In this document: positions 1 to 64,000 of the stretch, one piece after another
Layout of the letters: every line of letters starts with the position of its first letter
Numbering within the stretch: the first letter of the stretch is position 1
Source: Marsupella aquatica
Taxonomy: Eukaryota > Plantae > Marchantiophyta
Length of the DNA: 64,000 nucleotides
Direction: 5' to 3'
Assembly: GCA_973895155.1 (NCBI GenBank)
Contig: OZ316894.1
Location: 21,299,867 to 21,363,866, forward strand
Made by a program: the position numbers and the translations under genes
The notes under the pieces: generated by a model
Database searches by the model: none
What the model was told of the DNA's origin: nothing
What the model saw: the letters and a program-made list of their open reading frames with translations, nothing else

Positions 1-3000
1 CCTGGATGGCGCAGTTACTTCCAACCAGGAAAAAAATGATTGTTTTGGAAAGGGAAAGTGCTATCTGAGTACAAAATAGTTTGTCTTCAGTCCAACTGGG
101 TTAAGCTGGTCCATCCAGGCATTTTGTCAAACGTTTAGGTCCAGGGGGGCTTCAGTTTCACAATGTACCTCTGGCCACGTGACTAAACTAGAGTGTAATT
201 AGTGTTGCTTTGACTTTCATAGCTTGCAACATACGTATAAGGGAGAGCTGCCATGCACGAGAGATAATGATAAAAGACAGTCAAATGGATGAAATAGAAA
301 CCCAGATAGGTTCTGGGTTTTTATAATGACTTCCCCCATCCTTTGGATAAAGTTGAGAAGTTTGAGTGTGTTCTATCTCTCTCACCAGATAGGCGATAAG
401 GTGGCATGCTGGGGCAGACTTTTGTAGCTCTCTATGTTTGGCTCTTGGTAACGTGATACAGCTTCTCTCCAGTGCTCCCATGCTCTCGAGGAGGGAGGGA
501 GAAAGGCATACAGCTGGAGACCCACCCACCACTTCTCATTTGGGTGTTGCTGATATGGAGTCCCCTCTGTCACTTGTGAACTGTTGTAGTGGACTCTAAA
601 TTGGCTCCATTGTTGTGAAATTACAAATGAAATGAGATTTTGAACTTTTTTACTCTTTCTCTGTGTCTCTCAGAAAAAAGTGGCAGGCTGATTAGGCAAT
701 TTTCACTAGCCATATATGACATGAAACAACTTTTTCTTGGCTCTGTCTGTCTCTCCAATGTTTCCATACAGTAAGGGTAGACTTTAAATATATCCTACCT
801 CCTATCAAAATTTGACCATAATTGTAGTTTATCCACAAAATTCTCAAGGCCTCTGTTAGAATTGCCCATGACTATCTTGTATGGTTTTAAGGGGCTGTAA
901 TTGTAGATATGTTCCACCAGAGCTGGAAGCTCATTTTCCATCACTCTCACTCCATCCAAGTTTGGCGTCCAATTCCTTGAGGAAGTTGGTTGACAAGCAC
1001 AGCACATGAATAGGAGTGTTATCCCTTTTACACTTCATGATCCACCAATGCGGCATGGATGACACCTCCCACTAGAATTGAACAAGAGTGGCCAAAGATA
1101 TACCTGTCAACTTTGATGGGCCTTACAAATTGCATGAGTTGCTTGATTGTAGTTTCTACTGTTCTACAATTGTAGCACCCATACCTACTTTTTTATGATT
1201 TTCTTTCCCGGTTTTAAGGGCGTTACTTGTAGACATATTCCACAAACTTCACTCCATCCAAGTGTGAAGTCCAATTCCTGGGGAAGCTGGTTGACAAGCA
1301 CAGCCCATGAATAGGAGTGCATTCCCTTTCAGACTTCATGATAGACCAATGCTGCATGGACAACACATCCCACTAGGATTGAGTGGGAATGGCAAAACTC
1401 ATACATGTCAGCTTTGGTGGCCTTAAGAATTGCATGTAAACAGCGCAAATGGAAAACCTGTTCTTGAAGGTCAGAGATTCCATGATGGCCCAAAAGACAT
1501 AACTCCTGGGATGTTTTTAAATAAAGTTTGAGAGGTTTTCGTGACTTAAAAGAAGCAAGGCATTACACTCACTAGTCAATTGGAAAGAAATTCTGCCAAG
1601 AGGTATACAGTAGCAAGAATTGATAAGTTGCATGCAATTGGATATGATGGTATAGTTGACAATGATTGTAAATATCTATCTACTCAATCATGGTTCAGGC
1701 TAAGGTGGAAGTATAATACGACCATCTTCATAGTGGATAGTATAATACGACCAAAACCTGGAAAGTTTATCCAATCACCCAATGCTCTTGTATTGATACC
1801 ATGAGGAAGCTCACAAGCAACCACACGTAACAGTTGGATATTGTGGTAAAGTAACCACAGGAGTAATGTGACTATTGGAGTATGAAATATGATTGCATGA
1901 ACATGTCCTTCCACCAAAGGAATCTTCATGTTCCAGCTGGTCCTTAAAACTATTCAACACCATGTGAGAGGGCAACAGTCTTGGAAACGGGTATTGATTT
2001 AGTCTGTCCTTCAAATCAGTTACCATTTTTAAGTTTAAGGGCCCAATACCTCGCTTGTTTAGTAACCATCTCAATAACAGGCGAATGTTTATGGAACCCC
2101 AAAATCTGTGAGGAATGCTGCAGTCTACAGCTTTTGAGGGTCAATAGCAACAATGGCCCACAACTATCTTGCCAAATCCGTGCGCTCCACTATTCACTCT
2201 TTTGCTTTTTTGAACATCTAATATCCCTCTTGAGTGTTCTCTCTTCCCACTTATCGAATCTTCCTATTCTCAGTTGAAGGGAATCGTCATTTCTAAAGGG
2301 GATTCCAATTGCCAAATGGGAAAAAGAAGGGGTTTCAATTAAAAGAAGTTCCTATACCATGTGACAAGAATCCTCGGGCCTCAAACTTTTGAGAGCCAAC
2401 ACCAACGATGATGGCCCACGATTATCCTTACAAATCTTGCACTAGTATTAAACTCCCTTGACTGCTCCCTCTTTCCATGTTTAAAACTATTTGTAAGTAA
2501 AGAAGGAACTCACTTTCCACTTTTAGAATCTTCCTATTCCCAACTTTAAAGAAGGTCTCCTAGGTTTTTGGGGTTTGCATTTGCCCTCTTCTTTTGGGTT
2601 TGGTGTTTGCCCTCTCCACCCCTCTTTACTTTTATTCCATTGTACTTTGTTTGGCTCTTTTTAGTAAGTTGGTGCTTTTTCTTCAAGATTTAGGACCCCC
2701 CTGTCCGTTAAGACCAAAAAGAAAAAGAAAAAAGAACATTTAAGGCAGGTTGAAAAGGCTATTCCTCTCAGGCAAGATTCCCGTCCTTCTCCCCCCTCAA
2801 CCCCCCACCCCCCAAACAAAAAATTAACAAACGAAGAAGATGAACACTTGATGGCAAATCAAACAAATCTTGAGGGAATTAAAGAAGTTCCTAGAACGTT
2901 GGTTTCAAAATCTATACTCTAATTTGAGATTGAAGTTTACTGTTCATGACGTGGCCATAGAGTAAAGCCATATGCCCTAATTTATTTGATAATAACAAAT

Positions 3001-6000
3001 TTTACATATTAGACAATGCTTGTGTGAATAGGGAGGGGCACCTACAGTTCAGGTAGGGGGAGCCCTTCCTGTCCATATGGCTTGAGTATCTAGCTAATAT
3101 CAACAATGAAAGAACTCACCCTTCCATCACGTAATTTAGATCCCCCAATAAGAGCGTAAAAACAAATCTAACCATCTCTGTCAATGCAAGTGGTCATAGC
3201 TCCCTCTATGAGACCCCCGAATTTCCACAGGACGAGAGGAGATTTTTCTCACTTTTGACGTTTGAGGTATAACAAGGCGACAGAAAAAACAGCCAAACAA
3301 AAGAGGGGACCGAAATCCAATCATAAAAAACCAAAAAGCAACGTAGCAATAATGCGATTCTTGTGGGAATAAACTAATGTGAATGTTAGTTGGGGAGAAA
3401 TCTTCAGCCCCGGGCCGTAAATCTCTACAGTAAATTTGGTTGTCAAACGACAAAAGCGTGGGGAAAAGCGCCTGGCCCTGGACAGCGGCGATTGGACGAG
3501 GCTTCGGAGCCGCTCGCCGATTAGCCGAGAAGATGTGACCCCACAAAGATTCCGGCCCCACCCATCCGTCCGTCCATGAGCAGGCCTCTCCATTGGCTCC
3601 GGAGTGGGGCCCGCACCCCTATCCATGGAACCGAATATATTCCGCCTACGGTTTCATCACGTGGACCCCTGCCCTTCACGCCAACGACGCCACGACAGCT
3701 GACACCTCCATCCATCATCCATCGCTCTCCCATCCATCTCTCCCCATCCATGCCTATCTTGCCCAACAGCAACAGCCCATGCATACATCAGCGTGGCCGG
3801 AAAAGGCCGAAAAAGAAATGAAAAGGAGATATAGCACATTAAAGGCAGAGAAGAGGGAATCATAATGAAAAACTGATAAAGTGGGGGAGAGAATAACGCC
3901 CATTATACGCCCCTTTGGGACCAGACGTTCTCTGGCCAAATTTTTAAGGTTTCCTTTTTTTCAGTACAGTGGAGCATTATGAACCTTCTCATCTTGTTTT
4001 AGAGAAAATTCTCTTGGACCTTTGAGTATATTACCGGTTTGTTGCCAGAGCATCATAGGCAATAATAACCCCTACAAATTGAATCTAAATATCTTATTTT
4101 TTGTGGCATTGTGGCCCACAATGCCCCTAACGCGAAGTTACTATACTCAGAGTGAAAACTTATAAAGTGGGGTAGAGAATGGCGCACCTTAACACCGTTT
4201 GGGCGCTGGAGATTCCAGACCCATTTTTAACAGTATGTCTGTTTAGCTAGAGTGGTGAACGTCACCATGTGGGTAAAGAGAAAAGGTTCAGAAGATTCCA
4301 TATTTTACATTTCTAGATTAATATTTGATCTTAGATGTAGCTAGATTTAAGATAACCATCATATTGTGGCTCATGAAGCAATCTTAAATACCTTAGATAT
4401 TTTCTCTTTGTATGTTTCTGTAATTGGAAGAGAATGCCCATTATGCAGATTTGGCCTCTGCTTGTCTCCTGGTAAAATGGGTGAAATTTTTAGAGATAGT
4501 GTGAAGAAAGGAGAAAATTTCCAGATGGTGCAAACTTCTTCTGAATTTAACGAAGTATTTGCTTGATCAATCCCCAAAATGAACTTGTTACTTGATCAAC
4601 CCCCTGAGGTCTATCAACTGTCCAGATCTGAAATTGAAAGGTCCATCAACGGTCCAAATTGGGGAAAAATATGGAGGGGGTTGATTAAGCAAACATTTTC
4701 CAGAATGGGGTCTACTAAGCATATCTTTTGTAATTTGGGTGCTGAACAGATAAGAATACATACTCCAGATGTGGACAGTGCATTATCAAATTCCTCCGTT
4801 ACCTTTACTAAAATTGTAGAAATATAAGTCTCTTAGGCAGCTAAGTGTATTAACACCCGTTACCATGGCATTATGGGCAAGAATAGCCCCTCATAACTGA
4901 AACTACAGCCCTCGTTTTTGGAGGCTTTATGGCCCATAAAGCCATGTTACGAGGACATGTCTAGATTCAAAAAGGCTAGCTTAACCAAAATAGCAAGAAA
5001 TTCTGGCCCACTTTAAAAAACGCTGACATGACCCTCTGTGGGCCTCAGATGGTGGGGCCTCGTAGATCTCCATCCTCTCAGAAGAGTTTGAGGGCTCCAT
5101 GAGCACAAGGGTTAGGAACTTAGGTTGGTTTCCAACCACAGCACATATTGAGGTTCACCTATTGCTGGGCCCTCATTTGCTCTTACTACGCTGCAGACAC
5201 CAGCTTTTTGGTGGCAAATATTGGTCGTATAAGGGGGTGGGGCACCCCCAACCCGATTTGACTGATTGGTGGGGTTTCCCAGAAAAGACTGTTTGCTGTG
5301 AATATTTTTTTAAGGTGGGATGATTGCTGGTGAGGAATAATGGCTTTCACCCAGAACAAGTGTCAACACACGAGAGTTAGTCTTTGCAATGATTTACCTG
5401 TCATTTTAAGTTTTCATTTGGTTTTTTATTTGAATGTGTGCTTTCAGGCCTGTCTGGAATATTCTGTTGTAAAGTGAACGACCTTTAACTAGTGTAATGC
5501 TCAAAGAAACAAAGTGAGTGGCATTTTAGTGAGTAGGGCAGTGAAATGCATACCGTGTTTCGTTAGAGCTAAATTTTATATAGCACAGTTTTATACAACA
5601 CACTGCCAAATAACAAAAATTGTCAAACATGTTGACCAAATCCCAAACGCAGGAGACCCATTGATGGGAAAAATAAGGGATAAAACCCAGGAAGACCAAA
5701 TAGCTAAAAATCCCAAGAGACACATTGGTGAAGGAATAAAGCCATACTCAGCAATAAACTGAAGAGCCTGGTAAGCTCAGGAGTAAACTTCTTTCGAGGG
5801 TCACCAAGAGAAATTTATCTAGAGGCCCTAAAAGCAATAGCCTTGACCGTCCGCAAGACGATGAATGCATGAGCCCTTAGTTCAGAAAATTTGTCACAAG
5901 GCTCAAAGCATGTTAGACCCTTCCATGTCTGGGGTTTTGCCTATGAGTTTGCCTGATGAAACACGGTCTGGCTCAAGGCCCTAGGGCACTCATTCTTGAA

Positions 6001-9000
6001 AATGCCCTCCATAGATCTCATTACCTTACAATTCACTCAGAAAGGCTACACATGAAGAGAGTCAAATCTGGTATCTGGATTGACTTACCTATTTATTTCT
6101 TCTAGTGTCTAGGGTGTGTTTGCTCTGGAAACTGGTAGTGAGTGGAGGTCTGGACAAAATAGAAGACCAAGCCCAAAATCAGGTGAATTTGTTTTGAGAG
6201 AGTTACCATATCAGAAAAAACAATGAAAGCAAACTATGGGCCCAAATGCTCACACAACTTGCAAGCGTGTGAGATGGAACTAGTGATGTCAATGGCTAAC
6301 AACTTGAAGAAGCACAGCACAAACTAAGCACTAAATTCTCTATTGCATACTTTAGGAACTCCTTTTCAATGCCATCAACATGTGATGTTGTCCCTTAGAG
6401 AAAATTGAAGCATACACTAAGACAGGCCGTAATCTTCCTTTGCCTTTTTTTTCTTGTGTGGTTTTTGTTCTCTTTGGACCTCTCTTACTTCATTGTACTT
6501 GGGAATAGATTATGGTTATTCCTTTTTTACTTTGACATCGTCTTTGATGTGTTGAACTGTGACGTCATCTTTCATGACAATACAATCATGACTCATATCA
6601 TGTTCACGTAGTCGACACAATCCATACATGATTCACCTCTTCTCCAAGGCTCTGTCCACACAAACACTCCAACTTTACTTCAGAGTAGTCGAACACACAA
6701 GCTCTCTTTGTCTCTCTCAACTCGGTTCATTACAATGAGCAAGCACACTGTACCAGTGGCTTACACTAGCCCTGGTATATGCAAGGTCACACACGACCTA
6801 ACCTCAGCTAAGTCCCTAATTGTGGTTAGTTTAATTGCCGTAACCTATGAGTCACAAGACTAGAACAATCCTTAACATGATGAAATGCTGCACTCTTCCT
6901 TTCATAAACTGAAATATGGAATCCATTTGAATATTGATACCATCTAGATCTGGAACATTGAGTTTTGGCATGCTCTGTATTGCCTTCAGTATCTATTCTT
7001 GCATTATCTGAGCCAAAATGTTGTTTGAGAGAGCTGTTTTTTGAACTTGGACAGAAGCACCTGTTGACTAATCTGAAATTCAGAGTTGTAGATTGGAGAC
7101 CCCACACCTGTGTTAGCAATCTAGAGCTTTTGCAGTTGGCCCTGGACATTGTTTGGCTGGGAACTTGGCAATTTGCTTCCCCTCAACCATTGACCAACAG
7201 CATGGTAGATGTCCTACTTCTGTCATGCCTAGTATTTATATCAATACTGTTTTGGGTCAGGGTGGGGCAAAGATCAGGAGAGCATAGAGTAGCCATTTTG
7301 TTTCGTGTATTCTGCAAGAAATTATGAGCAAACGCAAGCTGTCCCCTTTGCTTTGGGAGTCTAGTTTTTTATATGTTCATCTATGCACCACAATATGAAA
7401 TCCTCCTCTTTCTTCTCATGTCTTCTTACCAATTGCCATTATGATAGGAAGCTTCCTTGAACCTTCTATTATTGTGACATCTTTGCATAACCATGAGATT
7501 GACCTAAAGGTGTCATTGTGGGGACTTTCATGCTGATCCCTCACTCTTCCTGTAGCGCACACACTTTTTGAAATCCACTTGTCAGGATCACTGGCCCACT
7601 GTCTGGCCATCACCTACACTCAATAACACTTTTGCTCAACATCGTTTAATTGTGACAATACTCTGCAATGCCCCAGTGTTGGGCTAGCCAAACATGAAGC
7701 ATAAAATGAAGAAGGGCTTGACATAAATATTACTTTATTAACAGTTTTGACGGGTAGAGTCTTCACCCTCACACCATCACCTCCCCCATGTGCCCAATGG
7801 GCTAGTGGCTGATTACCTTCCTTCTTGGGAATAGCCAAGGAAAGCACACGAGAGGGCCGATTTGAGTCGTCAACAGTTATGGCTCAAATTACGAGAGAGC
7901 AGGAAAATCTACAGTGCTAAATATCTAAAAGGTTCCAACCAAGATCTCGATCAGCAACCCTGTGTGTTTAATCTAATGTTATTGTTCGAAATGTTAGTAT
8001 TGGGGATGGTTGAGGCCAAAAAATCTCGAAATGCAAAGCACTAACATCCAATGGGGAAATTTATTTAGGTCGGGAATCCATCCTACTTGGTAGCTAGAAT
8101 AGCTAGTCCTCTAGTAGGCTGGCCAAGTCATAAAAGCTGGCCCAGCTAAAAGTTTGTCCCCAATCAAGAATAGACACCTACTATAGGTAAGTCAAGGGAG
8201 ATAGCTACAGTCAGTTGATCGTCATTTGAAGAATCTTTTTTTGTTGGTTTTCCTTTATTTCCTGCTTTACATCGTCCCCAAATTATAGACCACTCTGGTA
8301 AGGGAATCTCTGTAATGAATGTCGATGGCCTCCTTTGTCCCAACCAACCAACCAATAAACCAATTTTCCTGATAATCCCTGGTTTGGGAACAGCTTCATT
8401 AATTAATTTAGTGTTTCATGATGTGCCCCACCCAGTCAACTTTGAAGCCAAGTCCAAGGTGGCGGTATTTTATGGAAGATTGGTAGGGCCTCCCATCTCT
8501 CCACCTCTCGTCCATCCCTATCCCTAGTCCTCGATAATCTGTGTACCACGAGATGTGGGGGCCGCCCCCAACACTGCATATCAAAATGTGGGAGAAAATC
8601 AGTCAGATTTTGTTTGGTTCATCGAATTAATTAATTTTGTTGACCAGAAGGGTTGCCCCCATATTTTGCAACATGTTTTGGAGTGCCCTCCCGTCTAACG
8701 AATAATAAAGCTAAGTAAGGGACAAGTGAAAAAATTCTGTCGTTCTGGTCCTCCTTTGTGGTCCTCATTCCCTTTGTAGGAATTTGGGGACCCAAGTTCG
8801 AAGTGCCAGGTTTGGCCCCTCCTAAACATGACAGAACATACTTTGTTCCTCAGTACTAGTAGACCGTGAATTAATTAATTCACTCAATCCTGTCTCCCTC
8901 TCGCCTTCCAACAAAAATCCTGCACTGGAGTCTGCCTTCCTACAAATCTGCACATAATTAGTTACCTTGCAAATTCTCAAATCTGGCAATTATTATCCAG

Positions 9001-9760
9001 AAACACCACAAGAAATACAAAAACAAGATGTATATTATAATGTCAACATAACAATTGGAGTTAAAATGGCTCATCCTTAGTCCCTTGTCTAATTTTTACT
9101 GTGCTATTCAAATAGTTTTCAAGGTTTAGTTATTTAAACCTGTTAGCGGGAACCCAGAAAATGTGAGTAGCAGGAGCTCTGAATCCTGAATTTTAAAAAA
9201 CCAAATTGTAATCAACTGAGGGACTCTACCAAGGTCACATGTGAAAGACAGTAGCACATCTAACTTGCCGCACTTAGGTGTTGTGCCAGCAATTGTATGA
9301 ATGCTACACATTTTTACAATGTGGATCCAAGAAATCAAGAAAGCAGGAAAACATAGTCAAAGAACAAATGAGAGAGAATAATGGTGGTGCAATGCATGTG
9401 GACATCCATGTGGTCCATAGTGGTCAATGTATCTAGACACTAAATTGTTCTCCACTACTATTGACTTTAGGATGCAGCATATGGCAACTCGTGAGGGTAT
9501 ACGCTATTTCCTCCACAACCACCTTTCCAGTATCAACCAGCACATAGAAACTGAACTTGTAGTATAGCTGATTTTTTTGAAGCTGCTAAAATGGTGAATG
9601 CAACTTTCAGTATTTTGTCTTATTCAAAATTCTTTTGTTATGAATTTTTATTTCAATGTGTCTTACCAAGGTGCATCCCTTGTATAGTTTAGATTTCCAA
9701 TTTATTCTGGCACCCCTCTAATTTTTTTAAATCTTTGCTATATTTTAAGATCATCCACCC

Positions 9761-10119
9761 TGTCATGCCGAGGGACAGTGCCTCTTATGCACATTGGCAT
9801 GTCCCTCGCCTGCCCGCTAGGTATGTAGTTAGGGCTAGTGTACTACCTGAGTTAGCGACATGTTCTTGTAGCAAGTCTGGGCCGTTCTTGAAGCAAATGT
9901 GCTTGTTAGTGTGACGTCAGGACTTTGCTTGCTTAGGGCATGTCTTTCTTTGTTGGTTTTCAGTTCTTCTTGAATCACTGTTGACAGAGCTCAGACAGTG
10001 CTCGTCGGTTCCGTACACGGGATTCACATAGTGATTCGTTAGATGCTCCCGGCCGATCTTGGCATCCTGCCGGTTTTCGATTCAATTTCAGTACAATTGT
10101 TTCTCTTACGCCTTTTATT
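9761..10119 (+). repeat. Terminal repeat A1 (359 bp; inferred downstream U3-R-U5 part of the LTR)
   Basis: Direct repeat of 18719-19077 (about 11 transitions by eye) and of 47696-48058. Confidence 0.95.
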
Positions 10120-10131
10120 CAAGAAGAACTG
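10117..10131 (+). promoter_or_regulatory. Primer-binding site complementary to the element's own LTR (Tf1-like self-priming PBS)
   Basis: ATTCAAGAAGAACTG at the end of A1 is the exact reverse complement of CAGTTCTTCTTGAAT at 9961-9975. No TGG-starting tRNA PBS is present. Confidence 0.75.
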
Positions 10132-11569
10132 TCGAGTTAGCGGTGAGGAGAAGAAGATTGCTCGTGGCGATTTCGACAATTTCTGGTGAAGCTGGTGCAA
10201 TTTCTATGGAAAAACGCTGAGCGATGGGGTGGAAGTTATGACTTTAAGTGTATACACTTAAGTATCAGTGTATACACTTAAGTCAAACAAGCCCCCCTCC
10301 CTCGTTTTCCTTTGTGTTTTTGCCCAGGCTTTTCTTTTCCGGCCGCAACCTGTTTCGCGACTTGCTGTTATCGATTGCTGCATCGACGCTGATTGCACAG
10401 GGCGCACCCGCGCTTGCATTTTTAACGACCTCTTTGGGGCCCTTTTTCGTTTACCGGCCACGACTGCCTCTGCCACCGCGCGCCCCTTTTCTTTCGTCCT
10501 TTTTCGCCTTGCCAAGCCTCGAAGTTCCTCCCTCCGTTTGTTTTCCTGCCTTTATCTCGCAGGCTGTGCGTACAGGGCATTGTGCCTCCCACTGCCAGCA
10601 TTTAATTAAGGAGAGGAGGGGGAGCAAGTACAAGCCGGGAGTCGAGGAGAAGGCACGGAGGCCTATGAGCATTAAAGCAGGGGGGAGGGGGGAGCCGAGG
10701 CTGGAACGCAAGGAGAGGAGGGGGACTGGCAGGAGCGAGTGTGCCAGGAGAGGGCACGAGGCCCTATGCTGAATTAAAGAGGGGAGGGGGAGTTCACATT
10801 CAATTCCCTTCTCGGGAGGCCCACAGTGCATTAATGAAGGGGGGGAGTTTACGTAGACTCCTTTCGAGAGTCCTCTTGCAGGGCACGAGGCCCTTTCACA
10901 ACATTAAAGAAAAGGGGGGGGGGGTACAATCGACTCCCTTCTCTCGAGAGTACTTTGGGAGCTCATACGGAGGGGGCGCGAAGCCCTATGCAGGGCTCGT
11001 GCCATTAAGAGGGCCCGGTTTCTTTTGCCCTCGCCTCGCCTTGGCTTTTCTCCTCTTTCCGGCCACCTGCGAGCCTGCCTCAACTATTTTCCCCTTTTTC
11101 GGCCTTTCTCGTTTTGTTTTTTTTTGCCGCGCCACGATTGACCTGCTGCCAGTTCCCGGGTCCACATATGGTCGATGTGTATACACTTACGGGGGCCCCT
11201 TTCACGTGTTGTAGGGCCCATTTCTTTCCCTTTGCTCTTGCTTTGTTCTCGACTACCTGCATAGGGCACCGTGCCGATCGGTCCTTCCTTTTTTGGGTCC
11301 ACATAGGGGCCCAACGTATACACTTTAAAGGGGCCCAATGTATACACTTAAGGGGGCCCCTATTCATGTTTTCAAGGGCCCATTCTTCCGGGATTTCTTT
11401 GTTGCCACCACATGTCATCTGCATAGACTTTGACAGTTTCTCAGCGCTTACACATTCTACACATTGCTGCCTTGCACCGTTTGTTTCCTTTGTGGGTTTT
11501 ATTTCTTAGCGTTGGGGCTGCCACTCCTTTTTCTTGTCAATTTCTTTCCCATTGGCACCCCGAGTGAGC

Positions 11570-13561
11570 ATGCAGCATGTCAGCCGACGAGCCAGGAGGT
11601 AGCAGCTCATCACCACCAACACCCCGGTACCACTTACGAAGTGATCCACGACCCTTGGTGCCAATTTCATTGGAGTCTCGGCAATTTTGACGACGTCCGC
11701 AGACAGCAGCAACACCCACACCACGCAATCCTTCTGCTCAATTTGGCGGTCGCTTCACCACTACCCCGAAGACTGCTATCACTTCCTTGCCATTTACCCC
11801 TTCTACATCAGTGGTTGTTCCAGATTCACCGACATACAACATGATGCTAGCCACTCATCTGGCCGCATTGAGCGCTTCAGCGGGCGGCCAGGCACTGTTT
11901 CTTTGCGTGAGTTCAAATCCACTTTCTACACTATCGTTTACAAATTGGAGTTGAAGTACGGCAGCAATTTCACAAATACTTTTGCATTTAAGCAGCTAGC
12001 CAGGTATGTGCACCATGAGGCTTTGGATGTGTATGAGCAGCACTCTCAACGGTTGCTTGTTGTCACACAATTGCCTAATCCTATCTATGCTAGTGCAATT
12101 GCAGTTGCCTCACAACTGGCATTACAGAATGCCATTGCAACCCATGCTGCTGCTCCTCCTACTTCCCCTCCTACTCTAGTTCCTACCACTGTGCCAGTTA
12201 CTCCCACTGTCTTGGCACAGGCTACATCAGGCATTTCTCCCACTATTGATTCTCCTGCCTTTGCTGATCCAGTGGCTGAGTTTTTCCAGGTTTTCGAATT
12301 GGAATTCCTAATCAAGAGTGCTGACAAAATCATGCAGTTGGCTACCTTTGTAAGGCAGCGCGATGAAACATTGAAGATGATGTATCGCCGGCTTCTCAAG
12401 CTGAAGGAGGACACCCAGAGCATCACTGACCTGGAGGCTGCGCATCGCTATCTTCGTGCATTGGAGGGCACACCAGCTCTCCATTCGCAAGTGTTGCAGC
12501 AAGTATTCTCAGAGTTTGGAGACAGCTATGCATTGCTCAATGTCTATGACACTGCTGAGAAACTTGAGTTGGCCCATGCACATTATGAGGCCAGTATTGC
12601 ACGTCCACCGCGATCCAGGTACCAGGCTGCTGCCCCTACATTGGCCACCCCTTCCCGTGTGGTACAATATGGTTCCAAGACCAAGCCAGCACATGCTGCT
12701 TTCATGCTGTCATCTTGCAACTACTGTGGTAACCCCAATCACAAGGCTAATGAATGTGATATTGTTGCTGAGGATCTGTCTTATGATTTTTGCGGGAAAG
12801 TGAGTCACTTGGAAGCAGTTTGTTTTGCCAAATTCCCACAGAGGAAGCAGCTACGATAACAGGCCACTCATCCTGCTCCTGTTTCCACTCCCCCACCAGC
12901 TAGGAGGGCTCCTATTGCATCAGCTACTCCTCCTTCCAATGGCAAAGCACCTGGTGCCAACAAATTGCCCAAGCAACAACAGAAGCAACCAGCTCAGAAG
13001 GAGGCTCACAATGCACAGGCAACTCAACTCCAGTCTCTGACTCATGAGGTTGAGTCCTTACGTGCCCAACTTGCCAATATCAAAGGCAAGTCAACTGCCT
13101 CTGCTGGTCCTTCTCAACCGGCTGGTCACGTGCAACCCATCCCTGGCTTAGGCACCACTGACAGTTCAGCACCTCTACCCCGCTCTTTCTATGGCTTGCC
13201 ATTTGATGCTCATATGGGTGAGTGTGTGTTGTCCTCTGCTACACAGCCTGGCCTTACGGCAGAATTTTCAGATTCATTCTGCCCTTCCTATTTTGCTTAC
13301 CAGCAGGCCAATGCTGCTTCCCGTACTGCTCCCACACGCCGCATTGTACAGGCTGATGGTCTTGCTGTTGGTCCTATGACTAGAGCCAGGGGAGCTCGGG
13401 CTGTCATGCCCCAATCCTTTCAGCCACTCACACTTGCTGAAGAGCGCACCTTGTTGACAAGGGGGGAGGGAGCTGCAGCTACATCCATTCCACCACCAGG
13501 TGCTGCTGACATTTCATAGGGAGTTGTTTCTCCTTAGCTGCTTGAGCATTTCACCTCCGGT
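11570..13561 (+). pseudogene. gag: Gag region of the retrotransposon polyprotein (capsid-like domain, CCHC zinc knuckles, Pro/Ala-rich linker) with in-frame stops
   Basis: ORFs 11687-12859, 12965-13519 and 13562-14917 share one frame, which also holds the ATG at 11570. Knuckles are CNYCGNPNHKANEC and (C>Y)DFCGKVSHLEAVC. Confidence 0.8.
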
Positions 13562-13959
13562 ATGGCACAAAGGATTCTTACAACTCCACTTTTCAGTTGC
13601 CATGATTTACAGCTGGATGCTAGAGCTATCATCAGAGCGCTAGAGGGCTCACTGCATTCTTCATCAGCCCCTGTGACACCAGTTTTGGAGGTCCAATCTC
13701 ATGTACATACTAGACCTTCTTCTTCTCCATTACATGCTTCCACTAGTTTGGCTATCCTAGTACCAATTTCCAGTGGTAGCGATGACAGTATTGCTGCAGA
13801 TTGTGTGACCAGAGCTACACTGGATTCTGGTCATACTGCTCCATCTTTCTTGACTATGTTGTTGAGTGGAAAGACTGTGGATACTAACTCCCTTCACAAG
13901 ATACCTCATCATCTGCCAAAAGTGGTGCCTAGTGACAGGACTTCAGTTTCCACCACCAT

Positions 13960-14340
13960 TGCCATTGTTGACAACAGGAATTCAATGGTCAAGTTGGAGG
14001 GTCACACTCCTCAGGTGGTCATGCTAGACACAGGCGCTCAACCAGTGATATTGGGCATTCAGTTTGCCAAGAAGATGGGACTGCTGACTGATCATTTACA
14101 GCAATCTAGGTGGCATATTCGGACTGCTAGTGGCACTGTGGAGGATGTGCTGGGTGAGAGTTCTACTTTACTCACTCTCACTTTTAATGGAGGTACAGAT
14201 CAGGAACTGCATTTCCCAGTCAGATGTTTGGTTACCAATGCCACTACGTATGATGTGCTCATTGGCCAGGAGGCTTTGTTCCCACCAGGTTTTACCATTG
14301 ACAATTGGCATGAGCATGCATACTACAGAGTTGATTGGCA
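13960..14340 (+). pseudogene. Retropepsin aspartic protease domain
   Basis: VMLDTGAQPVILG active site, IRTASG flap and YDVLIGQEAL motif in ORF 13562-14917. Boundaries are approximate. Confidence 0.9.
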
Positions 14341-14689
14341 TATTGATGGCTCACACTTGGGCTACATTCCACTTGATTTGCATGGTGCCCATACACCTAT
14401 GGCTCACCACTGTGTGTTGAAAGCAGTGCACACAACTACCTATGTCAACCACCCATTGCAGGATTGGATTGAGGAGGATGACGATGAGGTGGCTGCTGCA
14501 CATGCTGCTGCACGTATAGCAGCACTTTCCAGCAACGTGGATCATCAACCAGAGGTGGTACAACGGCTCCAAGCAGCCCATGGACCTTTGGTGGCTGCAT
14601 TGCGCAAGTTTGAAGACCTTGGGCAGCACAATGGACAGCCAATAGCCCCAATCTTGAGCGCACCAGTTACATGGACTCCTGCTCCGGAT

Positions 14690-15154
14690 GGCCTTACATT
14701 GCTTGAGCTTTTTGGTGGCATTTCTACAGGCCTGGAAGCTCTCCTACAGTCGGGCATGGTGGTGAAGCAATACATCTACGTGGACATTGATCCAGGTGCA
14801 AGGCAAGTGGCTGAATCCCGTCTGCTGGAATTTTTAGACCGATTTCCCCAACAGTTTCCACACAATGCATGGAAGTCTGCATTTTCTTTCTTCCCTCCAG
14901 ATATCCAGCTTGTCTAGCACCGACACTTAACCCTTCTTGGTTCCCTTGATTTGATCATAGCTGGTTGGGAATGCCAAGGGTCTTGGCCTGGTTTATCGAC
15001 ATTCTACCGGTACATGGGATGAACCTAGTCTTGAGGAGAGAGAACGGGCTATGGGCTTCCAATTTGGTACTACATGTCACACCAAATCACCAGGCTGGCC
15101 AGGAATGCTTTACTTGGCAGGGTAATGGATCTCAATGCTCTCACTTGGCTTTTG
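14690..15154 (+). pseudogene. DNMT3-like C5 cytosine methyltransferase domain inside Pol (stop, internal deletion, frameshift)
   Basis: Motif I LLELFGGISTG; motif II-like YIYVDID; motif IV DLIIAGWECQG (14948-14980, after TAG 14915-14917, same frame); motif IX EERERAMGF (from about 15033, shifted frame); motif X ITRLARNALLGRVMD (from 15086). Confidence 0.88.
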
Positions 15155-15499
15155 GTCACTTGCATCCTTTTTCAGATGTACATTCATTCAGCATCCTGAG
15201 TTCCAGCCCTACCACTCCATGGTGCTGTTACATGGCATCCAAACCAGGTGCACTTACCTCTATTCAACACTCACCGCTTCAGTCCAAGTGTTGGGGGGAG
15301 GAGGTCCCTTGTAATGTGGCTGACATTATTTTTGAGTTTCATGGTGTGGACCAACCTAGATCAGCAGGTACAACAGGCCTTGGAGAGGCCTCATCACCTT
15401 ATCAGCAGCATGCTAGCAGCTTGGACAGTGGAGAGGCTAGCACTTTTGGTTCTTCAAGCACGAGTACATCAGGTCTTATTCCTAGTGTTGCCAACTACA

Positions 15500-16920
15500 C
15501 ATTCATCATGGGCAACCACCTGAGTAAAAGACAGAAGGACTAGCTGTTGAATTTGCTCCTCAAGCATGAGAATGTGTTTGCTTTCTCTATGAAGGCGAGT
15601 ATGAAGGACTTGGGTAAGTGCAAGACTATGCAATTCTCCATTGAGTTGGCTGATGAAACACATATCTTCAGGCGGAGACACCGTTTGAGTAAGCATGAGT
15701 GGCAACTGGTGGATGAGAGGTGCCAAGAGCTCTATGAAGCTGGTCTTATTCAGCCATCTACATCAGATTTTGCAGCAGCTACAGTGATGCCAGCAAAGAA
15801 GGATTCCAGTGGATTGTGGACAAAGAAGCGCATGTGTGGGGACTACAGGCCATTGAACCTGGTCACACCCCAGGATAGGTACCCCATGCCGCGGCCAGAG
15901 GAGCTATTTGACAGCATTGGAGACTCAGACATCTTCACTCTTGTGGATCTAAGGCAAGGCTTCAACCAGATTTTGCTGCTTGCAAATTAAGGATCGCAAG
16001 AAAACAACTTTCCATGGTAGTAACCAACTATGGGAGTGGTTGGTGATGCCATTTGGCTTGAAGAATGCGCCCATATTCTTTCAAAGAGTCATGGACCAGG
16101 TTCTTCAAGGTGCTGAGTTTCTGAAATGCTACATTGATGATGTGTTGGTCCACAACAAAGGATTTGACCAGCATCTACTTGACCTTGAGGAGCTATTCAT
16201 GAGGCTTAAGAAGGTGAACCTGAAGATACACCCCAAGAAGTGTGAATTTGTTGTCAGATCAGTAGTATACCTTGGGCACCGCATTCTTCCAAATGGAACC
16301 ATGGCTCACTGGGCCAAAGTGGTATCCATCTTGGAAATGCCCACTCCTACTGATGTTCACACTCTTAGGAGCTTTATTGGGTTGTGCAATTACTACCGGA
16401 TCTACATCAAAGATTTCAGTACCATTGCACATCCATTGTACTCTTTGTTGAAAAAGAATGTGACTTGGACATGGAGTACAGATGCTGAGGGAGCATTTGC
16501 CACTTTGAAGGAGAAGCTCTCAGAATACCCGGTGCTTAGAAGACCTGATTTCAACAAGGTCTTTGTGCTACACACAGATTGGAGTGCCCTTGGGATTGGT
16601 GCCATTCTGGGCCAGCATGATGAGGAAGGTAAAGAGTATGTCATTGCCTATGCATCCAGGAGCAACAATCAGGTAGAGAGTCATTATTCTTCTTATGAGG
16701 GTGAATGCCTTGCTGTTGTGTGGGTTGTCATACATTACAGGCCCTACCTCTATGGGACCAGGTTTGTTCTCTACACCGACCACCAGCCCTTGAAGTGGTT
16801 GATGACCAATGACAAGCTTACGGCAAGCTTGCTCGTTGGGCACTCATACTCCAGGAGTATGATTTTGAGGTAATTCATAGGCCTGGTGTGACACATCAAA
16901 ATGCTGACACTATGTCTCGC
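15500..16920 (+). pseudogene. pol: Reverse transcriptase and RNase H domains (frameshifted near 15985 and 16820)
   Basis: RMCGDYRPLN, DLRQGFNQI, MPFGLKNAP and YIDD (16130-16141); RNase H motifs LHTDWS, EGECLAVVW and YTDHQPL. Confidence 0.95.
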
Positions 16921-17049
16921 AGCCCTTTGATTGCCTCTGATGATTCCTCAGATGCACGATAGGATTTCGACCAGGTTTCCATCCTGCCTACATTTCATGC
17001 ATCTACCTATCTTGCTTTGCTGCCATGCTACATTGTTGACCAACCTGTG

Positions 17050-18501
17050 GTGGACATATGGGAGGACAACAACACTCTGAGATTTTTGCAGCATGGGGAG
17101 TACCCCATACATGTTACTGTTGCCCAGAGAGACCGAATTCAACAAAGGTCCAAGCGTTACTTGTGGAAGGGAGATCATCTCGTGCGCTGCTTGCCAGACA
17201 GGGAAGTGGTGGTTCCACCCATTCATGAGAGGATTGACCTTATCCGTAAGGTACATTCTGAGCTTGGTCATTTTGGCGTTAAGAGGACTTACAGCCTCTT
17301 GGTCCCTCATTATCATTGGAGAGGCATGCATGGCCAAGTTCGAGATGTTATTGCCCGGTGTGAACAGTGTGATAGGGTGAGGACTTCTTTCACATCCCGA
17401 CAACCCACACTTCATCCACTCCCTATTCAGGGCATGTTTTATCGTTGGTCATGTGATTTGGCTGGAGAATTACCCCTCACGTCTCGGGGTAATCTCTACA
17501 TCATGATCATGATAGAGCATTTCTCCAAGTGGATAGAACTTGTGGCATTGCCAGATAAGACCTCCCGTAGCACCAGCCAGGCATTCCTACAACAAGTTCT
17601 CAGCCGCTTTGGAGCTTGTGCAGAATGTTTCACTGACTAGGGCTCAAAGTTTAGAGGAGAGTTCCAAGAGCTGCTTGATCAGGCCCTCATTGATCATTGT
17701 CAGACATCACGAGATCACCCGCAGGCAGATGGCTTGGCAGAGCGCATGGTTCAGACATGCAAGAAGGGCCTCCGAAAGATCTGCCTCACCAAAAACAAGG
17801 AGGATTGGGACCTGGCCTTACCCTACATTGCCATGGGGTATAGGATGTCCAGACATGCATCACTGTCTAACTTTTCTCCCTACTTCTTGTTGTTTGGTCG
17901 TCACCTAGTTCCACCTTCTGCTATTGCTGCTCACATGCTTCAGGTGGTGGACTTGGATTCAGCTGTGACTTGGTCTGATGTGATCTCTGCGAGGGCTGCC
18001 CTATTTAGGAGAGTTATGCCCATGGCCATGGAGAATTTGGCCATTACACAGCACAGGGACACACTGCGTTGTGCACACACACGAGGGGGCACTTTTCAGC
18101 TCAAGGTCAGGAAGTTTGATGTGGGAGATTTTGTGTACTTGCAGCGACAAGCTAACGACACCCTTGACACCTCTACCAGTCGTACGATTCACAGGGTTAA
18201 AGCTATTCGACCGTCTGGAGTGCTAGAGTTACAAGGGGCAGATGGGCGCACAATTGCTGACAATGCCAAGAATTGCGCCCCTTGTCATCTGCCTAACCTG
18301 GATCCCACCATTGTGACTTCTACTTGGATTCCACCTGTGGACTACCCTTGCAAAGTGTGTTTACGAATTGATGATGCTGACCAGATGCTGCTGTGTGACA
18401 ATTGCAATGGAGGGTACCATCTTTTCTGCCTTCGGCCTGAACTTACCCAGGTGCCAGAAGGGTTATGGTTTTGCCCTTCCTGTGCTCCACATGCTACCTG
18501 A
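17050..18501 (+). pseudogene. DDE integrase with C-terminal PHD finger (one in-frame stop at 17638-17640)
   Basis: HHCC motif (HSELGH...CEQC), catalytic WSCDL / TD*GS / GLAERMV. PHD CKVC...LLCDNC...YHLFC...WFCPSC at 18349-18483. Confidence 0.95.
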
Positions 18502-18533
18502 TTTTTCTTCAGCCCTCCTTTTGGCTGTGGTCT

Positions 18534-18540
18534 GGGGGGG
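18534..18540 (+). promoter_or_regulatory. Polypurine (G7) tract immediately 5' of repeat B1
   Basis: GGGGGGG directly before ATACAGAGG in both copies (also 51229-51235). Confidence 0.65.
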
Positions 18541-18716
18541 ATACAGAGGTATACACCTCCACTACGTACATACCACCTCATTTGCTTTTTCTTGGCACTT
18601 GTAAATGTGATGGGATTTTTTCTATGCATGTTGGTTGCTAGCAGCTTGCACATATGCCTTGTCGGTGACTTTTATGTTTTTGATACACTATGGCTACGAT
18701 ACTATATGTCACGACA
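18541..18716 (+). repeat. Terminal repeat B1 (176 bp; inferred upstream U3 part of the LTR)
   Basis: Direct repeat of 19078-19253 and 51236-51411. Confidence 0.95.
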
Positions 18717-18718
18717 GC

Positions 18719-19077
18719 TGTCATGCTGAGGGACAGTGCCTCTTATGCACATTGGCATGTCCCTCGCCTGCCCGCTAGGTATGTAGTTAGGGCTAGTGTA
18801 CTACCTGAGTTAGCGACATGTTCTTGTAGCAAGTCTGGGCCGTTCTTGAAGCAAATGTGTTTGTTAGTGTGACGCCAGGACTTTGCTTGCTTAGGGCATG
18901 TCTTTCTTTGTTGATTTTCAGTTCTTCTTGAATCGCTGTTGACAGAGCTCAGACAGTGCTCGTCGGTTCCGTACACAGGATTCACACAGTGATTCGTTAG
19001 ATGCTCCCGACCGATCTTGGCATCCTGCCGGTTTTTGATTCGATTTCAATACAATTGTTTCTCTTACGCCTTTTATT
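18719..19077 (+). repeat. Terminal repeat A2
   Basis: Copy of 9761-10119, separated from B1 by the dinucleotide GC. Confidence 0.95.
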
Positions 19078-19253
19078 ATACAGAGGTTTACACCTCCACT
19101 ACGTACATACCACCTCATTTGCTTTTTCTTGGCACTTGTAAATGTGATGGGACTTTTTCTATGCATGTTGGTTGCTAGCAGCTTGCACATATGCCTTGCC
19201 GGTGATTTGTATGTTTTCGATACACTATGGCTACGATACTATATGTCACGATA
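19078..19253 (+). repeat. Terminal repeat B2
   Basis: Copy of 18541-18716 (about 7 differences), fused directly to the end of A2 (TTTTATT|ATACAG). Confidence 0.95.
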
Positions 19254-20988
19254 ACCCTGGAACAAAGCTGGTTGAATTTCAAGCCCTTATTCTCATGAGT
19301 ACATAAGAAATGATCTAAATAATGTGCACACCTTATGTCTTTAAGTATTACTCATAGTTTTGTGTCCTAAATTTATGGTTTTAATTAGTTTGAGTGTCAA
19401 TACCTAAAGTAAGTACATAAGTATCTCTACTCATGTACATTATGTGTACATCCCAATACCATAAACTTAAAATTTTCTGTTCATTATTATTTTTCTTTAC
19501 ATGTGTATTTTTATTTTTGTACCTTATGTGCACAAGTTTCAATATCAGACTCTACTTATTCCTAGTCAATGTCTTGTTTATATTTTAATTAGAACATCTG
19601 TATATCCCTAAAAAACAAAAAATGATGCATGTTCCAGTATGAGCATGCTATATAGCTTCTTGTTCATTTTTGGAAAAGAAGAACACTTCCACATATTGGG
19701 GAATTTGTTTTGTGTTTCTGAAAGTGGGGAAACTTAGCCCCACAGCTTGATTCCCCTTTGAACCTCAGGTACAGCCAAATGCAGAGGGGACTCCAAAAGA
19801 CAAGCCAATGTATAGTGCACTGCGTTTCATATGTACCACCCGCTGGGGTCTCACTTCAAGGGAGATCCATATCAGGCCCTAAGTTTTTAGGTAATAAAAT
19901 ACCCCAAAATTTAAGTAAAAGAATTTTTGTACAAATGAATTCATGCAATATTTTCAAATTTGGTGTTAAAAACCCTCTCGATTTTGTAATTCTCAAACCC
20001 TGAATTAGAAAACAACTCTAATGTTTTTGAACATTTTTTTTTAGAATCTTCCACCGAATTCAATTGGAGAAAACAAAGGAAAAAGCCAAGGCCAACCAAA
20101 GAATCTTCCACCCCATTCAATCTTCCTTGATATGGTCTCCTGCCTTTCTGAACTTGCGGTTTCATTTTTAGTTCTTTGAGAGTGGGAAACTGAGTAGAGT
20201 AGCAGGTGAGATTGACCAAAGATTGTTTATGATTAACCTTCTAGGTGCTGATCGCTTAAGTTTCTATTTCTTGTTAGGTTTTGGAGAGGAAGGGAAACCT
20301 CAACTGATATCTTAGTTCTGCGAGGAATCCTAATCAAAATGGGCTTGTCCTCTTCATTTCAGATATATTTGCTGCGCCTGGCTTGCCATAAACAAACATT
20401 TAAAATGCAAGCTGTTTGCTTCGGCTGTCAAGATAGGTTGAGTGAAACAGTGAGTGATAAATCAGTTGAAGCCGGTTTAGGCTTGCTGGTTAAGTGAGGA
20501 TCAAGTTTGATTGGCATCATCAAGAAAAGCTCCTATCCGGATAAGATAGACCACAATATTCAAATGGGTAGTTGTGGCTAATGGGGGTCTGTGGGTAGGT
20601 AGTTTCTTCTAGGTAGAAAACTGGCTAAGGGAAGACAAAAACCTGGAGATTGTTTACTGACTTAATGGAAGACATTTCAGTGCGGTGTCATGTGGCAAAT
20701 TTAGGTCACTAATAAAACTGCAAAATCAACTCGTTAAACCGCTTCTGTCCATTAGTCAGTACTTAATGCTCTTAAGAAATTTAAAAAGTGTACTAAAAGT
20801 GACTATCTTGTCCTCCCATAACTTTGGAGATAGCGGTGGCTTAAGATTTCAATAAAGATCCCGATAAGTTAAGATTATCTTCCAACTGTGCCTGCATATG
20901 GCAGCCAATTAGCTCAATTAGCGTCCTTCTTCTTCGAGGTCGATGTCCGTGATGAGTTGCTGAAAAAAGCTATTCGCTACATCTGTTC

Positions 20989-21023
20989 ACATGGGTTTCA
21001 CATGGGTTTCACATGGGTTTCAC
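20989..21023. repeat. 11-bp tandem repeat (CACATGGGTTT)x3
   Basis: Directly visible. Confidence 0.8.
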
Positions 21024-22258
21024 GATGACAGGGGACAAGGTCAAGTGTTAAGACCTTCGATTAGTACTCGGACTTTATCATAGTAGGTATGTCTTATATA
21101 TCTTACTCTAGTTACTTTGTCCAACTACAGTAAGTCAGTGAGGCCCAAAGTCAGTTGGGTTGTCCCACATATAAATAGAGGGCACACGTTGAGATTTATT
21201 TTACCAGTTTCACAAGTCACAGCCTTCTGTCAAAGTGTTAAAGTCCTAATTTGTCGTGATGCAGCCTCCATCTTAAGCGAGAGAATAATAGTAACCACAA
21301 ATATCACCTGGTTGCCATCAATTTGTGGTCATAGTTGTGATGTTCGTTTAGTCAGTCTCAATGCAGAGTGGAAAAGAACCTCAATAGAAAGACTTTTGGA
21401 AAATTTTATTCCCCCACTGATTCTCAATTACTAGTGGCCAGGTCTCTCTGCTTCGTGCTTTTATTGTCACATACGAATTACGTTCGAGGCGAGAAAAGAA
21501 TTACTATTTTTAATGGCTGTCAGAATTATTGTTTTTATGATGTAAATTTCATATTCTGGGAAAACTAATGTTCTGTTCAAACATCTGGATATTGGTGAAA
21601 TGAAATTAATGTGAGTTTTTACCTCAAGTCTCCAGCTTTGGGATTTGAGTTTCATTCCAGGTTTGAGCATTAAACTGACCACGTTGTGGAATGTAATGAA
21701 CTCTTCACTATTCTCTCAAAATAGTAATTGATGCACTCGGTCGTCCACATTCAAGATTCAAGTATGATTAAGTGTAATATACAACAAAAAATTCTTTACT
21801 ATAACTAGCAATCAACTTACTCAGTACACCGAAGCCATAGACTGTGACAAAAATATTTAGATTATATTTGTGAGTAAAAGACGTCCATCCTTACTCACAA
21901 CTATAAATCAAATATAACCAGTCATGGGAGTCTGGTATGGGAAAACCTTCCTCTGCTGAAGCAACCATATTAGACCATACTTTTGAACTTTGAGACTCCC
22001 TATTAGTGGACCGTTAATGTTTAGAACATGAAGCTTTCCTAGTTTCATCTCGTCCCCTGTTTCTCATCCTCATGAGCATCTCCAACCCTTAAGGTTAGTC
22101 ATAATAAAACTGAGCAGTGACCAAACCGAGCAACTAGAATGCATATAGACATGCTCAACCCGTTCTATGGAATGGATTTCAAGCACTGGAGTATTTGGTA
22201 GGATTTGTTTTTTTGGACCACAACACATAGTATTGAGTTTTGATGGAGTTCTTGTTGG

Positions 22259-22827
22259 GTTTTAGAACCTCTAAAGTTTTCTGGATTGGAATCTACTGTG
22301 GTGTGAATGTTGTGTAAGTTACTGTGGTAATAGAAGGCGGTGTTAAACTGATCTCTTACGTGGAGTAACATATCCACTTATAAATTTAAATATATAATAC
22401 TGCTAAGGATAACAACTTGGGGCTAAGTGAGTAAGTTGTTTCAACTGTATACTGCTTTACACAGTAAAATGATAGCGGTGTTATGAAACTGGATATTTAT
22501 GTCACACTGGATATTTACTCTTACTCGATTGAGTTCTAGTTCGGTTTTAGAACCTCTAGGGTTTTCTAGATTGGAATCTACTCTGGTGTGAATGTTGTGT
22601 AAGTTACTGGGTTTTCAAGATGGTAATAGAAGGCGGTGTTAAACTGATCTCTTACGTGGAGTAACATTATCCACTTATAATAAATTTAAAGAAATAATAC
22701 TGCTAAGAGTACGAATTTGGGGCTAAGTTAGTAAGTTGTTTCAACTGTATACTACCTTTACACAGTAAACTGATAGCAGTGTTATCAGACTGGATATTTA
22801 TGTCAGACTGGATATTTCCTCTTACTC
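22259..22827. repeat. Diverged tandem duplication, about 285-bp unit x2
   Basis: GTTTTAGAACCTCTA...TTACTC occurs from about 22259 and again from about 22544. Confidence 0.85.
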
Positions 22828-25045
22828 TTAACAGTAACAAAAACCAGTTACATTTGCTCTGATGAACCGATTGAACGATTCGATAGACTGCTGTCCTCGA
22901 ACTCCGCAATGATTGAGCCCAGATTCGCCAAAATCACGTGTCACGTACCCGTAGGCTGGGCCCTCTGCCAAATTCAATCGGCGGCCCTCCTCAGCACGGG
23001 AGGGACTGTACCTAATCTGTAAGGCCTTCCTCTACCTACCCATCGCTCCTCCCTCCGTCCCTCACTCCCTCCCTCCATCCATGCATGCATCTACCTACAG
23101 TGCTGTACTGCATGTCCCCCATCCCTCCTCCATGACTCTATTCATTCACCGCGCATACGTCTGCCATCATGTTAACAGTATACGCATGTGCTTGTGTACC
23201 TAAGACACTGTTTTATACGCTCTTATCCAAAAGGTGGTCGCGCTATTATTACTGTAACTGCGTACTATTACAATGTAATGTGTAGCAGTTATGGGACGGC
23301 CTTACAAGGCCGAGCGATAGTAACGCATTACAGGTGGGACGGAGTTATCCGCATTACACCACGACGGGCCCCCCGCATCTCGTCCGTCGATGGGGAGATT
23401 CGAGGGTGGATATGGGTTGTCAGACCGGGACAGTGTTACGTACAGGACCCGAATATCGTATGAAAATGGATGGGTGTACGGGGTCTGTGTATTGATTGGT
23501 GGATGACTGTGTACCGCGGATGACATACGCTGACGGCATGTCTCTGTTGTACGACTGAACCTGAAGTATCGGAATACGGTAGAGCTGTACGTTGGGAGTT
23601 CGGTCTGAGGGGGGACCAGCCCTGGTGGCAGGGGAATATTCCAGGTTATGTGCCACAACGACCTCGGCAGGGCACTGGAACGTGCCGCGTGGAATGTGGT
23701 CGGAATCTCGGTCCCTTCCCAGCTCCTCGGGTTTGAAGCTCTCTGCTTTCTACTGAAGACTTTCTATTATAGAGGGCTGGGTAAGGGAGCGACGTATAGC
23801 TTGGGTAAAGCGGTAAAGCACCCCCACCCCCACATGTCACGGCATTCACAACTCGGTAAATGGGTGAGTAGCGAGTTAAATGGCGTAGCTTGTTGGCCTC
23901 ACACTGCACCCAGTTAGCATCCCCACCCGATGGGCAAAGAGTAATGTAATGCAATGATCTTTTGTCAATTTGATGTGCACCAGTGTTGTCCAGGTACGCC
24001 ACAATGGGTAGACCTGCACCGTCCATAGTGTTTGGCAAAGGTGATCAGGAAACCTTTTTGCACACCCAAACTTACCAGTATGGTGTGCAAGAGGCAAGTT
24101 ATGACTGCCTGGCTGGGCTCCAGGATTTTAATTTTGCAGGGCTCAGTGGGGATAGAAAACTGGTTCCTCAAAGGCAGTCATGCTAAAGTTGTCCCTGGCC
24201 GGGTATCCGTGGTAAGCGGTGAGAATGCTCTAAGGTAGAGTTACCAAGTTGGGTCTAGTAACTAGAGCTACCACTGGCAATCAGATAGCTTTGGAGAGAG
24301 GACAGTTTGAAATGCATGAGCTGATGGGTCTACACCATTGGAACCCATAATGTGTGTCCTGGTGTTTGGTGTCCTTTAAATGGTTTGCACAATTGGTATG
24401 TATTACTTGAATTGTATATTGCATCTTTATTGAAGGGAAATGATGCTCTTATGGACCCAGCCGCTGAACCATGCAACCCTCATGGATAGTGACACTTTTC
24501 ACATTACACCTTTGCTCATAGAGGCTTTTCTCATTTCCAAAAGTTTTCAATAGACAGGTTTGACCTTCAATTTGTCCCTTGATATCCAACCAAATTTTCA
24601 TTTCCTGGGATTTTTATAAGTAGGTTGGAAGGAACTTTTCCAATGAGTCCAACAGAGTCCAATTTCATGGAAAATCGAGAGACCTAAAAATTTCCAAATA
24701 TGATTTTGTGATTTACTTGCCATAATACACACTATATATGAACATAGAGAGGTTTTCCTGCAACCGTCCTGGGTTAGTTCCAAGGGTTAGCACAATCGTA
24801 TATATCGCTAAAATTATATATTGCATCTTTCGTGCGTGCGCTTTTTCTGTTTTTATCCTCGGGAGATATTTTTACTGAACAATGGTTTGGACTTTTAATC
24901 CAGTCATTGAAGAGCCGCATTCATGCATGCCATAGGTTATGCCATATTCAGGCACGTAACTCAGGGCTGCAGAACCAGCAGAGGTTGGGAAACGAGCCCA
25001 CCCCATTAAAGAGACAATACCGGTACAATGATATTCCCAAACTCC

Positions 25046-25140
25046 AAAGCTGAGTAGAATGTGTTCGAAAAGCTGAGTGGAGTGAGTTGGAAAAGCTGAG
25101 TAGAGTGCGTTGGGAAAGCTGAGTAGAGTGCGTTGGAAAC
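25046..25140. repeat. Minisatellite, about 23-bp unit (AAAGCTGAGTAGAGTGCGTTGG) x4
   Basis: Directly visible, with no unique spacers. Confidence 0.8.
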
Positions 25141-28100
25141 CCTGCAATTCCATTACCAGTTTTCCTGGTATCTAAAATATCCAAATATCCTGAATTCCTG
25201 ACTATGTCCAGAGTATCTTATCTGGCGAGAAAGTCATATTGGCAGTAGACTTGTGAACCACAGTTAGTCAGGCTCAAATTAAACAATCAAGGCAAAGTAC
25301 AACCTGTACACTGGGGGAGCAATCTTCAAAATGATCAATGATAGCTTCTCACCACTTTATCAAACCAATTACTTATCATTGGTTATCAGGTACAATGGTA
25401 GTTAGGATGAGATTACCGTAGACACATTTCTGGATAGGGCTTTCATGCCCAACTCCAGTTCTGGTATTGGATCTTGCGCCCAGGTAAGACGCTTGGGTTT
25501 CCACAGATGCCTGTGGCTTCCATGCCTTTCAAAACCTGGGAAAATTACTTTTTCGTTCCTATTTCTCCTAAAACTTTGCAATAAATGTTCAGTAGATAAA
25601 CAAAGTGAAAGCCACACAAGAATAAAAATATTTTAAAAGTCAGAAAATAAATTCTCTCAACATAAATCTAAACAAGAAGCAAAACGAAATCTGAAGCATT
25701 CTTCCCAGGGCAGATGACTGGAACTCTGCCCTCAAAAGGCAGCCCCACAACCAATGGAAGCCTCTGGCTAGGGAAAACTCATCAATTGCACTCAGAAGAA
25801 GTTGCATGAGGAAGAGGAAGAGGCTGGTAAGTTAGCTTTTAATTATAGCTTTGCAGAATCAGATAGGAATTTTGGGTTTTTTTATGTTAATTAAATTATT
25901 ATCATTTTATAAATGATGCTTAGATGCTAGAAACTTTTAATTGAAGCTTTGCTGAATCAGATAGAAATTCTTATTTGGTGGTTTTAATGCAGCTGATACG
26001 TTATTTTAAATGATGCTTGGATGGACAGAATGTGAAACCACACAACTGGAAACGTAATCAAGCAAGGGAAACGTGAAGATAGGCAAAGGGGAATGTAAGC
26101 CAATCTTAAACTCTATGCACCCATGTCTTCTCATATGAACACCAGCCTAGGGCCACCAGGAGTCAAGTCAGTTGCACACAATGAGTGAGTGAGCTGGAGG
26201 TCAAGAGTTCAAATGAATGCAGAAGCACATGAGCGAGACTCAAAGCCAGGAGTGGAAGAATCCAAGCTGATGCACAACAAGAGAAGTTTACGCTTTGGGA
26301 ACCAAGGAGGGGAATCTATAGCGATAGACATAGGTTTATACATAGGTTTTAGGGGCCCCCTTTAACCCAGCTGCCAGGACTACAAATATGTTTTTCACTT
26401 ATTAATCAGAAGTTCAGACATGAAATATTCCAGGTAACATTCACTCATTTCACATGGAGTACATTTGTACATACCTAGGAACATTTCATATTTTTGAGAT
26501 TTTTTACTATCAGTGTCAATATTTCACCAGAGGGGATGATCATGGTTCAAAAAGTAGAGCTCAGTAGAATCTATGTTTTGCAACACCCTCATATAAGAGT
26601 TATTCAATATTTTCTCATCAACTTTTCAGCTACATTGCCATTAAAGTTGTGTTAATTTATAATACTGTCATTGTTTCTATTGTATTTTCAAATATGCTAC
26701 TGTTTTAACCTTTGTTACTGTGTTAATCGTGTAGTCTTTATAAGAAACTGTGGCATATTTGTGGGAAAAAACAGTGGCCATATTATCAATTTGAACATAT
26801 TTAGTGACAAAGTAATTAAAAGCAATTAAAAGCTGATTATGATATCACGTAAACATATTTATAAAGAAACCAGGATCCTATGATGGGAAAGGAAGTGAGT
26901 GAGAGAGTTTGGCTAACAAGGGTACTGTTCACCTAGGCTAATGAACACTGGTCAGTTAGGGGCAGCCATGGACTATTATTTTTTGGAATACTTTGGAATT
27001 TCCACCTCCTTGTTGCAGCTGCGGGGCCGGCCAGTGAATCTTGGAGAAAATTTGACAAGCAGGAACGTGAAGGGGACAGTACTAATATAAGTCTTCCCAT
27101 GGTACAGTGGGTATCGCTCTTCCCAACGTTTCGTCTGTGGACTCGTTCTCTAATTGATGTTTGCCACAGGAAGAGAGGGTGTGGTCCCCCCTCAAAACAA
27201 AACAAAATATCATCAAAGAAATGTGGCCACAGTTTCAGACCGAGCAATCACAACCCTGATTTCCTGCTATGAATACTGACAAAATGCTGTGTGTCTTCCT
27301 AACAAATTTAGATCAAACTTGCTCTTCTAACTTGTTCGTTGTTTTCTGATCTCTCGATTATGGTCGTCCTTCTCACAAAAAACAAAAAATTGAAAGGCCC
27401 TTCTCTCCACCCCCTCAGGTTCCTAGACCTACTGATTTACACTATCTATAATTTCTTTGAACCAGACCAGACTTATTCCCGGCATCCCCATTGATTTCAT
27501 TGCCAGATCTTCTGGAATTGATTCTTCACTACTTCGTTGGCAACTCATTTCAACTCAAAGTGAGACGCACAAATCAACCTGAAGCCTTTGCATACATGCA
27601 AGGGACATGGAGAGTGGCACCAATGGGCATATTGTAGGCATGACCCCAACTGCTGATGGTAATTCTTTCCTATCAAGGGATTTTTCCTTAATTTTTCCCG
27701 GAACTTCAGCCATTGTATGACTACAACCAGTATTTTTTTAGTGATGAAAGCTAGCTAGACTTAGTCTCATTGAAAATTCTTCTCCACTTTTGGCAAAATT
27801 TGACTAGTTATTTTGTTAAGCCAGTTTCCCACCTAACCACATAGGTGATTGGTGCTTTTACACCAAAAAGAACAAGAAACCAGTTGTGGATCGCAGTTGA
27901 CGTCCTTGACTACCTTGGGGAGAAAATAGTCAAGACGTCATGGTGATACTGAGTAACGTCTTTAAGATTCAAGGTTGTCAAGCCGTCAAGTTACCAAGGA
28001 AACCAGTTTGGTAATGTAATTGAGACAAGTTGCAAATGGTAAAGAGACCGTTTACAGGTGACATTTCAGACAGAAGTGTAACCAGTTTTATCTGAGTCAT

Positions 28101-31100
28101 TTTTAATGTTCTGAACAAGTCCATCCAAGTTTTACCAGTCCATCTTGGCTTCATAGCCAAGTGGATATCCATTAGAGCTTTAGATTTGTTTGTGACACAG
28201 GCAACACAAGGAGAGAAAACATCTTAAAATTACGCATGGTGCAAGACTAGGGCGGGTCGTTTGTTCCCTTAGAAAACTACTAAAAACAATAAACCAACAA
28301 ATTTGGTTCTCTTTCAAAAAAAACAAAAACAAAATCTCTTCACCAATCACTCCCTATTAGGAACCTACACAAACCTCATTGAACCGTATGGTCTGGTTTA
28401 TTATTATGTCCCACCAATCCCGACCGTTCATGGAGTCCCCTCCGTGTGACATTTGCACTGTTTCCTCTCCTTTTCACTTCCCCCTAAATGGATGAGGTGG
28501 GAGTCGCCTACAAGCTCCAAAAGGACAAGACACCTTGAGACATGTAATATGTCGTCTAGCGGCCTTGAAAATCGTGCCCAATCTTATCCTTAGAGGGGAC
28601 ATCCACAACCACGGTAGGAATTTCCGGAGCGCGATTATGTCGACTCCACCTAGCTTCTGGTCTGCATGCCTTACTTTGGATTCTTGTTGTTGGAATAGTG
28701 AATTACACTGTTACATGGCTAGCCTTGCGTAGGTTACATAGCAGAGGAGACTCCTAGTCAAGGTCCGTCCCATTGTGCCATTGTGGGAACAGGGCTGCTG
28801 CACCTTCACGTTTCCTGGTTTACATTTTACAGTCTGGTTGGAACCTTCACTAAATCCAAGGTGGGGCCTTTTTTCGCCATTGATGTGTGGAGTCCGGGAC
28901 ACCCTTTGCATGGAAGGAGCCCTGCATAAATTGGCCCTAAAAGCAGATCTTGTCTCTGCTTGCTAGGGAGATGATTGCTTTTTGCCCTTCCATTCAGTCT
29001 TTGTCCTTGTGCTTGCCCACAGCTGCACACTACAGACTAGGACACATTTTGTTCTACTAGAATTCAGAAGTCGAAGTCAGGGCAGGAAGGGTTGGAGTCT
29101 CTGCTTTTGGGTTTCCCCCAAAAATGCGGTCAGGCTTGCCTCACGAGGGGGCAAGGGGCTGATGACATGACAGTGAGTGAATCAGATGATGACATATTTT
29201 ACTTTGAGCGCCACATGAGAAGTCCACTCACATGGGAGTTGGGCCTAAGTCCAGATACCCTAAGTACCAGTTCTAAGGTTTGCATAAGAAATAATTAATT
29301 ATTGAAAATCAGTGTGGACAAAATTGTTAGGTAAGCTTGTGATAGTTGCTAGATGGTATACTTTACATGCACCTTCTTCTTTTATCATAAATTAAATTAA
29401 GTGAATTGCATATCACTACAAGACACATAGTTGGACCAAATTTCCAACAGATTTACTGTGTATATTATTTTCAGGAATAATGGAAAAAACGTTGATGTAC
29501 TAACATCTGCAAATGTTTCTAGGGTAAACATTGAGTTACAAATAAATTATTTCTATCATTTGCTCTATGATTTGAAAGTAAAAATATATAGCCTTCCTAC
29601 AGGGCATGCGCCCCTGAAAATCCCTGTGATACTGGCCATAGGAATCATTGTTTTACAAGCCAGAATGCAGGAAGAGGTTATCACATAAACATATTGAAGT
29701 TTTATACTCTTGTTCTAAGTTTCCAAGCGCCTGTTGAATGCTGGCTTTTTGAATGAATTTGTTTTCGAGGTAAATAAAACCCTATTAGGCCCTTAAACAG
29801 AAAGTCTAGTAGAGCTCAAAAGTAAACCTAGTAGGAGTGCCACTAGAAGTAATTTATATAGAGTCCGTAAACGCAACACCCTAATGGTTCTTTTGGGTGC
29901 ATTCTAGATATACTGTATGTGCTCCGTATGTGGGTGGCTGCAAAGAGTTAATTAAGCACATGGTAGAAATCTCATTAAGCACTCTATCGTACGGGCTTCA
30001 GCGCAATTACCTTTGACTGGCGCTCTTTATCCACTTATTCAGGGTAAACGCGAACCCTATCCACCGCCTGCACTTCTTATCTGCTCGGATGGTACGCATC
30101 CGACGGTCCTGCGATCCGCTAAATTAGGGGCGGTCATTAGGGGGAATGCTAGACGAGTGGCGTGACCAGCATCGCTAGTCAGCTAGCGCCACTTAGCGGG
30201 TTGGTAAGGGCCAAGCCGGCCAAGGCTGGCGGGCAGTGCGGTGGATATTCGTCTATTTTGGCGGTGCCATTAGAGACGGTTTCATTTCGCGTGGGACTCT
30301 CATGCCGTTGAGATTCTGTACGGTAATAAGTTGTTTGAAAACAAATTTGGATTTGCGTTTTTCATAGTGGCGAAATTTTAAGTAATAATTTGCCAAGTTA
30401 TATTTAGGAGGTCTATAGTGAAACCTCTATATAATGACTATGAGGTGGCAAATTTAGGAGAGACGCAATAGCAAAATGTCATGCCTATATAGTAGTAGCT
30501 AAAGTCACTTTTGAAGGCTACTGTATACATTGACTCTGAGGACATAACTGAAGTTGGGGTGCAGGTGTAAAATGGATAAACAGGTGAATCACTCTAACTA
30601 TTGTAGTGAAGTGCTTCAATAGTTAAATGTCTTCACCTCTTCATTAATTTGCCAGTTTGCCACCAAGTTATAGACTCCACTAATAAATTTTGACAGCTAT
30701 CGTTTGGTCTCGAGAGATTTCTAGTTAAAAAATTAATCTGGGAAAATTAAATCCAAAATATTCTGAGCACTTTCTCGTTACTAAAAGAGACATCGGCCTC
30801 GTTGGAAGAAAAAACCTTCAAATTTGCCTTCATGTCAAAGTCTTAACTAACTGCTCTAACTGAAACCTGCATGATAAGAATCTGTTGCATCAAGACTGCG
30901 CTGAGACACTGTCTTCGATAATTAATTATGTACTTATTAATATCATGCCAGAATCTTCTAAAGCAGCCGTCATAATTCGCTTCTACACCATTAATATAAC
31001 CCTAATTTAAAAACCTAAAATTTGTTGAAAGGTTCAAAAGACTTTATTGCAAAGTGAAATAACTAATAACGACGGGGCGACTTGTATGGGAATATACCCC

Positions 31101-31682
31101 TAAATTTGGATGGTAGGACGATACTGAATTGCTGATATTTGGTTCTCTCAATAGATTTGCTATTCAAAGATGTTAGCAATTGTGGCTGATGTCGGCAAGT
31201 ACAGTTTCTGGGAAGGTACACTCTTTACCATACTAAGTTACTGTTACTACCAAGATATAGTGTGACACTATCTATTACCAATAACAATTATATGAGAAAA
31301 GAAATAACATAACAAATTAACCTGACATTAAAATGAATGATTAATGCGAATGTAATGATTTACTTAGACTCACTTGATTTAACATACAATATTTCCAGAT
31401 TATTATATAGAACGTAGTGTTTTCCATAACAATTTCACTTACACACCCCAATAGTGTGTGATCACACCTGAGAACAAGACTCATGGTTTCATGCAATATT
31501 CTGGTAACAATCGTCCTGCCACAAATAGTGTGAGCCATTTCCACATTTATTGTTACTAGTCACACTCATTGAATCATCACAACTCATACTGAGGTACTGT
31601 CAGTAAGACTATGTTTTGTGGGATTCAAATTTCTTCAAGCTACACAATTAGTGACAGTAATATTAAGAGTGTTAAACCAATA

Positions 31683-31850
31683 GGGTGTGTCAAAAGCACA
31701 GTACTACCTGAGTTACGACTCAGGACATAAAATGAACTTATGGTCAGGACAATATCCTTATAGGTTACCAAAATACGTACCCCATAAGGGTGGTATGTCC
31801 AACAAAAAGAAATCGTAACCAAAATGTTACGGGAGAATTTTGACACACCG
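31683..31850. mobile_element. About 165-bp MITE (TIR GGTGTGTCAAAA / TTTTGACACACC)
   Basis: Terminal inverted repeats at 31684-31695 and 31838-31849; homologous copy at 56717-56883. Confidence 0.6.
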
Positions 31851-34800
31851 TAATGTAGCTTGTGGGTTGCTTTGGCTTCCTGAATGTTCATCTGGCCTGG
31901 TGCACACATTCAAGGAACTTGGTTGGACCTTTTCATAAATGAACATGGCCAAGTGAAAATTTGTTGCTGGTCCAATGAGTCCAACCCACACAAGTCTGAT
32001 TGCAACATGAGTTTGAATGCACAACTCAGATAAGTGCAGATGAAGCACATTATCAAGGCTGATCAATGTTATTAGCCCATACAATTTGGGAGACCTGTAA
32101 CCTAACCCACCTTAGAAACGTATGGATATGAATACTAGGCATAGCAAAGGCAGGTCCAGGTTTTGAGTTCCACTAGAAACATTCATTCATTCCTTTGACA
32201 CAAATTCCACCCAAAAATGGAATTCACACGAACTCTAGAAGCTTCAAAAACATGGCCAAAGTTCAGAGGGGGCTGTGGGCACCGAGTGCCTAGCAAGTGC
32301 TTGATGATGGTCTTCAACTCGAGCTGCAATTGGGGTCAGAAGTACACTATCAAGTTGGTCCAACTACACAACTCCCACCACCGTACAACCCCAGTTAACA
32401 TGCCTACTCGTTTAGTCGTTTGAGTCCAATCGGCCCCAACTCTAGTCAGCACTGTTGGTACGGTCGAACACACTCAATGGGTGAATGGGTGAATGGGAGG
32501 AATTCGCTTCTTAACTGTAGAACAGGTTTTCTCCCCAACTGCAGTTCAAGTGGCGTCGTCAAGGGCGCACCACCGTAGGAGCCGAGCCACGGGATGCGCG
32601 GGTGGGGGATGCGAGCACCGACCTGTACATTCCATTCCATTCCATTCCATGCATCGATGTCGACAGCGATGGAGAAATGCATCTCGTTGCGAGGAAAGCA
32701 ATCATTCGAGTGATGACCATGCATGTCCTTCCGGGATGGATGGATGGATGGATGGATGGGGGCGACGAGGAAGTGTGTACCTGGATCGATAGATGCATGC
32801 ATGCCGGGATAAGTGCGTCGGGCCATGGGTCAAAGGAGGAATGAGGAATCCGTCGACGCGAGTCATGAGGAGTAAAGATGGGTTCGCGAAGGCTCGTGGA
32901 GGACAAGGCCGAGGGGCCGAGACTGAACATTGCACCCAATCATTCGGAGATCTCCCCCCCCCCCCTTGACCCCTTCCCAGTCGGGGGCTTTCCATCATTA
33001 CGCTGAGACGCGCAAACCCGCAGTCCCCAACCGTCCAGCGGCGAGTCAGCAATCCCACCAACCCCGGGCCTGCTACCGGGTCGCCGACGTCGGCGGTTCC
33101 CGCTCGCAGCCGGTTGCCTCACTGCCTGGCTCCATGAGTCCATGACCACGGAAGGCCTCGGGAAGACCACAACCGCCACTCCCTAGCGCCGGTCAGCTCG
33201 GCGGACGGGTGACCTTCTTCAGCCGGGTCCTCTACTGTGCCCCCGTGCCCCGTCCGTGGCGTGGCGTAAAAGACCAGGCAGCACAGCGAGAACATTCTCC
33301 CCGGGAGAGGGATTAAGTAACGTATTGCTTCATGGATAAGTTAATTCGAGGGATGCCATGACCGCGAATGCGGGGCTGACACGCGCGACTCGAGACCGTA
33401 GGACGAGACTGCCATGGGAGAGAGATACGTCCTCCAAGGACGTATGCATACAACGCCGCCTCCCTTCAATCACGGGTCGATTCGGTTTGTGTACACGGCC
33501 CCATCTCCGGAAATGAATTAAAAAAATTGAACTCGACTAAAACGAAACAATTGGGACTTGGGGGAATAATCAGAGTTAAAAACTCATTCCATTTGGATTT
33601 GTGTGAAGAGCCTCATGGAGAATGAATTTTCTGCATGCAGGAAAGAGATCTAAGAACTGACTGCATTGCACATCGCTAGATTGCTGCTCGTGCCTTCCTT
33701 TAATTTTGGAAGTACTCTAGACCATTGCTCGTGTGCACTGTTTTTTTTGTATTGGAAAATAATGGTGAAAATTGTCTCAAATCTGGGCTGGATACCCATG
33801 CAATAGAGAAAAAAATTTAAAAATTAAAAAGAATTTTGCCACCGTCTGTACCGTTCTAATCCAATGGCACTCCTTCAATCTGGCAAGATCTAATGGGTTG
33901 AGGACAAGGCAGTAGATCTCTCGCTAAAATACACAGTACTTGTGTGATATTGTTTAAGCTTGTCTGCAGTGGCCATTCAGGTGATCAAGTGACCTCAACG
34001 GGTTATACTTGTTGCTTTAGAAATCCAATAACTAAATTCAAATATAGTAAATATCTCCCTTATAAGAATACCATTATCTTTGTAGGACAGATAATATACC
34101 TTGTTGTATTGTATACTTTAATTCCGTAAGTTTGAGGATCTTATAGATTATTATTACTAGAATCTCTCATAAGATTTTCTTGTACATCCCGTACATTCCA
34201 ATTGAAATTATCATTAAAATTGCATGGTTACAACTTACAAAAGAGGAGCTCAAGTCCCTATGTGAGCCCGCTCTTACGAATAGGATGATTGACTTGCACC
34301 GTGCTCCAACTCGCCCCCCCCTAACCAGAGAGGGAGGTAGCTTTGGTGATTCCACCCTTCATTGTCATGTTCAATGTAAGACACCTTGATTGTAAGAGTC
34401 TCTCCAATCCAACTGGGTTGAGTTTTGTTATTGTAATTGGGTGTCGACCAAATTCAGTAAAGTAAATCTAAAATGTCAAGGTCCAACTCACTCACTGTAA
34501 TGCTATTTCAGGAATTTGGTTTTTTTATTACTGGATCTATATATGGGAGGGATTAAGTTGACTCCTTATTGGGTTGTTGTTGGGCTTTCAAGATCTCAAT
34601 CTCCCCTTGATACCTGCTGTTTAGCCAAGATTATCCCATTAGGTTTGGGACTGCTTTTCAGTTCGCCCCTAAGTACACTGAACCAAATATAGGATGCTGT
34701 TAGAACGGGTACCCAAGTAGCAAAAGCCCCTTGGGTTGGAGATACTCTAAGATGGGAATTCTTTTGCTCATATGCGAACAAAGGGCAGAAAATCCAGTAC

Positions 34801-36310
34801 TTCCTAACGAAAGGTAGGAAAAGACTAGATTTGAACCATGTTCTTAATTTTTAATAGTTTTTTGGTTTGGTGGACCAGTTGGAAAGAGATTGGGTTGTAC
34901 TTTACTGCTACGAGCCACAGCTGAAAATTTCACAACAGGACTATGTCTTGTCAACAATGAAACGCCTATTCGAGAACTTTCATGGTTCGAGCTATAGCCT
35001 TGTCATGGGGCTCACACTGATCAGATGATTGCTGGGCTCACCCTTGATCAGATGTTACCAGGCATATGTGGTACATGTGGTCATATAGGATGTCCGTATC
35101 TGGCCCCTTAACTAACACATGAGATGTGTTCAAGTAGTGTCTACACTATGAAGAGTGCGATTGTTGTCATTCACAGAATCTGTCGGAAAGCAAGTTCTCT
35201 TTAATTCGGAATAATCGTACTAGAGAAAGTGATTGGTGTGATTGATATCTGTACTGATGTTTCATGTAGAATGTGTCCAACGGGACTCTATATTTTGGAT
35301 ACTTTGAAGGTAGGTTTCATCAGATTGGCCACTCAATATAGGGATAGGTTGTGGAACTCATGATGGGTGAATTTGGCTATCATTTACGTTGATGCTGAGT
35401 TTGGAATGTGCCCAACTGGTTTTGATGTGGAAGTCGCCCATAGTGAAAGGGCCCTTAGTGCCCACTTGCATGCAGTAGGGGTAAAAGGAGTTACTTTGCT
35501 AAGCTATCGAGCATGGTATAGCTCTAAGTTACCAACTCGTTTGTTTAAGTTACCTGTCATAGCAAAACAAAAATCTAGCATAGGTAGCAATACATTTGAA
35601 AAATTAATTAGAGTTAAATATATGGGTATAGCATATGCATATACGTGTACAAGCCTATTGAACTAACCAACGGCTAAAACAAACGACAAAATTCCTCAGT
35701 GATATGCAAACAAATGCTTTTGATTCGAGGAAAGAAGCTAGGACATAGAGTTAGAGTAGCCATAATAATTTGCTTTCCAAAAGAAAAGGATTTGCTTACA
35801 TAGTGGATGTTCACCTCTTTGGTTTCAGATTTGACGTCCCGTAATGACCCTATCTTGGGAACATGCAGACCTAATCCCAGGTCCCCACATGGAACCCAAC
35901 CCTGCTGTTGGGATGGGAGTGTGAGGCCCCCACTCCCCAAAAATGTCCACGGAAGCCACCAAAAACATATATTTTGGCACAGAAGTGAGCTGCCCAAGTT
36001 CAGCTCGAGCTCAATCAGCCACCTCAGTTTAGTGAAATTTCAGAGACACATTTCAGCTGCTTCTAGCGGTGGTTCTTGGTGCATGCCGAAGGTGGGAGCA
36101 GTAAGCCGTGTGACAGACCTGAACCGGTAGACGCAGGTGCCAAAGCAGCTTAACAAAGAGGACAGCTGGTTGATTGGCGAACAAGGGTGGAGTGCTCTTA
36201 GAAAGCTTACTTTCTGTGACTGCCTCTATGGCTCTGCCACTCTTGACCCTAGTTCATGTACTGCGGTTCAAGGTTACAACACATGCCCCTTCTCAAGAGA
36301 GCCCACCAAT

Positions 36311-36440
36311 GCCCATAGAGGCATGGCTGAGTGGTAGCTCATTTGAGTGGAGACTGATAGGTCTTGGGTTCAAGTGTTGTGATTGACTGTTCCCTTTCTG
36401 TGAGGTTTCACATATTTCTCCTTAATTAAAATTAAAAAAA
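36311..36440 (+). mobile_element. tRNA-derived SINE-like element
   Basis: Box A-like TGGCTGAGTGG, box B-like GGTTCAAGT and an A-rich tail; second diverged copy at 55665-55800. Confidence 0.5.
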
Positions 36441-37340
36441 GACCCCCCCCTGTCTCTCCTTGGTGATATTTGACCAGCCCCTAAGGCACCACACTCACTA
36501 TTCTGCCTCACTTGTTAGCATTCTGGTAGAGGCAAACAGTTGCAAATGGAGAGTTGCATTGGGGGACACAGGGCAGGGGTTGAATTAACAGTTTCCTTGT
36601 GCAAAAGCTTTTGAGCCAAAGGTAAGGACAATGATATTCATCAATCAATCAAATTAACTATAAAGGAAAAACTTTACATTCTCAGTTGATGTCCTAATTG
36701 GATCACTTACTTTTCATAATTGGAAGCCAGAAAAACCCCCACCTGGCTTATATGTTTTTTTTTGTTTTGTACCCCAAAAGAGTATTAACTGCAAGGAAAT
36801 TTGTGAGCAAGTTCACTTAATGTCAACTAGCGTGAGTATGTATGGTGAGGGCCCCTTACATGCAAGCATAGTATTAACATCAAAAATTGTTATTACCAGA
36901 GAAATTTGGGTCTATGGTTCACTCAGGTCATGACAGGGTAGATTCAATTGTGGAATTCTAGAGTACATATAATAATTATTATGCCCCTCCTCAATGTGAT
37001 CATACAAGAGAGGTACTTTTTACTGAAACCCTTTTGTACTGTTGGCAGCGTGATATATGTCTGGTCCACAATGGGGAGAGTATTTATTTTCCAGGTGGCA
37101 CCAAAATGAGGTATTCACCCAGGTTCTTTCGAGTGGGTTCATTACGGACCATTGCGGAGAAACGGTAGGTTCACGTGGGGCCATTTCAAAGGCTTGCGAC
37201 CCTGCTATAACAAATAATAGGCTGGCTGGCAAGGTTGAGAGCGACTGACAAAATTACTTTTGGCAGGCTGATATATAGATACAAATATGTACAATGAATA
37301 ACCCATTCTATAGGAGACGTTAAAGTAACAATAACAATCC

Positions 37341-37382
37341 TGCCCCCCCCCCCCCCCTCCCCCCCGCCTCCCCCCCCCCCCT
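37341..37382. repeat. Poly-C tract (G-quadruplex potential on the minus strand)
   Basis: Near-pure C run upstream of the S40 gene. Confidence 0.7.
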
Positions 37383-37499
37383 CCATTTCCTTTGCCAAGT
37401 CCCCTTTTCTCCTCATCTTCTGCAACACTAGACAGTGTCCAGGTAGCGTTTTTTAACTCCTTTGACTTGCTTTTGTGATAGAGGTCCTTGGCCACCAAT

Positions 37500-39721
37500 C
37501 ATGAGGGTAATTAAAAATCTCGCCCAACACCGATATAACGGTGCAGCTCTCGCTGTCCATTCGAGCCGAGGACGTCATATTCCCCAGTCTCCAACGTCAT
37601 TCCCTGAAACAAGAACATTATTATTATTCTGAATCGGGTCCCCCCCTCCTCTTTTTAATAATTTTCGTCCCTGACAAGAATCTTCCCCTTGCAGAGCGAG
37701 AGGACCCGTACGGCACGCAGAAAGAGAATAAATCGATATCGGCATTTCGTAATCTCGCCCTACGGGAAATAATCCTCACCCGCCGATCCGCTCCGCATCG
37801 ACGGCCCTCCGCCCACCGAACGCTGCACAAAGGCGAAATTATCAAATACAGGGGAAATTGTGGCGAAATGAATCTTTCGTGACGTGGCAGGGGTCAGGGG
37901 TGACGGAATGACGGTATTCCAACAGCTGATCTCATCAGACGGCCAGGATCGGATCATGGGCTCTCGTGACGGGGGGGCCCCAGCCATCTTCGCCCATACG
38001 CCTCAAGGGGCTGTCCCTCGAGGGCAGCACTCTACCGGGCCGTTAATAAAAGGGCCGAGTCCTTCCTTTATCCCTGACTTCAGTGGTCGCACGCCCAGCA
38101 CCGTCCGCTCTCCCTGCTGCCCTTCCTTTCCTCACAGCCCCCCACTCTACTTGCGCCCTTCCGCGGGAGTGTGAGAGAGAGAGAGAGACCCGTGTAGACG
38201 GAGACCAAAGGCGACGAGAAGAGGAACAGAGGGAGAGAGGTGAGAGAGCGAGAAGAGCATATAATAGGCACACAAAGCGTTTTGGACTACGGTGTTACGT
38301 CGACGTTTCTTCGCGGCTTCGTGGTGCAATTGGTTGGGCCGGACACCTGGCTCGTGGCTCCTGGTGCGAAAGAGGAGACACCCACTCATCGACGAATAAG
38401 CAAGCGCAAGAGGAGGAGAGGAGCGGAGCAGAGAGGGAGAGGAGAGGAGAAGAGGGAAAGGCCTAGTCAGTCGTTGGTTCATTTATCATTTTCTCATTCA
38501 TTCGGTGTTGTGGCTGCGGTCTCCTGCTTCTGCTGCTGCTGCCACCACCGCGGCTTCTAGTTCGGCTTCGGGTTCGGCGCACGAAGGTGTTGTGGGAGTG
38601 GTGGGTTTGGGATTTCTATTACCCGCTGCTGCTGGGTGGATTGAATGCGGGTGAATGCGGCTGCTGCCGCTGCCTGGCTTCGACTCGAACTCGAAGTGTG
38701 ATTGAGTTTTGTTCCCCGTCAACCGGGTGGAGTTGATTCGGATGCGAAGATTTGCGGATGATTGCATTTTTGCACTGTGAAACTGCGGAAGTAGGGATTT
38801 CGTCGTTGTGTCGCTCGTCGGGAAGGGCACGGGAAGAGGAGTTGGTGCGCCATTTCCAGCGTCTTTGAATCTTTGACTTCTGTGCCCGCTCGGAGCTGCC
38901 CCGCTTGTCGTGGATGTTTGCGTTGGGCGGTGGCAGTGAGTTTTGCTCCAAGTGCCCAACCGCAACTTTTTTTAGCATTCGCTGAGTCCTGGTTTCCACC
39001 GTGGGTCGGTGTGCTGTGTCCGTGTTACTTGCCATTAGCACGCGCGGCACTAGCGGAGTGCACGGGTTGGGGCTGGTAGCGCGAACGAGCTGCGAAGAGT
39101 AGGAGCGAGTGCGGACCGGAATCAACTTGCGGGACGGCTTGTTTGAAGGGGAGAAGGTTCTAAGCAGTGTGTTTTGCTGCTCGATTGCTCGCTGAGTCTT
39201 CGTCAGGCCTTTCTTTCCCTGGATACTCAATCTGCGGCACGTGAAGTGCTTTGTGGTCACGTCGGCTGCGAGCTCTTGAAGCTCTGGTTCTTTCTATTCT
39301 CTCTGTTCTTCTCGGATTCCATCTCTGCCAATCGGCTGTTCGTATTTCTGTTAGTGTTGTAGTTCTCGATGGGCGTCAGGCATCATCGTCTCTCCTAGCA
39401 TTGATCATTTGTAGTAGTCGCGATATTAGTACAGTTTTGTAGTGGCCATTTTTTATGATCCTGGTCCCTTATTATTTACTCTCTGAAGTAGTCTCAAAGT
39501 TCTGATTTCCTGGCAAGCTACTGGAAAGTGCATGTTCTGGACACGATTTACGGCTTCGCCAGTGGCATTTGCAATCAGTTTCGTTGGGAAGATCCTATCA
39601 GATCAGGTGTCTGGAATTCGTCGCTGTCACGCAATACTGGTCAGAGGGTTCAGTTGGGATTAGAGTTCAGGATTGTTTCGAACGTAAGATCAGAAAAGTT
39701 CGACATAAACTGGATCCAAGG
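37500..39721 (+). promoter_or_regulatory. CpG-rich promoter and long 5' leader region of the S40 gene (GA repeats, ABRE-like ACGTGGC near 37882)
   Basis: GC/CpG-rich, with a GA microsatellite near 38172 and GA-rich leader, directly upstream of the CDS. TSS and introns were not determined. Confidence 0.4.
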
Positions 39722-40558
39722 ATGATGGCCAGAATTGGAAACGTTGGCCCCGAAGCATTCTCCCGAAGTGATCGCATCTCGAACGGATTAAGCACAGTGA
39801 TGCGCGACCACATGAGTTCTAGTCGGGTGGATATGCTATTGGGGCTGGCGTCGCCTCAGTCATCGTCACCTGCTTTTGATGTGATTGACTTGAATGAGGA
39901 GGACATCTGGGGCTCGGAAGAGAGCGCCAATTTTTCCAGCAATGTCACGACCAGTCCGGTGGCTGAGGTAAAGAAGTTTGAGATGAGTTTTGTTGGCGGC
40001 TCATCGAGCATTAGCAAAGAGGTTGTCGAGCCCGATCCTTTTAGATTCATCAATAACGGTAGAAGGTGGCGCAGCCGTGAAAAAGATACCGGGCTATCCA
40101 TGGCATACGGGGACGCCGGGCGAACCCGAGGGTTTCCAAGTCCTCTGAATCGAGCAGCTAATGTAGCCAATGGCACGTTCTCCCCCACCGCAAATGGGAA
40201 CAACGGGCGGACACCATCGCGGCTGATTCCGAATAGGGAAGCTTTGCATGCATCGTCTCCAAGTAGTAGGGTGCAGCATCAATCTGCTCCCGTAAATGTG
40301 CCCGACTGGTCGAAGATCCTAGGCGCAGAGAGAAAAGGCCCTTTCACTAAAGCTTTCGTCGATGACGATGTTGTACCTGAGAACGACGAAGATGAGGAGA
40401 GACTCCCTCCTCACGAGCTCATTGCTCGAGAGTATGCGCGGAGTCACATCACGACGTTCTCCATGTGCGACGGTGCTGGAGGGACTTTGAAAGGTAGAGA
40501 TCTGAGCCGTGTCCGCAACGCCGTGTTGAGGAAGACCGGCTTTCTGAACGATCAATGA
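39722..40558 (+). CDS. S40: Senescence regulator S40 / DUF584 family protein (single-exon CDS)
   Basis: DLNEEDIW motif, HQSAPVNVPDWSKILG, LPPHELIAREY and FSMCDGAGGTLKGRDLSRVRNAVLRKTGF. The first in-frame ATG is 39722; the ORF track start at 39569 is a TTG. Confidence 0.92.
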   Translation: MMARIGNVGPEAFSRSDRISNGLSTVMRDHMSSSRVDMLLGLASPQSSSPAFDVIDLNEEDIWGSEESANFSSNVTTSPVAEVKKFEMSFVGGSSSISKEVVEPDPFRFINNGRRWRSREKDTGLSMAYGDAGRTRGFPSPLNRAANVANGTFSPTANGNNGRTPSRLIPNREALHASSPSSRVQHQSAPVNVPDWSKILGAERKGPFTKAFVDDDVVPENDEDEERLPPHELIAREYARSHITTFSMCDGAGGTLKGRDLSRVRNAVLRKTGFLNDQ

Positions 40559-43500
40559 TGCGGGACCGCTCTCCCTCGTCACCACTGAACATCATAGCGT
40601 CAGCGACCGGGGGGGCTGAAAATTTTGCCATTTACTTTTGTGGAGACACTGCGGATGATGACGTTCGAGATGAGACCTCGCTTGCTCAAGGTTCAAAGGA
40701 AACTGCAAAGCTTTGATGACAATGTGAGGCCTTGTCTTGGAGATTGTAGAGACGGAAGAGGCTGTAGGAGATTGTCAATTGCTAGACGACATAGAAGAAA
40801 GTTGAGATACTCCCTCTTTCACGAAGACCCTTATTGTAATCTTAAACTGTATATTTTATTTAGGTAGAGACCTCAGTTACCCTGTTTTGGCCTTACTAGC
40901 CTGGCTGGTATTTAGCGTTTGAGAGATTGACAAAATCGTCCCGTTTCGGGACCCTGTAAAATCAAATTTCATGTTCGATAATTTTAAGTGATTGATGCGG
41001 CCTCATTCAAGCGAAGGCTTCTCATGATTCTTTATTCCAACCGTGGCTTTGGTGCGTGAGTGTTTTGTCTCACAGTGAATTGTCTCGTGGCACGCACTGA
41101 TAGTGCAGTGCAATCCGTCCAGGGTAGGATGACACGCAAGGATGTCTGATCCTCGGCCTTCGATTGTCTGTGCAGGATTTCGTTTTTTGTTCGGAATGGT
41201 TCTTTGAGAAATCAGTTTTGCTGCACTTGGGTGCTGCTATTCGTTTCCAGGGTTTGGCGATAGTGTTCCCGTTTCACCTTGGTGAAATTTGGCGCCGAGG
41301 AGTTACCGATCTTGTTTCCGATTCAGGAATCTTTGAGTTCAGATTCTTTTCATTCCCACTGGAGGACCAGTCTCAAGAGTCTTCTTCCTGATCAAGACCC
41401 GTCAAGGAAACTCTGCGATGATTGTTTTGTTACCTGCCACAGCAGTTATAGGGAACATTCATGTAACCTTTTAAAGTAAAGTTCGTACTTATGTTTCCTT
41501 AGCAGTGAAATCGTCCGAGCTCTTTGTTGAAGGATGTGGAATCGATGTAATATCCGGTGCGCACTACTTCGCCGCCCTCATGCATGGAGAAGAAATTTTG
41601 GGCGTCAGCTTAAAGGGTTTGTGCAACTCTCTGAGTCGAACTGTTATTGCTTGCAGAGTTGACCTCGTCTCAAAGCCTGAGTACCTTCTATCACTTGATG
41701 CTATTTCAAACATCCATGTGCATCTCTTTGGTTTGGTAATCAAACTGAACAGAAATGTACGTGATGTATGATGTGCGTCGATGCTTCTACGCGTTTTTTT
41801 ACCACGGAGCTATTCCTAACGTACTCTGTTTCCTCATGGTACTCGTGGAAGGACCTATTAGGGGTAGGCTTTGAAATTGTGCATGAACTTCAGCACGATT
41901 CTCAGAAGTGACGTGGTCTTTACTTAAAGTGCGTCTCACTTGTAACGTTCAGAACCTAACTAAGATGAAATAGCCATGACATAATGATTGTTCGATTAGA
42001 GTGTCGTCGTTTTTTGATAACAGAGCAAGAGTGAAAGTAATTGGGAACAGCTCACATTAACCGAACTTGACGTAGTATGAGAAGATGTATGTTTGAATTT
42101 CGATTACTGATCAATCTTCCAGTGAGTGAATGTGGGGGCGGAAGGAATGCTGAGTTATATGACACTATGGCGGGGTTATCCTGCTCTGTATGCTGTTCAT
42201 CTTTCGTTGTGAAGCTGAACTTCTAAGACTGTATAGCAACATGACCAAGGTGGGTGGAAACTCTTTCAATGTGATGTGCCAGTAGAGAAGGAATTCTCGA
42301 CCTGCCTGGACTAGTGGAGTGTCTCGAAGTATTTCAACCTAGGTTTTGAGGCTTCCAACTTGCCTGGACTAGTGGACTCTCTTGACGACGATACGTGCAT
42401 GGATGAGGGAAGGCAACCAATTAGGATGGAGTTGGGCAGCTGCATTAGTAGGAGCAGTAGCAATTCAACGATAGAGAGAGAGAGCGGAAGGAGGAGGAGG
42501 GTGAACCACTTGGGAATCCCGAGGAGGTGGATAAAGAGAGCGACTATTTTCATGGAAGGGAACGACATCGAGACCAGCGTTGGGTTCCTTGGTGGGGCCG
42601 GACGATGGCCCGCCTGACGTGTGCGACGCAAGCAAACTGCGATTAAGATATGTTTTTGTTACTTCTGGCCGACCCTTTCTCCGCAGAACAGTGGCCGAGT
42701 AAACTCCTTTCCGCACTTGTGACTGCATTCCGAATTCCCAGTCTGCAGCACTGTGTTGTTATCCATCCGCTCGGTGTCACGCACTGTACCACTGCAGGTC
42801 TCTCTAGCAGCTCCCTTCCGTCCACAAGTTCTTTCAAAATTGTCTCCACTCTTCCCGGTCGTCGTTTGCATTTGTTTGTATATACCAATTTCCTCTTCTC
42901 GAGAATCTGCCAGCCGTTCCATTACCCCCATTCCCGACCATCGCGGGGAGTTTCTCTGTACAGTGTGATCTGAAGACGACTCATCGCTGGAGACAAAAAT
43001 TCTGTATTCACGTCAGTCTTCAGTCCAACGCCAGTCCCCCGAGTCGTCTGCTTACTCTTTTCTGGTCTCGAGTCAGCTGTGCATTCTCTGCTCCGTACAT
43101 GCAATTGCCTTACCTCATTTTGGCAAGGTCTGCATTTCAGGCGATGGTGGCAGATGGGAGAAGGAAGGCTAGCCATGATGGTGATAATCATCACATTCGG
43201 TTCAGCATCGAGCGATTTTGGCAGCTCCGCCGGCACGCCAACTCTGTCACCTGCCAACTTTGTGGGACTCATTCAGTCCATTCTTTCACCTCTTCTCCGC
43301 GTTGCACCCTTCTTTCTCTTCACTCTAAGCCCTTCTTCACCTCTTCTATTAATTAAGATGAAGCATCCTCCATTATTTTCCTTTCGCGCGTTTAGAACAC
43401 ATTCCATTCATTCACATCCCAAAATCGGCTGCTTAGCAGAGAGTCCCACCCTTTCCATTCTCCCTCCTTTTGCCCATACAATTTTTGCCAGAGATTGTGT

Positions 43501-45028
43501 CTCCTCGCCATTATTACTTCCATAATTCCCCAAGCCGTGAGAAAGATGCTGTGCTCAGAATCCAAATCACTCTCACACCTCAATATTTCCCAAGAGCTCA
43601 GCGAGACCGACATTTCAAACCCTCCCCACGTATCAAGAGCCAGTCACGACGACGGTCATTGATGTAATTGGGTTAACGGAAGTCAGAGTTAAGATATTGG
43701 TAGTACGACATTTAGTCCTGTTATGAAAATGTGCTCATTCATCCTGGATGGATATTGTGACCGACAAACCTCAGAATCTTCATTATTGTTCAATACACAC
43801 GATAACCTGCACGAAAGAACAACACCCTCTTACCGTTTGAATCGCAATTAATTATCCAATTAAGTACTAACGCATCATTATTTCCCTCCCATGCATTATT
43901 CGATTGGCTTTCATTCCACTAGCCCTTTCTTTTGTCATGAGCGTGGTGGATCTTCAACTCTAGCAATTCGATTTGGGTGGGGCGATGCTTCTGCGATTCC
44001 GAAAGAAAACCTTCACGACAGCTACCAATGCGAATACTCCAGACGTAAGCGGCGGACACGACTGGAGCGTCCTGCCGGTTGGTTTCGACCTGCAATTCCG
44101 GAGCTTCACTACCTCAAACGAACCAGGTAATGATTATTTCCTTCTCGTAATGATGACGGTTCCAAACCCTAAACCTATCTGCACACTCAGCAAGGAAAGG
44201 GTATCGGAGACGCAAATATAAACGACATCGCCATGCCGATTACACCGCGAAACTGGTCTAGTCATCCGCATAGCTTCACTGCACAAAGGTCATACCGTAA
44301 TAATAACCATAATAATTTCTTCCGCGACCTCACCTCGACCCGATCCGGACACAGAAGTTTCCCAGCCGGCATTGCTCGCAATCAGGAGGGAATGTGACTT
44401 GGCGAGCTACGGACGTGACATGTTTCCCTCTGCATGATCTCGCGATTGCAGGCACAGGCAACAGGGCAAATGCAAGACAAGCCAATCCAATTATCCAATG
44501 CAAAGGCCAAGCAGTACAGTAGGTCTCGAGGGGATCGGCATTTGCGGTGAGACAGATTACAATTTGTGGCGTGAGAATCGGTGAATCCAGAAAATCTACC
44601 GTAGAATGGCGGACAACGAGTTCGGCGGAATGCGAGCGGATTAAAGGTTGCTTGCTCTGCATCCTGAACGACAACAAAACGCCCGTTTCTCACGGTGATT
44701 GCCGAACAAGACAGGAGCACAAGAGTTTGAGCAGAGACGAGAGAAGAGAGAGAGAGCGCGACAGAGAGAGATTGATTGACGATGATGATGTTCGTACGAC
44801 TGTGGTGTGCGTTGCTGACCGACTGCGCTCGACTGACTGCAGTACAGACCGGTACTGTGCTGCGCTTCTGCTGCGGGTACTGTCATGCATGGCATGGAAT
44901 GGCATAGGGCGTAGCATAGCATGGCACACGCCCGCGTGCGCTTTCTCGGTCGACAATCATCATCACTTCACAAGCGCACAGAAAATTCTATCGAGCGTGC
45001 CGCAGCCTCAAAAAAATGAGTGTACTGC

Positions 45029-45088
45029 TGCCCTGCCCTGCCCTCTCCTGCCCGGCCTTACCCTGCCCGGCCCTGCCCTGCCCTGCCC
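45029..45088. repeat. (CCCTG)n microsatellite
   Basis: Directly visible. Confidence 0.7.
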
Positions 45089-46019
45089 GAGCGGCAGCAG
45101 AAGACGGAAGAGAAGCGCGAGGAAACGGGCAGCTACGGAACAGATTTGCTACGGATCGCGTTCCCTGCCCGCCGAGGAGCGTGGGAAACGGGCAGGTATG
45201 ATGAGCTTTCACTATACCATCCACGGTATCGGCCAGTAACCGTGGTTACGCAGGAACAGTAACTTACACTCCAGCTTGTGACGTTCCAGGGCTCTACAAC
45301 ACTGTACAGTGATGATAGCTGGGTTCACGATTCTCAACTGCGGAACTAATTAGTTTTACTCGCTTCCTGACTTTTGTGGGTGGCCGTTTAAATTTTCCCC
45401 ACCAAAAAATGTTAAATAAGCTATTTTCCTGGTAAGCTTTACACCCATGGGAAACATGTGTTTGTGAGCGATCTTGACAAATGACACTGTTTTCCAGGGC
45501 CTTTTAAACATGTCTTTGTGACCAATTTCAACAGACAACACTCTTTCCTAGAGAGCACTCTTTCCTAGATAACACCCTTTCCTAGGGCAATGTGCATCAT
45601 ACACAGTTTGCAGGCTATTCCGCTATTGTGTGTGGAATTGTATTTCCTCCCCATTTCTCTAAGTTGCCCTCATATTTTCCAGCTCACCTTTTTGGGGAGT
45701 TTTTATTAGTACCAGTGCCCAAAATATACCAGTGCCATCCTAAATCTACTGTAGGGAGACGATGACTAATCTGGTAAAATTAGATCACGAAAATTCTTAG
45801 CATCTTCACACACAAAGTGACATTAGCCACCCGGGCAAAAAAGGAAATACACTAAAAGTTACCCTGGCCAGTGTAGGATGTACCCGACTGTAGAATGGCA
45901 AGCTTGACGGAGGTCTCTAGTTTGGTAGGACGTCTGCTAAAAGGGGAACATAATTTTTTGTCTGGTCCAGTAGGCAGGAGGATGGTCTACTAACAAGTAG
46001 AGACGGGTAGGCGTGCAAA

Positions 46020-46330
46020 ATGAGAACAACCGGGTCAATTGGGTCCACATCTAAAATTTGCGGCTGACCCTTGTTCTCTCTCCTTTATTGGGTCTCCTAT
46101 AGTTGGGATCTTGTCTCTCACAAGTTTGAACAACTTGGTCAATTGGGTCCACATTTAAAATTTGTGGCTGACCCTTGTTCTCTCTCCTTTATTGGGTCTC
46201 CTATAGTTGGGATGTTGTCTCGCAAGTTTGAACAACTTGGTCAATTGGGTCCACATTTAAAATTTGTGGCTGACCCTTGTTTTCTCCCCTTTATTGGGGT
46301 CTCCTGGAGTTGGATCCTGTCTCATAACTT
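46020..46330. repeat. Tandem repeat, about 106-bp unit x3
   Basis: GAACAAC...GGTCAATTGGGTCCACAT...GGCTGACCCTTG occurs three times. Confidence 0.9.
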
Positions 46331-47695
46331 GGCGCTTTTATTCTTTTGGCGGTGTGATATAATAAACTGGATAGATCAGTACACTAGCCAATAAATCTAG
46401 GGGCTCCTTGGTGCCACCAAGTTATTAGTCATGAATGCTGAATGTCCTTGCTAGTTTTCAACTACTGTAGCCAGGGCTGTACTCTAGAGTTGAGGGACTT
46501 CTCTATTTTGGTAGGAAGTAGGAGAATAGAATCTTTTGGTCTGGCCTGGTAGGTGTTGGGAGGACGGCCTCAAGAGGGCCAGCAAGGCTTGAGGGGGGGT
46601 GCAAAATGATTACATCTCGGGTCATTTTTTACTCTTTCTAGGTTTTTGGGGGTTTGCATATGAGTTTCATGTTTGTCCTCTCTTGATCTCTTTTTGCTTT
46701 TTCTCCATTGTACTTTTTTTTGGTAATTTGGTCCTTCTCCTTTAACTGGAGTCACTTTAAAACTGGTCGCTGTCCTTTTGCCATTATGCTTTATTTGGCG
46801 TTTTCTTAGTCAATTGCTCCTTCTTCTTGTATTGGAGTCCCTTTCAATTGGTGGGTGTCCCGATGCATAGAGTGGCTACCAATAAAGCAACAAGACGTCC
46901 GCCAGAGGCCAACGAGGCCATTGGATGGGACTGACTGTCCTGTCCAGTTTAGAGGCATAAAAGGACAAACCAACGTACTCCGTGGCATAATAGGCCTGCC
47001 CTAGATTTGCAGCTTCTAGTTCAGAAGTATATATGAAAATAGGTACAAGGGTGGGGCTGTCCTGAGTTGCAGCCCATCTGGAATTGGATGGTGTGTAATT
47101 CTTAGGGTTTTTACTATGCAGGGTCAGTCGTTCATTTTGGTATTGTGCAGGCTCTTTTTGGAGCTCTGATTCGCAATGTGGGACATGATTTCCCTCTGGA
47201 ATTTCGCTAGAGGGATTAGAAATTGGCAATTGTGGAAAGCCAGTTGCTCATTTGAGAAAGAGAAAATTTGTATTTTTTGTGTGGGAATAAGCTCCGACTA
47301 AGTCTTAAAATTGATTGGAATCATGGACTGGCTCTGGAAAAGAATGTTGGGCGTTGTAGAATGGAGTTGGTTGGTAGGATGATTGAAGACTTTGGTCATC
47401 TTGGAGGATTATATGGCTTGCATGATAAGATGCTAATGATGACTTCTGATCAATAGTGGTTTTTTGATCTGCCTTGAATTTTTGGTTTCTTACACTCTTG
47501 CTCATCTTGATTATGCTGTGAGCTGAGTATGCTAGTTACCTGTAGTTAGCGGTCTTTACAAATGGATTATTCTCCTGTAGATTTTTGTTGGAGTTCAGTA
47601 GTTCAGATTTTTTATTTTTTTGGCTTGATCTCTTCCTAAACTCTGGATTGAGTTGGCCCTCAGATCCTGATCTTTGCCCATGGATTTCATGGAGC

Positions 47696-50600
47696 TGTCA
47701 TGCCGAGGGACAGTGCCTCTTGTGCACATCGGCATGTCCCTCGCATGCCCGCTAGTATATAGTTAGGGCTAGTGTACTACTTGAGTTAGTGTCATGTTCT
47801 TGTAGCGAGTCTGGGCCGTTCTTGAAGCAAAGGTGTGTGTTAGTGTGACGCCTGGACCCGGTCCTACTTAGGGCATGTTGTTCTTTGCCATTTTTCAGTT
47901 CTTCTTGAATCGCTGTGAGACAGAGTTTCTCAGAGGCTACTCGTCGGTTCCGTACACGGAATTCACACAGTGATTCGTTAGATGCTCCCGGCCGATCTTG
48001 GCATCTCGCCGGTTTTCGATTCGATTTCAGTACGTTTGTTTCTATCACGCCCTTTATTCAAGAAGAACTGCCGAGTGAAGGGAAGAAGATCAGAAACGAT
48101 GTGTTTCTCAATTGCTCGCGACGGTCAACACTTTCCGTCGACAGCAGTGCAATTTATTTGAAGAAAAATCTAGTGATGGAGTTAGAGTTAGATTTTTCTT
48201 TGTATACACATCACTTATGTGTATACACTTAAACTTGCGGCGTGTGGGAGAAATACGGGAGGCAGCACTGGCCTGCTGGGAAGCAAAATAGGAAGGGCAT
48301 AATGAATCTGAAAATTCTGCTGTAAGGCCAAGCTGTGTAGCAGAGGACAACACACACTCACCCATATGAGCATCAAATGGCAAGCCATAGAAAGAGCGGG
48401 GTAGAGGTGCTGAACTGTCATCTCTACCACTGGAAATCGGTACTGGGATAGCCAAACCAGTGGAAGCATGCAATGGAGAAGAAGAAGGTCCAGTATATAC
48501 ATGAGATTGGACCTCCAAAACCGGTGTCACAGGGGCTGATGAAGAATGCAGTGAGCCCTGTAGCGCTCTGATGATAGCTCTAGCATCCAGCTATAAATCA
48601 TGGCAACTGAAAAGTGGAGTGGTAAGAATCCTTTGTGCCATACCGGAGGTGAAATGCTCAAGCAGCTCAGGAAAAACAACTCCCTGTGAAATGTCAGCAG
48701 CACCTGGTGGTGGAATGGATGTAGCTGCAACTCCCTCCCCCCTCGCCAACAAGGTGCGCTCTTCAGCAAGTGTGAGTGGCTGAAAAGACTGGGGCATGAC
48801 AGCCCGAGCTCCCCTGGCTCTAGTCATAGGACCAGCAGCAAGACCATCAGCCTGTACAATGCGGCGAAGTCCACGAAGAACTTTGCCTGGTTCGTGGCGT
48901 AGAGGTTTACCAGCGCGGCAGTATTGGCTGCTGGTCCTATGACTAGAGCCAGGGGAGCTCGGGCTGTCATGCCCCAGTCTTTTCAGCCACTCACACTTGC
49001 TGAAGAGCGCACCTTGTTGGCGAGGGGGGAGGGAGCTGCAGCTACATCCATAAAACTTTGAGGAGTTTTATTGGGTTGTGCAATTACTACCGGATCTACA
49101 TCAAAGATTTCAGTACCATTGCACACCCATTGTATGCTTTGTTGAAAAAGAATGTGACTTGGACATGGAGTACAGATGCTGAGGTAGCATTTGCCACTTT
49201 GAAGGAGAAGCTCTCAGAATACCCGGTGCTGAGAAGACCTGATTTCAGCAAGGTCTTTGTGCTACACACAGATTGGAGTGCCCTTGGGATTGGTGCCATT
49301 CTGGGCCAGCATGATGAGGAAGGTAAAGAGTACGTCATTGCCTATGCAACCAGGAGCAACAATCAGGCAGAGAGTCATTATTCTTCTTATGAGGGTGAAT
49401 GCCTTGCTGTTGTGTGGGCTGTAATACATTACAGGCCCTACCTCTATGGGACCAGGTTTGTTCTCTACACCGACCACCAGCCCTTGAAGTGGTTGATGAC
49501 CAACGACAAGCTTACTGGCAAGCTTGCTCGTTGGGCACTCATACTCCAGGAGTATGATTTTGAGGTAATTCATAGGCCTGGTGTGACACATCAAAATGCT
49601 GACACTATGTCCCGTAGCCCTTTGATTGCCTCTGATGATTCCTCAGATGCATGGCAGGATTTTGACCAGGTTTCCATCCTGCCTACATTTCATGCATCTA
49701 CCTATCTTGCTTTGCTGCCATGCTACATCGTTGACCAACCTGTGGTGGACATATGGGAGGACAGCGACACTCTGAGATTTTTGCAGCATGGGGAGTACCC
49801 CATACATGTTACTGCAACCCAAAGAGACCGAATTCAGCAAAGGTCCAAGCGTTACTTGTGGAAGGGAGATCATCTCGTGCGCTACTTGCCAGACAGGGAA
49901 GTGGTGGTTCCACCCATTCATGAGAGGGTTGGCCTTATCCGTAAGGTACATTCTGAGCTTGGTCATTTTGGCGTTAAGAGGACTTACAGCCTCTTGGTCC
50001 CTCATTATCATTGGAGAGGCATGCATGGCCAGGTTCAAGATGTTATTGCCCGGTGTGAACAATGTGATAGGGTGAGGACTTCTTTCACATCTCGGCAACC
50101 CACACTTCATCCACTCCCTATTCAGGGCATGTTTTATTGCTGGTCATGTGATTTGGCTAGAGAATTACCCCTCACATCTCGGGGTAATCTCTACATCATG
50201 ATCATGATAGAGCATTTCTCCAAGTGGATAGAACTTGTGGCATTGCCGGATAAGACCTCCCGTAGCACCAGCCAGGCATTCCTACAACAAGTTCTCAGCC
50301 GCTTTGGAGCTTGTGCAGAATGTCTCACTGACCAGGGATCAGAGTTCAGAGGAGAGTTCCAACAGCTGCTTGATCAGGCCCTCATTGATCATCGCCGAAC
50401 GTCACGAGATCACCCACAAGCAGATGGCTTGGCAGAGCGCATGGTTCAGACATGCAAGAAGGGCCTCCGGAAGATCTGCCTCACCAAAAACAAGGAGGAT
50501 TGGGACCTGGCCTTACCCTACATTGCCATGGGATATAGGATGTCCAGACATGCATCACTGTCTAACTTTTCTCCCTACTTCTTGTTGTTTGGTCATCACC

Positions 50601-51411
50601 CAGTTCCACCTTCTGCTATTGCTGCTCACATGCTTCAGGTGGTGGACTTGGATTCAGCTGTGACTTGGTCTGATGTGATCTCTGAGAGGGCTGCCCTATT
50701 CAGGAGGGTTATGCCCATGGCCATGGAGAATTTGGCCATTGCACAGCATAGGGACACACTGTGTTATGCACACACACGAGGGGGCACTTTTCAGCCCAAG
50801 GTCAGGAAGTTTGATGTCGGAGATTTTGTGTACTTGCAGCGGCAAGCTAACGACACCCTGGACACCTCTACCAGTCGTACTATTCTCAGGGTTAAAGCTA
50901 TTCGACCGTCTGGAGTGCTAGAGTTACAAGGGGCAGATGGGCGCACAATTGCTGACAATGCCAAGAATTGCGCCCCTTGTCATCTGCCTAACCTGGATCC
51001 CACCATTGTGACTTCTACCTGGATTCCACCTGTGGACTACCCTTGCAAAGTGTGTTTGCGAATTGATGATGCTGACCAGATGCTGCTGTGTGATAATTGC
51101 AATGGAGGGTACCATCTTTTCTGCCTTCGGCCTGAACTTACCCAGGTGCCAGAAGGGTTATGGTTTTGCCCTTCCTGTGCTCCACGTGCTACCTGACTTT
51201 TCTTCAGCCCTCCTTTTAGCTGTGGTCTGGGGGGGATACAGAGGTTTACACCTCCACTACGTACATACCACCTCAGTTGCTTTTTCTTGGCACTTGTGAA
51301 TGTGATTGGACTTTTTCTAAGGATGTTGGTTGTTAGCAGCTTGCACATATGCATTGCCGGTGACTTGTATATTTTCGATACACTATGGCTACGATACTAT
51401 ATGTCACGACA
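47696..51411 (+). mobile_element. Gypsy retrotransposon copy 2 (same family; internally deleted and rearranged; structure A-internal-B)
   Basis: Starts TGTCATG (47696) and ends CACGACA (51411). A 4-bp TSD GAGC lies at 47692-47695 and 51412-51415. A = 47696-48058, B = 51236-51411. Confidence 0.95.
49058..51196 (+). CDS. pol: Uninterrupted 3' half of Pol: RT connection, RNase H, DDE integrase, PHD finger (5'-truncated, no true start)
   Basis: 712-aa open frame nearly identical to copy 1, with LHTDWS, HHCC, D-D-E and a C4HC3 PHD at 51044-51178. Confidence 0.9.
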   Translation: MRSFIGLCNYYRIYIKDFSTIAHPLYALLKKNVTWTWSTDAEVAFATLKEKLSEYPVLRRPDFSKVFVLHTDWSALGIGAILGQHDEEGKEYVIAYATRSNNQAESHYSSYEGECLAVVWAVIHYRPYLYGTRFVLYTDHQPLKWLMTNDKLTGKLARWALILQEYDFEVIHRPGVTHQNADTMSRSPLIASDDSSDAWQDFDQVSILPTFHASTYLALLPCYIVDQPVVDIWEDSDTLRFLQHGEYPIHVTATQRDRIQQRSKRYLWKGDHLVRYLPDREVVVPPIHERVGLIRKVHSELGHFGVKRTYSLLVPHYHWRGMHGQVQDVIARCEQCDRVRTSFTSRQPTLHPLPIQGMFYCWSCDLARELPLTSRGNLYIMIMIEHFSKWIELVALPDKTSRSTSQAFLQQVLSRFGACAECLTDQGSEFRGEFQQLLDQALIDHRRTSRDHPQADGLAERMVQTCKKGLRKICLTKNKEDWDLALPYIAMGYRMSRHASLSNFSPYFLLFGHHPVPPSAIAAHMLQVVDLDSAVTWSDVISERAALFRRVMPMAMENLAIAQHRDTLCYAHTRGGTFQPKVRKFDVGDFVYLQRQANDTLDTSTSRTILRVKAIRPSGVLELQGADGRTIADNAKNCAPCHLPNLDPTIVTSTWIPPVDYPCKVCLRIDDADQMLLCDNCNGGYHLFCLRPELTQVPEGLWFCPSCAPRAT

Positions 51412-52299
51412 GAGCCTCCCTGATGTGGTTCAGGCTTGAACTTCTCCTGCCCTAATAGGGTGTCTGAATCTTCGTAGTCCGGGCTACCAACGGCAAAAAG
51501 ATAAGGCTGATACTACCACCAGGATGTGGCTTTCAGGCATGCATAACCAAGAGAAATTCGAGAGGGATTGTAGCCAGTTGGCCTGCCATTAGCAAAAAAG
51601 CCCAGGCAAAAAAGTGTGGTCGCCAACTCGGTCTCCCGCGCACTTTAAGTCTGCGTCCAGCCCAGCAAACTCTCCGCCCAAGGAAAAGCCTGAGTCTTGT
51701 AAGTTTGAGACGCCCTAATGCAAGATACCTCTTAGGTTAAATCTGGCCCACTAGTTTCGGCTTGGGAAAATATAACGGCCCTCCCTCTGTTCAATTCTTG
51801 TAAAGACCACCTCCCCTCTCCCCGCCCCCCCCCCAACAACAAAATAAACTTTATAGCTCAGGTACTGTAGAGTAAGGGCAGACAGCAGAGGCCCCCGGAG
51901 CAAAGGACACTGTAAATTGGGCAGGACAATTCTGGGCAGGTAATTGTAGGTCAGAGAGAGGGTCAGAGAGAAGATTTTTTTTGTCAGCGATAAAGGACAA
52001 AAACTTTCGGGCCAAGTCACAGGCCTCGAAAACCGGCCAATGATTCGGCCCTACAGTATATGATTATGCCACTGCCCGGCCATCCCGACTTTGTAACTGT
52101 ACCGCCCATCTCTGTCGCTTATCCCCTAAACTGACGGCCAGTATTGAAAGATTCTCCCAACGAAAATCTCTCTCGTCCGGATGCGGATCGTTGCGCAAAA
52201 CAAATCTTTCCGGCTGCCCGGGTGGCCCACCACATCTGGGCCTGCCCCTCCCTGCCCGCCAACGTGCGAGGAGTTTATGTGGTCCCTGTTACTTCTTTG

Positions 52300-52720
52300 G
52301 AGTAAAATTTCCCTTTTGACACCCAAAAATTCGAAAATGATGCTCCCATGTACCATGACACGTTTTACACCTTTACTCATTTCTTTACTCATTGACAATT
52401 TCCCTTTTTGACACCCAAAAACTCGAAAATGATGCTCCCATGACACGTATTACGCCTATACTCATAGACGCTCCCATAGACTACTAGACTTTCCACAGTC
52501 TACTCACTGACACTCCCATGGACCATGACATGTTTTACACCTTTGTTCAATGATGCTCCCATGACACGTATTACGCCTATACTCATAGACGCTCCCATAG
52601 ACTACTAGACTTTCCACAGTCTACTCACTGACACTCCCATGGACCATGACATGTTTTACACCTTTGTTCAATGATGCTCCCATGGACCATCATGTGTTTT
52701 GCACCTTTACTCATGGACAG
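52300..52720. repeat. Tandem repeats including a near-exact 119-bp duplication
   Basis: ATGATGCTCCCATG units; about 52430-52548 is repeated at about 52549-52667. Confidence 0.85.
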
Positions 52721-55094
52721 CCTTTTTGTTTCCAAAAAGCTTTCAAGAGCAAAGGTTTGACACTAGACATCTCTATTGCTATTGATATTGATATTATAGG
52801 CTAGTCTTGGGCTCCTTCAAAGGTGCTTGGAGGTATCTCTCCAACTAGTCTAATATCTCTAATTGACATGAAGAATTGAGAGTTGTGAATTTCTAAAATC
52901 ACTATATCATTCACTTTCCATTCTTTGAGTTCCTTTCAGGAGTAACTATGGTCTCAGTGACCACGGGTTTCTACAGTTCCCATAATGACCCTTTGAATAG
53001 CTTTGCCATGCTTGCGGTGTGTGACCCAAATAATAGCATCAGGGTGTGCTCCTACTTTACTTAGAAAACATTAGCTGATCAGACTAATCAACGCAAGAAA
53101 ACAAAGATATTTATGAGATTGCCTACAAAGTGAATACTTTCCCATGTTCATTTTAAAACAAGAGCCCATAGAGCCTCAATCAAATTTGCATGTGAACCTC
53201 CAATGTAGATCCAGGATACTCACTTCCAGCCTTGTGCAAAAGCCATAGTAACTTTTGGCGGTTCAGTTTACACATTGTAAGCAATTGAAATTGACCAATT
53301 TCCAAAGTGTAACAAATTGTGGTCATTATATATAGAGGACATTATGGGATATAATCCCCCAAAAATGAGAGCTTCAGCTTGAGTTTCGAGGGCCTATTAT
53401 TGCCCATACTGCTCCTCCGGAAACAAGGTCTTCCTACAGCCTGAGAGATTTTCATGTTTACTAAGTTTAGTGAATTAGAGGATAATCTTCCTAAAGAGGT
53501 GATCCAAATATTGACAAGGGCATTATGCCCCATAATGCCCTGCAAAAATACAAAGGGAAAACCAAGAAGGGCAACATGATAAGATACTTTTGGTGTGCAA
53601 GTTTGAACTTATTGAGGTTTTAGAGGTTTTGTTGTTGTTCTTGTTCTTTTGGCTCCACCTGCCCTCATTGGGAGTCTTAGTTGCCTTTTTGGCCCCCTTT
53701 CCCGTAGGGTTTTGCAGGTTATTCGTGCCAAAAAGAAATATGATAAGATACTTTACTCATAGAAACTATGGGGTACAAAAATGCTTCATAAGAGAGTGAT
53801 CAGTACTTCTGACACAAAAGGGGTCCATTGGGACATTTTGAAAGTATGGGGTTTATCAAAGTAGGAGCTCCCAGACGGGGCCCCACCAATCATATCCATC
53901 CAGCAAACAGTGAGGTCTATCCAGGCATGTTAGCCGACTTTGGGCTTTATTATTGTAGTATTTATAGAAAAAAAGTGAGGATATTCATGTGTCAGGGCAA
54001 CAAGATAATTACCACCATCATGGGCGTCACACAATCATTTGGGGATTTGGAGTCCACCCATCAAACTTTTGTTCGTACACACACACTTCTCTATTCCCCA
54101 ATTCTTTCCATGCCTTTGTGATAAATGAAGACACTCCCATTTTAATTTTACCCAAGAGTCTCATCAACATCACAGCTTTCCTCCACTTCTCCTTCATCAA
54201 TTCTTTGCCCTGACTTTCTGATAAATACTCCCATCTGGACCCAAAAAGCTCATCAACATCACAGCTTTCGCCCACTACTGTAGTCCTTTGTCAATTCTTT
54301 TCCCTGCCACTTTCTGATAAATACCCCCAATTGTACCCAAAAAGCGCATCATCAGCTCCATCTGCACACAGCAGAGAATCCTTTCAGCCTCGTCATCAAA
54401 TCCTCATTTTCAAATTCTCCCATTTCAGAGAGGAGCAGAACCAAAAACTAGTCCTCTGATGGAGTGCTCTGATGGACTACTCCCATGAACCTTGCAATTC
54501 CATAGACCAGGTCACTGGTGACCAGAAAGGTATGAATTGTTTTAGGATGGAAAAGTGTTACTTGAGTACCAAAAAGGTTGTCTGCTGTCAATCTGGGCTT
54601 TTCTGGTCAATCTGGGCCTTTCACAGTTACTTGAGTACCAAAAAGGTTGTCTGCTGTCAATCTGGGCTTTTCTGGGGCATTGTGTGAAAGGCTTAGGGTT
54701 ATGGGGGCTTCACTTTCAGCCGAGGTAAGCTCCCAGGTAAGCTTGATTTATTGTGAGGTGAAGTTAGGTAAAGTTGATTCTATATGATAATCACCTTGAC
54801 TACAGAATTGATAGCTTGATACCTTAGTAAATAGGTATGGGCAACCATTGTTCCAACCTGGTAAGTGCATCAATGTAAAGCCCAAATGCCAATGTGTGCA
54901 TAAGGTATTCCCGTACCCAAACTCCCCATGCTTGTCCATGCTCACAAGTATAGTCTAAATATCAAAATTTGGTGTAACCACACAAACTATGACCTATGGC
55001 TCTAGTGTGTGCAATATGTAGTGAACCATAGACTCTGATTTTGAATTATAGTATAGACTACCCAAGACCAAATGATATTCTTTTGTGGGTTATT

Positions 55095-55478
55095 GTCTCC
55101 AAAGGTTACTGGGTTGATCTATTGTAAGGTTATGTTGACCTAATCTAGTAAGATTGGGTAAAAAGGCAACCCCAATGAGGTTACTGGAACTCTCTTCACT
55201 TATGATTTTAGTGGGTTTTTAGGTTACTGGAACTATATTTGAGCTATATATTTGAGAGATTGTACAGTGCATTGAGAAACTACAGGATTCATTCCTAATT
55301 TTTCCAAGATATAATGATTAGCATCCAACAGTGCCTATTTCAGGAGGTAGCAAAAACCCCAGAAACCACTTGCATTTTGGCATATCAGCCTTGCTATATA
55401 CAGTATAAACAAAGGGAACTCCTTACGCTGTATTTAATGTATACAGTAAGGAAATATAGTACACCAACGGAAATGCTC
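55095..55478. mobile_element. Decayed Tourist/PIF-like MITE (uninterrupted relative of 56558-57449)
   Basis: Collinear similarity to 56558-57449; ends GGAAATGCTC|TTA. Confidence 0.5.
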
Positions 55479-55664
55479 TTATTGGATTAATGCGCCACTT
55501 GTCTTTTTATTCCAAGGCGATGTGTGTGGTAAAAGACGTAGTGGGGACAAACCTAAGGACAAATTGAGAACTTTATGATTCTGAACCTTTTTGTGGGTGA
55601 ACTTTTAACTGAGTAGGTTAACTTTTGTATTTCTGAAAGAGCTGTAATAAAAATGACTAGAGTA

Positions 55665-55800
55665 GCCCAGAGAGACATGGCTGTGTGGCAGCTCATTAGA
55701 GTAGTGACTCACAGGTCTTGGATTCAAATGTTGTGATTGACTCTGTCACACAATAGCCTGATTACCCGTTCCTTAAAAATAATAAATAAATAATAATAAA
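55665..55800 (+). mobile_element. tRNA-derived SINE-like element, copy 2
   Basis: Homologous to 36311-36440, with an (AAT)n/A-rich tail. Confidence 0.5.
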
Positions 55801-56716
55801 TTTATACTCTTTTCCGTTATCTTTGCATACCTAATATTTTTCACCTTTTAGATTTGTCTTATTCAGAGTCATTATACATTTTGTCCTTATTTGAGTTACT
55901 CTCTAGAGTCTTCACTCTGGACAGTAGCCCTGAAAAGTGCTTCTGTTTGGGATTATATAGTAAGATTTACTCTTAAAAAAAAGTTAAATGACTAGTTTGG
56001 TGAAATTTAAAGGAAATTTTACCAATTTACTCCACAAGTCACCAAATCAAATAAACTTCAAATTTTAGAAAAACTCCTCAAAGTTCTCATGAAACCAAGT
56101 TGTCCTCATGCCAGCACCCAGGCAGTAGCCATTGGAAGTAGTAAAGAATAACACCTTTGCTATGTTGTGCAATATATGATATGATATGAGCGCTGTTGCG
56201 CATCAACCACAAGCCACAACCACTCTGAAAAATAAGGGAGGCCTTTGCCTAGAGGAGACAGCGCATGGTTATTTTTGTAAATATCAAAATTGACAAGTAA
56301 TACAAAGCATAGCAAAGGACAACTTTGCCTAGAGGAATTTGCATGGCTATTTCAGTAAAGGCCTCACTGGAGCAGTCCAAAATGGATGCTGGAGGGCTGC
56401 CATTTAGACTCCTCCAAACACTGGAGAATTTCAAATTGGTCCTAGTGATGACCAAGATTTTTGAACTTTAGTGTCAAGTGAACCAGAGATTGCCTCATTT
56501 TTCTATTTGCTCTACTATCTCCACACGAGAAAATTGTCCCTTAATTTCTCTTGATAAGAGCATGTACACCGGTTACTGGGTTGGTCTACTGTAACGCTAT
56601 ATTGACCAAACCTAGTAAGGTTGATAAAAAAGGCAACCCCAATGAGTTATTCACTTGTGAGCAAACTGGGTTTTTTGGTTACTAGATGTGTATATGAGCT
56701 GCTGTATAGCGCATAA

Positions 56717-56883
56717 CGGCATGTCAAAGCACAATTGTGCCTGAGTTACGGCTCTGGACATAAAACGCACTTATGGCCAGGACAAAATCATTATAAGTGA
56801 CCAAAATACATACCCCATAAGGGTTGTACATCCAAAAAAATTAAGTTGTAACCAAGGTGTTAAGGGAGAACTTTGACACGTCC
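56717..56883. mobile_element. Nested MITE (family of 31683-31850)
   Basis: TGTCAAAG...CTTTGACA termini; absent from the relative at 55095-55478. Confidence 0.6.
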
Positions 56884-56952
56884 TATTGACTAAACACAAG
56901 ATTCATTACTTGGTTCTCCAAGATCTAATGATTAGTATCTAATGGTGTCTAT

Positions 56953-57312
56953 TGTTGAGCATAGACGACAATTGCAACGATAAACCCATGAACCATCCAA
57001 CGCACAAGTGTCGACATAGAGAGATATGTGATTCACCTCCACATGAGGCTACATCCACGAGAACACACAAGAGTTTTACTGCATTCTAGGTCGACCGGCC
57101 ATACCAAGCATCCACAGCACAAGCTCTCCCTATCTCTCAACTGGCTCCATAACAATGAACCTGAGTTCCTACTATCCAAACACTACTATCCAAGCAAACA
57201 CTGCTTGGGTAAACTGTGTGTGCAACATGACTAACTTAATCTAGTCTACAAATTAAGGTTAGCCCTAATTGTGGTACAATCGTAACTTTAGATCTAAGAG
57301 TAAATCCTAACA
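56953..57312. mobile_element. Solo LTR (360 bp)
   Basis: TGTT...AACA termini and a 5-bp TSD TCTAT/CCTAT. The empty site with a single CCTAT is near 55334. Related sequence lies at about 6610-6830. Confidence 0.7.
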
Positions 57313-58069
57313 CCTATGTCAGGAGGTATTAAAAAACCCGACCATTGGTCTTGCTTTTTGACATATCCTTGCTATGTACAATAGACAAAAAATGACAATT
57401 CTTTACAATGTATATAGTAAGCAAATAGCCTACACCATTGGAGATGCTCTAAAGAGTTTCTAATTGCAAACTAATGTTTTTGGTCAGGACTTAAATGATT
57501 TGAACAAGCATTCATGGGAAACTCATTTATTGCTATGTATTGGGCCCTGCCATCAATGCTGCCCGTGATAGTGCACTGCCCATGGTGCAAAGATGATGAA
57601 GACATAAGGGTATATGTTCTCAAATTTTTGAATACTACCTAAGGTAACAGATCCACATGAATGTAGAGTTTGCTTGACATTAGCAAGGGTAGCCCCGCCA
57701 GAGCAAGTGAGGTTTGAGTTAAGCTTTGTAAGCCAACCAGCTTTTGCACAAATCCCCATCCCCAAGTGGAATCCATGAAAACCTTTTGAACACAAAAGAC
57801 TTGGTACCTGGAAAAATTAGAGGTCCTAAATGGACACAGGCAAGCTAGCAGCATCTAAGGGTGGGACCTAAAGCTGTTGGAGTTTCCCATGAACGGCCCA
57901 CCCGAAAATCAGCTGTCCACCTAAATCTTGAAACACCCTTCAAATGTCACTTCTAAGGTTCACCCCACAATAGGGACAATGTTTCCTTGAAAAGGAAAAG
58001 GTGGTGGAAAAGGGGCTATTAATATTATACTCTCTGCTTTGGGTGATACTGGCTCATTTATTTCCTCTT

Positions 58070-59280
58070 GTTTGTAGGGCTGAGGTGTTGGTTTTAGGGC
58101 TTATAGACAAATTCCTTTTCAAAACTCTCCTATGCAATTTACTCCATAGCTTTACCAAACTTTTCAGTTTGTTGCTCAGTAGGCTTTAGTTCTTTTGTGC
58201 AGTGTGTGTAGTGTTTTCGGCTTGGGTGCTGGGCCCTGTTTGTGTTTTTTGCCTGGGTGGCTTTCGTCTCCTTGCGTGATTTGGACGGGTCTCTGCTCCC
58301 ACCTTGAAAAAAGAAGAAGCTCTTTTGCCTATGTCGGGACTCTTGGCTTTTTTCTTGGGTCTTTCCTTGGACTTTTCCCCTTTATTGGGTGTCCGGCCTT
58401 TGGGATGCTGTCTCCCAGTTAGGCATCAGGCATTCACGCTTCTTAGTAGGGCCAATGTGTTTTAGGGCTTCTAGACAAATTTCTCTTTAGGACCCTCCTA
58501 TGTGATTTACTCCCCTGCTTCACCACACTTTTTGGTTTGTTGCTCACTAGGCTTAGTTCTTTTGCCATTGTAGGGGAGTGCGTTTTTTTCCCTCTTTGGT
58601 CTTCTTGGGTTTCCTTGGATTTCTCCCTTTTCTTGGGCGTCTGGCTTTGCAATCCTGTCTCTCAGTTAGATCAGGCATTCACTATTCCTAGTAAGGCCAA
58701 GGTGTTTTGGGGGCTGCTAGACAAATTTCTCTTAGCTACCCTCCTACGTGATTACCTCCATAGCTTTGCCAGGCTTTTCAGTTCTCAGTGTTCTTTAGTT
58801 CTTTTGCAGTTGTTGAGGACTCTCAGACCTATTGGTTCTTTGGTTTATTTGGATTTTCCCTGTTTTTCTTCTTGTTTATTGGGTGTCCAGCCTTTGGGAT
58901 CCTGTCCCCCATTCGATATCACCCATTCACTATTCTTAGTAGGGGAAAGGCTGTTTGTTTTAGGGCTCCTACACAAATTACTCTTCATGACCTCCTATGT
59001 GATTTATATTCTATAGCTTTACCATGCTTCTATACTATTCTTAGTAGGGCCAAGGGTGTTTGTTTTAGGGTTTCTAGACAAACTACTCTTCTTGACCTCC
59101 TATGTGGTTTATTCTATAGCTTAACCACGATTTTAGTTTGTTGCTCACTAGGTTTTGTTTTGAGGTTGTTAGTGACTCTCTGGCCTTTTGGCTTTTTGGT
59201 CTTCTTGGGCTTTCCCTTATTTTCTCCACCTTATTAGGTCTCCTGCCTTTGGGATTGTATCTCCAGGTTGAGCTTGTTTT
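58070..59280. repeat. Diverged tandem array of about 250-bp units
   Basis: Recurring TTAGTAGGGCCAA...CTAGACAAATTTCTC...CTCCTATGTGATTTA; an inverted single copy lies at about 5640-5850. Confidence 0.7.
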
Positions 59281-60259
59281 GTTTATTGGCATCTGATAAA
59301 TAAATAGAAATAGATAGAAAGATATGTGACAGTGTGTATGAGTATAGCATTGTCTTGTTTACAGAGCATGATGTGCCATAGCAGCCCCCAAAATGAGGGT
59401 TTTAGCTCAAGCTTTGAGGGGCTGTTTTGCCCAGAATGCCTTAGCTAGTAGCAGGAAGTTGATACACTTAATGGCCTAAGAGATTAAAAAAGTTTTTAGT
59501 AAAAGTAGAGGTGAAGTTTCACAATGCGCCGATAGAATCTTATTGTCCTGACTCATAAAATTTGAAAGAGAAAGTACATTTGTTCATTGTATTTAGTGTT
59601 ATATACAGGGTTATATAGAATTGGTAAGTTTTACATCCCACTCTATTCTCGCTTGCATTGGATCAAACCTAAACACTGGTGTTTGTTCCTTGTTGTAAAC
59701 ATTATTGTTCCTTCTTGTGACCAAATGTGAGGTGTGACAGCAACTGATGCGAGGGACTTCGAATAGAAGATTGTGTTAAGAGAATTAGTGGGAATCCAAC
59801 TGATACTACGGATTTAGAAATGAAAAGAGTGATAGCAAATTAGTGTGAACCCAACTGATGCTAGAAAAGGAACAGTGCTAGAGAATTAGTGGGTACCCTA
59901 CAGATGCTAGGGATTTAGAAAAGAAAATAGTGTTAGAGAATTAGTGGGAAGAAAGTGACACTAATCTTGAGCAGAACACTACATTCTTTACTCTCCAATT
60001 AGTGCGTATAACACTATTTAGGGAGATCATTCTAGGTAACTAGCAATTGTATATTTATAATTTCCCCAAGTTTTAAGCTTCTCTTGGTGTCAATGATAAA
60101 TATCATTGTGCCAAAGAACAACAGTGCCAAACCTGGAGAGAGTAACCCAAAGGCTGAAAAAACGCAAAGAAGGGGGGAAAGGGAAAGACCCAAACAAGGC
60201 CCAAGAGCAAAAGAACCAACAACAGCAAACGAACTATAAAAGCCTACAAAAGAACAAAG

Positions 60260-60490
60260 AAGACAAACTATATATAATAATGCCAAAGTACAAAACTGCT
60301 AAACCCTGAACAAAGAAGACTAAAACTATATATAATAATGCCAAAGTATAAAAATGGGAAACCCTGAACAAAGAAGACTACAACTCTATATAATATAATG
60401 CCAAAGTACAAAAATGGGAAACCCTGAACAAAAAAGACTAAAACTATAAACAATAATGCCAAAGTACAGAAATGTGAAACCCTGAGACAG
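60260..60490. repeat. Minisatellite, about 59-bp unit x4
   Basis: ATAATGCCAAAGTACAAAA...AAACCCTGAACAAAGAAGACTA repeats. Confidence 0.85.
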
Positions 60491-60519
60491 GTCCCAAAGG
60501 AAAAGCAACCCAATAAAGG

Positions 60520-60820
60520 AAAGGAAGAGGGAAAGGGCCCCCCAAAAGACCCAAGAGGCCAAACAAGACAAGGGGTACCCACAACAACGACGACAAACCC
60601 CTCTAAAACCCTACTCGAAGATGAAGAGGGGAAAGGGTCCCCCAAAAGACCTAAGAGGCCAAGGAAGGCACGGGGTACCCCACAACACCTAAGAGAAACC
60701 CCACCAATAAAACCCTACTCAAAGAGGAAGTGGGGAAAGGGCCCCCAAAAAGACCAAGAGACCAAACAAAGCAAGGGGTACCCCACAACAACCACGACAA
60801 ACCCCACTTAAAACCCTACT
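60520..60820. repeat. Tandem repeat, about 100-bp unit x3
   Basis: GGGGAAAGGGCCCCCAAAAGACC...GGGGTACCCCACAAC repeats. Confidence 0.75.
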
Positions 60821-60989
60821 CCACAGAACATTGAAAAGCCTGGTAAAGCGTGGTAAAGAGTCTCGATGATTGCCCGTGTTTCCAGGGTCTATAGTCACAC
60901 GTTTGCTGCACACACAGAAGGCGAAGACTTCGTCCTCGTCCATTCGGACTTCACGGACACGAAGAACTCATGCTCTTTGTTTGTTTTCT

Positions 60990-61595
60990 CTCGAACTTCA
61001 TTCTGTTCCATTCCACTTGCCGAGTCACATTTTGACTCATCGTCTATTCGGATTTCACGGATATAAAAAATCTATGCTCTTTTATGTGTTCGCTCTTGAA
61101 TTTCGTTCTGTTGCATTCCACTTGCCGAGTCACATTTTGACTCGTCGTCTGTTCGGATTTCACGGATAGCAAAAATCTATACTCTTAACGTGTTCGCTCT
61201 TGAATTTCGTTCTGTTCCGTTCCACTTGCCGAGTCACATTTTGACTCATTGTCTATTCGGATTTCACGGATACCAAAAATCTATGCTCTTTACGTGTTCG
61301 CACTTGAATTTCGTTCTGTTCCGTTCCGCTTGCCGAGTCACATTTTGACTCCTCGTCTATTCGGATTTCACGGATACCAGAAATCTATGCGCTTTACGTG
61401 TTCGCTCTTGAATTTCGTTCTGTTCCATTCCACTCGCCGAGTCACATTTTCCAGACAACCAGGCGCCATCCGCTCCTCCCATCCATCTCCTGCGCCGTTC
61501 CATTCCATTCCACTCCACTTGCCCTCTCGCAGGGTCACATTTTGCACATTCCATTCCATTCCACTCTACTTGCCCTCGCGCCGAGTCACATTTTT
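60990..61595. repeat. Tandem repeat, about 108-bp unit x4 plus partial units
   Basis: CCACTTGCCGAGTCACATTTTGACTC...TTCGGATTTCACGGATA repeats. Confidence 0.9.
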
Positions 61596-62534
61596 GCACA
61601 AAACCAGGCGCAATTGACAAGGGGGGTCGGACCATGGCGCCATCGATCCATGGCCTAAAGTGCACAACAATGTCAGATTCACTGACGCAGCTCCACCATA
61701 AGATATGGAACACAATTAGCATACAAACTTCAACAGACCTGTACATATTCCCAGTTCCGAAGCAACTGTGGACTCAGAACCTACAGTAGCTAAAAGAGCA
61801 AGACTTCAAGCCAAGGACAGGACCGAAACAAATGCAAGCCGACAACAAATTGATGTTCTAACTGTAATCGGTGTAATAACAACGAGTTGGACACGGTCAA
61901 CCACAATTATCCGGAATGGCCGTGAAGGAGTCCCTGAATGAGAATACTGCAGTACGACTTACAGAATTGCTTGAAAGTATCAGACGTAATTAAGTGTCAT
62001 AATTGCTTTGAAAGTCTTTCGTCACATTTCTGTGCGTAACAGGGTATCAGAACTTTCTCGGCCCATAGAGCTAATTGTTGGGATAAGCCCCTACATGCTC
62101 TAATCTGAACCTTTCAATTGGCAGCCGACACCATGGGAGGGAATCTTTTACAGTGGCAATAAAATGCTCTAACCCACCACTACGTGAAACAGGGGACTAA
62201 GGACATGAGCACATTTTCGGGAGAATACTTACTCCCATCCCGAAAATCGATGTTTCAAAACCCAGAGCGATTCAAAGACAAAGAAAATTCTATGTACAGG
62301 CTCCTAGACTTTACTATCTTTCACTTGCAGGCCATGAGTTGATGGCCTCCATTATTTCAAAGAATTCTTCTCTTCCATATGGTACACACTGCAGCCGATT
62401 TGATTGCAATACCTTCTCTGTGCCAAATCTCAAGCATATATACAGGATATAGCGAGATCTGAACTCGTAACCCTAAAACCCTTCAGTCCTATCGCCTGTC
62501 GGGTCCTCTAGATGAACTCAGCGACAGCGGCGGG

Positions 62535-63838
62535 TTATGAGGGGAAACGTGACATCTCCAATATCCAAGAAACACACTCTCGCAAAAGGTCGAACTTATG
62601 GTAGACAGCTATGTTGCGGAAAACTTGCATGCGACTTCCAAAATCGTTGGGAGATTCACGGCATTTAAACGCTCCTGCGCAAGTGCATTGCTCCGACAGA
62701 TGTGATGATTTCACCTGTATTGAACGAAAACCCTTAGTATCAGTTAATGTTGCCTTGGCTCTAAGTTACGTCAACTTCAATAAGCATCCCGTGTGTTGCA
62801 GAAAAGGTGAAGATGCTTCTAAATGTCTATTTACATCACTCCTGCTCTTGTGACAAGAACAGGAACTAATGAATAGTATGGAAGTGGGATTATGTACCTG
62901 AGAGCATTTGCAGCAGATAAGGTCTTGGAGTTGGAAGAGGCGCTCTCTCCTGCGAACCAGTTGCAGAAGAGCATTCTCGACCCACTCACGGTCATAAGGT
63001 TGCCCACACTGGGGCATTACACAACGCCAGTCGTGCTCCAGTAGTGCAACATCCCGACACAGATCCAAGTCTCTACAATCATTGCAGTAGCTGCTCACAA
63101 GAGCCCACCATGAGAACAAAGTACGATTGTCAGGTCAGGTTGGGGAGTAAGCTCACAATTGTTCAAGTAGGAAGCAGAACACGACATCCTAAACTTAAAA
63201 CACACAACTGAAGTTCAAATTTCCATCTAACTGATGACGGATTCACTACATTTTGGTTGATGCTGACAACGCATTGCAAGGTACTCAAAGCTTTCCAAGC
63301 CAACTACAAGTAATAGCTAGAACAAGAAGTAAAAAGTCATAATTGCAGGCTTCTCACCTGCAAATAACATTGGGCAGTGTGAAGGACAAGCACGGATCAC
63401 GAAATACAGCTTCGGCTGAGAATTCTTTCACTCTCACAAGCTTTAGCAGATTTTTCCTCAGTACCTGCTCAGGATAAATATCAGGGAGAGTGGTTATTAG
63501 CAAAAGCATGAACAAGTATGGATGTTGAATGAAACCAGAATCTGTATGTACGTTGGCTCAAACATCCAAATTTGTATCTATTAACATGAGTAACAGACTG
63601 GCTGACTGCTACTCACCAGAACATCATACTGAACGCGTTGATCAAGAGCGAGCACTGCACAAACATGCTTGATAAACTCAAGTGCAGGCTCTCCCATAGG
63701 TAAGTGGGAGCCAGCCAGTTCCGGAAATTTCCTAGAAGCATGCACGTCTGGATCCTCAAAATCGTGCTTCTTTGCAGTCATGTGCCTTTGAATGTCTCGA
63801 ACAATTCGTAGCAGCTTGTCTGTGAAGTATGATGTGAC
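62535..63838 (-). CDS. POLE1: DNA polymerase epsilon catalytic subunit, last four coding exons (63838-63617, 63464-63358, 63090-62898, 62714-62535); gene continues beyond the window
   Basis: GT-AG introns join in frame: ...[16 protein letters not shown]...[16 protein letters not shown]...[20 protein letters not shown]...WRC..CGQPYD...[13 protein letters not shown]...CTCAGAF...[12 protein letters not shown]. These are the CysA/CysB C-terminal motifs of Pol epsilon. Confidence 0.95.
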
Positions 63839-64000
63839 CTGCGCCAACCGAAAATCAAGCAATGAAATTTGTCGTCAAGACCTCCGAACCTTCCATCAGA
63901 TGCTGAGAGCATCAATCAAGCATCCTTGGCGAAACCAAGACATTGACGGGTGAAAGGCAGAACTGACACCATGCAGTTATCGACACTGGGGCCTATTCTT

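Follow-up and report, generated by a model that had tools for sequence, protein, structure and literature searches.

A stretch of 64,000 nucleotides from Marsupella aquatica (here called the window) contains a Gypsy element with divided terminal repeats, and it raises the question of how an element with a DDE integrase comes to have this arrangement. LTR circles of integrase-type retroelements are generally regarded as dead ends. The element (copy 1) has the layout A1-internal-B1-GC-A2-B2 with a single 4-bp target site duplication (TSD) around the whole; re-measurement confirms this layout. The features of copy 1 are as follows.

9757–9760, + strand: left TSD, ACCC
9761–10119, + strand: repeat A1, 96.9% identical to A2; starts with TGTCATG, which forms the integrated left end; the putative U5 tip of the cDNA is at the right end of the repeat
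9961–9975, + strand: predicted self-primer and transcript 5′ end, a 15-nt complement of 10117–10131
10120–10131, + strand: self-primer binding site, directly 3′ of A1
10132–11570, + strand: long leader containing short internal repeats; none of its frames has a Pfam match
11645–13519, + strand: gag region, broken; zinc-knuckle match weak and below cut-off
13988–14278, + strand: aspartic protease (PF13975, E-value 2.9e-7)
14642–15172, + strand: remnant of a C5 cytosine methylase (Dnmt3-like), from tblastn with P0082
15478–16831, + strand: reverse transcriptase and RNase H, frameshifted
16822–18501, + strand: DDE integrase (H2C2, rve), stop-interrupted
18349–18483, + strand: C-terminal PHD finger of the integrase (E-value 3.4e-12)
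18534–18540, + strand: polypurine tract (PPT), G7, directly 5′ of B1; position common to relatives
18541–18716, + strand: repeat B1, ends with CACGACA; its left end is the putative U3 tip of the cDNA
18710–18725, + strand: predicted internal attachment palindrome, uncut, CACGACA-GC-TGTCATG; its halves are the integrated ends
18717–18718, + strand: GC spacer between B1 and A2
18719–19077, + strand: repeat A2
19075–19080, + strand: A2-B2 joint, ATT-ATA, a putative join of two cDNA tips
19078–19253, + strand: repeat B2, ends with CACGATA, the integrated right end
19254–19257, + strand: right TSD, ACCC

The A repeats of copy 1 differ at 11 of 359 sites (3.1%, transitions only) and the B repeats at 7 of 176 sites (4.0%), which confirms the similar divergence first noted. 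The B2 end, CACGATA, is one transition away from the B1 end, CACGACA. Copy 1 is dead, with several stops and frameshifts. A second, independent copy in the window, overlooked in the original prediction, has the layout A-internal-B and a deleted, partly inverted interior.

47692–47695 and 51412–51415: TSD of copy 2, GAGC
47696–51411, + strand: copy 2, with the same TGTCATG...CACGACA ends as copy 1
47696–48058, + strand: repeat A
48059–48070, + strand: self-primer site
49004–51196, + strand: RNase H-integrase-PHD open reading frame
51229–51235, + strand: G7
51236–51411, + strand: repeat B

The pol order is PR-RT-RH-INT, as in Ty3/gypsy (Metaviridae). The integrase matches PF17921 (H2C2) and PF00665, and copy 2 retains D366, D426 and E461, with 34 residues separating the second D from E; the element thus has the DDE integrase that had been proposed, with H2C2 and rve domains. 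A chromodomain match is absent from the window element, which has the PHD finger at the integrase C-terminus instead. The truncated methylase remnant sits between protease and reverse transcriptase within the copy 1 pol and has an internal deletion of about 160 residues: tblastn aligns P0082 residues 35–147 (42%, E-value 1e-21) and 306–371. Of 21 complete related sites, 19 carry the methylase, as does the contig L100. The integrated ends are TG...CA with a short TSD, as in Ty3/gypsy elements. However the Ty3/gypsy arrangement of two complete LTRs, with the primer site behind the 5′ one, the PPT ahead of the 3′ one and LTR ends that are the element ends, is not found, since the 5′ copy is without B and there is an extra B at the 3′ side. 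The element is gypsy by its proteins, not by canonical LTR layout.

With the primer site just after A and the PPT just before B, reverse transcription should make B+A LTRs, which begin with ATA and end with ATT, as originally predicted. The position after A assigned to the primer binding site also stands, but the site is not of the tRNA type; it is a Tf1-like self-primer site, where 10117–10131 complements 9961–9975 inside A over 15 nt. The stem is present in the minimum free energy fold (z −2.63). Among scored relatives, 15 of 17 have 13–15 of the 15 pairs at A position 162–186, with two compensatory changes relative to the window. The self-primer in relatives is about 25–30 nt downstream of a TATAAAA-like box; in the window family, no clear TATA box was found before it. 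L100 represents a third family, which has a different sequence and the same stem. A transcript 5′ end at the self-primer is predicted from this anatomy.

A set of 80 related loci gave 57 independent right ends, of which 25 are B-nn-A-B and 32 are B alone. All 21 sites with both ends begin at A. The TSD is perfect in 11 of these and has one mismatch in seven (18 of 21 within one mismatch), while L005, L014 and L057 are without a TSD; a control of 420 cross pairs gave no perfect match and 28 with one mismatch. The end of L021 was placed manually, and L066 has a poorly defined start. The claim that the integrated ends lie at the internal B-A boundary therefore holds for both window copies and family-wide, with the same ends and 4-bp TSDs. 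Copies with conventional LTRs, which would have counted against the original prediction had they been the majority, were not seen: with duplicates retained in the context counts, none of the 60 A copies has B on one side and the primer site on the other, so no BA-internal-BA copy was seen, and 0 of 106 B copies show the order flank-B-A. The layout and palindrome are kept in L101 at 54% protein identity. L100 reads B-GC-A-primer site, but this contig is circularly permuted, its ends overlapping by 127 nt, and is thus unreadable as an insertion. The A1/A2 divergence in relatives is about 12%, i.e. the insertions are old.

The two junctions differ in character. All 25 related sites have a B-A spacer of 2 nt. 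The A-B joint is ragged and falls into classes of 11, 5, 2 and 7 of the 25 sites, and most joints have lost or gained at most a few bases. Joint class is unclustered on the integrase tree (11 changes versus a shuffled mean of 12.2), a result of limited power as the tree is star-like near its tips, whereas a control marker clusters on the same tree (4 changes versus 11.0). In L053, B2 begins 137 nt upstream of the normal B and includes the PPT, which would fit the left tip of a mis-primed cDNA. Against the constant B-A spacer, the A-B joint, whose ragged form does not follow the tree and which in one case contains the PPT, is read as an end-joining scar. It had been described as an exact fusion of the cDNA tips; the appearance of joined tips is upheld, but the exactness does not extend across the family, where 14 of 25 sites show a varied joint. 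On average B2 resembles the B1 of its own site more than that of other sites (0 of 10000 permutations), although the B1 nearest to a given B2 is that of its own site in only 8 of 24 cases. In L021, L038, L056 and L069, B2 ends at the inner copy of GTCACGACA while B1 retains both copies, which would accord with cleavage at the motif. Over 11 sites, A-pair divergence is 11.9% and B-pair divergence is 9.4% (Wilcoxon p 0.04), and the two are not correlated (Spearman 0.34, p 0.31).

The reading favored here, and considered probable from these sequence patterns, is that the DDE integrase cuts the internal palindrome CACGACA-nn-TGTCATG and not the cDNA tips, and that the tips are joined, which carries the left B to the right end. 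Transcription would start inside A1, the RNA 5′ end would self-prime just 3′ of A, and plus-strand synthesis from the G tract would then give a cDNA of the form B-nn-A-internal-B-nn-A. In the pattern seen, the integrated left end is always the A adjoining the primer site. The right end is in some sites the B adjoining the PPT, which gives A-internal-B; this form has no 3′ R and would be a dead end. In the others it is the left-LTR B fused behind A2, which gives A-internal-B-A-B, a form that would be replication-competent. If both strands were cut after CA with a stagger of 2 nt, CA-3′OH ends would be left as in ordinary 3′ processing, and their strand transfer would produce the 4-bp TSD.

The weakest step is that the joined molecule, topologically a 2-LTR circle, would be opened at the left site only. 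The mirror product A-B-A-internal-B was never seen, compared with 11 cases of A-internal-B-A-B (two-sided binomial p 0.001), thus the opening is likely to be ordered. Opening at the left site only probably means that cutting and joining are coupled to the last steps of reverse transcription, in a period when the two LTRs would still be physically unlike, e.g. during the plus-strand end-to-end jump; the cause of the left-right asymmetry is a guess. The original prediction had proposed transposition through a circle with a DDE integrase. The joined-tip joint and the enzyme agree with this; a plain 2-LTR circle is not supported, as the A-B-A-internal-B layout listed among those expected did not appear.

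A later B1 × B2 deletion could also produce A-internal-B; terminal branch lengths do not distinguish the two origins (p 0.46).

It is possible, although doubtful, that there is no circle before insertion: integrase would make the internal cut or cuts on linear cDNA, the left-site halves would be inserted, and the host would join the leftover tips in the chromosome. This gives the same final sequence and ragged joint with no circular DNA, and the abundant A-internal-B form (32 of 57) would arise when each LTR gives one half. It needs a chromosome-break repair for every productive insertion, yet most joints change few bases, and it leaves the left-only choice unexplained. A free, closed 2-LTR circle made by host end joining, in which integrase opens either of two identical internal sites, is also unlikely. 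The ragged A-B joints with PPT carry-over resemble 2-LTR circle junctions, and there are reports of retroviral integrases opening such circles (PMC1180852, PMC4372172). However a closed circle predicts the mirror product as often as A-internal-B-A-B, as well as A copies between B and the primer site, and neither was seen; selective erasure of the mirror product, e.g. by A × A deletion, would be needed.

That the true LTR is A+B with TG...CA ends, an old rearrangement propagated via RNA reading through B2, is very improbable. A2+B2 does have the look of a normal TG...CA LTR, and L043 and L077 are solo A-B units with TSDs. Against this, three sequence families share a primer site after A and a PPT before B, the joint classes are dispersed over the tree, and B2 tracks its own B1, including the L053 extension. 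Movement by a tyrosine recombinase as in PAT, Ngaro and TOC1, possibly acting in trans, is scarcely credible: the A1-B1-A2-B2 layout is identical (PMC4157794), but no tyrosine recombinase match was found in 46 window open reading frames of at least 70 aa or in 25 of L007, the catalytic D, D and E of the integrase are present in copy 2, and the TG...CA ends and 4-bp TSDs accord with an integrase. An assembly artefact or a one-off local duplication has a negligible chance, as the copy 1 repeats are 3–4% diverged within one TSD and the same layout at 25 independent sites of other assemblies, and in L101, rejects an artefact at the family level and makes one in copy 1 very unlikely.

With the internal cut and joined tips as the preferred reading, the wider proposal, held with a slight lean in its favor, is that in a green-lineage Ty3/gypsy clade, from algae to bryophytes, the attachment site has moved to mid-LTR and each replication-competent insertion passes through an end-joined, circle-like cDNA whose opening follows a fixed order, this being the normal life cycle. 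Whether integrase uses an internal junction as substrate is a long-standing dispute (PMC1180852, PMC4372172); the whole family appears dependent on such a junction, so the old question becomes testable in a natural system, with a 16-bp palindrome as the cut site and a joint that is expected to be new in every daughter. A mechanism is thereby offered for split direct repeats without a recombinase. LTR-finding programs are suggested to misannotate an abundant bryophyte and algal clade that has its own cytosine methylase.

The layout had been taken as undescribed. It is however already in print: de Mendoza et al. (2018, PMC5890265) devote one sentence, in the legend to Fig. 4c, to DIRS-type A-coding-B-A-B repeats on KnitGypsy-Dnmt3 of Klebsormidium nitens, which like the window element combines a Gypsy pol with a Dnmt3-like methylase. 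As far as its treatment of KnitGypsy-Dnmt3 goes, that account proposes no mechanism and mentions neither a primer, PPT or TSD nor an attachment site, a PHD finger or the A-internal-B form. No published mechanism for such a layout on Gypsy elements was found in the literature searched, where the layout appears unexplained. Identity to the copy 2 open reading frame is 50%–56% for the K. nitens proteins P0039 and P0056 and 38% for P0078; these are not established as KnitGypsy-Dnmt3 itself. They fall in the same broad group as the window element in a quick tree, where the window joins proteins of K. nitens, Closterium and liverworts (SH-aLRT 87, unstarred) and from which the KnitGypsy sequences themselves are absent; the window element groups most closely with proteins of the liverwort Calypogeia fissa.

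Canonical Ty3/gypsy elements, including the self-primed Tf1, Tj1 and Tcn1, share with the window element the gag-PR-RT-RH-INT order, PPT, self-priming, TG...CA ends and 4-bp TSD (PMC4600332, PMC6317226). They differ in that here the integrated ends are not the tips defined by reverse transcription and the interior is not flanked by two complete LTRs. The REXdb survey used LTR-FINDER with paired 5′ and 3′ LTRs, a requirement that may miss or mis-trim such elements. Unlike these canonical elements, the window element has PHD and methylase domains and no chromodomain match; the self-primed Tf1/sushi/Tcn1 group is marked by a chromodomain at the integrase C-terminus. Chlamydomonas REM1 is reportedly a PHD-bearing Gypsy element, and chlorophyte proteins with a PHD finger are among the homologues of the window element. 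A PHD finger is also found in Chlamydomonas Gypsy-7a_cRei, where the legend speaks of “LTR subparts” (PMC9940879).

The split direct repeats are those of PAT, TOC1, Ngaro and VIPER, which encode a tyrosine recombinase, whereas the window element has a DDE integrase and a protease (PMC4157794). Foamy virus and HIV-1 integrases acting on 2-LTR circles cut an internal palindrome into two processed ends, as proposed for the window element. In those viruses the palindrome is the cDNA-tip joint, and its cleavage is a side route back to the normal linear form (PMC1180852, PMC4372172); in the window element the palindrome is fixed in mid-LTR, apart from the ragged site where the tips would be joined. 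The copy-out/paste-in elements ISCth4, IS256, IS911 and IS30 also use a DDE enzyme on two abutted ends with a short spacer, but they are bacterial DNA elements whose junction is newly made from flanking DNA (PMC7780238); in the window element the junction is built into the LTR. If the proposal is true, the family would be a retroelement counterpart of paste-in from a circle junction, as a normal life cycle and not a side route.

The Gypsy element at window positions 9761–19253 (copy 1) has the order A1-interior-B1-GC-A2-B2, where A and B are the two parts of a split repeat. This layout with a single 4-bp target-site duplication (TSD) had been claimed in the original prediction and is borne out by the coordinates and by ACCC on both sides.

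9761–19253: copy 1, bracketed by ACCC as left and right TSD
9761–10119: A1
18534–18540: G7 tract, adjoining B1
18541–18716: B1, followed by GC
18719–19077: A2
19078–19253: B2

There are 11 differences over 359 sites between A1 and A2 and 7 over 176 between B1 and B2, in agreement with the divergences of about 3% and 4% first estimated. The interior encodes gag (broken), protease, RT, RNase H and a DDE integrase, with a PHD finger at the C-terminus; a truncated C5 methylase is located between the protease and RT. The DDE integrase was also correctly foreseen, and none of the 46 window open reading frames of at least 70 aa matches a tyrosine recombinase. The leader at 10604–11384 contains G-rich short direct repeats and recurring TATACACTT motifs.

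Positions 10117–10131, directly 3′ of A1, are a 15-nt complement to positions 9961–9975 within A, and a tRNA-type primer site was dropped in favor of this self-primer. Such anatomy is described for Tf1-type self-priming (PMC4600332, in part). A predicted RNA fold starting at 9961 closes the primer stem (z = −2.63), and equal stability is found in 4 of 200 shuffles. Among the best 80 of at least 518 relatives, a pattern search finds the primer site in 17 of 21 related 5′ A copies and misses four variants. In 15 of the 17 scored, the partner forms 13–15 of 15 pairs and is at A position 162–186; in relatives it is approximately 25–30 nt downstream of a TATAAAA-like box. For 13 of the 17 primer stems, five or fewer of 200 shuffles are equally good. 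The relatives' stem shows two compensatory changes with respect to the window stem, and L100, a relative from a third family, has a different sequence with the stem preserved.

Because the primer complement directly follows A and the G tract adjoins B, the cDNA should read B-nn-A-interior-B-nn-A, where nn is a 2-nt spacer. The sequence CACGACA-GC-TGTCATG is in the middle of the LTR as defined by the predicted cDNA, and its two halves form the inserted ends. The primer site after A, the G tract before B and the palindrome halves as ends support the earlier view that the LTR defined by reverse transcription is B+A, with integrated ends at the B|A boundary.

A metagenome scan matched at least 600 stretches containing at least 518 relatives; the analysis covers the best 80 loci. 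The window A and B sequences gave no blastn match to these 80 loci, thus repeat profiles were built from 10 and 9 of the loci themselves and run on all 80. A B-terminated right end with flanking sequence is present in 66 of these best 80 loci. The other 14 were excluded: nine lack a downstream repeat or are at a contig end, three are cut within B, and two end in B-A, one of these reaching the contig end and one being rearranged. L046, where B-A is followed by other sequence, was rejected as a conventional end since the following DNA is an inverted family leader, i.e. a rearrangement.

The 66 loci represent 57 independent sites, 25 with B-nn-A-B and 32 with B only. Both ends are visible in 21 sites of the best 80 loci, and all 21 begin at A (11 are A-interior-B-A-B and 10 are A-interior-B). 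Of these 21 sites, 11 have a perfect 4-bp TSD, seven have one that differs at a single position and three lack it, with the end of L021 placed by hand at the inner motif; the background of 420 cross pairs gives no perfect and 28 one-mismatch pairs. The tabulation of ends and TSDs suggested with the original prediction thus shows a uniform start at A and a mostly retained TSD. Within the same best 80, duplicates kept, a B|A|primer-site context is found in 0 of 60 A copies and a flank|B|A context in 0 of 106 B copies. Solo A-B units with a 4-bp TSD are present at L043:6131–6611 and L077:6060–6526, one TSD being perfect and one having a mismatch. The methylase is found in 19 of the 21 complete sites. 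The A-interior-B-A-B layout is genuine and common to the family, and it is unusual as to mechanism.

All 25 B-nn-A-B sites have a B|A spacer of 2 nt (AC 10, GC 5, GT 4, AT 3 and three others). The exact A2|B2 fusion seen in copy 1 does not prove general: the A|B joint is ragged across relatives, with classes of 11, 5, 2 and 7 sites distinguished by bases lost or added, assigned by eye and with the blunt class uncertain by 1 nt. On a tree from 1400 bases of integrase DNA, whose star-like form limits the power of the test, the joint classes do not cluster (11 changes versus 12.2 on average after shuffling; 502 of 2000 shuffles), nor do the layouts (18 versus 18.9). A control marker in B clusters on this tree (4 changes versus 11.0; 0 of 2000 shuffles). 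In L053, B2 takes in the PPT: it starts 137 nt upstream of the usual B start, behind a short run of purines. The left cDNA tip would look like this after mis-priming of the plus strand.

B2 is on average nearer to its own B1 than to other B1s (0 of 10,000 permutations), with its own B1 the nearest in just 8 of 24 sites (L030 excluded). A2 is nearest to its own A1 in 8 of 11 sites; divergences of the A pair and B pair are uncorrelated and slightly different. Seven of the 57 right ends do not extend past the inner copy of a GTCACGACA pair spaced 15 bp apart. L061, L062 and L066 are B-only; L021, L038, L056 and L069 are B-A-B, and in these four B2 halts at the inner GTCACGACA while B1 retains both copies. 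The ragged, unclustered joints, L053, the closeness of B2 to B1 and the inner GTCACGACA stops fit a B2 that would be the left tip of the cDNA, joined anew to the right tip in each cycle, with the outer ends cut at the motif.

The simplest reading is that the LTR next to the primer site always supplies the left end, which implies that cutting and joining would occur while the two LTRs still differ. This step may take place, for instance, at final strand displacement, and the cDNA tips could be joined, for example, by an end-to-end jump of the plus strand. The original prediction of a closed 2-LTR circle, opened at either of two identical sites, is not the simplest reading. Its tip joint and internal ends are supported, but its symmetric opening is not: identical sites in identical 470–540 bp contexts predict A-B-A-interior-B and A-interior-B-A-B in equal numbers, and the counts are 0 versus 11 (p = 0.001, best 80 of at least 518 relatives). 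The A-B-A-interior-B layout it had also anticipated is absent from the 21 two-ended sites. This mirror form may have been lost selectively by A × A deletion, or by assembly effects. As for A-interior-B, this form would be the product of one half from each LTR, of a 1-LTR circle, or of a later B1 × B2 deletion; terminal branch lengths do not distinguish it from A-interior-B-A-B (L050 excluded).

A second copy in the window (47696–51411) is of the A-interior-B form, with ends as in copy 1 and the TSD GAGC. Its A is about 87% identical to A1 and its leader 63% to that of copy 1, with 96% for the interior and 93%–95% for B; much of its interior is deleted, and one piece (48236–48866) is inverted. 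From these identities copy 2 looks chimeric, possibly by a template switch between subfamilies. The window also has a senescence regulator gene of the host (PF04520, E-value = 2.7e-38) at 39506–40558 (+), which identifies the host as a land plant, and unrelated tandem or dispersed repeats at 22242–22827, 46024–46324, 52428–52684, 58065–59255 and 60252–61600. Three of these five regions have a period near 104 bp, and 52428–52684 contains two 121-bp copies with 100% identity.

Protein scans of viral contigs found no relatives, and the 19 loci from a junction-pattern scan of these contigs have no pol match and were taken as chance. A scan of genome contigs gave eight loci, two of which (L100 and L101) are true relatives; the other six, with short weak integrase-core matches, were excluded. 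L101, a distant relative (54% protein identity), has the order PPT-B-GC-A-B; its two B copies are identical, and the palindrome is preserved. L100 shows B-GC-A-PBS, but its contig is circularly permuted and is not evidence either way. Both are young, nearly intact clade members, L100 with a methylase; they are filed under a cyanobacterial assembly and are likely eukaryotic contamination.

Homologous proteins are found in Klebsormidium nitens, Closterium, liverwort and chlorophyte sequences, the closest named being from the liverwort Calypogeia fissa (79%–80%). A quick tree places the window element with Calypogeia proteins (SH-aLRT 100) and the wider group, weakly supported, with K. nitens (SH-aLRT 87). 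The chlorophyte PHD homologues P0066, P0122, P0139, P0172, P0180 and P0193 align piecewise, suggesting another domain order or insertions. A PHD finger and "LTR subparts" are reported for Gypsy-7a_cRei (PMC9940879, in part). The portions seen of PMC6317226 and bioRxiv 10.64898/2026.05.21.726589 contain nothing on the A-interior-B-A-B layout. No account of a mechanism was found in the literature searched, where coverage of subscription journals, theses and Repbase reports is thin, and within that literature the self-primer, the internal attachment palindrome, the ragged renewed joint, the abundant A-interior-B form and the left-only asymmetry appear to be undescribed. Circle junctions are reported to be cleaved by integrase in foamy virus and HIV-1 (PMC1180852; PMC4372172; both in part), and copy-out/paste-in IS elements integrate from a junction (PMC7780238, in part). 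Split repeats are otherwise a trait of tyrosine-recombinase elements (PMC4157794, in part); the window element shares them, but has a DDE integrase and no recombinase match. The layout, not known at first to have been described, is already in print once, for KnitGypsy-Dnmt3 of Klebsormidium nitens (de Mendoza et al. 2018, PMC5890265), and no mechanism is offered for it in the portions seen of that text and in three of its supplementary files. The Figure 4c legend describes the repeats as DIRS-like (A-coding-B-A-B in Figure 1e) and the domains as Gypsy. KnitGypsy-Dnmt3 resembles the window element in combining an A-coding-B-A-B order with Gypsy domains.

Follow-up and report, generated by a model that had tools for sequence, protein, structure and literature searches.

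A broken Gypsy element with a DNMT3-like methyltransferase and split terminal repeats in the liverwort Marsupella aquatica: a wider host range for a known kind of retrotransposon, and possibly a new replication route

The window, i.e., the stretch of 64,000 nucleotides of contig OZ316894.1 of Marsupella aquatica that was analysed, contains on its forward strand a Ty3/Gypsy element (9761-19253) with the coding order Gag, protease (PR), reverse transcriptase (RT), RNase H (RH) and DDE integrase (INT). A Gag-like region (11843-12856) with a weak zinc knuckle (zf-CCHC, Pfam E 0.006, below the cut-off) is followed by an aspartic protease (13988-14278; PF13975, E 2.9e-7), a frameshifted RT with a YIDD motif plus RH (15802-16825; Pfam E 2.6e-21 and 1.2e-31), and an integrase with an HHCC zinc finger (17218 to approximately 18200; PF17921, E 1.2e-14; rve, E 3e-7), which is interrupted by a stop codon at 17638-17640 and carries a PHD finger at its C terminus (18349-18483; PF00628, E 3.4e-12). 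Neither the frames of the element nor 22 long relatives gave a Pfam match to a tyrosine recombinase or a chromodomain; instead, they have the rve integrase and the PHD finger, respectively. Elsewhere in the window, an open frame on the reverse strand (62769-63134) matches the zinc finger of DNA polymerase epsilon (PF23250, E 1.3e-5) and is likely to be a host-gene exon, and repeat arrays, tandem or dispersed, with units of 45-160 bases are found at 46024-46326, 52336-52714, 58092-59266, and 60268-61594.

Between the protease and the RT lies the remnant of a DNMT3-like cytosine methyltransferase (MTase) domain (14678-15181, forward strand). An earlier note on this DNA had placed such an enzyme here, and its peptides are indeed found at these positions, flanked by the Pfam matches to protease and RT-RH. 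The N-terminal part (14678-14980) contains motif I (FGG; LTLLELFGG starts at 14693), motif II (VDID), and motif IV (GWECQG, 14963-14980, with the catalytic Cys at 14972-14974), and has a stop codon at 14915-14917. In the C-terminal part (14979-15181), motifs IX and X are spread over two frames, with EPSLEERERAMGFQ read in another frame and ITRLARNALLGRVMDL back in the first one. The resulting order, I-IV-IX-X, is canonical and not that of the permuted DRM enzymes, again in agreement with the note.

Alignment with an undeleted natural relative, P0005 (residues 726-1052), showed 74, 83, and 81% identity for three pieces, which correspond to residues 1-101 (14678-14980, with one stop), 260-295, and 292-327 (the last two in two frames) of the 327-residue domain. 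Residues 102-259, i.e., ~158 codons directly before the C-terminal part, are missing, and with them motifs V-VIII, including VI and VIII, and most of the target recognition domain (TRD), whilst motifs I, IV, IX, and X are kept. Because of this absence, the enzyme is internally deleted and not just interrupted; this deletion had escaped the earlier note, as had the PHD finger of the integrase, the split repeats, and the breadth of the family. Since the undeleted relative aligns and a profile built from 20 natural relatives matches, in all six frames of the window, only the three remnant pieces (iE 1.2e-41, 2.1e-12, and 5.3e-10), the domain is not a chance resemblance. The note had proposed PF00145 as a check; the undeleted relatives clear its cut-off (28-60 vs. 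22 bits), whereas the window fragment, translated across its stops as X, matches neither Pfam (none of four pieces) nor NCBIfam. Single-sequence fold prediction of the fragment gave a pLDDT of 34.9, which is not usable. Including the stop, the frameshifts, and the loss of ~158 codons in this domain, the element has five or more in-frame stops and changes frame several times, and this copy is dead. The identities of the element, as Ty3/Gypsy, and of the domain, as a DNMT3-like methyltransferase, are nonetheless nearly certain.

A search with the N-terminal part yielded one long protein among 402 candidates, P0002, which is 76% identical and matches PF00145; over Gag-PR-MTase, it is 58% identical to the window element. 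The P0002 cluster contains P0005, in which Gag, protease, the whole 327-residue domain, and RT follow each other. A search with the domain found 1279 proteins, and the 120 listed include ones named as from Calypogeia fissa and Sphagnum compactum; opening 10 clusters added a fragment from S. jensenii and a 1549-residue Gag-PR-MTase-RT protein from C. fissa. Thus, the suggestion that the lineage reaches land plants was borne out, by undeleted relatives in C. fissa and by fragments in the two Sphagnum species. Of 563 metagenome matches, the best 80 all keep the order Gag-PR-MTase-RT-RH-INT-PHD as far as the sequence reaches. Two of these loci, L002 and L003, share 96 and 92% identity, respectively, with the fragment from S. 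jensenii, for which reason they are called moss-type here; undeleted relatives are present on moss-type contigs too. The absence of a Pfam match and of half of the domain in the window copy could be taken to mean that a single copy had captured a fragment of a host DNMT3 gene, or that the assembly is faulty. However, the methyltransferase occupies the same position in Pol in all 80 loci where its neighbours are present and in the C. fissa polyprotein, and contigs from four public sequencing runs span all 30 bins of the element, with one contig departing from the window sequence at the deletion point. These relatives in other plants and loci rule out such a reading, the probability of which is negligible; the enzyme is a trait of the family, as the note had supposed.

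In the full library, the wider family comprises 550 clusters at E<=1e-30. Another retroelement domain is present in 100 of the best 150 wider relatives, among which RT-RH-MTase-INT-PHD is the most common complete order (30 proteins). P0361, P0312, P0315, and P0329 are examples of Gypsy polyproteins in which the related methyltransferase sits between RNase H and integrase and a PHD finger is present as well; P0367 also carries a G-patch. Of 10 wider-family clusters opened, one named an organism, the chlorophyte Scenedesmus sp. PABB004; no named Klebsormidium sequence was found among the named matches listed. Unrooted FastTree trees were built from 50 rows in all, namely those in which RT, RH, and MTase were long enough together with six added by hand. 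The eight rows with the methyltransferase before the RT formed one side of a branch in both the RT-RH tree (100) and the MTase tree (92). This congruent split suggests that the enzyme travels with the RT and that its place in Pol changed once.

Scans for a prokaryotic or viral donor of the methyltransferase revealed no close one: 28 pattern matches in viral contigs contained no relatives, phage proteins were 22-27% identical over half of the query, and only one of 13 matches in prokaryote genomes was a relative. The latter, L081, comes from a bin with a cyanobacterial label and is a full retroelement; like P0177, labelled Obscuribacterales, it is likely to represent eukaryotic contamination. 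L081 (1-9285) is intact, with two long open frames and a methyltransferase that is only 44% identical, and the best solved match to its Pol is that of Ty3 (E 6.7e-100). As it was assembled as a circle, its inserted layout is not visible. In L081, a stop codon in the same frame separates Gag-PR-MTase from RT-RH-INT-PHD, which suggests read-through.

The label DNMT3-like is supported by profile and fold similarity, the latter based on predicted models. A profile of 53 relatives matched, among solved structures, DNMT3A best (E 7.5e-17), followed by the DRM-type structure 4onj (2e-9) and HhaI (7e-7). The natural P0005 domain was modelled with a pLDDT of 86.6, and all 35 rows listed by Foldseek for this model are DNMT3A, DNMT3B, or DNMT3C. 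In VIA comparisons, the model aligned with DNMT3B over 270 residues (Z 26.7, rmsd 2.7), with lower Z values for DNMT3A (25.9), M.MpeI (23.0, the best bacterial one), HhaI (20.7), and DNMT1 (18.3). One phage methyltransferase model also matched, at a similar E (1.3e-16) but with an rmsd of 7.3. Both approaches place DNMT3A/B first, in line with the assignment in the earlier note. Motifs I, IV (Cys), VI (EN), VIII (RxR), IX, and X are in canonical, non-DRM order across the family. Animal DNMT3A/B and the DNMT3 of host plants (PMC6453930) share the fold and motif order of the catalytic domain, but the element enzyme is only ~20% identical to them, lacks PWWP and ADD domains, has an insertion after motif II and ECQ or PCQ in motif IV, and is part of a polyprotein.

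The catalytic Cys is kept in 145 of 146 wider relatives, all motif VI variants listed have EN, and SAM-binding and catalytic motifs are conserved across clusters that are less than 50% identical. Motif IV lacks the usual Pro-Cys in the window copy and in 55 of 58 moss-type copies, which have Glu-Cys (GWECQG); among the wider relatives, the residue before the Cys is E in 83 and P in 50 of 145. Being so frequent whilst the Cys is kept, ECQ is a family trait and not a sign of decay. In six of eight computed pairs of the least-decayed copies, dN/dS of the methyltransferase was 0.08-0.12, and it was 0.25-0.29 in the other two. The median over all pairs, 0.36, is close to that of RT (0.37) because most copies are decayed; only one of 58 full-length moss-type domains has no stop. 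The family methyltransferase is probably catalytically active.

A Dnmt3-like domain of this kind was described before in KnitGypsy-Dnmt3 of the alga Klebsormidium nitens, where it is likewise unpermuted, located in a Gypsy Pol, and under purifying selection (de Mendoza et al., 2018, PMC5890265). According to the legend of Fig. 4c in that paper, the repeats are arranged as in DIRS elements (PMC5890265), and this is also the case in the window element. By description, therefore, the window element is a KnitGypsy-Dnmt3-type element, with an unpermuted Dnmt3 in a Gypsy Pol and DIRS-like repeats. It differs in its host, a liverwort, with peat mosses for its relatives and a related architecture in Scenedesmus. 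The available text of that description contains nothing on a PHD finger, target duplication, priming signal, or mechanism (PMC5890265). Later papers of the same group mention, in their available text, Dnmt3-Gypsy elements only for 'streptophytes' (PMC12344493; 10.64898/2026.05.21.726589), and methyltransferases do not come up in the available text of a paper on a liverwort genome (PMC12885004). No account of Dnmt3-carrying Gypsy elements in land plants, and no mechanism for split repeats combined with an integrase, was found in a literature search whose reach excluded most subscription journals and Repbase. Two other kinds of element are comparable. SymbioDIRS-Dnmt3 is reported as a retroelement with a cytosine methyltransferase and the layout A-ORFs-B-A-B, but with a tyrosine recombinase, and EpiLTRs combine a chromatin reader with a methyltransferase as the window family does, but the enzyme is a sister of DNMT4 and is accompanied by Dam and a chromodomain (10.64898/2026.05.21.726589).

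The S40 senescence-regulator gene of the host (39722-40558, forward strand) is 86% identical to that of Calypogeia fissa, 60% to that of Marchantia paleacea, 47% to that of Ceratodon, and 43% to that of Sphagnum; this one gene points to a leafy liverwort as the likely host. Between the two liverworts (window 11843-18500 vs. P0309), the element is 65-66% identical in Gag, 77-78% in PR, 75-77% in MTase, and 82% at the start of RT, and between the window and the moss-type loci L002 and L003, the values are 63% (Gag), 71% (PR), 71% (MTase), 85% (RT), and 85% (INT). The element is thus about equally similar in the two comparisons. Judged from these identities, it may have been transferred between leafy liverworts and peat mosses, with a host contrast that comes from one gene (43-47 vs. 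86% in S40) and with dS saturated between window and moss-type copies.

The ends of the element, TG...CA, do not belong to an ordinary pair of LTRs. The layout is A-internal-polyG-B-GC-A-B, with A alone on the left and B-A-B on the right, and there is no complete LTR at each end. Repeat A1 (9761-10119), which begins with TGTCATG and forms the left insertion end, is 96.9% identical to A2 (18719-19077); B1 (18541-18716), which ends with CACGACA, is 96.6% identical to B2 (19078-19253), which is joined directly to A2 and forms the right insertion end. The whole is flanked by a 4-bp target duplication, ACCC, at 9757-9760 and 19254-19257. At the junction between B1 and A2 (18710-18725), the two insertion ends meet head to head in the palindrome GACA-GC-TGTC, with a 2-base spacer; this is the putative integrase site. 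A polypurine tract of seven Gs (18534-18540) lies immediately next to B1, at a distance of 713 bases from the right end of the element. A putative primer-binding site directly after A1 (10117-10131) is the perfect reverse complement of 9961-9975 within A1, where the transcript would have its 5' end and self-primer; a match of 15 nt was not reached in any of 2000 shuffles. All these features are on the forward strand, except that the palindrome has no orientation. Moss-type loci share the layout and have a G run at the same place.

A second, rearranged copy of the family (47696-51411, forward strand) consists of A, RNase H-integrase-PHD in a 730-codon open frame in which the D-D-E triad is visible, a poly-G, and B, with no methyltransferase or RT left, and is flanked by the target duplication GAGC (47692-47695 and 51412-51415). 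Parts of the Gag-PR linker are present as two inverted segments (48236-48866), and a long stretch has been lost, but the ends and the target duplication are intact. Nested, inverted, or head-to-head family copies were seen in moss-type contigs as well (L072:517-10894, L074:12349-12828, and L041:9279-10887).

Eighteen loci had a 5' A together with a 3' B; six of them were dropped (three truncated on the left, two cut by a microsatellite, and one at a contig end), and the remaining 12 represent 11 independent insertions, with an exact 4-bp target duplication in eight, one C/T mismatch in two, and none in one; a 5-bp duplication does not fit the insertion ends. The 5' end is TGTCA in 23 of 25 independent insertions, none of which has B upstream of the 5' A. 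In all 18 loci examined (15 independent), the B|A spacer measures 2 bases, and the variants of this junction are C-to-T or G-to-A changes. The A|B junction is more variable: in 14 independent insertions, the join is full in nine, 2 bases short in three, and 1 base long in one, and most of B2 is missing in one. In the window itself, this junction is longer by one base than in many contigs from three related runs. L081 has the same palindrome core, 110 bases after its G run, despite its divergent methyltransferase, and the self-priming match is 15 bases in the window, 15 in the moss type, and 13 in L081, in three different sequences (reached in 0, 0, and 1 of 2000 shuffles); outside these priming and palindrome signals, the repeats of different clades barely align. 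A TATA box lies ~30 bases upstream of the presumed transcript start in 18 of 25 moss-type copies, whilst none was seen in the window. The folding z-score of the leader is unremarkable overall (-1.36), yet the primer helix forms.

In Tf1/sushi elements and the plant element Tcn1, the 5' bases of the RNA are reported to be complementary to the primer-binding site, with no tRNA site (PMC7175516, PMC6317226), and the window family shows this arrangement too, provided that its transcript starts where it appears to. Those elements are described as having ordinary LTRs and mostly chromodomains (PMC7175516, PMC6317226), in contrast to the split repeats, PHD finger, and methyltransferase of the window family. 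By analogy with Tf1, the transcript may start inside A, and its first 12-15 bases may pair with the site after A1 and prime the minus strand. The G run would prime the plus strand, and the LTR made by the RT would be B+GC+A. Since the primer site and the G run bound the LTR in this way, the linear cDNA would read BA-internal-BA and would not have TG...CA at its ends. Joining of these ends would create the A|B junction; the direct join is attributed to end joining because it can come only from those ends. The raggedness of the junction fits joined cDNA ends, although the 2-base losses could also result from slippage in ATAT after insertion. In the upstream LTR, the integrase would then cut both strands of GACA-GC-TGTC behind CA in a staggered way, which would give the permuted insertion A-internal-B-A-B and leave 2-base 5' overhangs like those of an ordinary processed end. 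Such 2-base overhangs are indeed reported for processed retroviral ends (PMC11054761). The forms with A-internal-B may come from one-LTR circles, B-B recombination, or assembly collapse; L016 and L024 show a single insertion in both forms, A-internal-B-A-B and A-internal-B. Self-priming, end joining, and the cut at the internal palindrome, taken together, appear fairly likely.

The layout A-ORFs-B-A-B is also that described for split-repeat DIRS elements (PMC5890265), and the element might be copied like DIRS or Ngaro, with an integrase acting only in the last step. The RNA would then extend through B2, the internal B|A would serve as a splint to rebuild the ends, and A|B would be inherited, which would account for the single permutation observed. 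However, the covarying primer site after A1 and the G run before B1 give an LTR of B+A and leave B2 uncopied, A|B varies in five of 14 insertions and B|A in none of 15, and a DDE integrase and 4-bp duplications are present with no match to a tyrosine recombinase. Copying of this type is, therefore, quite improbable. The single permutation is nevertheless the main difficulty for end joining followed by palindrome cutting, as a symmetric two-LTR circle should also yield A-B-A-internal-B, which was found in none of 25 independent insertions. Perhaps, an end-jump of the RT encounters the upstream site before the other one, a cis signal acts near the primer site, or the element's own enzyme methylates in a strand-specific way. 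Repeat similarity gives weak to moderate support to the circle route: A1 is nearest to its own A2 in six of nine cases, which is moderate support, and the B1 and B2 copies are not separated into two lineages, which also speaks for this route; the signal from B pairs is weak, with the own partner nearest in two of 16 and mean distances of 0.093 within and 0.12 between pairs.

The proposed cut has parallels. Insertion sequences of the IS3/IS30 type have a DDE enzyme that opens abutted ends with a 2-3-base spacer in a circle, although they are DNA transposons without reverse transcription. The integrase of foamy virus is reported to cleave the palindromic junction of two-LTR circles (PMC1180852), where two ends are likewise head to head; there, however, the palindrome arises from ligated cDNA ends in a side route, whereas that of the window family lies inside the LTR, has a 2-base spacer, and is copied through RNA. 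In retroviruses, linear DNA and not the two-LTR circle is described as the integration precursor, and the circle model was abandoned (PMC11054761), whilst all window-family insertions with readable ends use the internal palindrome.

As to the role of the enzyme, the protease may free the methyltransferase into the same particle, where the cDNA or circle would be methylated, most likely at CG. This is favoured by analogy with SymbioDIRS-Dnmt3, the domains of which methylate CG de novo in yeast (PMC5890265), and the element's own cDNA is, on that basis, judged slightly better than evenly likely to be the main substrate. Alternatively, the enzyme might act mainly on the insertion site or host chromatin, or just bind DNA, e.g., the palindrome, without methylating it. 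The PHD finger of the integrase would bring the complex to chromatin, Glu replaces Pro before the catalytic Cys in the window and moss-type clade, and the KnitGypsy-Dnmt3 enzyme of Klebsormidium produced no methylation in yeast, a result that its authors call inconclusive (PMC5890265). However, the SAM-binding and catalytic motifs are kept in distant clusters, the SymbioDIRS-Dnmt3 domains are active in yeast, and the domain moved within Pol yet still travels with the RT; a chromatin-directed or binding-only role is thus unlikely. Base composition bears on this point in an ambiguous way. CpG is depleted in family copies (o/e 0.27-0.37, compared with 0.78 in intact L081), and C-to-T changes separate the two copies in the window at rates of 0.109 in CG, 0.071 in CHG, and 0.011 in CHH contexts, which fits self-methylation and host silencing alike.

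The best solved relatives of the PHD finger, with the second window copy as the query, are those of WSTF, CHD4, KDM5/Lid, ATXR5, and BAZ2B. Several of these read unmethylated H3K4, and the PHD finger of the element lacks the cage tryptophan of H3K4me3 readers. It probably reads unmethylated H3K4 at the target and might replace the ADD domain that is absent from the captured catalytic domain. PHD fingers in Gypsy polyproteins are known from Gypsy-7a of Chlamydomonas (10.1101/2022.06.16.496473), and fusions of PHD fingers to transposons are reported to be common (10.1101/2021.11.30.470311). Overall, a self-primed Gypsy element with joined cDNA ends, an integrase cut inside the LTR, and a methyltransferase that marks the new DNA is the best explanation, and one that we hold to be rather more probable than its negation. 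A bolder version is tentative and, at present, rather doubtful: in an old lineage of green-plant LTR elements, extending from chlorophytes to liverworts and mosses, cDNA ends would be joined, the LTR palindrome would be the only integrase substrate, self-methylation would leave one of two identical sites to be cut, and the new copy would arrive pre-methylated in chromatin with unmethylated H3K4.

The element in the window is thus genuine but broken and belongs to a known kind, KnitGypsy-Dnmt3, with a host range wider than published; among LTR elements, its replication route may be novel. In the textbook view, linear cDNA of retroviruses and LTR elements is inserted through its ends; for retroviruses, a route through the circle junction had been suggested but was later given up. 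Here, a natural family in which all inserted copies are permuted at an internal palindrome makes the circle route testable, and intact elements, such as L081, exist. Programs that search for LTRs would miss elements with split repeats, because the two ends of such an element do not repeat one another. Elements that combine a DNMT3-like enzyme with a histone reader are not the oddity of one alga, but form a diverse green-plant lineage that reaches land plants, hosts which silence transposons by the same mark as the enzyme of the element would make. If joining of the ends is obligatory and cutting is confined to the palindrome, such an LTR element would always need a circular precursor and would encode an epigenetic switch of its own.

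Follow-up and report, generated by a model that had tools for sequence, protein, structure and literature searches.

The palindrome at positions 18710-18725 of the window, the whole 64,000-nucleotide stretch of Marsupella aquatica DNA that was analyzed, is confirmed, and insertions of a Gypsy-type retrotransposon begin and end at it. It splits the LTR into a 5' part (A) and a 3' part (B) with GC between them. From the arrangement of these parts in the window and in related elements, we propose that the ends of the cDNA are probably joined to each other and that the integrase then cuts at the CA^GC palindrome inside the LTR.

Results

A Gypsy-type element with a single whole LTR

Pfam domains detected in the element are zinc knuckle, protease, RT, RNase H, H2C2, rve and a C-terminal PHD finger. 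As in the Ty3/Gypsy group, Pol has the order PR-RT-RH-IN with an HHCC and DDE integrase, and Ty3 Gag-Pol is the best relative with a solved structure. A tyrosine recombinase had no match in the 30 frames scanned, including the frames of at least 120 aa of both copies, and rve is present. Similarly, a chromodomain, the C-terminal domain of the chromoviruses (Tcn1, Chlamyvir) of REXdb, was not matched by Pfam in the scanned frames, the PHD finger being found there instead. Among named homologs, that of the liverwort Calypogeia fissa is the closest (79%), and further ones come from Riccia, Klebsormidium, and Closterium, which points to a bryophyte as the likely host; no relatives were found among viral contigs. 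The element is a Gypsy-type LTR retrotransposon coding for gag-PR-RT-RH-IN-PHD.

A begins directly behind a run of seven Gs, and the 12-mer that directly follows B is complementary to another within B (z -2.6). The element thus has the polypurine tract before the LTR and the primer site after it that are typical of Ty3/Gypsy. The 12-nt complementarity between primer site and B is present in three families of differing sequence and was not found in L075. The RNA start is a prediction, with a TATA-like box about 30 nt upstream of it in two of the three families. Between polypurine tract and primer site the LTR is A-GC-B, running from AT to TT with neither TG nor CA at its ends. Given the positions of the tract and the primer site and the standard scheme of reverse transcription, this A-GC-B LTR would be what RT makes, and it would offer the integrase no CA. 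In place of two whole TG...CA LTRs, the element has one whole LTR (AT...TT), a B at the left and an A at the right. Copy 1 is laid out as B-internal-A-GC-B-A and copy 2 as B-internal-A, both between 4-bp duplications (Table 1). The split direct repeats A1-B1-A2-B2 that characterize PAT and Ngaro elements are also present.

The sequence-only reading considered the integrase frame at 49058-51196 intact. It is open for 712 aa and retains the HHCC and DDE residues, but it deviates at eight of the 194 columns that are strongly conserved, and the copy that contains it is a deleted one; an open frame therefore does not imply an active enzyme. In copy 2 (47696-49051) there is a large internal deletion with a fold-back inversion of gag-protease sequence (48236-48866). 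Copy 2 differs from copy 1 by 11% in B and by 4% in pol; given the greater divergence of B, it may be a recombinant. The leader of copy 1 has two occurrences of a palindrome centred on GTGTATACAC and that of copy 2 has one (10245-10280, 48216-48231), the leaders being otherwise unalignable; this palindrome could be an RNA dimerisation loop. The window also contains several arrays of tandem repeats, their units about 100-370 bp long (46024-46323, 52306-52714 and 58065-61450), and a host gene at 39506-40558 coding for a Senescence regulator domain (PF04520), the mark of a land plant.

Table 1. Features of the two element copies, in window coordinates
Feature	Position	Strand	Remarks
Internal palindromic att site CACGACA-GC-TGTCATG (putative)	18710..18725	+	A end, 2-bp spacer 18717-18718, B start; same site in relatives
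Left target-site duplication ACCC, copy 1	9757..9760	.	single ACCC in related empty sites
B1, LTR 3' part (predicted rest of U3, R, U5), left end of copy 1, TG start	9761..10119	+	96.9% identical to B2
Predicted RNA 5' end and self-primer	9961..9972	+	complementary to primer site
Primer binding site, predicted self-priming type	10120..10131	+	immediately after B1
Broken gag-pol, copy 1 (zinc knuckle, protease, RT, RNase H, integrase H2C2 and rve, PHD finger)	11645..18501	+	in-frame stops, frame changes
Polypurine tract G7	18534..18540	+	same position before A in relatives
A1, 5' part of RT-defined LTR, AT start, CA end	18541..18716	+	self-comparison
B2, completes sole whole LTR A1-GC-B2 (18541-19077)	18719..19077	+	self-comparison
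B/A joint, head-to-tail fusion of LTR end and LTR start, blunt	19077..19078	+	one-letter-shorter variants in reads; variable in relatives
A2, second A copy, right end of copy 1 (CA -> TA)	19078..19253	+	96.0% identical to A1
Right target-site duplication ACCC, copy 1	19254..19257	.	matches left
Left target-site duplication GAGC, copy 2	47692..47695	.	matches right
B of copy 2, left end	47696..48058	+	then primer site 48059-48070
Open RNase H-integrase-PHD frame of internally deleted copy 2	49058..51196	+	ORF and domain search
A of copy 2, right end, CA end	51236..51411	+	after polypurine tract 51229-51235
Right target-site duplication GAGC, copy 2	51412..51415	.	matches left

The palindrome lies at both ends of the copies

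As had been reported from the letters of the window, GACAGCTGTC at 18713-18722 is a perfect palindrome, and its extension to 16 bp (18710-18725) contains one mismatched pair. Both copies were said to run from the TG of this site to its CA. The starts agree (TG at 9761 in copy 1; copy 2 from 47696), as does the CA with which copy 2 ends at 51411. Copy 1, which stops at 19253, ends in TA instead of CA, a single C>T. It is preceded by ACCC and followed by ACCC again, as copy 2 is by GAGC. The GC spacer, expected to be dropped at the ends, is missing from both right ends and from the left end of copy 1, while the left junction of copy 2 is ambiguous by itself because the duplication GAGC ends in GC. 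Retention of GC at the ends was rejected, as the target-site duplications account for the apparent GC.

Copy 1 is nested in another repeat (flanks 9500-9760 and 19254-19500), and related contigs that lack the insertion join the two flanks with a single ACCC. Element sequence also breaks off into diverse, unrelated flanks in contigs of the same host group: among the best-supported joints listed, this was behind 18716 in at least nine and at least five contigs and before 18719 in at least nine. None of the best 15 joints listed from a second read mapping phased A-GC-B with the primer site.

The 64-kb window contains 66 perfect 10-mer palindromes and 12 sites equal in quality to 18710-18725, and we accordingly rejected rarity of the palindrome as evidence. 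What is above chance is that it lies at both ends of the element and that the 4-bp duplications beside it match.

The site is conserved in related elements

To follow the site in relatives, we used the best 80 of 567 confirmed metagenome stretches, with 64-81% protein identity to the window element; these 80 loci come from few metagenomes and probably from one or few hosts. Four lacked a usable 3' end, the other 76 merged into 59 clusters, and four more were dropped as the same insertion, leaving 55 loci. The LTRs of the 80 loci gave no blastn match to A or B of the window. Despite the unalignable LTRs, A ends in CACGACA and B starts with TGTCATG in these loci. The comparison of the palindrome with flanking LTR sequence that the sequence-only reading put forward came out in favor of the site: it is conserved, and the surrounding LTR sequence is not.

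The layout is A-B-A in 29 of the 55 merged loci, A-only in 19, cut or disrupted A-B in four and other in three. Of 48 right ends, 40 are at the terminal CACGACA, three at its upstream duplicate, one is mutated, three are disrupted and one coincides with the end of a contig. The three at the duplicate (L019, L052 and L053) have the att half-site in a 14-nt tandem duplication and stop at its upstream member; A would be shorter in them, or the first CA would be the one used. No insertion with A-GC-B at its left end was seen among the copies examined.

A variable spacer had been named as grounds for abandoning the site. The spacer is 2 nt long in 36 of 37 A-B joins and 3 nt in one. Its letters are GC in 14, AC in nine, GT in seven, AT in four, and AA and TC in one each, two insertions being counted twice; GC or a C>T/G>A derivative accounts for 34 of the 37. 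Two insertions, each found in two samples, differ at the spacer (GC versus AC), so spacer decay took place after insertion. The 4-bp duplication is exact in five of nine two-ended loci, has one mismatch in two and is absent from two (L001 and L035); L059 was left out of this test because of nesting. This length falls within the 4-6 bp of Ty3/Gypsy, and both window copies have exact duplications. One family member is inserted in the pol of another (L057-L059).

Beyond these loci, seven more distant contigs (41-54% identity) were inspected. The site lies 50-120 nt past the G-run in four (L081, L082, L083 and L086); two others end too early and one has no 3' end. L082 reads A-GC-B-A and then flank. 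The order pol-A-GC-B-leader-gag in L081 and L083 was rejected as proof of a circle, both being likely collapsed repeat assemblies. In L081 two long frames are open, and its 127-bp ends are identical. L081-L087 are eukaryote-type retrotransposons in bacterial genome bins, likely as contamination.

The B/A joint is variable

Among 28 B/A joints, 11 are blunt, five are minus-two, four are plus-one and eight are otherwise altered. A2 differs by 8.5% from the A1 of its own copy and by 12.1% from others; its own A1 is the nearest for 11 of the 28 A2 segments and not for the other 17. Such closeness of A2 to its own A1 would be expected of two segments that share a template in every cycle. Joint types and the A-only form are unclustered on the pol tree (26 changes versus a shuffled mean of 24.7), a test of low power because the tree is weak, with five of 44 inner branches well supported. 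L057, a long branch, was left off this tree, and the joints of L003 and L070, first labelled minus-two, were reassigned manually to plus-one. Indels at the joints of old copies may have arisen after insertion. Under standard reverse transcription A2 would lie beyond the repeat of the first jump and could not be inherited through the RNA, so the joint would have to be remade. Overall, the B/A joint appears to vary like a fresh end-join.

Use of the palindrome is one-sided

A B followed by the primer site is always preceded by flank and never by A, in 12 of 12 loci and the two window copies. The mirror form, B-A-GC-B-internal-A, is thus absent from these 14 5' ends. Cutting of a symmetric two-LTR circle would be expected to yield it in 40-50%, and the chance of seeing none is 0.0008 or less unless mirror forms collapse or are lost. 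The sequence-only reading had a circle opened by a staggered cut at an LTR-internal att site. The 2-nt spacer and the conserved site agree with the internal att; the absent mirror form speaks against symmetric cutting of the circle. A symmetric-circle model hence needs a bias to the site of the 5' LTR. Either the site adjoining the end-join would be preferred or integration would come before joining. Candidate causes of a bias are an integrase at the cDNA ends that uses the joint-adjacent site (natural with an A of 8 bp), a left LTR that is finished first, and selection for a whole 3' LTR.

Discussion

A proposed route from joined ends to insertion

In the reading we favor, self-primed reverse transcription would make a linear cDNA with two A-GC-B LTRs, and in each cycle the right end (B) would be joined afresh to the left end (A) to give a two-LTR circle. 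On each strand of the palindrome in the 5' LTR, beside the joint, the integrase would cleave behind CA, which would yield CA-3'OH ends that carry 2-nt GC overhangs. The GC would then be lost during strand transfer, staggered by 4 bp, and the repair that follows. Only the B-internal-A-GC-B-A product would keep a whole 3' LTR and so be able to copy itself again. B-internal-A copies would be dead ends; a one-LTR circle, cutting at both sites or A-A recombination at a later time would give rise to them. HIV-1 integrase cleaves both strands of a palindromic LTR-LTR junction behind their CA, a reaction that needs its DDE residues and four central bases (PMC1905944), and retroviral LTR-LTR circles are able to integrate (PMC4372172). 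A point against the proposed cut is that the site, with a spacer of 2 bp where HIV has 4 bp of required sequence, differs in geometry from the in vitro precedent.

An internal att site is common to this and two other readings, and is very likely. One of the two, which we think unlikely, reverses the order of events: the integrase would cut the left palindrome on the linear cDNA and insert both CA ends, those of a small A piece and of the body, with no free circle. The host would then mend the chromosomal B-A break by end-joining, giving A-B-A, or by A-A annealing, giving A-only. The same products with variable joints would result, the many A-only copies (19 of 48) would be explained, and so would the one-sided use of the palindrome if the left LTR becomes double-stranded first, as the standard RT scheme suggests. 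However, the intasome would have to hold a piece as small as 8 bp in Gypsy-7a, and each insertion would entail a double-strand break, yet only a small number of the 86 new Gypsy-7a insertions are described as unusual (bioRxiv). It is somewhat less likely again that the internal cut is real and the B/A joint comes from RT jumping between the cDNA ends, not from host ligation. Such jumping has been proposed for split-repeat elements with a tyrosine recombinase. Blunt, plus-one and 2-nt microhomology joints would also fit terminal addition by RT with jumping, and the layout equals the A1-B1-A2-B2 of PAT and Ngaro (PMC4157794), but the larger joint deletions in L014, L016, L050 and L071 look more like repair.

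It is very improbable that an ordinary LTR element was reshaped by rearrangement, self-nesting or misassembly and that the palindrome is incidental. The dozen palindromes as good in the window would suit such an origin, as would the internal rearrangement of copy 2 and the existence of self-nesting (L057). This account is largely refuted: the same ends, spacer and 4-bp duplications are found in dozens of independent insertions with several unrelated LTR sequences, and A-GC-B was not seen at the left end of any insertion.

Elements of Chlamydomonas

The Chlamydomonas repeat library contains similar structures (PMC9940879 Dataset 15). The internal entries finish in CA-GC in 11 of 16 ends examined, and the 10-bp core matches shortly behind a G-run in nine of 11. 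In Gypsy-3, -6, and -22, the piece from the purine tract to GC, an A of 45-55 nt, is repeated at the LTR end. Gypsy-7a_cRei, which made 86 new insertions in one lab strain (PMC9940879), is like the window element a PHD-bearing Gypsy, as are other Chlamydomonas Gypsy elements, and its internal entry ends in a purine tract, 8 bp and GC. The eight letters preceding this GC are the last eight of its LTR entry, and the authors' legend describes a left LTR without its final 8 bp (PMC9940879). Likening the families by sequence layout alone, we read these missing 8 bp as the probable A piece of Gypsy-7a_cRei. The two elements differ in the length of A (8 bp versus 176 bp) and in the primer site, which starts with TGG (tRNA type) in Gypsy-7a and is predicted to be self-priming in the window element. 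The parts of the library paper that deal with these ends propose no mechanism for them (PMC9940879).

Relation to other known elements

KnitGypsy-Dnmt3 of Klebsormidium nitens also has Gypsy domains with DIRS-like A-coding-B-A-B repeats, described in one sentence of a figure legend (PMC5890265). It has a methyltransferase, whereas the window element has none and carries a PHD finger. Homologs of the window element include proteins from Klebsormidium and proteins with a methyltransferase; as in KnitGypsy-Dnmt3, a cytosine methyltransferase domain (PF00145) is present in Pol of the relatives P0068 and P0079. The passages on KnitGypsy-Dnmt3 give no ends, att site, duplication or mechanism (PMC5890265).

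With canonical Ty3/Gypsy and Tf1/sushi elements the window element shares PR-RT-RH-IN, a polypurine tract, a self-complementary primer site and a short duplication (PMC6317226, PMC7175516); Tf1 is self-primed by the complementary 5' end of its RNA (PMC7175516). Unlike them, it has no pair of whole LTRs and no RT-defined TG/CA ends, and it has an internal att and an inserted head-to-tail LTR joint. In the cleavage of retroviral two-LTR circles, a DDE integrase likewise cuts a palindrome after CA on both strands, and the circles can then integrate (PMC1905944, PMC4372172; see also PMC1180852). There the palindrome is the joint itself, with four central bp, and the route is a back-up; here it is inherited inside the LTR, apart from the joint, with two central bp, on what is apparently the normal route. 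PAT, TOC, and Ngaro have the A1-B1-A2-B2 repeats (PMC4157794) but use a tyrosine recombinase, in contrast to the DDE integrase, protease and 4-bp duplications of the window element. The element thus combines Gypsy function with the repeat layout of PAT and Ngaro and lacks one defining feature of each.

The layout has been in print twice, in the legend on KnitGypsy-Dnmt3 (PMC5890265) and indirectly for Gypsy-7a (PMC9940879), in neither place with a mechanism. The REXdb survey used an LTR finder requiring two TG...CA LTRs, and its main text does not mention PHD (PMC6317226). In a literature search, with most subscription papers outside its scope, neither an internal att nor a permuted LTR was found to have been proposed for elements with an integrase.

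Implications for LTR elements of the green lineage

It is a long-standing question whether circular cDNA can be what LTR elements normally integrate from; in HIV it is a back-up route only. The joined-end route is a dead end in textbook elements. The elements described here seem unable to integrate otherwise, as their copied ends have no CA. If the proposal is true, a DDE integrase would be cutting both DNA strands site-specifically, 2 bp apart. The chances are about even that a widespread green-lineage Gypsy group, spanning Chlamydomonas and bryophytes, has as its sole way to integrate a two-LTR circle with joined ends, opened by its DDE integrase at the inherited palindrome of the 5' LTR, with A having grown from about 8 to about 180 bp in different lineages and the lab-active Chlamydomonas element among its members. 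The activity of Gypsy-7a_cRei makes joining followed by cutting testable now. Element finders that require two whole TG...CA repeats and duplications would be missing or mis-cutting an abundant class of algal and bryophyte elements.
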